Assembly: GCA_032595675.1 (NCBI GenBank)
Contig: JAVQMD010000001.1
Location: 938,640-962,639 of the forward strand
From: Candidatus Electrothrix rattekaaiensis
GTDB lineage: Bacteria > Desulfobacterota > Desulfobulbia > Desulfobulbales > Desulfobulbaceae
Length of the DNA stretch: 24,000 nt
Direction: 5' to 3'
The notes below the pieces were generated by a model that ran no database searches, was not told the origin of the DNA, and worked only from the letters and a program-made list of their open reading frames with translations. A program made the position numbers and the translations under genes. How positions within the stretch are numbered: the stretch's first letter is position 1; the number at the start of each line of letters is the position of its first letter. Shown here piece by piece: positions 1 through 24,000 of this stretch.

Positions 1-2112
1 TTGGAACAGAGTATGGCTCAAGCAGCCAAGGTGTTGGAACAACTTCCAGCTGAAATTCGGGATAAGCTGAGCAGGTATCAAAGTGAGATAACTACCTACG
101 CCATGGGAGGTAATGGCCTTTTTGCCCTTCGTTCCAAAGGGATGAGGGTACAGCGTCGCATTCATGACGGTCTCTTAAAAGAGCAAAAGGCTGCAGCTGA
201 TCTTTTTGCATCATCGCATCAGCTCCATGCAGATGCAAAAAAAATAACTTTAGGCGACGAGCAGAAAACAGCATCGGAACTGCATTTGTTCTTTTTTTAT
301 CTTTTATTCTTGGCAGGTATGGTACTTGTCTCTGTGGTGGCTATTTATATCTTTGTACGTTGTTCTGTTATCTCTCGCATACTTACAATGCAGCAGGAAC
401 TTATTGAATACGATGTCGATGGAACAGGGGGAAAATTTTCTATCCAAGAAGTAGGAGATGATGAGTTGACCTCGCTGGCTGCTGGGATTAACTATTTTTT
501 GGAGCAGATCCGGAAACGTAAGCAACAGTTGCAGCGTGCTGCCAGAGAGGCAGAGGCGGCCAATAACGCGAAAAGTGCTTTTGTTGCTGCGATAAGCCAT
601 GAAATTCGTACACCGATGAACGCCATCATTAATTTGACTCGGCTCTGTTTGGAAGCCGAGCTTGATACTGCACTGGACAGCAGGCGAGAAAATTGGCTGG
701 AAATAGTTCGTCGATCATCCGAGTCTTTACTGGATCTGACCAACGATCTTCTTGATTCGGCCAAGGTTGAGGCCGGTAAAATGGAGCTGAACCAAGCAGT
801 CTTCAGCCTTGCCGATCTTTTGGATAAGCTTGAGCCATATAAGATCACCGCCCAGATGAAAGGCCTTGATTTTAAGATGAGCATGGAACCTGAGATGCCG
901 GAATGCTGGTACGGTGATCAACAGCGGATCGGCCAGATTTTGATTAATTTGGTGAGCAATGCTATCAAATTTACCGAGAGTGGCCGGGTAAAGGTGAGCG
1001 TTGAGCAGTATCGGGATAATGAGGAGTGGCTTTTGTTTAGAGTTTCTGATACGGGTATTGGAATTCGTGAAGATAAATTGGAAAGTATTTTTCATCCCTT
1101 TCAGCAGGCGGAGCAATCTGTTGTGCGGTGCGGGGGCACTGGTTTGGGGCTCAGTATTGCTCGGCAGCTGGCGGAGTTAATGGGAGGACGTATCCAGGCG
1201 GAGTGTAAGTTGCATACGGGTAGTATTTTTCAGGTTGTTCTTCCGTTAAAATCCTCGGATAAGGAAAAGAACGATAAGGTTGTGTGTGTACCTGAATATG
1301 GGAAGATTGTACCTGGGAATTTTGCCGGGGGAAGGGTTCTCTTGGTGGATGATAACCCCTTTAACCGCTTAGTGGCGGAGGAGTTGATGAAGCTCGCCGG
1401 GCTGACAGTTGAAAGTGCTGAGGATGGGGTCGAGGCTGTAGAGATGGCTCGGGTCAAGAAATATGACCTTGTATTAATGGATTTGAATATGCCGCGTATG
1501 GACGGGGTTGAAGCAGGTATGGCCATACATGATCTTCCAGATTGTGCAGATTTGCCGATTATTGCCCTGACAGCGGATGCCGGTGGATCAATTCGGCAAA
1601 GATGTCTTTGCAATGGAATGAATGATATTGTCAGTAAGCCCATTGATGCCCATAATTTTTTTACAATTATTGAGCCTTGGCTGCCCGTAAAACAGGTTAA
1701 GGAGGATGAAACAGGAGGTATTGGGAGTCTTCTTGCTCCCTTCACGGCTTCGTTAGAAGATGAGCCAGTTGTACAGGTTGAATCGGAAAATCGAGTGGCA
1801 GATTTGTTGAATAACCCTTTTATCCTCAAGGCTTTTGTAGATAATCATGGAGAGACTGTTCAGCGAATTTGTCAAGCCCTTGCTGATGGCGACTGCGAGG
1901 AAGCACATCGTCAGGCCCATAATCTGAAATCAGCAGCTGGTGCTATTGAGGCACCTCAGCTGAACAGACTTTCGGAAGAGCTAGAGCATCGCCTCAGCAA
2001 TACCGAGGCAGTGAATAAGGATTCGGAAGCTGATCTTGTTGCGCAGATGGAAACGGAACTCCGAGAAATTCTCGAACGTATTAGCAAAGATCAGGCCTGT
2101 TCTACGGAATAA
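1..2112 (+). CDS. Hybrid sensor histidine kinase / response regulator with C-terminal Hpt domain (true 5' end may lie upstream of the window)
   Basis: The frame is open from base 1 to TAA 2110-2112. By-eye motifs: TM helix [28 protein letters not shown]-like linker, H-box SHEIRTPMN, HATPase_c boxes ([24 protein letters not shown]), receiver domain (LLVDDNPFN ... [11 protein letters not shown] ... SKP), Hpt motif [14 protein letters not shown]. Confidence 0.9.
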
Positions 2113-2292
2113 AATATTTTTAAAAGACTGTAATTAGCTTGTTTTACAGAGTAGGAAGTGGAGGTCGGAAACTTAGGTTATGGCGGTACTGAGTATACCA
2201 GTTTTTCATTTTCTTTACCCGAGAGGGAGAAGAAAAAATTTATCTATCATGATAATTATTCACAGAAATTTTCTTGTGACATTTTCGTGATA

Positions 2293-2321
2293 TTGACATG
2301 TTACTTCAATATTGTTATATA
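2293..2321 (+). promoter_or_regulatory. Candidate sigma70 promoter for the formate dehydrogenase gene
   Basis: TTGACA (2293-2298), a 17-nt spacer, then TATATA (2316-2321), about 60 nt upstream of ATG 2380. An imperfect palindrome TCACA-N10-TGTGA (2260-2279) sits just upstream. Sequence pattern only. Confidence 0.35.
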
Positions 2322-2379
2322 ACTGCCAACCACATATTATTATTTCCATAAAACAGTTATCACTGAGGACATCAATTGT

Positions 2380-5300
2380 ATGAAAAAAATCAGCCTGTCC
2401 GTTGATGCCGTTCAGATTTCCGTCGAACAGGGCGCAACCATACTGGAAGCAGCCCGCCAAGCCGGAATCACTATTCCGACTCTTTGTCATCTCCCGAAAA
2501 AAACATCTCAAGAGTCTCATTGCGAGGTCTGTGTCGTTGCCTGCGAGGGACGGGAAGGATTCATAAAGTCTTGCTCAACCCCGGTCGAAGAGGGGATGCT
2601 CATTATCACAGAGAATGATGCCATCAAAGCGCATCGCCAGGAACGAATCGCCGCTTTGGCCTCTCTCCATTTTGGGGACTGCAAGGCCCCGTGCAGTATG
2701 ACCTGTCCGGGACAGATCAATGTGCAGGGCTATATCGCCCATGTGGCCAAGGGCCAGTATGCAGAAGCCGTGCGCCTAGTCATGGAGAAAAACCCGCTGC
2801 CTTTTTCCGTGGGTCGTCTTTGCCGGCGTTTCTGCGAGAGTCGTTGCCGTCGGGTTCTGCTGGATGCTCCCATTGCCATTAATCACTTGAAACGCTTTGT
2901 CGCTGATTGGTGCATGAACAATCAGGTCGATCTGAATATTCAGAAGCAACCGGCTACAGGGAAGAAAATTGCCGTTGTCGGCGGCGGGCCTTCCGGTTTG
3001 GCCGGAGCCTATTATTTGGCAAAAAACGGGCATGACGTGACCATCTATGAGACAGAGAAAGAATTGGGCGGATTGCTTCGCTACGCTGTCCCCGAGTTTA
3101 AAGTTCCTAACAAGGTGCTGGATTACGAAATCGCGACCATTCTCAAGCTGGGTATTGAGGTGAAGTGCAATCATCGCCTTGGTCAGGAGGTGAGCATGGA
3201 CGAGCTGAATAAGCAGTTTGACGCGGTCCTGTTGACTGTCGGGGCCGGGGTTGATCAGCCCTTGGAGCTGTCTGGCAGCGACCTGCCCGGTGTTCGACCT
3301 GCTTTAGATTTTCTCCGAAAATATAATGCAGGTGGGGAAGTAAAGCAGGGCCAGAGCGCAGCCGTGATCGGTGGCAATAATCTTGCTATGGAAGCGGCCC
3401 GTGCTTTGCTTCGTCAGGGCTATGAAGTAAGCATTATCAATCCCAAAAAGGATACTTCTGGACTCGGTGCTAACCCGGTAGCGATCAAAGAAGCGGAAAA
3501 GGAAGGGGCACGTTTTCTCTTTCAGGTTGACCCTTGTGAGATCAGGCAGCAGGGTTCTGGGCTGGAATTGGTTATGAATCAGCTGGAGTTAAGTGAACCA
3601 GACAAGAAAGGAAAGCAAAAGCTGCAATCTGTTCCTGACGCCTTTGATGCCCTGCTGGTAGATACGGTCGTGTATGCTCAGGGCCAGATGGTTTGTCAGA
3701 GCAATGAGAATCCAGCGGCTGATGTGGCCCTGAGCTCGAAAAATCTGATCAAGGCCAATGTCAAGACCGCTATGACCAGCATGGATAAGGTCTATGCAGC
3801 TGGCGAGGCAGCTGGCGGCTCCCGTCCCCTGATCCAGGTGGTGAGTTCCGGGCGTAAGGCAGCAGAAAGCATTCATAGTGCTGTGATGGGTCTTGCACCG
3901 GCCCCGGCAGAAAATCGGTTTAATTTTTCACGGGGGAAATCTGCTGATGACCCCAAAATGCTGGAGCGGTTTACCAAGCAGGAACGTACGCCTATGCCTG
4001 CTCGTACACCTGAAACAGCTGTGCTCGATAATGAAGAGGTTAAGCTGGGCTTTGATGAGGCTGCTGCCAAGCAGGAGGCTGATCGTTGCCTGGAATGCGG
4101 TTGCATGGCCTATGATGACTGCGATTTCAAGCAGCTCTGTATTGATAATGATATCAATCTGAATAAAACCGGTATGGGCACAGCACCGGCCTACAGCCTG
4201 GATCAATCTCATCCCATGCTGGATGTGGATTTGAATAAATGTGTCTACTGTCAACGTTGCACCAACGCCTGTGAGTATAATGCACTGGATCTGAGCGCGT
4301 CTTTAGATGAGCAAGGTCGGGCTACAGATATTTCCCTGAGCTTTAACGAAAACTGCGTGAACTGCGGCAACTGCGCTGATCATTGTTCCACCGGAACCAT
4401 TACGAAAAAGGATGTGCTCTCGCCGATTCTTAACGAGGAAACACGCAAGGTGCGCACCACCTGTCCCTATTGCGGGGCCGGTTGTCAGATGCAGCTCAAG
4501 GTCAAGGGCGACACCATTATGGAGGCCACCTCGGAAGCGCATTTGGCCCCCAACTACGGGGCACTTTGCGTCAAGGGGCGGTTCGCCTTCAACTTTGCCC
4601 AGGATAAGGAACGTCTGACCACGCCGTTAGTACGACGGAACGGTAAGCTGGTAGAGGCCACTTGGGATGAAGCCTACGACGTTATTGCCGAGCGGCTGAC
4701 CAAGGTCAAAAAGGAGCACGGGTCGGATTCCATTGCTGGCTTCTCCTGTGCCAGAGCAACCAACGAGGAAAATTTCCTCATGCAGAAGTTTATGCGCACG
4801 GTGATCGGGACGAATAATATCGATCATTGTGCCCGGCTCTGACACGCTCCCACGGTGGCCAGTCTGGCCATCACATTTGGTTCCGGCGCAATGACCAACT
4901 CAATCGCCGATGTTGTTAATAACAAAACAGATCTCTTCTTCATGATCGGGTCCAATCCTGACACCAGTCACCCTACCATCGGCCTGCGCATCCATCAGGC
5001 CTTGGATAAAGGGGATGCGAAATTGGTGGTGGTTGATCCGCGCAGGACCAAGCTGGCAGAACGGGCCGATCTCTGGTTGCGTATCCAGCCGGGAACGGAC
5101 GTGGCCTTCCTCAACGGCTTAATGCATATTATCCTGAAAGAGGATCTCTGGGATAAGGACTTTGTCGCGGAACGCACCGAGGATTTCGAGGAACTGAAAG
5201 AGCTGGTGGAAAATTATCCTCCAGAGCGCGTTGCCGAAATCACCGGACTGACTGTTGCCGAACTGGAACAGGCGGCCCGTATGTATGCGGCTCCCGGTCG

Positions 5301-6480
5301 CAATGCTGTCTACCACGGCATGGGTATCACCCATTACCACACAGGCACAGATCGGGTCAAGTCCATCGCCAATATGGCCATGCTCTGCGGCAAGGTCGGG
5401 GTTGAAGGCGGGGGCTGTAACCCTCTGCGTGGTCAGAACAATGTGCAGGGAGCCTGCGACATGGGTGCCCTGTTCAACACCATGCCCGGTTACGGCGCAC
5501 TGGACAATGATGAGCTGTTCGACAGATATGAAAAACGCTGGGGCGTGAAGCTGCCCCGCCAGCCGGGCAAACCCGCAACTGAAATTTGGGATAATATCCT
5601 GAATGATGAGATCCGCGCTCTGTACGTGTTCGGGGAAGATCCGGCCATTGCTGATGCCAATATTGGCCATGTTCATAGGGCTCTTGATCATCTGGAGTTC
5701 CTGATTGTCCAGGATCTCTTTCTGACCGATACGGCCAAGGAGGCGGATGTGGTCCTGCCTGCGGCCTCTTTTGCGGAAAAGGACGGCACCTTTAGCTCCA
5801 CTGAGCGACGGGTGCAGCGGGTGCGTAAGGCGGTCGAGCCTCCGGGGCAGGCTAAGCCGGATTGGTTGATCTTTACCGAGCTTTCTGAGCGCATGGGCTA
5901 TGCAATGGGCTATGAAAAGCCGGAAGATATCTTTGAAGAGGTCTGTGAGCTGCTGCCCCAGTATCGCGGCATGTCCTATGCCCGACTGGAAGAGGTCGGC
6001 CTGCAATGGCCAGTGCCGGATGCGGATCATCCGGGTACTGCGGTGCTGCATACCGAATCCTTTACGCGCGGCAAGGGGCTGTTTGTGCCGGAAGAGTATA
6101 TGCCGCCCAAGGAGCCGGTGGATGACGAGTATCCCATGCTCTTTACCACAGGCCGCCATTATGCCCGCTATAACTTCAGTAGTATGACCGGCAAAACCCG
6201 TGAGATTGATGATATCGCACCCGAGGCTTTGGCTGAGGTCAATCCTGTTGATGCCGAGCGCATGGGAATTACATCGGGCGATATGTTGCGGCTGACTTCC
6301 CGTCGGGGAACGGTGGATATCAAGGCGGAGATCACCGAGCGCAGCCAGCCCGGTACCATCTTCACCACCTATAACTATGCGGAGACCCCGGTCAACCTGC
6401 TGACCTTGGATGCGCTGGATCGGCTTTCGCGGACGCCTGAGTATAAACTTTGTGCTATTCGGGTTGAGGTTTTGGGGTGA
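2380..6480 (+). CDS. fdhA: Selenocysteine-containing formate dehydrogenase catalytic subunit fused to an N-terminal 2Fe-2S ferredoxin-like + GltD-like (NAD(P)H/FAD, 4Fe-4S) module; 1366 codons including Sec
   Basis: Track ORFs 2380-4842 and 4855-6480 share one frame. Only TGA 4840-4842 separates them, inside the FDH active-site context IDHCARL-U-HAPTVA. Motifs seen:
- GltD-type region CPGQINVQGYI..NPLPFSVGRLCRRFCESRC
- two dinucleotide folds (VVGGGPSGLAGAYYLA; VIGGNNLAMEAARAL)
- 4Fe-4S motifs CVYCQRCTNAC and CVNCGNCADHC
- MopB N-terminal cluster TTCPYCGAGC
- molybdopterin oxidoreductase body and C-terminal MGD-binding domain (TTGRHYARYN ... CAIRVEV)
There is no signal or Tat peptide. GAGGA lies ~11 nt upstream of the ATG. 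Confidence 0.9.
4840..4872 (+). other. In-frame UGA selenocysteine codon plus SECIS-like hairpin
   Basis: TGA is at 4840-4842. The hairpin GGTGGCCA-GTC-TGGCCATC (4854-4872; 8 bp including one G-U) starts 11 nt after the UGA. Its apical loop contains G-U, the layout expected for a bacterial SECIS. Confidence 0.7.
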
Positions 6481-6529
6481 TTTGCGTGTGAAAATTGAGT
6501 GACTTCGGTTGCTCTGTGGAGTGAGAAAG

Positions 6530-6558
6530 GGGCGGGCCTTTGGGTTTGCCCTTTTTTT
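6530..6558 (+). terminator. Rho-independent terminator candidate after fdhA
   Basis: GGGCGGGCC (6530-6538) pairs with GGGTTTGCCC (6542-6551, three G-U pairs), loop TTTG. A T7 run follows at 6552-6558, 50 nt after the stop codon. Confidence 0.55.
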
Positions 6559-6821
6559 GTTTGGTTGGCGCATGCTTCGAACATGCACTCCGGCCTGTAC
6601 CCCCATCGCTGCGCGGTTAAATTTTGCCCTGTGATACCGAGATGAGCATATCTCATTTTTTCAACAGCAATTTTCTGTTTACTTTTTAATTCGAAATGGT
6701 TAAAGAATACTGCCAATAGCATATTGATTCGATTCATAGAGATTAACTTTTCGTTGCCAGTATATGTGATTTTTTTTGTTTGTTGATACTGTTATTCAAT
6801 AAAACAATAGGGGGGGAAGTA

Positions 6822-7709
6822 ATGTGGTTAACATCAATAATGATTATAATTTCTGCGTTTATTGCTTTAAACGGTTTGCTGTACCAACCCAAAAAAGATC
6901 CGAATGATTCTGTTAACTGGTCTAATATTAATTTTTTTGGAAGGGTCTTATTTTGTCTTTTGGTTTTATTGGCTTTGCTTAATATCATAAAAATTTATGG
7001 TGACGAAAAAACACATCAGGATGATCTATTATCTCACAATAAACAAAAAGAAAAGCTTCTAAAATCTCAAGAAGATTTACGGAATAACAATAAAAAGTTA
7101 ATTGCAAATCAAATTGAATTAAAGGGGCAAAACAAGAGATTGAGTGAATCTCAAAATGAACTTAAGGATGAAAATAAACATCTAATCAAAGTGATGTCAG
7201 TTGCTAATGGGTACAATGCTGTTATCAGCGGGGTGGTTTCTTTTGAAAAAGAAAAAAGTGATTCAGATCTAAGGGATGCATTAAGGAATTTGTTACTTAA
7301 ATATGTAGAAATTAATATTAGTGCCTCCAATAAATTTGGAGATTATAAAGGAAAAGTAAATTATGGCACACAACCTGTGGTTAGAAGATTCTTATCAATT
7401 GCAGGTTTGAAGCTAAATGAGCTCTTGCGGACAGATAGGAGAACTACTACGAAAATTCTTGAATATCATAATTGTTTAGGATCAAGCTATTATTTCGAGC
7501 TAAGAGTGAGTAATTTAAAGATTCTTAACAGTGACAAAATTCAATATGCTGAATTTGGTCCTCAAAATTCAATTAAAGCAAGTGCCTATATATTTGACTC
7601 GCATAAAGATTTTCAGCGAATATATAACGTAAATTGTATTGTTATTGGCGAAATTGAAATAGAAGAAATAGGCACCCTCCCGATCAACGAGCAAATGTTT
7701 TTCTTTTAA
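6822..7709 (+). CDS. Hypothetical membrane-anchored coiled-coil protein (AT-rich orphan)
   Basis: ATG 6822 is preceded by GGGGGGAAG. The track start at 6780 is a TTG with no RBS. Features: two N-terminal hydrophobic helices (MWLTSIMIIISAFIALNGLL; VLFCLLVLLALLNIIKI), a K/E/N/Q-rich heptad-like stretch (KEKLLKSQEDLRNNNKKLIANQIELKGQNKRLSESQNELKDENKHLIK), then a ~170-aa C-terminal region with no motif I recognise. Stop TAA 7707-7709. Confidence 0.6.
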   Translation: MWLTSIMIIISAFIALNGLLYQPKKDPNDSVNWSNINFFGRVLFCLLVLLALLNIIKIYGDEKTHQDDLLSHNKQKEKLLKSQEDLRNNNKKLIANQIELKGQNKRLSESQNELKDENKHLIKVMSVANGYNAVISGVVSFEKEKSDSDLRDALRNLLLKYVEINISASNKFGDYKGKVNYGTQPVVRRFLSIAGLKLNELLRTDRRTTTKILEYHNCLGSSYYFELRVSNLKILNSDKIQYAEFGPQNSIKASAYIFDSHKDFQRIYNVNCIVIGEIEIEEIGTLPINEQMFFF

Positions 7710-7721
7710 GATCAATGAAAG

Positions 7722-7810
7722 ATCAATGGGGTCAGAGTCGATTGATCCCAGAATTGGAATTGCTGCAAAAATAGCATCCAGCTCCTTTGTTTCCCGTCTT
7801 CACGCAACAG
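7722..7810. repeat. Dispersed repeat, copy A (cassette-border element; overlaps the HigA-type remnant's 3' end)
   Basis: ATCAATGGGGTCAGAGTCGATTGATCC (7722-7748) matches ATCAATAGGGCCAGACTCGATTGATCC (10449-10475). The ..CTTCACGCA.. block near 7797-7806 matches the TTCAC(A/G)CA block in copies B and C. Confidence 0.6.
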
Positions 7811-7952
7811 CCAGTCGGCACCCCAATGCCTTGATACCCCTGCTGACTGTGAAAAATCCCGGATTACCCTCTCCGGCAGGAGCCTTGTACAGGCTCTCAC
7901 GATTCAGCCCGACCACTTCGGCCATCATTGCCTGCTGTGGGCTTCCAAGCTG
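7800..7952 (-). pseudogene. 3' remnant of a HigA-family HTH antitoxin gene (no 5' part, no partner toxin)
   Basis: The minus-strand translation reads QLGSPQQAMMAEVVGLNRESLYKAPAGEGNPGFFTVSRGIKALGCRLAVA*. This resembles the C-terminal half of 'addiction module antidote' HigA-type proteins (..G.sRe.LYkaLs.eGNP.f.T...v.kALG.rL). It abuts the vapC stop in a different frame, so it cannot be complete. Confidence 0.5.
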
Positions 7953-7954
7953 AC

Positions 7955-8377
7955 TCAAAGCATCTTCCACGGATTCAGTATTGCCTGATGACTCGGGGAA
8001 AAATCTCCTTCATTTCGTGTCACGACAGTCATCTGGTATACTGATGCCGTGGCGGCAATGTACCCGTCAATAATCGACATCCTCTGTCCTGAATCCTCCG
8101 CCCGCGCCTGCATAATCCCCCATGCTTCGGCAACAGCACGATCAACAGGGAGAATCCTGTCACTATAGTCCGCCAGCAGCGTCTCAAGCCACATCATCAG
8201 GTGGCTTTTCTTTTTTGACTCGGGCAGCCGCGTAATACCTCGTTTCAACTCTCCTATTGTGAGGGAACTCAGAAACAGGCGGTCCGCAGGAGTCTGGGCA
8301 AGCCAGTCAGTCACAGCAGTATTTGGTCGAGGTTTGACCAGCTCGGAAATCACGCATGTGTCCAGCAGATAATTCAT
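7955..8377 (-). CDS. vapC: Type II toxin VapC (PIN-domain ribonuclease)
   Basis: 140 aa. N-terminal MNYLLDTCVISE (PIN Asp), then ..IDGYIAATA..TVVTRNEGDF. It overlaps the upstream antitoxin gene by 4 nt (ATGA). Confidence 0.9.
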   Translation of the reverse strand: MNYLLDTCVISELVKPRPNTAVTDWLAQTPADRLFLSSLTIGELKRGITRLPESKKKSHLMMWLETLLADYSDRILPVDRAVAEAWGIMQARAEDSGQRMSIIDGYIAATASVYQMTVVTRNEGDFSPSHQAILNPWKML

Positions 8378-8634
8378 AGGTCGAGTTCCCTCGGATATTC
8401 ATGCTGCCTCTCAAACAGATCGGCATTATTGCCGATTTTTGGAGCACTCAACAGGAAGTCGGTAAACGAGGGCTTCTGCGAGGTCAATTTCTCATAATCA
8501 CGGACCGACAGTACAACGACGGTATCAACACCTCTCCGCTTAACATATTGCGGCCCGTGCGTGAGTGCTTCGTTGACCACTCGACTGAATTTGTTTTTGG
8601 CATCCTGAAGTGCCCAAGTTGTTCTTCTTATCAT
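8374..8634 (-). CDS. Type II antitoxin, Phd/YefM family
   Basis: 86 aa. TWALQDAKNKFSRVVNEALTHGPQYVKRRGVDTVVVLSVRDYEKL is the typical Phd/YefM N-terminal fold signature. AAGGAGAA RBS upstream; translationally coupled to vapC. Confidence 0.85.
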   Translation of the reverse strand: MIRRTTWALQDAKNKFSRVVNEALTHGPQYVKRRGVDTVVVLSVRDYEKLTSQKPSFTDFLLSAPKIGNNADLFERQHEYPRELDL

Positions 8635-8676
8635 ATATTGTTCTCCTTGCAGTTATTTCTTTTTAGCACCTTCCAC

Positions 8677-8712
8677 CTAGACAGTCTAGCTGTATTTTAG
8701 GATATTCGTCAA
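8677..8712 (-). promoter_or_regulatory. Candidate autoregulated promoter/operator of the phd-vapC operon
   Basis: On the minus strand: TTGACG (complement of 8707-8712), an 18-nt spacer, then TAGACT. The perfect palindrome CTAGAC-A-GTCTAG (8677-8689) overlaps the -10, ~45 nt upstream of the start at 8634. Confidence 0.4.
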
Positions 8713-8743
8713 GATTTTTCTTACTAATCCAATTTTTGTGAAT

Positions 8744-8870
8744 TTGGGACAGACCACGTTTTCGTTTTTTATCCAACCGGATACGCCACCATATTCCGGC
8801 AGGATTACTTTTCCTCCTGAATCTTCACACATTCTCAACCGAAACATGCTGTAAATGTTTAGTTAGTGTG
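8744..8870. repeat. Dispersed repeat, copy C (downstream of the second TA cassette)
   Basis: CGCCACCATATTCCGGCAGGA (8784-8804) matches CGCCCCATATTTCGGCAGGA (10490-10509). CTGAATCTTCACACATTC (8817-8834) matches CTGAATTTTCACGCATTC (10523-10540). A TAGTTAG block follows in both. The 5' block GGGACAGACCACGTTTT parallels GGG(T/C)CAGA(G/C)TCGATT of copies A and B. Confidence 0.6.
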
Positions 8871-8932
8871 AGGCAGCCATTTTGTTATGCGGAGCAACAG
8901 TAATCAGGGCATCTTTCAACGGAACAAGCCAT

Positions 8933-9322
8933 TCAATCCCAAGCAGCCAATTCGTACTCTCTCCTGATCACCTGATCCTTTGTCAACAGCACAGCCTGAT
9001 GAGTCGCCGCTGTGGCGGTAATGATCCTGTCAAACGGATCTTTTGTCCACGACATCCGCATTGCTTCCGTCATCACCCTGGCAAAAGATGAACGACATTT
9101 TTGCAGGCCTATACTCTCTGCAAGTGAATCAAATATCACGGTGGGTTCAACAGTGATTCTCTTGATTTCAAACAGATATTGAAGTTCAAGCAATACTAGC
9201 GGAGAAATCAGCAGTTCGTTTTCCTCTATGAGTTGACCGGCTTTTTCAGAGAGCAGGCTCGGATCACCACTGTACAGCCAGACCACAACATGGGTATCAA
9301 GGTAAATCATGTTTCCACTCAT
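8933..9322 (-). CDS. vapC: Type II toxin, PIN domain (VapC-like)
   Basis: 129 aa. MIYLDTHVVVW (PIN Asp) ... DPFDRIITATA..LLTKDQ. The start could be ATG 9322 or ATG 9310. Either way it overlaps the upstream antitoxin's 3' end. Confidence 0.85.
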   Translation of the reverse strand: MSGNMIYLDTHVVVWLYSGDPSLLSEKAGQLIEENELLISPLVLLELQYLFEIKRITVEPTVIFDSLAESIGLQKCRSSFARVMTEAMRMSWTKDPFDRIITATAATHQAVLLTKDQVIRREYELAAWD

Positions 9323-9527
9323 CCGACCAGTCTATATGGACTAAAGACTCCGGGGCCCCTTGTATACAGGCATGTTTTGTCAGTCGAGACAGCTTGGAAA
9401 CCGGTTTTTTCGGGGTGATTTGTAATCGCTGTCCCTTCCTTTCCACTTCCAGAGGTCTGCCTGATTGGAGTACCTTATCAAGAAGCTTGTAGATATTGCC
9501 CCGCAGGGCTGATGCGGTAATCGACAT
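9297..9527 (-). CDS. Type II antitoxin, Phd/YefM-like
   Basis: 76 aa. SALRGNIYKLLDKVLQSGRPLEVERKGQRLQI is a typical Phd/YefM N-terminus. The imperfect palindrome ACGACTGTA-GTA-TACAGTGTCGT (core CTGTAGTATACAG 9560-9572) lies ~35 nt upstream and is a possible operator. Confidence 0.8.
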   Translation of the reverse strand: MSITASALRGNIYKLLDKVLQSGRPLEVERKGQRLQITPKKPVSKLSRLTKHACIQGAPESLVHIDWSDEWKHDLP

Positions 9528-9867
9528 ATTTTATCTCCTGAGATTTTGTTTACGTACGACTGTAGTATACAGTGTCGTTCGTTCGTTTGCAAACAGCTTT
9601 CTCTACGCCAAGATTGAAAAAAGACAGTGGGCCTGTACAGGCTCTCTTGATTCAGCCCGGCCACCTCGGTTCCTTTTTTCTAGCACAGAGTTCGGATCTA
9701 AACCCGCTGGTCTTTAAACAGGTCCAATGGTGCATCCCCTGAAAATTTGCACATACCAGACTCAATTAGAATACAAGGCACAGGCGCTTGCATAATGATG
9801 AAAAATGCATTATTCTCAAAAGAGGTTTAAATAACAGGTTAAAAATACGTCTTTAGGGAGAAGTGCC

Positions 9868-10119
9868 ATGCCATCTTTACAAGTGAGAGAGTTGCCGGTT
9901 AATATTTATCATCGTTTGCAAAAAAGGGCGAAAGCGGAACATCGCAGTCTTGCCCAGGAGGCTGTCGTTACCTTGGCAAGAGGTATGGAGACCGCTGTTT
10001 CCCATAAAGATCGCAGGAGAAAATTGCTTCGGACTATTGCTGAGCAAACATGCTTTGTAGGCAAAAAAAGGGCATCTGTGGATCCTGTTCAACTTGTCAG
10101 GGAGGATCGTGAGCGATGA
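9868..10119 (+). CDS. Ribbon-helix-helix antitoxin (FitA/VapB-like)
   Basis: 83 aa. MPSLQVRELPVNIYHRLQKRAKAEHRSLAQEA is the RHH signature (beta-strand, then helices). RBS AGGGAGAAG. Its stop overlaps the ATG of the downstream PIN gene (ATGA at 10116-10119). Possible promoter: TTGCAT (9788-9793), 17-nt spacer, TATTCT (9811-9816), with inverted repeat TGCAT/ATGCA inside the spacer. Confidence 0.7.
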   Translation: MPSLQVRELPVNIYHRLQKRAKAEHRSLAQEAVVTLARGMETAVSHKDRRRKLLRTIAEQTCFVGKKRASVDPVQLVREDRER

Positions 10120-10340
10120 TCGCTGTCCTTGATGCAAGTGCGGCCAGTGGAAGTTGTTCTGCAACGCCCTATGGCAGGGCAGCTGAGTAGGTATCTGAGT
10201 GAGGCGGACTGGGTGGCCGCGCCGACTCTGTTTATTTCGGAAGTCACGAATGTTTTTTGGAAATATCAGCGGTTGACAGACCTTTCTTTGCAGGACTGTG
10301 AGCGAGGCCTTGAACAAGCTGTTGCTCTACCTGATGATGT
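10116..10340 (+). pseudogene. vapC: vapC-like PIN toxin gene, frameshifted and 3'-truncated
   Basis: ATG 10116 gives MIAVLDASAA and then runs out of frame to TAG 10188-10190. The PIN sequence continues in the +1 frame (VEVVLQRP..EADWVAAPTLFISEVTNVFWKY..) in track ORF 10129-10440. This is consistent with one extra base near 10146. PIN-like sequence is lost after ..AVALPDD (~10340), and the C-terminal acidic residues are missing. Confidence 0.6.
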
Positions 10341-10448
10341 TATCGTAAATAGGGGACGTAGCACGTTTTTCAATAATCCCTCCCACCGTTCCATTCGTTT
10401 GCGTAATTATTCCCTTGCCAATTGCATGCTCCCAAGATAAATTTGCAA

Positions 10449-10578
10449 ATCAATAGGGCCAGACTCGATTGATCCATGATGGGTAAATGCGCCCCATATT
10501 TCGGCAGGACAACCTCCCCCTTCTGAATTTTCACGCATTCAAGCGCAGAGTAGGGAGGAAGATGCCTAGTTAGGTAAG
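10449..10578. repeat. Dispersed repeat, copy B (downstream of the decayed third TA cassette)
   Basis: See copies A and C. This copy carries both the 5' hairpin block ATCAAT-N14-ATTGAT (10449-10475) and the 3' blocks shared with copy C (10490-10509, 10523-10540, TAGTTAGG ~10568). Confidence 0.6.
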
Positions 10579-10612
10579 AACGCGTTGTTGTGAAAAATAA
10601 GGAGAGTCAGTT

Positions 10613-11005
10613 ATGATAAAACAGGAAACACATAGTGTGGCAATGGGGTACATCCTCTGGATCTTCGGTTTCATGGGGATGCATCGATTCTACTACGGCA
10701 AACCGATCTCCGGCACCGTGTATTTTTTCACGCTGGGCTTGCTCGGTATCGGTTGGATCATTGATCTGTTTCTGATTCCGGGTATGGATCGTGAAGCTGA
10801 CCTTCGCTTTGCTCCGGGATCTAAAGATTATAATATATGCTGGATTTTACTGGTCTTCCTTGGAGTTTTTGGGGTTCATCGTATGTACATGGGAAAGTGG
10901 CTGAGCGGAATCCTCTATCTTCTTACATTAGGGGTATTCGGTTTAGGTATCCTTTACGATCTCTGGACCCTGAATGATCAGCTCTCGCTCGTGAATGCTG
11001 CGTGA
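10613..11005 (+). CDS. TM2 domain-containing membrane protein (two TM2 repeats)
   Basis: 130 aa. GYILWIFGFMGMHRFYYGK..GIGWIIDLFLIP and LVFLGVFGVHRMYMGK..GLGILYDLWTL match the TM2-domain pattern (G.HRFY.G ... D). Strong RBS AAGGAGAG. Confidence 0.85.
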   Translation: MIKQETHSVAMGYILWIFGFMGMHRFYYGKPISGTVYFFTLGLLGIGWIIDLFLIPGMDREADLRFAPGSKDYNICWILLVFLGVFGVHRMYMGKWLSGILYLLTLGVFGLGILYDLWTLNDQLSLVNAA

Positions 11006-11097
11006 ACAGAGCTGTGGCTTTACCGCGCCTTGCTTTTGGCACTCTTGCTGCAACGTTCACCCCTTTCTCAACAGCGTATGATGTAATCCCTTACTTG

Positions 11098-11700
11098 TCA
11101 TGTCACCTTTTTATCATAAAGAACCAGAAAGACCAGCAGCGTAATAAAGAGCCCCACATGGATCATAAGCAGCAGGGCCGCAGTGGTAAAAGAAGCTGAA
11201 AAGCCTCCGCTCTGGAGCTTGAGATCATTACGTGCGAAAAAGTTTTTCTGAAACGTTTTCTTATCAGCTTCACTCGGCACGTATAAGGTGTAGGACTCTG
11301 AGTCATTTTTAAACGGCAGGGCGACGCCATGCCGCTGATAAATAAGTTGGGCTGCAATACGCCGTTTATTGCCACTGACTGCGGTAACCAGATACTCTGC
11401 CAACTCCTCCTGTATTCCTTTGTTCACTTCTTCCGCGATTTGTTGCTGCATAGCAAAGCTCCCGCGAATGATAACCAGCAGGAAGGAAATATTAACAAAA
11501 AATATAGCGATAAAGAACAGAGCAAAATATTTTCTTTTTTCCTGATTCGCAACCTGCCAAAAACTGACCGGCAGCAAAACAGACAGAAGCAATGCGAAGG
11601 GAAATTGAATCGAATCCTGTTTAACCAGTTCAGGAAAGAAGCAGTAACCCAGCAGAAAGAACGCCCAGATGAGACCGGTCACCCCAGTTATTTTCTTCAT
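11098..11700 (-). CDS. Hypothetical polytopic membrane protein
   Basis: The first ATG is at 11700 (MKKITGVTGLIWAFFLL..). The longer track ORF to 11844 begins with TTG and adds a non-hydrophobic leader. There are four to five hydrophobic segments and no recognised family. Confidence 0.55.
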   Translation of the reverse strand: MKKITGVTGLIWAFFLLGYCFFPELVKQDSIQFPFALLLSVLLPVSFWQVANQEKRKYFALFFIAIFFVNISFLLVIIRGSFAMQQQIAEEVNKGIQEELAEYLVTAVSGNKRRIAAQLIYQRHGVALPFKNDSESYTLYVPSEADKKTFQKNFFARNDLKLQSGGFSASFTTAALLLMIHVGLFITLLVFLVLYDKKVT

Positions 11701-12067
11701 ATTTTCCAAACAAATTGAGTGTAAGGGGAGGGTTGATGAAAATAATCGTCCAAGATATGCCTCCCTAAGAACAGGAATTTTGCTACCTCTGTCTACCTTC
11801 TCGGTGACGGTCTGAGCTTCTCTGGTAGTGTAGCCCCTTGACAAGGGAACGCAAGAGCTAATCTTATTTTCTTTACTCGTGGCACGGTGTTGTACTAAAA
11901 AATGGTGTTCCAGGTGCTCGTTGACTTTTTTTTATGTTGCCAGATCACCAAGGAGTTTATATATATTAAAAGTAAAAAAAACTTTACCGCTTGTATCCGG
12001 AGAGAATGCAGTTCGTCCGAAATACGGGCAATGAGATAAACTTCACAGAACAAGGAGAGTGAGAACC

Positions 12068-13189
12068 ATGAAACTGAAAGTGTTGGCACAGGCTGCTGTT
12101 TTAGTCGTGCTGTCGGCGGGTGTCGCCTTTGCCGGAGGCAGAGCCTTCACCTGCGACGACTGCTCCGATGAATGTTTGGAAAATCCTTACAGCAAAGGAT
12201 GTCCTTCCGTCTGTAAAGATCCAGAATGTCAATCATCCCAAGCATCCTGCGACGACTGCTCAGATGAATGCAAAAAAAACCCGTATGGTGCAGATTGCCC
12301 AGATATCTGTAGGGATGTAACTTGCCAGTCCTGCGAGGACTGTACGGACGAATGTAAAATCAACCCCTATGGCGAAGGCTGTCCCGATATATGCCGTGAC
12401 ATAAAATGTTACAGTTGTGACGACTGTTCTGTAGAGTGTATCGAGAATCCTGAAGGACAGGATTGTCCGCCTGTCTGTGACGAGTTGGGTTGTAATATTT
12501 GCGATAAATACCCCACTGACTGCCCTGCATCCTGCAAAGAAGGATCTCAGGATCAGGAAGGCTGTCCGGCTGAATGTCAGGATGTACCGGAAGAGTGCCT
12601 GTCTGATGACTCTACAGAAACAACTGCAGCGATCACTTGTGATGACTGCCCAGCAGAATGTGAAGACAACCCCTATGCAAAAGGTTGCCCAGCAGAATGT
12701 CAGGAACTCGATTGTTACGGCGGCGGAGTAATGGGACCACTTCGTTTTGTTGGCGACATCGGTTACCTGCGTCTTTCCGATCCGGCTGATTATCTCTTTG
12801 CCCGTCTGGGTGTGGAGTACAGCCCCTTTGCAGCAGGCACCTCACTTGAAAATCTTTCTTTCCTGGCTATGGTCGGTGCCGCTCCAAAGCTGGATGGTTC
12901 TGACGGTGACGATGCGCTGTTGATGGATGTCTTTGCCCAGTACAACTGGTCCGGTACCTTTGACGGCTTTATCGGTCTTGGTTTCGGTGGTTGGATCACA
13001 GATAATGACAGCAATCTTGACTCTGATGACTCTGATCTCGACTTTCTGGCTAATATCGGAGCACGTGTATACGGCGATCAAGATGACTTCAATGTTTCCG
13101 TCTTCCTGGAAGCTCGAAATGCTGTTGATGAGCTGAGCGACATGGATCAATATGGACGTTTTGGTATAGGGTTGCGCTTCCAGCGCTAA
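12068..13189 (+). CDS. Secreted cysteine-rich repeat protein (6 x 6-Cys modules) with Cys-free C-terminal beta-rich domain
   Basis: ATG 12068 follows RBS AAGGAGAG (12052-12059). Signal peptide MKLKVLAQAAVLVVLSAGVAFA. Six tandem modules lie at 12152-12715 with spacing C-x2-C-x3-C-x8-C-x3-C-x4-C (CDDCSDECxxNPYxxxCPxxCxxxxC). The C-terminal ~150 aa has an alternating hydrophobic pattern (..FIGLGFGGWIT.., ..GRFGIGLRFQR). Stop TAA 13187-13189. Confidence 0.8.
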   Translation: MKLKVLAQAAVLVVLSAGVAFAGGRAFTCDDCSDECLENPYSKGCPSVCKDPECQSSQASCDDCSDECKKNPYGADCPDICRDVTCQSCEDCTDECKINPYGEGCPDICRDIKCYSCDDCSVECIENPEGQDCPPVCDELGCNICDKYPTDCPASCKEGSQDQEGCPAECQDVPEECLSDDSTETTAAITCDDCPAECEDNPYAKGCPAECQELDCYGGGVMGPLRFVGDIGYLRLSDPADYLFARLGVEYSPFAAGTSLENLSFLAMVGAAPKLDGSDGDDALLMDVFAQYNWSGTFDGFIGLGFGGWITDNDSNLDSDDSDLDFLANIGARVYGDQDDFNVSVFLEARNAVDELSDMDQYGRFGIGLRFQR

Positions 13190-13262
13190 TTGTTCGTATC
13201 ATAGAGAAGTAGCAGCCGTACAGCAGCGAAGTAAAGCTTCTTGCAAAGGAAGCTTCTACAAA

Positions 13263-13294
13263 GGGCACAGGGAATTTTCCCTGTGCCCTTTTTT
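13263..13294 (+). terminator. Rho-independent terminator after the Cys-rich gene
   Basis: GGGCACAGGG (13263-13272), loop AATTTT, CCCTGTGCCC (13279-13288), then T6 (13289-13294). A second hairpin precedes it: AAGCTTCTT-GCAA-AGGAAGCTT (13234-13255). Confidence 0.75.
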
Positions 13295-13471
13295 GCTTGT
13301 CTCTTACCGAAAGAGAAGAAGGTAGAGGGGGAGGGGGGAGTATAAAGAGGGGATTATGGAAATGGAACAGAGGGGGGGAACCGGCGAGCAAACGCCTCGG
13401 TTAATAGAGGGCAATTAGAGGGCAATGGTATGCAGGAGCAACACCGTTGCCCTCATCATTAGCTACGCCCC

Positions 13472-13657
13472 TTAGGACTCAGTAACAGTGATGGCGTCTG
13501 ACTCGCAAACTTCCACACAGGTCTCACAACCGAGACATTCGTCTTCGTTTACCGGGTCTGATTTTCCATCAACGAACTCGAATACTCCGGCGGGGCAGGA
13601 ACCGACACACTCTTCACAACCTGTACATTTATCTTTGTCTACAACGACTTCAAACAT
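13472..13657 (-). CDS. Small 2x[4Fe-4S] ferredoxin
   Basis: 61 aa with two CxxCxxCxxxCP-type motifs ([12 protein letters not shown]; [12 protein letters not shown]). RBS AAGGAGA upstream. A hairpin GAGGGCAATGGT..ACCGTTGCCCTC (13418-13454) lies just downstream of the stop. Confidence 0.9.
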
Positions 13658-14029
13658 TGTCTTTCTCCTTAGTAGCGGCCTCTAACGAGCCCTTTTTATA
13701 AAAGTAACCTTACGATTAATTATGCACAAACAATATATATTGACTTGGGCAAAGATACCCTTAATATTTTTGCTGTCAATATTTTTTTTACGTGACCAGC
13801 TTTGTCAGATATTCCCTTAGACTGAACCTGTACTCCTTGGCAGTAAAACGAAAAAATATCCTTCAAATAACACACAAGAAAATAAAGCTTTTTCCCTTGC
13901 TTGCAACACCGTTCTTCTCCCTCCACAAGCTCACTCAACCAAGCATTATTTTCAATCCAAGGAGGTAACCTTCTCTTTCCTCCATCTCACAATAAAAACG
14001 CTTCATCATCTACATTTTTCTCCTACAGC

Positions 14030-14073
14030 TTGACAAGATTTCAGTTTTAGAGTAAATAGGTTTTTAGTGTTAC
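14030..14073 (+). promoter_or_regulatory. Candidate sigma70 promoter of the cbiM/nikM operon, with a GTGTTAC box at the predicted start region
   Basis: TTGACA (14030-14035), 17-nt spacer, TAAATA (14053-14058). GTGTTAC is at 14067-14073. As I recall, it equals one half-site of a NikR-type palindrome proposed for some non-enteric bacteria, but I found no convincing second half-site. Confidence 0.3.
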
Positions 14074-14104
14074 AAAAATTAAAAAAATATTACTATCATT
14101 CATT

Positions 14105-14707
14105 ATGCATATTTCAGAAGGAATTCTCTCGGCACCGGTTCTGATAAGCGGCGGAGTTTTTACTGCCATTGGCACCTTTATTGGGTTGAAAAAAATTGAT
14201 CTTGAACAGATTATGCCTGTTGCTCTGCTTTCCGCTGCTTTTTTTGTTGCAGGACTTGTTCATGTTCCTCTCGGGCCGGGATCCGTACACCTGATGCTCA
14301 TCGGACTTCTTGGTGCCATGCTGGGCTGGGCTGCTTTCCCGGCAATTCTTATCGCTCTTTTTCTTCAGGCCCTGTTTTTCCAATTCGGCGGTTTTGCCGT
14401 CCTCGGGGTGAACACGGTCATAATGTCTGCTCCAGCACTCTGCTGTTATTATTTGACCCGTCCTTGGATGGACAATCCCAAAACACGACCTGCTGCCGCA
14501 TTTATTGCAGGCTTCTTGGCAATTTTCCTGGCCTCGCTACTGACCGCCTGTGCTCTTGCCCTTACCGATACCGGTTTTACAGCTGCTGCGCAACTCATTA
14601 TTGCAGCCAATGTTCCGCTCATGATCATTGAAGGATGTATCACCATGTTTACTGTCGGTTTTCTCGCCAAGGTCCAACCAGAAATTTTACACCTCGAATA
14701 CGCATGA
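14105..14707 (+). CDS. cbiM: CbiM/NikM-family Ni2+/Co2+ ECF substrate-capture (S) component
   Basis: 200 aa. It begins with the hallmark MHISEGIL (Met1-His2 metal-binding N-terminus) and has multiple TM helices (..VHLMLIGLLGAMLGW.., ..NVPLMIIEGCITMF..). Its stop overlaps the next start (ATGA 14704-14707). Confidence 0.9.
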   Translation: MHISEGILSAPVLISGGVFTAIGTFIGLKKIDLEQIMPVALLSAAFFVAGLVHVPLGPGSVHLMLIGLLGAMLGWAAFPAILIALFLQALFFQFGGFAVLGVNTVIMSAPALCCYYLTRPWMDNPKTRPAAAFIAGFLAIFLASLLTACALALTDTGFTAAAQLIIAANVPLMIIEGCITMFTVGFLAKVQPEILHLEYA

Positions 14708-15309
14708 ATCGCTCTCGTCTCCTGGCAATACTCTTCTTTGCCGTATTGTTTTCGTTGTTCGCGCGGTCTGCTCAAGCGCATAAGATGAGTGTGTTTTCAT
14801 GGGCAGGTGACCAGCAGATTTACGGAGAGGCTTTTTTTAGCGGAGGGCGTAAGGTAAAAAATATACCGGTTCACGTTCAAAACAACGAAACCCAAACCAC
14901 CCTGCTGACAACCCAAACCGACGACAAAGGAAAGTTCCAATTCAGCCCTCCTCAACAGGCTGTTCAGCAAAAGCTAGATCTCTTGATCACAGTGGATTCC
15001 GGGGATGGTCATCGAGGAGAATGGCTTCTGACAGCAGACGAGTATCTTTTAACAGACGATGCCCCTTTGTCGGCTCCTCAAAAAGATCGACCAACGGCAG
15101 AGGGCTTTGACGTGGAGACTGTACGTGAAATCGTGCGGCAAGAGCTGAAGAGAGAATTGGTCCCCATTAAACGGCATCTTGCTGAAGGAAGCGAAAAAAA
15201 AGTCAACCCACGGGATATACTGGGCGGGGTCGGCTGCATTATCGGGCTGGCTGGCATCTTTGCCTGGTTCCAATCAAAAAAGAAGAAGAAAACTTCGACA
15301 GACGGATAA
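14704..15309 (+). CDS. NikL-like accessory protein (signal/anchor, periplasmic beta-sandwich-like domain, C-terminal TM anchor)
   Basis: ATG 14704 is coupled to the cbiM stop. N-terminal MNRSRLLAILFFAVLFSLFARSAQA|HKM. The middle region (..IPVHVQNNETQTTLLTTQTDDKGKFQFSPP..) resembles CarboxypepD_reg/transthyretin-like folds. C-terminal TM ILGGVGCIIGLAGIFAWF is followed by KKKKK. The position after nikM matches the NikL slot of NikKMLQO-type systems. Assignment is by context only. Confidence 0.6.
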   Translation: MNRSRLLAILFFAVLFSLFARSAQAHKMSVFSWAGDQQIYGEAFFSGGRKVKNIPVHVQNNETQTTLLTTQTDDKGKFQFSPPQQAVQQKLDLLITVDSGDGHRGEWLLTADEYLLTDDAPLSAPQKDRPTAEGFDVETVREIVRQELKRELVPIKRHLAEGSEKKVNPRDILGGVGCIIGLAGIFAWFQSKKKKKTSTDG

Positions 15310-15390
15310 GGTATCCCTTGTCGGCAAAAGAGGATCTTGCTCAATCATGATCCAGAAAATAATACTTGAGTTAAAAAAGGAGTAATAACG

Positions 15391-16158
15391 ATGAAGATCA
15401 AAGCTGTCGCTGCAACTGCACTCTTTCTCGCCTGCATGACAGGTGAGGCCCTTGCCCATTTCGGAATGATTATCCCCTCGGAGAATATCCTGACACCGAA
15501 AAAGAAGAGCGTTCAACTTGACCTCTCTTTTTCCCATCCTTTTGAAATAATCGGTATGGAATTGGATAAGCCGAAAGCATTCTTTATGGTGTCTGGCGAT
15601 CAGAGAACAGACTTGATTCCGTCTCTCAAAGCGACCAAAGTGATGGATAACCCGAGCTGGACAACGCAAGTTTCCATCAAACGTCCTGGAGTATATACCT
15701 TTGTCATGGAGCCGACCCCGTATTGGGAACCAGCTGAAGACTTGCATATCATCCATTACACCAAAACCATAATTGCCGCCTTTGGTGATGATCAAGGCTG
15801 GGATGAGCCTGTGGGGATTGCCACAGAAATCGTCCCACTGACCCGTCCCTTTGGGAATTATGCAGGCAACAGCTTTTCTGGCCAAGTCTTACTGGACGGA
15901 AAGCCGGTTCCCGGTGCGGAGGTCGAAGTGGAGCTGTACAATAAGGACAAGAAATTCAGTGCTCCCAGCGATTACCACGTCACCCAGGTCGTCAAGGCTG
16001 ACGAAACCGGGGTTTTCACCTTTGCTTGTCCCCAAGCAGGATGGTGGGGGTTTTCCGCCCTGAATGAAGCCGACTATACCATCAAGGATCCTGAAGGCAA
16101 CGAGAAAGGGGTTGAGCTGGGTGCTGTGCTTTGGACCTATCTGGATGCCTACAAATAG
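15391..16158 (+). CDS. DUF4198 / NikK-like periplasmic metal-binding component
   Basis: RBS AAAAGGAG. Signal peptide MKIKAVAATALFLACMTGEALA|HFGMIIPS. The body (..VYTFVMEPTPYWEPAED.., ..GQVLLDGKPVPGAEVEVELYN.., ..DETGVFTFACPQAGWWGF) fits the DUF4198 pattern (COG5266-type periplasmic component). Confidence 0.75.
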   Translation: MKIKAVAATALFLACMTGEALAHFGMIIPSENILTPKKKSVQLDLSFSHPFEIIGMELDKPKAFFMVSGDQRTDLIPSLKATKVMDNPSWTTQVSIKRPGVYTFVMEPTPYWEPAEDLHIIHYTKTIIAAFGDDQGWDEPVGIATEIVPLTRPFGNYAGNSFSGQVLLDGKPVPGAEVEVELYNKDKKFSAPSDYHVTQVVKADETGVFTFACPQAGWWGFSALNEADYTIKDPEGNEKGVELGAVLWTYLDAYK

Positions 16159-16611
16159 AAACGTTTCTTCTCCAGCCTTTTCAGAAAGAGAGCTTTGCTG
16201 GCAACCTCCAGGTTTCCGGCACCCTTGCCCGCAGCGTAACCGGCCTTCTGGTCAGTTATGAGCTCAGCGGCAACCTGGATGATCTCTTTCTTCCTGCTCT
16301 GAGGAGCTCGTCCCGCCGCAGGGACGGGCTCTGGCTATGCTCTCTCCCTTTGCGGTTCCCAGCCTGATTTCCATCAACGGGAAAGCTTTCTGGTGCGGCT
16401 CTAACGGCTCTCACTGGAACGTATGTAATACTCCCCCCTCTGCCGATTGCCTTGGCAAGCCCGCCCCGCTCCCCTGCCTGTTACCATTTCCCTGTTCGAC
16501 AGCAGCGAGAAACTCTGCTATATAGATTCAATGCTTGGAGGGGCGCAGAAGGCATTGCAGGGAACGTCGCTCCTGACGCAACAACAACCTGAATCCAAGG
16601 GGAGAGACATC

Positions 16612-18744
16612 ATGGGAGATACGTCCGGCAACAGCAGGTTCGACAAGAGTGGCAGCGGCGACCAGAATGTTGGTCAGGGCGATGGGGCTATTGGTAAGCA
16701 GGTGAACGTCACGCAGGAGGTGCGTGGGAACAACAATATCTCCTCCGGTACCGGTAATGTCACGGTGACCTACAACAGCATTTCCCCTGATGTGCTTGCT
16801 GATGTCCGCAAGCTGGCCGTTACTGATGCCGCCCTTGCCAGCTTCTTCAAGATACTGGAGGAGCAGCAGGTTCCGCACAGCGACCTGGACAACAAGCTGC
16901 GGGAGATAGCCGGGCAGTACAAGGAGCTGCTTCTGCGCCTGGAGACCGTGCAGTCGGAAGACCCGCAGGTACAGCGGCTCAAGGAAGAGGCGGGACAGGC
17001 CATTGAGGCTGGTGATTACGCCAAGGCCGAGGAGCTGCTGAATCAAGCCGAGGCCCGCGATGTGCAGGCGATAGAGCAGCTTGAGGAGGCCATCAAGCAA
17101 CAACAGGATGCGGCCCGGCAGCGGCGTATCTCTGCTGCTGATACCAATGTTTCCCAAGCCCTTGCCCAGCGTATGCAGTTGCGCTATGCCAAGGCTGCCG
17201 AGTATTGGCAGAAGGCCGCTACCCTGCTGCCGGAAGACCAGAAGAAGGAACGCTCGCTTTATCTGAGTAACGCAGGATATGACTTCCACCGGGTTGCTCG
17301 CTACAACGATGCCCTGCCCCTGTTTGAGCAGAGCTTTGCGATAGACCAGGAGATCGGCTTCAAGGCAGGACAAGGCGCGACGCTGAGTAACATCGGTGCG
17401 ATTCACCATGCCAAGGGTGACTACGATAAAGCCCTGCCCTTGTTTGAGCAGAGCGTAGCTATATTTCATGAGAGCGGCGGCAAGGCGGAAGAAGGTGCCT
17501 TGCTGAACAACATCAGCCAGATTTACAAGGCGCGGGGCGACTACACCACGGCCCTCAAGTATCTGGAGCAGAGCCTTGTCATCAGGCAGGAGATTGGCGA
17601 CAAGGCAGGGGAAGGCACGACGCTGAACAACATCGCTGGTATTCACAGGGCGCGGGGCGACTACACCACCGCCCTCACGTATCTGGAGCAGAGCCTTGTC
17701 ATCAGGCAGGAGATTGGCGACAAGGCAGGGGAAGGCACGACGCTGAACAACATCAGCCAGATTTACGATGCGCGGGGCGACTACACCACCGCCCTCAAGT
17801 ATCTGGAGCAGAACCTTGTCCTCTTCCGAGAGATTGGTGATAAGGCTCATGAAGGAGGCACCCTGAACAACATCAGCCAGATTTACGATGCACGGGGCGA
17901 CTACGACACCGCCCTCACGTATCTGGAGCAGAGCCTTGTCATCACGCAGGAGATCGGCGACAAGGCAGGGGAAGGCACGACCCTGAACAACATCAGCCAG
18001 ATTTACAAGGCGCGGGGCAACTACGCCACCGCCCTCAAGTATCTGGAGCAGAGCTTGGCGATAATGCAGGAGATCGGGGCCAAGATGGAGGAGGCGGTTA
18101 TGAGCTGGAACATCGGCATGATTTACGATGCGCGGGGCGACTACACCACCGCCCTCAAGTATCTGGAGCAGAGCCTTGTCATCAGGCAGGAGATCGGCGA
18201 CAAGGCCGGGGAAGGCACGACCCTGAGTAACATAGGTGCGATTCACCATGCCAAGGGCGAGTACGCCGCCGCCCTCAAGTATCTGGAGCAGAGCCTTGTC
18301 ATCAGGCAGGAGATTGGTGATAAGGCAGGGGAAGGCGCGACGCTGAGTAACATCGGTGCGCTTCACCATGTCAAGGGCGACTACGACAAGGCCCTGCCCT
18401 TGTTTGAGCAGAGCGTAGCTATATTTCACGAGAGCGGCAGCAAGGCGGAAGAAGGTGCCTTGCTGAACAACATCAGCCAGATTTACGATGCGCGGGGCGA
18501 CTCCGCCACCGCCCTCAAGTATCTGGAGCAGAGCCTTGTCATCACGCAGGAGATCGGGGCCAAGATGGAGGAGGCGGTTATGAGCTGGAACATCGGCATG
18601 ATCTACAAGAAGCAGGGCGACCTGCGCAAGGCGGAGCAGTACATCAGCCGGGCTGTGCAGCTTGCCGAGGAGATCGGTCATCCTTCCTTGGAGAAATACC
18701 GCGAGGGATTGGCAACGGTACGGGCGGCGATCAAGGCGCGGTAG
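16612..18744 (+). CDS. Tetratricopeptide-repeat protein (about twelve 40-aa TPR_10/12-like units) with N-terminal Gly/Asn-rich and coiled-coil region
   Basis: ATG 16612 is preceded by AAGGGGAGAG. Alternative starts are ATG 16531 and TTG 16447, neither with an RBS. Repeat consensus: ALKYLEQSLVIRQEIGDKAGEGTTLNNISQIYDARGDYTT. Stop TAG 18742-18744. Confidence 0.85.
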   Translation: MGDTSGNSRFDKSGSGDQNVGQGDGAIGKQVNVTQEVRGNNNISSGTGNVTVTYNSISPDVLADVRKLAVTDAALASFFKILEEQQVPHSDLDNKLREIAGQYKELLLRLETVQSEDPQVQRLKEEAGQAIEAGDYAKAEELLNQAEARDVQAIEQLEEAIKQQQDAARQRRISAADTNVSQALAQRMQLRYAKAAEYWQKAATLLPEDQKKERSLYLSNAGYDFHRVARYNDALPLFEQSFAIDQEIGFKAGQGATLSNIGAIHHAKGDYDKALPLFEQSVAIFHESGGKAEEGALLNNISQIYKARGDYTTALKYLEQSLVIRQEIGDKAGEGTTLNNIAGIHRARGDYTTALTYLEQSLVIRQEIGDKAGEGTTLNNISQIYDARGDYTTALKYLEQNLVLFREIGDKAHEGGTLNNISQIYDARGDYDTALTYLEQSLVITQEIGDKAGEGTTLNNISQIYKARGNYATALKYLEQSLAIMQEIGAKMEEAVMSWNIGMIYDARGDYTTALKYLEQSLVIRQEIGDKAGEGTTLSNIGAIHHAKGEYAAALKYLEQSLVIRQEIGDKAGEGATLSNIGALHHVKGDYDKALPLFEQSVAIFHESGSKAEEGALLNNISQIYDARGDSATALKYLEQSLVITQEIGAKMEEAVMSWNIGMIYKKQGDLRKAEQYISRAVQLAEEIGHPSLEKYREGLATVRAAIKAR
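17281..18600 (+). repeat. Eleven tandem 120-bp coding repeats inside the TPR gene
   Basis: The units sit in register at 17281, 17401, ... 18481. Many are near-identical (for example 17521-17640 vs 17641-17760). Higher-order duplications also occur: 17401-17520 ~ 18361-18480 and 18061-18120 ~ 18541-18600. Confidence 0.9.
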
Positions 18745-18766
18745 GGGCAATCCCCTGTGATTGCCC
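18745..18766 (+). terminator. Hairpin directly after the TPR stop (weak terminator candidate)
   Basis: GGGCAATC-CCCTGT-GATTGCCC, followed by ATTGTAATT, which is only moderately T-rich. Confidence 0.35.
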
Positions 18767-18902
18767 ATTGTAATTCCTGCGGGGCCGGTAGGGGCCGGTC
18801 CCCGTGCCTGCCCGTGCTAGTTTCCGGGGAGACACAGGGGTCTCCCCCTACACGCAACCTGCGGATTCATCATGCCCAGCAGGGACGAGAAATCTTTCCC
18901 TC

Positions 18903-19100
18903 CCTGCGCATACACCCCGTATGCCGAGGCGCATACCCTCCGTATGCCCCTGCGCATACACCCCGGTATGCCCCTGCGCATATGCCCCCGTATGCCCCTG
19001 CGCATATACCACCATATGCCCCTGCGCATATACCCCCGTATGCCCCTGCGCATATATCCCCATATGCCCCTGCGCATAGGCCCTGTATGTCGAGGCGCAA
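18903..19100. repeat. Tandem array of eight 23-24-nt units plus a partial unit, TATGCCCCTGCGCATA + 8-nt variable tail
   Basis: Unit starts: 18920, 18943, 18967, 18991, 19015, 19039, 19063, 19086. The core has palindromic ends, TATGC..GCATA. The first and last units are variants (TATGCCGAGGCGCATA, TATGTCGAGGCGCAA). There are no unique spacers. Confidence 0.9.
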
Positions 19101-19119
19101 GCTTTCTGGCAAAGAATGC

Positions 19120-19148
19120 TTGACAGAACCGGGCCACCTCTTTACGAT
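19120..19148 (+). promoter_or_regulatory. Candidate sigma70 promoter of the DUF4469-like gene
   Basis: TTGACA (19120-19125), 17-nt spacer, TACGAT (19143-19148). It lies 20 nt downstream of the tandem array. RBS AAGGAGG at 19193-19199, ATG 19208. Confidence 0.4.
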
Positions 19149-19207
19149 GAGTTGTCGAAGCTCTTCCCGGTATTCTCAAACCCTTATGCTGTAAGGAGGT
19201 AGCCATC

Positions 19208-20284
19208 ATGACCATTCAATGCAAATCAGAAACCAACACCCTGACCACACCCGACTCCTACATTGTCCGCTTTGTGCCCCGTAACACAGCGGACGAGGAA
19301 AGGCTTGCTGCGGATATCACTCTACGCCATCCCAACTTCAGCAAAGCCGACATCCTGACCATCCTGAACGCTGAGGACGAGGTCATTCTGGAGCGGCTGC
19401 TCAACGGCGAGCAGGTGACCAAGCACGGCAGCTTCAGCTGGTATCTCACCTTTACCGGCAGATTGGAGAACGCGGACGATCCGCTGCCGCCTCTGGACGA
19501 GTGCCTGCACGCCAAAATGCGTTTCTCGCAGAACTTTATTGAACGCCTGCGTCAGGCCGCCCGTATTGAGCGGCTGCCGGTAACCGAAAAACGGCCAATC
19601 ATCGTCTTTGCCGAAGACACAGTGCTGGGGCTGCACAACGTGTTGCGCTCGGACGGTATGCTCCTTATCACAGGCCGTAACCTCCTGTTCGACCGCAAAG
19701 AAAGCGGCTCGCATTGCCTGATTGAGGGCACCCGGAGCGGCAGCGCGGTCCAGAGCCGGGTCGGCATAATCACCAACACCGAGGTCGTGCTCATGCCTGA
19801 TGTGCCGAGCCAGCCTGATCCGTGGAACAACGAATACCGTCTTTCCCTGACCACCCGCTACACCGAGCACGGCACCCCGCGCACTGGCATCTACAAACGG
19901 CTGCTCCGCACGCCCTTGGCTGTTGCGCTGAGGGACGGAGGTGGCCCGCCGGTCAACATCGGCATGCTCACCGGCAATGCGACTGCACCCTATGTCTCCA
20001 TCACCGGAGGCGCAAGCAGCGCAGACGAGACCCTGCGTATCCAAGTCATTCAGAACCTGAGCGAAGATCGGCTGCTGTTCTCCTTGTTTGCAATGGAGGA
20101 GGAAGGTGCGGAAGGTACCGAGGTGCCGGTGACCGCGAACGGGACATTCACCCTGCCCGGTTTTGCAGGCTCTGCCGTGAGCAGCCTGGACATCACCGTG
20201 AACGACTACGCCGCGCTGTGGGAGATGGTCCGCAATAACTACGGCGGCTGGTTGGTGGATGTGCTGATGATCGAGCAGGTATAG
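19208..20284 (+). CDS. HU-like/DUF4469-type putative DNA-binding protein with extra C-terminal domain
   Basis: 358 aa with a strong RBS. The N-terminal third (YIVRFVPRNT..ADILTILNAEDEVILERLLNGEQVT..FTGRLENADDP) and middle part (..VLGLHNVLRSDGMLLITGRNLLFDRKESG..CLIEG...NTEVVLMPDVP..YRLSLTTRYT) match my memory of the HU_HIG-like + DUF4469 (Ig-like) architecture. This is a by-eye call. Confidence in coding status is higher than in function. Confidence 0.65.
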   Translation: MTIQCKSETNTLTTPDSYIVRFVPRNTADEERLAADITLRHPNFSKADILTILNAEDEVILERLLNGEQVTKHGSFSWYLTFTGRLENADDPLPPLDECLHAKMRFSQNFIERLRQAARIERLPVTEKRPIIVFAEDTVLGLHNVLRSDGMLLITGRNLLFDRKESGSHCLIEGTRSGSAVQSRVGIITNTEVVLMPDVPSQPDPWNNEYRLSLTTRYTEHGTPRTGIYKRLLRTPLAVALRDGGGPPVNIGMLTGNATAPYVSITGGASSADETLRIQVIQNLSEDRLLFSLFAMEEEGAEGTEVPVTANGTFTLPGFAGSAVSSLDITVNDYAALWEMVRNNYGGWLVDVLMIEQV

Positions 20285-20305
20285 AGAGGCAAGAGACACC
20301 GCATC

Positions 20306-21871
20306 ATGGCGAAATACTTCAATACCACCGGCCCCTGCTTTCCCCGGTTGCACTATATGTTGCCGCCCAAGGACCGGCTGGTAGGGGCCAGCCTAGACCG
20401 CTACATCCGCGATGAACTGTACTGGGTACTGCACGCGCCCCGGCAGACCGGCAAGACCACCTTTCTCCAATCCTGGATGCATGAAATCAACGCCGGAACC
20501 GAGGCCGTGGCCTGCTACGTCAGCCTGGAGACCTGTCAGGAAGTGACAGAGGTGGAGCGGGCCATGCCTGCAATGGCTACGGCTGTACAACAACATGCAG
20601 AACGGTTTCATGTTCCTGCCCCGGACTACCCTTCTGAAGTCTCTCCAGAAAACATGCTTTCCGCGCTGCTGATTGACTGGGCTTGCTGGACACCAGATAA
20701 TCCCGCAGATCATGCATCCCGACCAGAGCGACCGAGACAGGAAACGTGCCTATGCCACGACCGGCAAAGCCGCTCCGTAGCTGGCGGAGAAAGCTGACCA
20801 GAGCAGGACCAGCAACAACATCGACTTCGTCGAACAGAACAATCAGCTTTTTCGGCGCAGCAACACAAGGACGGCAGATCCCTTCATCCGGGCAGTCCCT
20901 TCAACATCAAGCATGACTCAGCCACCCTGAGTAATTTCAGTCAGGCCGACATTGCCGCCCTGACCTCCCAGCATAGCCAAGCAACCGGGCAGCAGTTCAC
21001 CCCGGAGGCCCTGAAGCGGATCTGGGCCTGTTCTTCCGGTCAGCCTTGGTTGGTCAACGTTTTATGCGAGCAGATTGTTTACCGGATTATTCTTGAGGCT
21101 CAAGCTGCTGTGCTGCCCGAGCATGTGGATCAGGCACGAGAACGGCTCATCGCCTCACGGGCCACCCATATTGATTCCTTGGGGGAACGCCTCCGGGAGG
21201 AGCGGGTGCGCCGGGTGATCCAGCCGATGATGATCGGGGAAAGTGATCCAAACTTAGGGCGTTCCGACCGCGATGTGGAGTTCTGCCTTGATCTCGGTCT
21301 GATCACCTGGGATGGTTCGCTGGTCATCGCCAATGCCATCTACCGGGAAGTCATTGCCCGCTCCCTGAGTCAGAATTATCAGGACAATATTCCCGCCCCG
21401 GAATTCTCCTGGCAGCGGCCAGACGGTAGCCTAGACATGGACGCCCTGATGGACGAGTTCCAGAAGTTTTGGGCTTGGAATTCCGAGATATGGGAGGAAA
21501 AGGCGGACTACACCGAAGCCTTTCCCCATCTGCTGCTTATGGCCTTTCTCCAGCGTATTATTAACGGGGGCGGCAGGGTGGATCGGGAATACGCTGCCGG
21601 GCGAGGGCGGATGGACCTGCTGATTCGCTTCGGCGGTGGTATTAATCTGATAGAGATCAAGCTGGTACACCCAAGGATGGGTCGGGAGGCGACCCGGGAC
21701 CAAGGTCTGGAGCAGGTTGAGCGTTATGCTGATCAAACCGGTCCTGATACCTGTCATCTGGTCATCTTTGACCGGCGCACGGATCAGCGCGGCAAAGCTT
21801 GGAAGGAACGGCTTTCTCATGAGACCTGCACAACGCTGTCCGGGCGTTCGGTAGAGGTGATCTGGTGCTGA
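20306..21871 (+). pseudogene. AAA-ATPase-like + PD-(D/E)XK (PDDEXK_9-type) protein gene, interrupted by an in-place inversion of its Walker-B segment
   Basis: - N-terminal part (20306 on): MAKYFNTTGPC..HYMLPP..APRQTGKTT (Walker A) ..LLIDWA, then nonsense to TGA 20795-20797.
- C-terminal part, same phase: KDGRSLHPGSPFNIKHDSATLSNF..GQPWLVN.. to GRMDLLIRF..LIEIKL (nuclease motif), stop 21869-21871.
- The missing middle is encoded on the opposite strand (see the next feature). Confidence 0.85.
20682..20869. other. Inverted intragenic DNA segment (180 bp between 4-bp inverted cores CTTG / CAAG)
   Basis: The reverse complement of 20686-20865 reads, without stops, CVAAPKKLIVLFDEVDVVAGPALVSFLRQLRSGFAGRGIGTFPVSVALVGMHDLRDYLVSSK (Walker B LIVLFDEVD). 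Flipping it joins ..IDWA|CVAAP.. and ..YLVSSK|DGRSLHPGSPFNI.. in frame, giving 521 codons across 20306-21871. Confidence 0.8.
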
Positions 21872-21879
21872 ATCGGTTG

Positions 21880-21900
21880 CTCGGGGTGTGTGACCCCGAG
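21880..21900. terminator. Hairpin between convergent genes (possible bidirectional terminator)
   Basis: CTCGGGGT-GTGTG-ACCCCGAG. It lies 9 nt after the ATPase gene stop and 40 nt after the minus-strand AIM24-like gene stop. The flanking T/A runs are weak. Confidence 0.4.
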
Positions 21901-21939
21901 TAGATTGTGTCTGTCCCGTTCTCCCCCTCCCAGAAGAAA

Positions 21940-22950
21940 CTACTTCTCAAAGAGCGTGGAGATATTGCCAAGCACAGATCCTTCGCCCACGCTCTGTCCG
22001 CCAGCTTTGGGAGCAGCCGCCCAGATTCGTCCGGCCAGCCGGGAAAAGGGCAGGGATTGCAGCCAGACATGGCCTGGCCCGCGTAGGCTGGCAAAGAAAA
22101 ACCCCTCGCCGCCAAACACAGCTGATTTCACATTGCCTACATACTCAATATCATAATTCACGGTCTGGGTCAGGGCGACCAAGCAACCCGTGTCCACCCG
22201 TAGGGTTTCTCCTGCCTGGAGCTGCCGTTCCACGATGGTGCCGCCAGCATGGACAAAGCACAGTCCATCACCGTCCAGCTGCTGCATAATGAATCCTTCC
22301 CCACCGAATAAGGCTGTGCCGAGTCTTTTCTGAAAAGCGATTCCAATGGCAACCCCCTTGGCTGCGCAGAGAAAGGCGTCCTTTTGGCAGATAATTCGGT
22401 TGCCGTACTGGGTCAGATCCAGAGGAATAATCTTGCCCGGATACGGGGAGGCAAAGGCGACCTTGCCTTTGCCCTGGCCCTGAAAGGTGAACATGGTGAT
22501 GAACAGCCCTTCGCCAGTGATCAGCCGTTTACCCGCACCGAGCATTTTATCGAAGAAACCGCCTTGCTGGGAAGAGGCAGAGCCGTCACCGAAGATGGTC
22601 TCCATCTTGATGAAATCGCTCATGTACATCATGCTGCCTGCCTCGGCCACCACGCTTTCCTGCGGATCAAGCTCAATCTCGACAAACTGCATCTCGTGCC
22701 CGAAGATCTCATAATCGATCTCGTGAGCCTGTCGTCCGCTCATGGGAGGAGGTGTGCTACCGCTGCCGCCTGCCGCAGCACCGGGATCGGTCAGTTCCTT
22801 GACCTGCTCTATTGGTAACCAATCACTGAATCCTTCCCGCCAGACCATAGTGCCGAGATTATACTGGCCGGAGCGTACCCCGGCGATCATCTGTTCATGG
22901 GAAAAAGGACCGACGGTCTGTCCGTTGACTGCAACATACCAGTTGTACAT
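21940..22950 (-). CDS. GYF_2 (DUF4339)-domain + TIGR00266/AIM24-family protein
   Basis: 336 aa. The N-terminal [34 protein letters not shown] is the GYF_2 pattern. After a Gly/Pro linker comes the AIM24/DUF124 pattern: IDYEI.G...[22 protein letters not shown] ... GEGLF...F.G.G.V.FA ... FGGEGF ... G.G.VWLQSLP. Confidence 0.85.
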
Positions 22951-23056
22951 GATGCCACCTCATGAAGAGTTTTTTTAGCGTTTGCTGGATAAAATGTATT
23001 TCACTGCCCTTGAAAACCGCTGGCTCTCGGACAGAATATCCGGTATTGTTCCAGAT

Positions 23057-24000
23057 ATGGAGAAAAAAGTCATAAAAAAGTTGCAGCAGGCTGTTGGTAA
23101 AGCCCATCTGCTGATAAGCTTGGAGGAGCGTTCCTGTTACAGTTATGACGCGTCAGGGCGGGATTTCATGCCGGATGCAGTGGCCTTACCTGACTCAACG
23201 GCTCAGGTTGCGACCCTGCTTCGCCTTGCTGATGAATACCGTTTTTCGGTTATCCCGCGCGGGGCAGGGAGCGGCACCACCGGCGGTGCCCTGCCTGTGC
23301 ATGGCGGCTTGGTTATAGGGTTTAGTCGGATGAATCGAATTGTTGAGATTGATCCTGACAATATGATTGCCGTGGTGGAACCGGGTGTGGTCACCGGTGA
23401 GTTGCAGGCCGCTGTAAAAAAACACGGCTTGATGTACCCTCCTGATCCGGCTAGCCTGAAATTCTGTTCCATCGGCGGTAATGCCGCAGAGTGCGCTGGT
23501 GGTCCCAGCGCGGTGAAATACGGAGTGACCCGCGATTATATCATCGGTCTTGAGGTGGTGCTGCCCAACGGTGAAATCATGCGGACAGGGGTGCGCACGG
23601 AAAAGGGAGTAGTGGGCTACGACCTGACCCGACTGTTCATCGGCTCCGAAGGTACTCTGGCGATCTTTACCAAACTCATTCTTCGCCTTCTCCCACTTGC
23701 CGAGGACAAGGTGACTTTTCTGCTCAGTTTTCCCTCCTTGGCGCAGGCAACTGGCATGGTTGCCAAGATTCTCACTGCCGGGCTTATGCCCTGCACCTTG
23801 GAATATATGGATCAAACCGCTGTGCAGGTGGTAGGTGATCAATTGGGCAATTCCTTACCTGAGGAGACTGCTGCCCTGTTGCTGGTGGAGTTTGACGGGA
23901 GCAAATCCGAGGTCGCACGACAAGGAAAAGTCTTTACATCGTTTGTTCGACAGCAGCAAGAGAAGGACTGCGTGCTACGCCAAGCACAAAGTGAAGAGGA
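23057..24000 (+). CDS. glcD: FAD-linked oxidase, GlcD-like (glycolate/D-lactate dehydrogenase family), 5' part; continues past the window end
   Basis: It is not in the supplied ORF track because no stop occurs before base 24000. The translation from ATG 23057 reads MEKKVIKKLQQAVGKAHLL..CYSYDASG..PDAVALPDSTAQVATLLRLA..VIPRGAGSGTTGG..NRIVEIDPDN..VEPGVV..PPDPAS...SIGGNAAECAGGP.AVKYGVTRDY..LEVVLPNGEI..GYDLTRLFIGSEGTLAI. This is the PCMH-type FAD-binding domain. An in-frame alternative ATG lies at 22994. Confidence 0.85.
   Translation, partial: MEKKVIKKLQQAVGKAHLLISLEERSCYSYDASGRDFMPDAVALPDSTAQVATLLRLADEYRFSVIPRGAGSGTTGGALPVHGGLVIGFSRMNRIVEIDPDNMIAVVEPGVVTGELQAAVKKHGLMYPPDPASLKFCSIGGNAAECAGGPSAVKYGVTRDYIIGLEVVLPNGEIMRTGVRTEKGVVGYDLTRLFIGSEGTLAIFTKLILRLLPLAEDKVTFLLSFPSLAQATGMVAKILTAGLMPCTLEYMDQTAVQVVGDQLGNSLPEETAALLLVEFDGSKSEVARQGKVFTSFVRQQQEKDCVLRQAQSEE

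Follow-up and report, generated by a model that had tools for sequence, protein, structure and literature searches.

Small outer-membrane barrels of the OmpA/OmpX type have, to our knowledge, both ends on the periplasmic side in every known case, and we know of no eight-stranded barrel with a lumen that could hold a passenger. Autotransporters and the Helicobacter Hop adhesins carry a C-terminal barrel as well, and their N-terminal domain is located outside the cell. The canonical beta-signal of outer-membrane proteins ends in an aromatic residue. Twin-cysteine hairpins, as in the small Tim proteins, are either stapled by disulfides or reduced and metal-bound (Zn in small Tims, Cu in Cox17), and the related pattern of the alpha-hairpinins also occurs as tandem modules. 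The chlamydial proteins OmcA and OmcB owe their effect to cysteines, through which the envelope acquires particular mechanical or redox properties.

A separate line of work concerns the cell envelope of cable bacteria. Their conductive fibres lie in the periplasm beneath ridges of the outer membrane and contain sulfur-coordinated Ni together with an unidentified 'protein wrapping' (PMC8238962, PMC13534509). The S/Ni ratio of the fibres (7.3) is stated to include Cys and Met of fibre proteins besides the Ni complex, and an additional Raman band has been assigned tentatively to 'cysteine links' (bioRxiv 10.1101/2025.10.10.681601). In the published fibre model, Ni sits on dithiolene ligands, not on cysteines. 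A published hunt for conserved periplasmic Ni proteins yielded only a NikA-like protein (PMC11976967).

We analysed a window of 24,000 nucleotides that encodes a cysteine-repeat outer-membrane protein of 373 aa (12068–13189, plus strand). The product is identical to MDU9048021.1 (Q3M30_04175) of the cable bacterium Candidatus Electrothrix rattekaaiensis Rat3, which agrees with the allusion to cable bacteria in the first-pass annotation. Its open reading frame spans 12059–13189 on the plus strand, and the true start is the ATG at 12068, which is preceded by AAGGAG (12052–12057) and gives the N-terminus MKLKVL found in all orthologues. Residues 1–22 (12068–12133, plus strand) are a Sec-type signal peptide, MKLKVLAQAAVLVVLSAGVAFA, followed by GG and kept in all orthologues. 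Inspection of the sequence bore out that it lacks a twin arginine, as the first-pass annotation had stated. A Tat substrate was rejected for want of an RR motif, a lipoprotein for want of a lipobox, and heme binding because His and the CxxCH motif are absent.

Pfam and NCBIfam scans of the whole protein returned nothing at E≤1. Sequence searches of the PDB with the whole protein, a profile of the barrel and a profile of the Cys domain gave nothing meaningful; the sole match, to the Ste50 SAM domain (E 0.06), was dismissed as chance. A separate model of the Cys domain found 0 matches at E≤10 when searched against the PDB with Foldseek. The absence of a recognised family that had been claimed for this protein is therefore what Pfam, NCBIfam, PDB sequence and Foldseek-PDB searches all returned for the Cys array. 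None of the papers and supplements searched with its locus tags and accessions mentions the protein. On these searches, the six-Cys module of 26 residues counts as a domain family not described before.

The protein has exactly 36 Cys, all within aa 29–216, in a region composed of 18% Cys, 14% Asp and 10.5% Glu, with seven Tyr, zero His and neither C-x-C nor CC motifs. The net charge of aa 23–221 is −37. An earlier hand count of 36 Cys in a very acidic region proved accurate. A regular-expression search detected the exact spacing C-x2-C-x3-C-x8-C-x3-C-x4-C in five modules, all on the plus strand. Module 1 covers aa 29–54 (12152–12229), and its six Cys are all invariant. It is followed by module 2 (aa 61–86, 12248–12325), module 3 (aa 89–114, 12332–12409) and module 4 (aa 117–142, 12416–12493), and the last copy is module 6 (aa 191–216, 12638–12715). 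This last module is dispensable, being missing from E. aestuarii, YB6, F3 and others. Between modules 4 and 6 we found a divergent six-Cys unit (aa 145–177, 12500–12598, plus strand) of the form C-x6-CPxxC-x9-CPxxC-x6-C, that is, with spacings x6, x3, x9, x3 and x6. All six of its Cys are invariant in both genera that have the protein. An acidic linker (aa 178–190, 12599–12637, plus strand) comes next; it varies in length and sequence between orthologues and falls below a pLDDT of 50 at aa 182–186 in the AF2 model. Of the six identical modules reported at first, five are exact and the remaining one, at aa 145–177, diverges in spacing. The modules have diverged at synonymous sites (mean DNA column identity 76%), and no tandem repeat was called at the DNA level in this region. 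They are anciently diverged at the DNA level, and a recent low-complexity expansion was rejected on account of the synonymous differences.

In the AF2 model of the whole protein (mean pLDDT 79.6), DSSP assigns the modules to short helix-loop-helix pairs with a pLDDT of 76–89, module 3 being the best-modelled part of the array (84–89). The NPY...CP loop of the modules is invariant. Each exact module contains a twin C-x3-C (C2-x3-C3, x8, C4-x3-C5), and in this core of C-x3-C, loop and C-x3-C within a predicted helix-loop-helix it resembles small Tim proteins, CHCH domains and alpha-hairpinins. The array differs from these in having six instead of four Cys per hairpin and far shorter loops of 8 aa, in being bacterial and anchored to the outer membrane, and in showing no detectable homology to them (Pfam, NCBIfam, PDB, Foldseek-PDB).

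Because the Cys spacing within a module is nearly palindromic (2-3-8-3-4), the three Cys of one arm would face the three of the other, forming what may be called a 'cysteine ladder'. We prefer, with rather less than even confidence, to read the protein as an array of such acidic helix-loop-helix ladders that is tethered to the outer membrane, faces the periplasm and binds soft metal or the Ni-S material of the fibres. Its N-terminal part is highly acidic and is modelled as a row of five or six helix-loop-helix modules of 26 residues each, whose ladders could offer a thiolate-rich, redox-switchable surface to which soft metals (Ni, Cu) or sulfur-terminated Ni-dithiolene material would bind. In that case the protein might serve at the outer membrane as a tether, scaffold or metal buffer for the Ni/S structures that cable bacteria have in the periplasm; its own role would be neither that of an enzyme nor that of an electron carrier.

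The even number of Cys per module and the palindromic spacing fit three disulfides per module equally well. A further point against the binding reading is the published fibre model, in which Ni is held by dithiolene and not by cysteine. The main rival to metal or fibre binding is a disulfide-stapled structural stalk, in which each module would be an alpha-hairpin locked by C1-C6, C2-C5 and C3-C4 bonds. Such a rigid, acidic and metal-free rod would space the outer membrane from deeper envelope layers or cross-link it to them. The helix-loop-helix modules predicted by AF2 agree with a stalk of this kind, as does the likeness of the twin C-x3-C to small Tim proteins and plant alpha-hairpinins. 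On the other hand, the extreme charge of −37 suggests cation binding, and exposed disulfides are labile in sulfidic sediment, which is part of the habitat of cable-bacteria cells. We take the stalk to be a substantial possibility, if on balance an unlikely one.

Metallothioneins and Csp proteins come close to a metal-binding ladder array in several respects: 18–19% Cys in the domain, strict conservation of the Cys, no His and, as in Csp1, Cys at i, i+3 and i+7, which would fall on a single helix face. The array is set apart from these proteins by the lack of C-x-C and CC, by its Tyr residues, by modules that are predicted to be folded, by the lack of a four-helix bundle and by the absence of any match to Pfam or other HMMs or in Foldseek. 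Both kinds of protein are soluble, whereas this one is predicted to be attached to the outer membrane. The chlamydial envelope proteins OmcA and OmcB, too, are rich in Cys and associated with the outer membrane, but they are unrelated in sequence and fold and differ in repeat architecture, anchor and taxon.

Another comparison is with 2x[4Fe-4S] ferredoxins and polyferredoxins, which share a period of ~28 aa with the array. Modules 2/3 and 3/4 are linked by just two residues, so that both junctions read C-x2-C-x2-C-x3-C. The original statement that the spacing is not that of a ferredoxin was thus right in part: two junctions do have ferredoxin-like spacing, but no Pro follows the fourth Cys and no Fer4 HMM matches. 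One could imagine a polyferredoxin-like electron conduit, with Fe-S or other metal clusters, anchored to the outer membrane. This idea can draw on the two junctions, on the C-P found eight residues further on, on a 28-aa period like that of ferredoxin half-domains and on the ferredoxin gene that adjoins the Cys gene. However, there are six Cys per period instead of four, the x2 spacing is not conserved at the module 1/2 junction in the orthologue alignment, and no Fer4-family model matched at E≤1. The adjoining ferredoxin lacks a signal peptide and resides in the cytoplasm, and the signal of the Cys protein is of the Sec and not the Tat type. Unfolded export by Sec and insertion by BAM, both established pathways, exclude the loading of clusters in the cytoplasm, which upholds the earlier argument that Sec export speaks against a pre-assembled Fe-S protein. 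We know of no periplasmic Fe-S assembly system. An Fe-S conduit therefore appears extremely improbable to us.

The C-terminal part of the protein is of a different nature. A Cys-free domain of ~150 aa had been noted there, and aa 217–373 indeed contain zero Cys. In the AF2 model, aa 222–373 (12731–13186, plus strand) fold into an eight-stranded beta-barrel with a pLDDT of ~90. The top Foldseek match in the PDB was OmpA (1qjp, E 6e-5, TMt 0.67), and further matches were OprF (4rlc), PagL (2erv), NspA (1p4t), OmpW and OmpX, with E-values from 6e-5 to 1e-3, target-normalised TM scores of 0.58–0.69 and sequence identities of 9–20%. Seven of the eight strands have one clearly hydrophobic face (Kyte-Doolittle means of 1.5–3.5 vs −2.7 to 0), while the first strand shows little contrast between its faces (0.82 vs 0.57). 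Curated models of outer-membrane proteins (Pfam OMP_b-brl, OmpA_membrane and similar ones; NCBIfam) gave no barrel match at E≤1, and the barrel profile matched only 102 cluster representatives among 1.84 billion. Judging from the model, the resemblance to OmpA and OmpX is one of fold only.

With the N-domain of OmpA and with OprF, OmpX, NspA, PagL and OmpW, the protein shares a Sec signal peptide and, as predicted, eight antiparallel amphipathic strands within 150 aa. As in OmpA, the barrel is apparently the membrane anchor of a second domain, but the order is reversed: here, the barrel is C-terminal and the extra domain N-terminal. Other differences from the small eight-stranded proteins, besides the missing Pfam and NCBIfam matches, are that all loops are acidic and that the protein has a non-aromatic end in marine Electrothrix. 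The window protein ends in ...GIGLRFQR, with Arg as the last residue and Phe third from the end. Its C-terminal residue is F in the Electronema orthologues and in all paralogues, and R, H, Y, Q or L in marine Electrothrix. The eight modelled strands and the matches to OmpA, OprF, PagL, NspA and OmpX agree with the outer-membrane anchor that the first-pass annotation had suggested, and we regard it as well supported by the model that the protein is Sec-exported and anchored in the outer membrane by a C-terminal 150-residue barrel of the OmpA/OmpX type.

If both ends of the barrel are periplasmic and its interior leaves no room for a passenger, the N-terminal 190 residues should hang in the periplasm. 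By analogy with the known barrels, the Cys region would sit in the periplasm just beneath the outer membrane. Display of the array on the cell surface, as an adhesin or as a coat that interacts with minerals or metal sulfides, would be the opposite arrangement. Autotransporters and Hop adhesins expose their N-terminal domains in this way, and since the loops on either side of the barrel are all strongly acidic, the orientation is unreadable from loop lengths. Yet only eight strands are predicted, with no extra N-terminal strand ahead of the Cys array, known eight-stranded barrels offer no passage for it, and the top structural matches are OmpA, OmpX and NspA rather than autotransporter barrels. 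Surface display is in our judgement very unlikely.

We then compared the protein with its homologues. Across 19 orthologues from Electrothrix and Electronema (53–87% identity), none of the first 30 Cys varies, and the Cys total is exactly 30 or 36 in most orthologues. The dN/dS ratio, which ranges over the coding sequence from 0.03 to 0.12, is 0.04–0.06 in the Cys region, as tight as or tighter than in the barrel, which argues against a mere spacer. Cys-rich orthologues were present in at least eight Electrothrix and at least six Electronema species-level genomes. All named Cys-rich homologues belong to Ca. Electrothrix, to Ca. Electronema or to early single-filament assemblies labelled 'Desulfobulbus sp.' that cluster with both. 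As far as named sequences and a genome scan with a single peptide pattern show, the Cys-rich form appears to be found only in cable bacteria. When only the Cys region was used as query, a word-indexed search retrieved just five fragments of the same family, and a further protein search with the barrel profile mainly fragments and no additional taxa.

Cable bacteria and Desulfopila also have paralogues that share the barrel but contain 1–8 Cys. In these, PKD domains, Pro-rich stretches or VPGPERIV repeats lie between the barrel and an N-terminal domain. The whole barrel family, including the paralogues with an N-domain, PKD domains or alveolin-like repeats, lacks annotation. The paralogues bear on the disulfide-stapled stalk in two ways. 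They place obvious spacers at the position that the Cys array takes up in the orthologue group, as a stalk would have it. The orthologue group has, however, lost the N-terminal globular domain of the paralogues, which suggests that the Cys array itself is the functional part. Moreover, a dN/dS of ~0.05 at all module positions and the invariant loop exceed what a spacer would need.

The Cys gene appears to be transcribed on its own. A putative sigma-70 promoter, read from the sequence at 11937–11965 (plus strand), consists of a −35 box TTGCCA (11937–11942), a spacer of 17 nt and a −10 box TATATA (11960–11965), and in an alignment of nine Electrothrix genomes this block is almost invariant. It is missing from the promoter scan because the scan demands a T at the final −10 position. 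A sigma-54 search performed at chance level and had no match upstream of the gene. In the same alignment, a conserved 5' leader of ~100 nt that includes the ribosome-binding site (11972–12067, plus strand) has a mean column identity of 79%, whereas the coding sequence is near-saturated at synonymous sites. Rfam had zero matches to the whole window or to the leader, and a search of the window for tRNAs found none. The alifold consensus of the leader was weak with no compensatory pairs, and thus we claim no structured RNA. Downstream, an intrinsic terminator at 13260–13297 (plus strand), with a perfect stem of 14–15 bp (arms 13260–13291), a loop of 2 nt and a T-run, matches the strong terminator described before. 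With its own promoter-like site and this terminator, the gene reads as monocistronic.

Upstream and divergent to it lies a gene for a membrane protein of ~200 aa without a Pfam match (11098–11700, minus strand). This neighbour is conserved in Electrothrix only (65–83% identity, L008–L011), and the Electronema gene at the same position is not homologous to it. Downstream, a 61-aa 2x[4Fe-4S] ferredoxin (13472–13657, minus strand; Pfam Fer4, Fer4_7 and related models) is convergent with the Cys gene and conserved at all Electrothrix loci examined. It is followed on the plus strand by CbiM/NikM (nikM, 14105–14707), nikL (NikL-family NF058648, probable start 14704, end 15309) and a NikK-like nikK/DUF4198 gene (15391–16158). 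The Pfam and NCBIfam matches agree with the ferredoxin and the cbiM/nikM-nikL-nikK-like trio recognised initially; nikQ was not found in the window.

Our collection scan gave seven Electrothrix loci with sufficient flanking sequence, and in all of them, as well as in GW3-4 and E. aestuarii, the Cys gene is followed by the ferredoxin gene and nikMLK. The block of membrane-protein gene, Cys gene, ferredoxin gene and nikMLK is retained across nine Electrothrix genomes, among them Rat3 with both flanks rearranged and E. gigas with a displaced nikM. By contrast, none of the seven Electronema-type loci examined has this arrangement, and co-location with nik genes is absent in Electronema V4, JC, KV, halotolerans, TJ, PJ, UBA5173 and S01.Bin068. 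The proposed co-occurrence with nikMLK thus holds at all Electrothrix loci examined and fails at the Electronema-type loci, a genus-level link that supports a nickel connection by neighbourhood only weakly. The synteny could reflect shared ancestry within Electrothrix.

Transporters of the NikMLK type bring Ni into the cytoplasm, and direct supply of a periplasmic scaffold by the adjacent uptake system, as speculated in the first-pass annotation, is therefore impossible. The reverse direction is conceivable: the thiolate array could compete with sulfide for periplasmic Ni, capture Ni or Co and pass Ni on to NikK/NikL of the neighbouring importer. The Cys gene stands beside the ferredoxin gene and nikMLK in every Electrothrix genome examined, even where the flanks are rearranged, and the Ni-homeostasis gene set is expanded in cable bacteria (PMC11247825). 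Nevertheless, the Cys gene is apparently monocistronic, the opposite-strand ferredoxin gene separates it from nikM, and the orthologues of Electronema are not near nik genes. The upstream regions of the Cys gene and nikM do not share any conserved k-mer of at least 9 nt, and neither contains an E. coli-type NikR box. The NikMLKQO operons of Desulfocapsaceae have not been reported with such a Cys-protein partner (PMC11247825). We consider a hand-off to the importer improbable and treat the nik genes as context.

This leads back to the tethered ladder array as a binder of soft metal or Ni-S material. In a more specific version, the protein would be the missing partner of the conductive Ni/S fibres. 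Its ladders might nucleate or cap the Ni-dithiolene nanoribbons, or cross-link them to the ridges of the outer membrane on their inner side, for instance through S-S or Ni-S bonds to terminal sulfurs comparable to the cysteine-capped 'structure IV' of published DFT models; alternatively, they might supply part of square-planar NiS4 centres. We give this version, with fibre-attached ladders or ladder-provided NiS4 centres, only a small probability.

How cable bacteria conduct over centimetres has yet to be explained at the molecular and genetic level, and neither a fibre protein nor a gene for cofactor assembly has so far been identified (PMC8238962, PMC13534509, PMC11976967). A protein whose named Cys-rich sequences come from cable bacteria only, which is present in both genera and under strong purifying selection, and which has 30–36 thiols predicted beneath the outer membrane, offers a concrete and cheaply testable candidate. 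These thiols would be placed directly beneath the outer membrane, where the fibres are located, and the gene is a candidate for holding Ni/S material in the cell envelope. Even if the array should turn out to be a disulfide-stapled spacer, a new six-Cys module family and an unannotated barrel family remain. If the protein is indeed a partner of the fibres, it would provide the first genetic handle on fibre assembly.

The open reading frame of the cysteine-rich protein is listed at 12059-13189 on the forward strand. Its likely start is the ATG at 12068, ten bases after AAGGAG; MKLKVL is the N-terminus of every orthologue, and on sequence grounds we regard this ATG as the biologically sensible start. 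The product is exactly the protein MDU9048021.1 (Q3M30_04175) of Candidatus Electrothrix sp. Rat3/E. rattekaaiensis. By inspection, its N-terminus (MKLKVLAQAAVLVVLSAGVAFA followed by GG) is a classical Sec signal and has no lipobox; the Sec type and the lack of RR had been proposed by the first-pass annotation, and Sec export is strongly supported. The 36 cysteines counted there were also recovered among the 373 aa, all within aa 29-216, leaving the C-terminal part (aa 217-373) Cys-free as described. A regular-expression scan found the spacing C-x2-C-x3-C-x8-C-x3-C-x4-C exactly five times (aa 29-54, 61-86, 89-114, 117-142 and 191-216). Six further cysteines at aa 145-177 are spaced x6, x3, x9, x3 and x6, so that of the six invariant modules claimed earlier five are exact and one is a divergent unit. 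The cysteine region consists of 18% Cys, 14% Asp and 10.5% Glu, contains no His and carries a net charge of -37. The gene is monocistronic and has the strong terminator of its own noted before, a hairpin at 13260-13291 with perfect 15-nt arms followed by a T-run. Apart from the module count, everything that the first-pass annotation had read directly from the sequence is upheld.

AlphaFold2 runs on the full-length protein and on the cysteine region alone both predicted that every module forms a pair of short helical arms (pLDDT 76-89) with an invariant N-P-Y-x-x-G-C-P loop between them. At 2-3-8-3-4, the spacing comes close to a palindrome; C1, C2 and C3, at i, i+3 and i+7, occupy one helical face and C4, C5 and C6 return on the opposite arm, so that three cysteines would face three cysteines. 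From this model we infer that the cysteines form a ladder. With its C-x3-C...C-x3-C core, each module has the 'twin CX3C' pattern known from helical hairpins. An even cysteine count and the palindromic spacing would suit a purely disulfide-stapled structural rod, and obvious spacers occupy the same position in paralogues; we hold this, the main rival explanation, to be possible but doubtful. Neither sequence profiles nor Foldseek returned PDB relatives of the array, and Pfam and NCBIfam contained nothing for it. The earlier impression that the modules belong to no known family was thus borne out, and a novel, undescribed domain, predicted as a six-Cys helix-loop-helix repeat, is strongly supported.

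The statement that the spacing is not that of ferredoxins needs to be amended. Two residues link module 2 to module 3 and module 3 to module 4, which gives C-x2-C-x2-C-x3-C at these junctions; this spacing is that of ferredoxins and would speak for an Fe-S conduit. However, the Pro that follows in ferredoxins is absent, no Fer4 HMM matches the protein, and the length of junction 1/2 varies among orthologues. Furthermore, Sec export hands the chain to the BAM machinery unfolded and excludes cytoplasmic cluster insertion, an objection to a pre-assembled Fe-S protein that had already been raised and that holds. A conduit of this kind is therefore highly improbable.

A search of 5.8 billion proteins yielded 54 relatives. 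All named ones come from Ca. Electrothrix, Ca. Electronema or early single-filament 'Desulfobulbus sp.' assemblies that cluster with them; a cable-bacterial origin of each named Cys-rich homologue is strongly supported by these sequences. Nineteen orthologues from the two genera (53-87% identity) were aligned, and all of them keep the first 30 cysteines. The last module is dispensable, being missing in E. aestuarii, YB6 and F3, and most orthologues contain exactly 30 or 36 cysteines. Against six Electrothrix orthologues, with synonymous sites near saturation, dN/dS (Nei-Gojobori) was 0.04-0.06 for the cysteine region and 0.03-0.12 for the C-terminal domain, values that strongly support strong purifying selection. 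The modules of the window gene diverge from each other at synonymous positions and Tandem Repeats Finder detected no array in their DNA. The repeats are thus old, are maintained by selection and did not arise by recent slippage.

We also observed that the ~155 nt upstream of the gene (11915-12067) are nearly invariant in nine Electrothrix genomes, in contrast to the synonymously saturated coding sequence. Within this region, a promoter-like TTGCCA-17-TATATA is followed by a leader of ~100 nt, in which a hairpin may enclose the RBS; the region gave no Rfam match and no covariation.

For the C-terminal domain, AlphaFold2 (mean pLDDT 79.6 for the protein, 47-sequence alignment) predicted eight long strands at aa 225-372 with pLDDT ~90. 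The top Foldseek match in the PDB was the OmpA transmembrane domain (1qjp, E 6e-5, TM 0.67 normalised to target), followed by OprF, OmpA again, PagL, NspA, OmpW and OmpX. In seven of the eight strands a clearly hydrophobic face alternates with a polar or small one, while the first strand has little contrast. Although the fold resembles these proteins, no OMP model in Pfam or NCBIfam matches the domain, so the assignment is at fold level; the UniRef label of the E. aarhusensis orthologue is 'Outer membrane protein beta-barrel domain-containing protein'. Taken together, the models strongly support the outer-membrane anchor suspected before, in the form of an OmpA/OmpX-like barrel.

A profile of the barrel matched only 102 cluster representatives among 1.84 billion, indicating a small family. 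Most of its members are 320-500 aa long and built alike: the signal peptide is followed by a conserved N-domain of ~150 aa (IGRHPFHQPPL...WMLF...CGNLAL), then by a linker that differs between proteins, and the barrel comes last. Linkers consist of Pro-rich stretches, PKD domains or alveolin-like VPGPERIV repeats (NCBI label 'IMCp'). Low-Cys members occur in cable bacteria and Desulfopila MAGs, and the family extends to unnamed metagenomic bacteria. Pfam has no model for either the N-domain or the barrel, and members with the full architecture (P0034-P0054 and P0056-P0149; loci L020 and L024-L031) are unannotated. The subgroup of the window protein, judged by this comparison, has lost the N-domain and retains only the cysteine array, which makes the array its functional part. 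N-domain and Cys-rich linker are combined in a few cable-bacteria paralogues (P0029, P0031-33 and P0043). In Ca. Electronema sp. PJ (L031, 8001-10584), one of them, P0031, is directly followed by the Cys-rich orthologue, which has 351 aa and 30 Cys, and a small cytochrome c gene adjoins the pair. This tandem suggests that the array arose in the linker and that the N-domain was lost later. In an Electrothrix MAG (L029, 2440-9155), a ZnuABC-type metal ABC transporter is encoded upstream of the paralogue P0036, which has alveolin-like repeats; between the two are four small hypotheticals that look secreted or lipoprotein-like, some of them containing Pro and Cys. This second family member beside a metal-uptake system may be a coincidence.

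To our knowledge, all characterised 8-stranded barrels have both termini in the periplasm and no lumen for a passenger. The predicted model has no extra strand ahead of the array, which is thus most likely periplasmic, tethered directly under the outer membrane. Loop lengths do not help with orientation, since on either side the seven barrel connections are all short or acidic. That the array is exposed on the cell surface seems quite unlikely.

The assignment of the downstream genes as a 61-aa 2x[4Fe-4S] ferredoxin (fd, minus strand), CbiM/NikM, a NikL-family protein (NF058648) and a DUF4198 (NikK-type) protein was upheld by Pfam and NCBIfam. In the closed genomes GW3-4 (E. antwerpensis) and E. 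aestuarii the order is the same: a sigma-54 regulator, a minus-strand membrane hypothetical divergent from the Cys gene, fd (minus), nikM-nikL-nikK-nikQ, HAD and PFOR. Scanning one genome per GTDB species (21 loci, neighbours tested by tblastn), we found the Cys gene to be followed directly by fd and nikM/L/K in all Electrothrix loci whose flanks are long enough (MFD10219, aarhusensis, laxa, S24.Bin023, YB6 and marina); E. gigas has fd and nikL/K, with nikM elsewhere, as also noted by Hiralal et al. 2024 (PMC11247825). Their Fig. 2C draws 'fd' and 'hyp.' beside nikMLKQ and analyses neither (PMC11247825). By contrast, tblastn detected none of these genes after the Cys gene in the loci of Electronema type (JC, KV, halotolerans, TJ, UBA5173 and S01.Bin068). 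Electronema V4 and PJ confirm the absence, the neighbours of the Cys gene there being either unrelated genes or a paralogue and a cytochrome c. The neighbourhood is therefore conserved at genus level only and is weak evidence of a functional link with Ni uptake. No conserved upstream motif common to the Cys gene and nikM, and no E. coli-type NikR box upstream of either, was found. NikMLK moves Ni into the cytoplasm and so would not load a periplasmic protein, which contradicts the proposal that the adjacent system supplies an envelope scaffold. A role as accessory to Nik uptake, which the Electrothrix gene order would favour, is accordingly unlikely.

The fd-nikM intergenic region (13725-13794) contains an imperfect inverted repeat with 20-nt arms 30 nt apart, overlapping promoter-like hexamers; 12-mers such as GCAAAGATACCC and AAAAATATTGAC are kept in 8-9 of 9 Electrothrix genomes. 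It may be a nik or fd operator, and an E. coli-type NikR box was rejected as its identity.

In the window the core block is kept, nikQ is nowhere present, and both outer flanks differ from other Electrothrix genomes. The place of nikQ, HAD and PFOR is occupied by a block at 16400-23000 with a GC of 0.57-0.60 (0.44-0.50 around it). Its genes include one for a 765-aa TPR-repeat protein (16447-18744), one for an AIM24/GYF protein and an ORF resembling PD-(D/E)XK nucleases, and several other ORFs in it are unannotated; the block is possibly an insertion or rearrangement. On the other side, several small gene pairs resembling toxin-antitoxin systems, in which PIN-domain proteins have short partners upstream (7955-9527 and 9868-10440), and a TM2-domain membrane protein (10613-11005) separate the Cys-gene block from a large formate-dehydrogenase-like fusion gene (2380-6480, forward strand) with 2Fe-2S, GltD-like FAD/NAD, Fer4 and molybdopterin domains. 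The latter is split by an in-frame TGA (4840-4842) in the context NNIDHCARL*HAPTV, the classical selenocysteine site of FdhA; it probably encodes one Sec-containing protein of ~1366 aa rather than two ORFs.

The fibres of cable bacteria run in the periplasm under outer-membrane ridges and have a Ni/S-containing core and a protein shell (PMC8238962). They are currently modelled as bundled Ni(ethene-tetrathiolate) nanoribbons inside a 'protein wrapping'; among the DFT structures are oligomers whose caps are cysteine S-S links (PMC13534509). The preprint version of that work gives a fibre S/Ni of 7.3 +/- 1.6 and attributes this sulfur to Cys and Met of fibre proteins as well as to the Ni complex; it also describes an extra Raman band that possibly stems from 'cysteine links', and a colocalisation of Cu and S in junction cartwheels (10.1101/2025.10.10.681601). 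When strains GS and RB were searched bioinformatically for conserved Ni proteins of the periplasm, a NikA-like protein was the only one found (PMC11976967). No mention of the Cys gene by locus tag or accession was found in the literature and supplements searched.

Against this background we tentatively favour the array as a thiolate-rich surface that would bind or tether a soft metal or Ni-S material. We do so because constraint acts on each module position, because of the extreme acidity of the array and because the N-terminal domain of the family has been given up in this subgroup; in addition, the periplasm is the compartment of the Ni/S fibres, and the organisms live partly in sulfide. That the protein is itself a fibre partner or nucleator we consider rather improbable. 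As an anchor, the barrel is of a known type. Neither the cysteine module nor the family as a whole is described, and the combination is without characterised counterpart. The link to the Ni/S conduction machinery is circumstantial; the protein is nevertheless a concrete candidate for a protein partner of that machinery, and its appeal as such is that it can be tested.

Follow-up and report, generated by a model that had tools for sequence, protein, structure and literature searches.

A recent in-place inversion at a 4-bp microhomology has probably disrupted an AAA-ATPase/PD-(D/E)XK family gene in Candidatus Electrothrix rattekaaiensis

Results and discussion

A gene split by an inverted internal block

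Towards the end of the window (the whole stretch of DNA that was analysed, 24,000 nt in length), two plus-strand ORFs at 20306–20797 (163 aa) and 21050–21871 lie in one phase, and had been described from the letters alone as parts of a single gene. Reverse-complementing 20686–20865 in silico and translating 20306–21871 joined both into one open frame of 521 codons plus stop, as that preliminary description had predicted, and the same restored sequence was obtained from any cut within the two 4-nt cores that flank the inverted piece (Table 1), which measures 180 bp, or 188 bp with the cores counted. The description had also held that the reverse complement of this block is stop-free and encodes the missing part of the protein; the second part of this statement stood, but frame 1 of the reverse complement of 20686–20865 contains a stop, and the coding frame is located one base in, because the Cys127 codon consists of TG of the core plus T.

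In the orientation as found, the frame reaches the premature TGA, so that only the proposed Walker A stub of 163 aa can be made, consisting of 126 native residues followed by 37 antisense-coded residues. Walker A is located in the stub, Walker B and the conserved block following it are on the opposite strand, and the nuclease domain is cut off from the start codon. A Pfam AAA_22 match over residues 40–184 was obtained with the flipped version only, and a PDDEXK_9 match with both the given and the flipped version. Only after the in-silico flip are Walker A, Walker B and the C-terminal PD-(D/E)XK block colinear in one polypeptide, and as read from the sequence, the present allele is a null allele.

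Table 1. Features of the split gene, in window coordinates
Feature	Position	Strand	Remark
N-terminal part of the gene, codons 1–125 and first base of codon 126	20306..20681	+	aligns forward to homologs
Walker A, APRQTGKT	20435-20458	+	motif in restored protein
Left breakpoint core CTTG, 4-bp inverted microhomology	20682..20685	.	from GCT TGT (Cys127 codon, only in this lineage)
Inverted 180-bp block	20686..20865	-	residues ~127–187, with Walker B LIVLFDEVD and VALVGMHDLRDYLVSSK
Premature TGA	20795..20797	+	from antisense reading of the inverted block; ends the 163-aa stub
Walker B, LIVLFDEVD	20820-20846	-	motif in restored protein
Right breakpoint core CAAG	20866..20869	.	from AGC AAG, which most homologs share
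C-terminal part of the gene, codons 189–521 and stop	20870..21871	+	phase is that of the N-terminal part
Five lineage-specific substitutions within 10 nt, codons 191–194	20876..20887	+	AGGCTCCTCAAT to AGATCCCTTCAT (L192S, N194H)
PDDEXK_9-like region	21512-21736	+	C-terminal D...E-x-K block

Surroundings of the split gene

Upstream on the same strand, separated by short gaps and all within 16447–20284, are the gene for a 765-aa TPR protein (16447–18744), a 145-aa ORF and a 358-aa ORF (19208–20284); on its other side the split gene is followed by an AIM24 gene (21940–22950). The TPR protein showed weak CARF/LmuB-like PADLOC matches at its N-terminus, and the 358-aa ORF had a weak HU-type DNA-binding match. 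An Rfam scan of the window gave no hits.

Several other parts of the window are worth recording. The 820-aa and 541-aa ORFs at 2380–6480 form one gene through an in-frame TGA (4840–4842, motif IDHCARL-U-HAPTVA), the product of which appears to be a putative selenocysteine formate-dehydrogenase-like molybdopterin enzyme with an N-terminal fusion of 2Fe-2S, Fer4_20 and pyridine-nucleotide oxidoreductase domains. A nickel/cobalt ECF uptake cluster (14105–16158) consists of CbiM/NikM (14105–14707), a NikL-family subunit (14635–15309, NCBIfam E = 3e-47) and a DUF4198 protein (15391–16158), with no riboswitch detected upstream by Rfam; as the conductive fibres of cable bacteria make use of nickel, the cluster may be of relevance. 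The stretch from about 6780 to 13400 contains short or unassignable ORFs and looks like a variable toxin-antitoxin island, and two PIN-domain toxin-like ORFs are present on the minus strand at 7955–8377 and 8933–9322.

Homologs agree with the flipped sequence

The restored protein matched Candidatus Electrothrix proteins of 521–523 aa with 77–90% identity (100% coverage, E = 0), which cannot be put down to chance, and a protein search returned thousands of homologs from many phyla. DNA alignment of full-length loci to the window gave three pieces, running forward at 20302–20682, reverse at 20682 to about 20860, and forward again at 20866–21871; in the locus L006 the corresponding pieces are 5996–6377, 6564–6388 and 6561–7536. 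The 4-bp overlaps between the alignment pieces are the cores, with zero bases gained or lost, and the replacement, as tested by homolog alignment, is an exact and lossless reverse complement in place.

All full-length homologous loci that were fetched were colinear with the flipped form, and the test of colinearity across both junctions that had been called for thus placed the homologs with the flipped and not with the given sequence. The inverted block was not found outside this window among the homologous loci fetched from genome collections and assemblies, and on these alignments the inversion is private to this genome among the full-length homologous loci fetched. The closest relative over the region was a gene of Electrothrix sp. 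AX5, in which the block is 94% identical at the nucleotide level and in native orientation. When 151 aa across the two restored junctions were used as query, nothing closer than 91% identity was found, and this best match was not the ON allele but a different gene, from Electrothrix sp. AX5 and in another genomic context. With regard to synteny, the neighbours of the broken gene were not found beside the homologs at homologous loci, nor was an orthologous 'empty' or intact site identified in a sister genome.

A multi-copy protein family prone to decay

The assignment of the split gene to an AAA ATPase plus PDDEXK_9-like family, as made in the preliminary description, was right in kind: the restored protein resembles AAA-ATPase proteins with a C-terminal PD-(D/E)XK (PDDEXK_9-type) domain in its Walker A and B motifs, its C-terminal D...E-x-K nuclease-like block and its length of ~520 aa. 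It differs from these in that its Pfam matches are below the curated gathering cut-offs (PDDEXK_9, PF08011, 21.8 versus 25.5 bits; AAA_22, PF13401, 24.2 versus 27 bits; AAA_35, PF14516, 18.2 versus 27 bits), and its role as nuclease-ATPase is putative. Some of the homologs do pass Pfam cut-offs, such as P0042 for PDDEXK_9 (26.4 bits) and P0090 for AAA_22 (35.3 bits). Neither an NCBIfam model for the family nor a solved structure related by sequence was found, and PADLOC gave a weak LmuA-like match (E = 7e-4).

The family is multi-copy, moves around and is prone to decay. In E. laxa, L004 has one copy and L008 has two that adjoin each other, and three contigs of the Desulfobulbaceae MAG S24.Bin023 (L005, L009 and L012) carry one copy each. 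A copy in E. gigas AU1_5 (L016, 6001–6421) has an internal deletion which joins residues 1–94 to 326–375, and the copies in E. aarhusensis MCF (L017, 19–495) and in a Logan contig from SRR26468714 (L019, 3–1429) are frameshifted, which may also be due to sequencing error. In Electrothrix sp. AX5, the closest homolog (L018, 5718–7946) adjoins a set of DUF6414, EACC1 and caspase-like (Peptidase_C14) genes, a neighbourhood resembling that of a conflict or defence system.

In several samples, short-read contigs break off within the gene, and L001, L002 and L019 do so in or beside the conserved Walker A region, where the assembly graph is presumably collapsed by near-identical paralogs. Such breaks would explain the many 'partial' family members found in databases.

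The inverted orientation is found in two assemblies

The stub of 163 aa is identical to GenBank entry MDU9048028.1 (Q3M30_04210) from Ca. Electrothrix rattekaaiensis Rat3, annotated as a 'hypothetical protein' of 163 aa on a 2.69-Mb contig. In addition, a 34.9-kb Logan contig from SRR25385360 (L002) is 100% identical and ungapped to the window from 24000 to 20488 across both junctions, while a second contig from the same accession (L001) covers 18823–20473. At the level of the assembly, L002 is unbranched through both junctions and shows a single orientation. Since the GenBank record and the independently made Logan assembly agree, the inversion is not the product of a single assembler, nor was it planted in the window.

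The preliminary description had left room for an assembly or engineering artefact, in which case the inversion would be absent from the chromosome of the organism. The behaviour of this gene in assemblies gives some ground for this, as contigs of this multi-copy family are often interrupted within the gene (L001 at window position 20473, L002 at 20488) and L015, L017 and L019 likewise start inside it; furthermore, the Logan assembly and the MAG probably derive from the same sequencing project, so that an artefact at the level of the library would be common to both. However, the junctions are identical from two independent assemblers, and Logan is a k-mer assembler, which requires reads spanning a junction and cannot be misled by a 4-bp repeat. 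Chimeric library molecules give single junctions with a duplication or deletion, and would not yield a reciprocal, lossless pair of junctions that dominates the coverage. With the stub also present in a public GenBank record in the same orientation, an artefact of assembly, library or deliberate engineering is largely excluded, and we regard it as highly improbable.

The breakpoints share four base pairs

The inverted match at the junctions is restricted to the 4 bp CTTG/CAAG, as originally described, and in the 20 bases on each side of both cores only 10/40 positions match, which is the random level. Inverted repeats of greater length, whether perfect or not, were detected at the breakpoints neither by a repeat search nor by direct alignment. 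One 8-nt inverted pair, GCTGATTG/CAATCAGC (20668–75 and 20840–47), was considered and dismissed, as it is located off the breakpoints and cannot explain them. The left core is formed in part by a Cys codon at a variable position, and is absent from all 13 homologs that were aligned at the junctions.

Inverted pairs of 4 nt are common, and this gene by itself contains 1912 of them at a spacing of 100–400 nt. Among random breakpoint pairs, 1.6–2% are expected to have 4 bp or more of microhomology (~0.016 by formula and 0.020 by simulation in this gene), and the 4-bp core is therefore mildly, not overwhelmingly, non-random, which gives moderate support for a role of microhomology. A blunt re-ligation of two breaks is a possible alternative, as 4 bp is short and a P-value of about 0.02 is only moderate.

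The restored gene shows no sign of decay

The restored 1566-nt frame contained no stop and no frameshift. Its dN/dS against the closest homologs was 0.10–0.11, with values of 0.07–0.14 among intact homologs and 0.07–0.16 for the block and both flanks taken separately. Rat3 has three private replacements (R178H, N194H and A252V) at columns that are invariant in 12 homologs, with most other sequences having 1–8. The intact frame, the lack of elevation in dN/dS and the absence of an excess of private changes together suggest that the event was recent. By a rough estimate, a disabling mutation would be likely once about 0.01 neutral substitutions per site had accumulated, and divergence between species has a dS of at least 0.58, on which scale the inversion appears to be very young.

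An ancient inversion in a gene that has long been dead would be in keeping with the clear decay of other family members (L016, L017 and L019), but is contradicted by the frame being open throughout, by the unraised dN/dS, by the number of private changes at invariant sites and by the disabling mutation that would by now have been likely. We consider such an old, fixed pseudogene very unlikely.

A reversible switch is not supported

The exact and in-frame nature of the flip raises the question of phase variation, and an intragenic ON/OFF switch was among the readings offered in the preliminary description. A recombinase encoded elsewhere would then flip the Walker B block between ON and OFF states, with the assembly having caught the OFF state. 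A lossless, perfectly in-frame flip would be expected of such a switch, and a restored gene free of decay with a dN/dS of ~0.10 would look the same if the switch was being maintained. Phase variation often affects defence genes, and a link of the family to defence is possible in view of its nuclease plus ATPase architecture and its weak LmuA match.

Intragenic invertons have been called from repeats detectable by einverted together with reads in both orientations, and are predicted to be invertase-mediated; they include Bacteroides examples which introduce premature stops, as seen here, and a validated inverton in thiC with an 11-bp repeat (Chanin et al., bioRxiv 10.1101/2023.03.11.532203). 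When repeats of some 10 bp or longer that einverted can detect were required, the 4-bp repeat with random-level flanks fell short, and neither the repeats nor the inverted state were conserved in homologs, as the left core was found in no aligned homolog and the inverted copy at no other homologous locus. Consistent with the original description, no recombinase, integrase or invertase gene was detected in the 24-kb window by Pfam, NCBIfam or PHROGs among 27 ORFs scanned, which represent the majority of the ORFs with 100 aa or more, the remainder being mainly antisense overlaps.

Across the two junctions the Logan contig has no branch, and the exact ON-orientation protein of this allele was absent from a collection of 15 billion proteins. 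A search of JGI metagenome contigs for the pattern of both flanks separated by N188 gave no hits, and the strain is therefore not present there, which says nothing on orientation. The antisense-coded tail of the stub gave no candidates when used as query, but as the stub itself was also not retrieved, this search is uninformative on recurrence of the inverted state. We thus find the ON/OFF switch not supported, and judge a programmed, reversible inverton to be very unlikely. A more unusual variant, in which a switch with essentially no inverted repeats beyond the 4-bp core depends on a recombinase or repair pathway that differs from the invertases known, is to our mind also very improbable; if it were true, cells of one filament population might differ in orientation.

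A recent spontaneous inversion as the probable origin

The reading we favour, and hold with good confidence, is that a recent, spontaneous, microhomology-mediated in-place inversion made a fresh pseudogene of one paralog of the multi-copy family. Among the options in the preliminary description, the one that the evidence supports is the fixed, microhomology-mediated rearrangement with loss of the gene. The event would have been an error of replication or repair in one AAA-ATPase/PD-(D/E)XK paralog of Ca. Electrothrix rattekaaiensis Rat3, for which two routes can be envisaged. In the first, an inter-strand template switch with return at CTTG...CAAG would produce what the four-point model terms 'inversion of a fragment only', and template-switch models do include the in-place inversion of a fragment, as outlined by Löytynoja & Goldman 2017 (PMC5453318). 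The second route would be illegitimate recombination or end-joining at the microhomology.

In both cases, translation stops after 163 residues, with Walker A followed by 37 nonsense residues. The loss of one copy by a rare type of mutation fits the birth-and-death pattern of the family. The inverted allele is the only one assembled, which would fit propagation of the strain from a single-strain, clonal enrichment, as the title of the paper describing strain Rat3 implies (PubMed 38295603).

The region next to the right junction contains a further feature that may be connected to the inversion. The five lineage-specific substitutions at 20876–20887 are located 7–18 nt outside this junction, and L192S and N194H alter residues that are otherwise conserved. 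The cluster creates an 8-nt direct copy, TCCCTTCA (20879–20886), of the sequence at 20896–20903, 17 nt downstream, and a direct match of this length arises in 3/243 alternative outcomes at the same five positions, a pattern that was noticed post hoc. The cluster is possibly a templated patch stemming from the same multi-switch event; since it was noticed only after looking, we present it as a lead and not as a result. An inverted 7-nt match near the right junction, GCAGATC, was also considered as template and rejected as not significant, with 55/243 alternatives equalling it.

Implications and comparison with known systems

On this reading, the 'hypothetical protein' Q3M30_04210 is the first part of a pseudogene made by a fresh inversion. 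In-place inversions escape gene callers and pseudogene pipelines in which only frameshifts and stops are checked, and the present locus provides a clean natural case, from a bacterial chromosome, of a lossless inversion of less than 200 bp at a 4-bp microhomology. Cases of this kind are useful for calibrating both template-switch mutation models and inverton callers, of which PhaseFinder and PhaVa would not flag the present one. The inversion is a further instance of an already known type of mutation and not a new biological system, and it leaves knowledge of cable-bacteria biology and of phase variation unchanged, unless read-level data show both orientations.

With the intragenic invertons of Chanin et al., the locus shares an inversion located wholly inside a coding sequence, a premature stop and a split ORF prediction. 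It differs from these in that the invertons have einverted-detectable repeats, a predicted invertase and reads in both orientations, whereas the present inversion has 4 bp, no invertase nearby and a single assembled orientation.

The likeness to template-switch and microhomology inversions, such as those of the Ripley quasi-palindrome and four-point models, includes an in-place reverse complement with no gain or loss, junctions within a short inverted microhomology, a one-off, lineage-specific event, and possibly a mutation cluster beside the breakpoint. The mechanism proposed here differs from these in being deduced from sequence. The Löytynoja and Goldman model was reportedly built for short, local events, and the 180-bp fragment is probably longer than those. 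Schofield et al. are said to have described in 1992 E. coli inversions between short inverted repeats, which were 12–23 bp in their assays as compared to 4 bp here.
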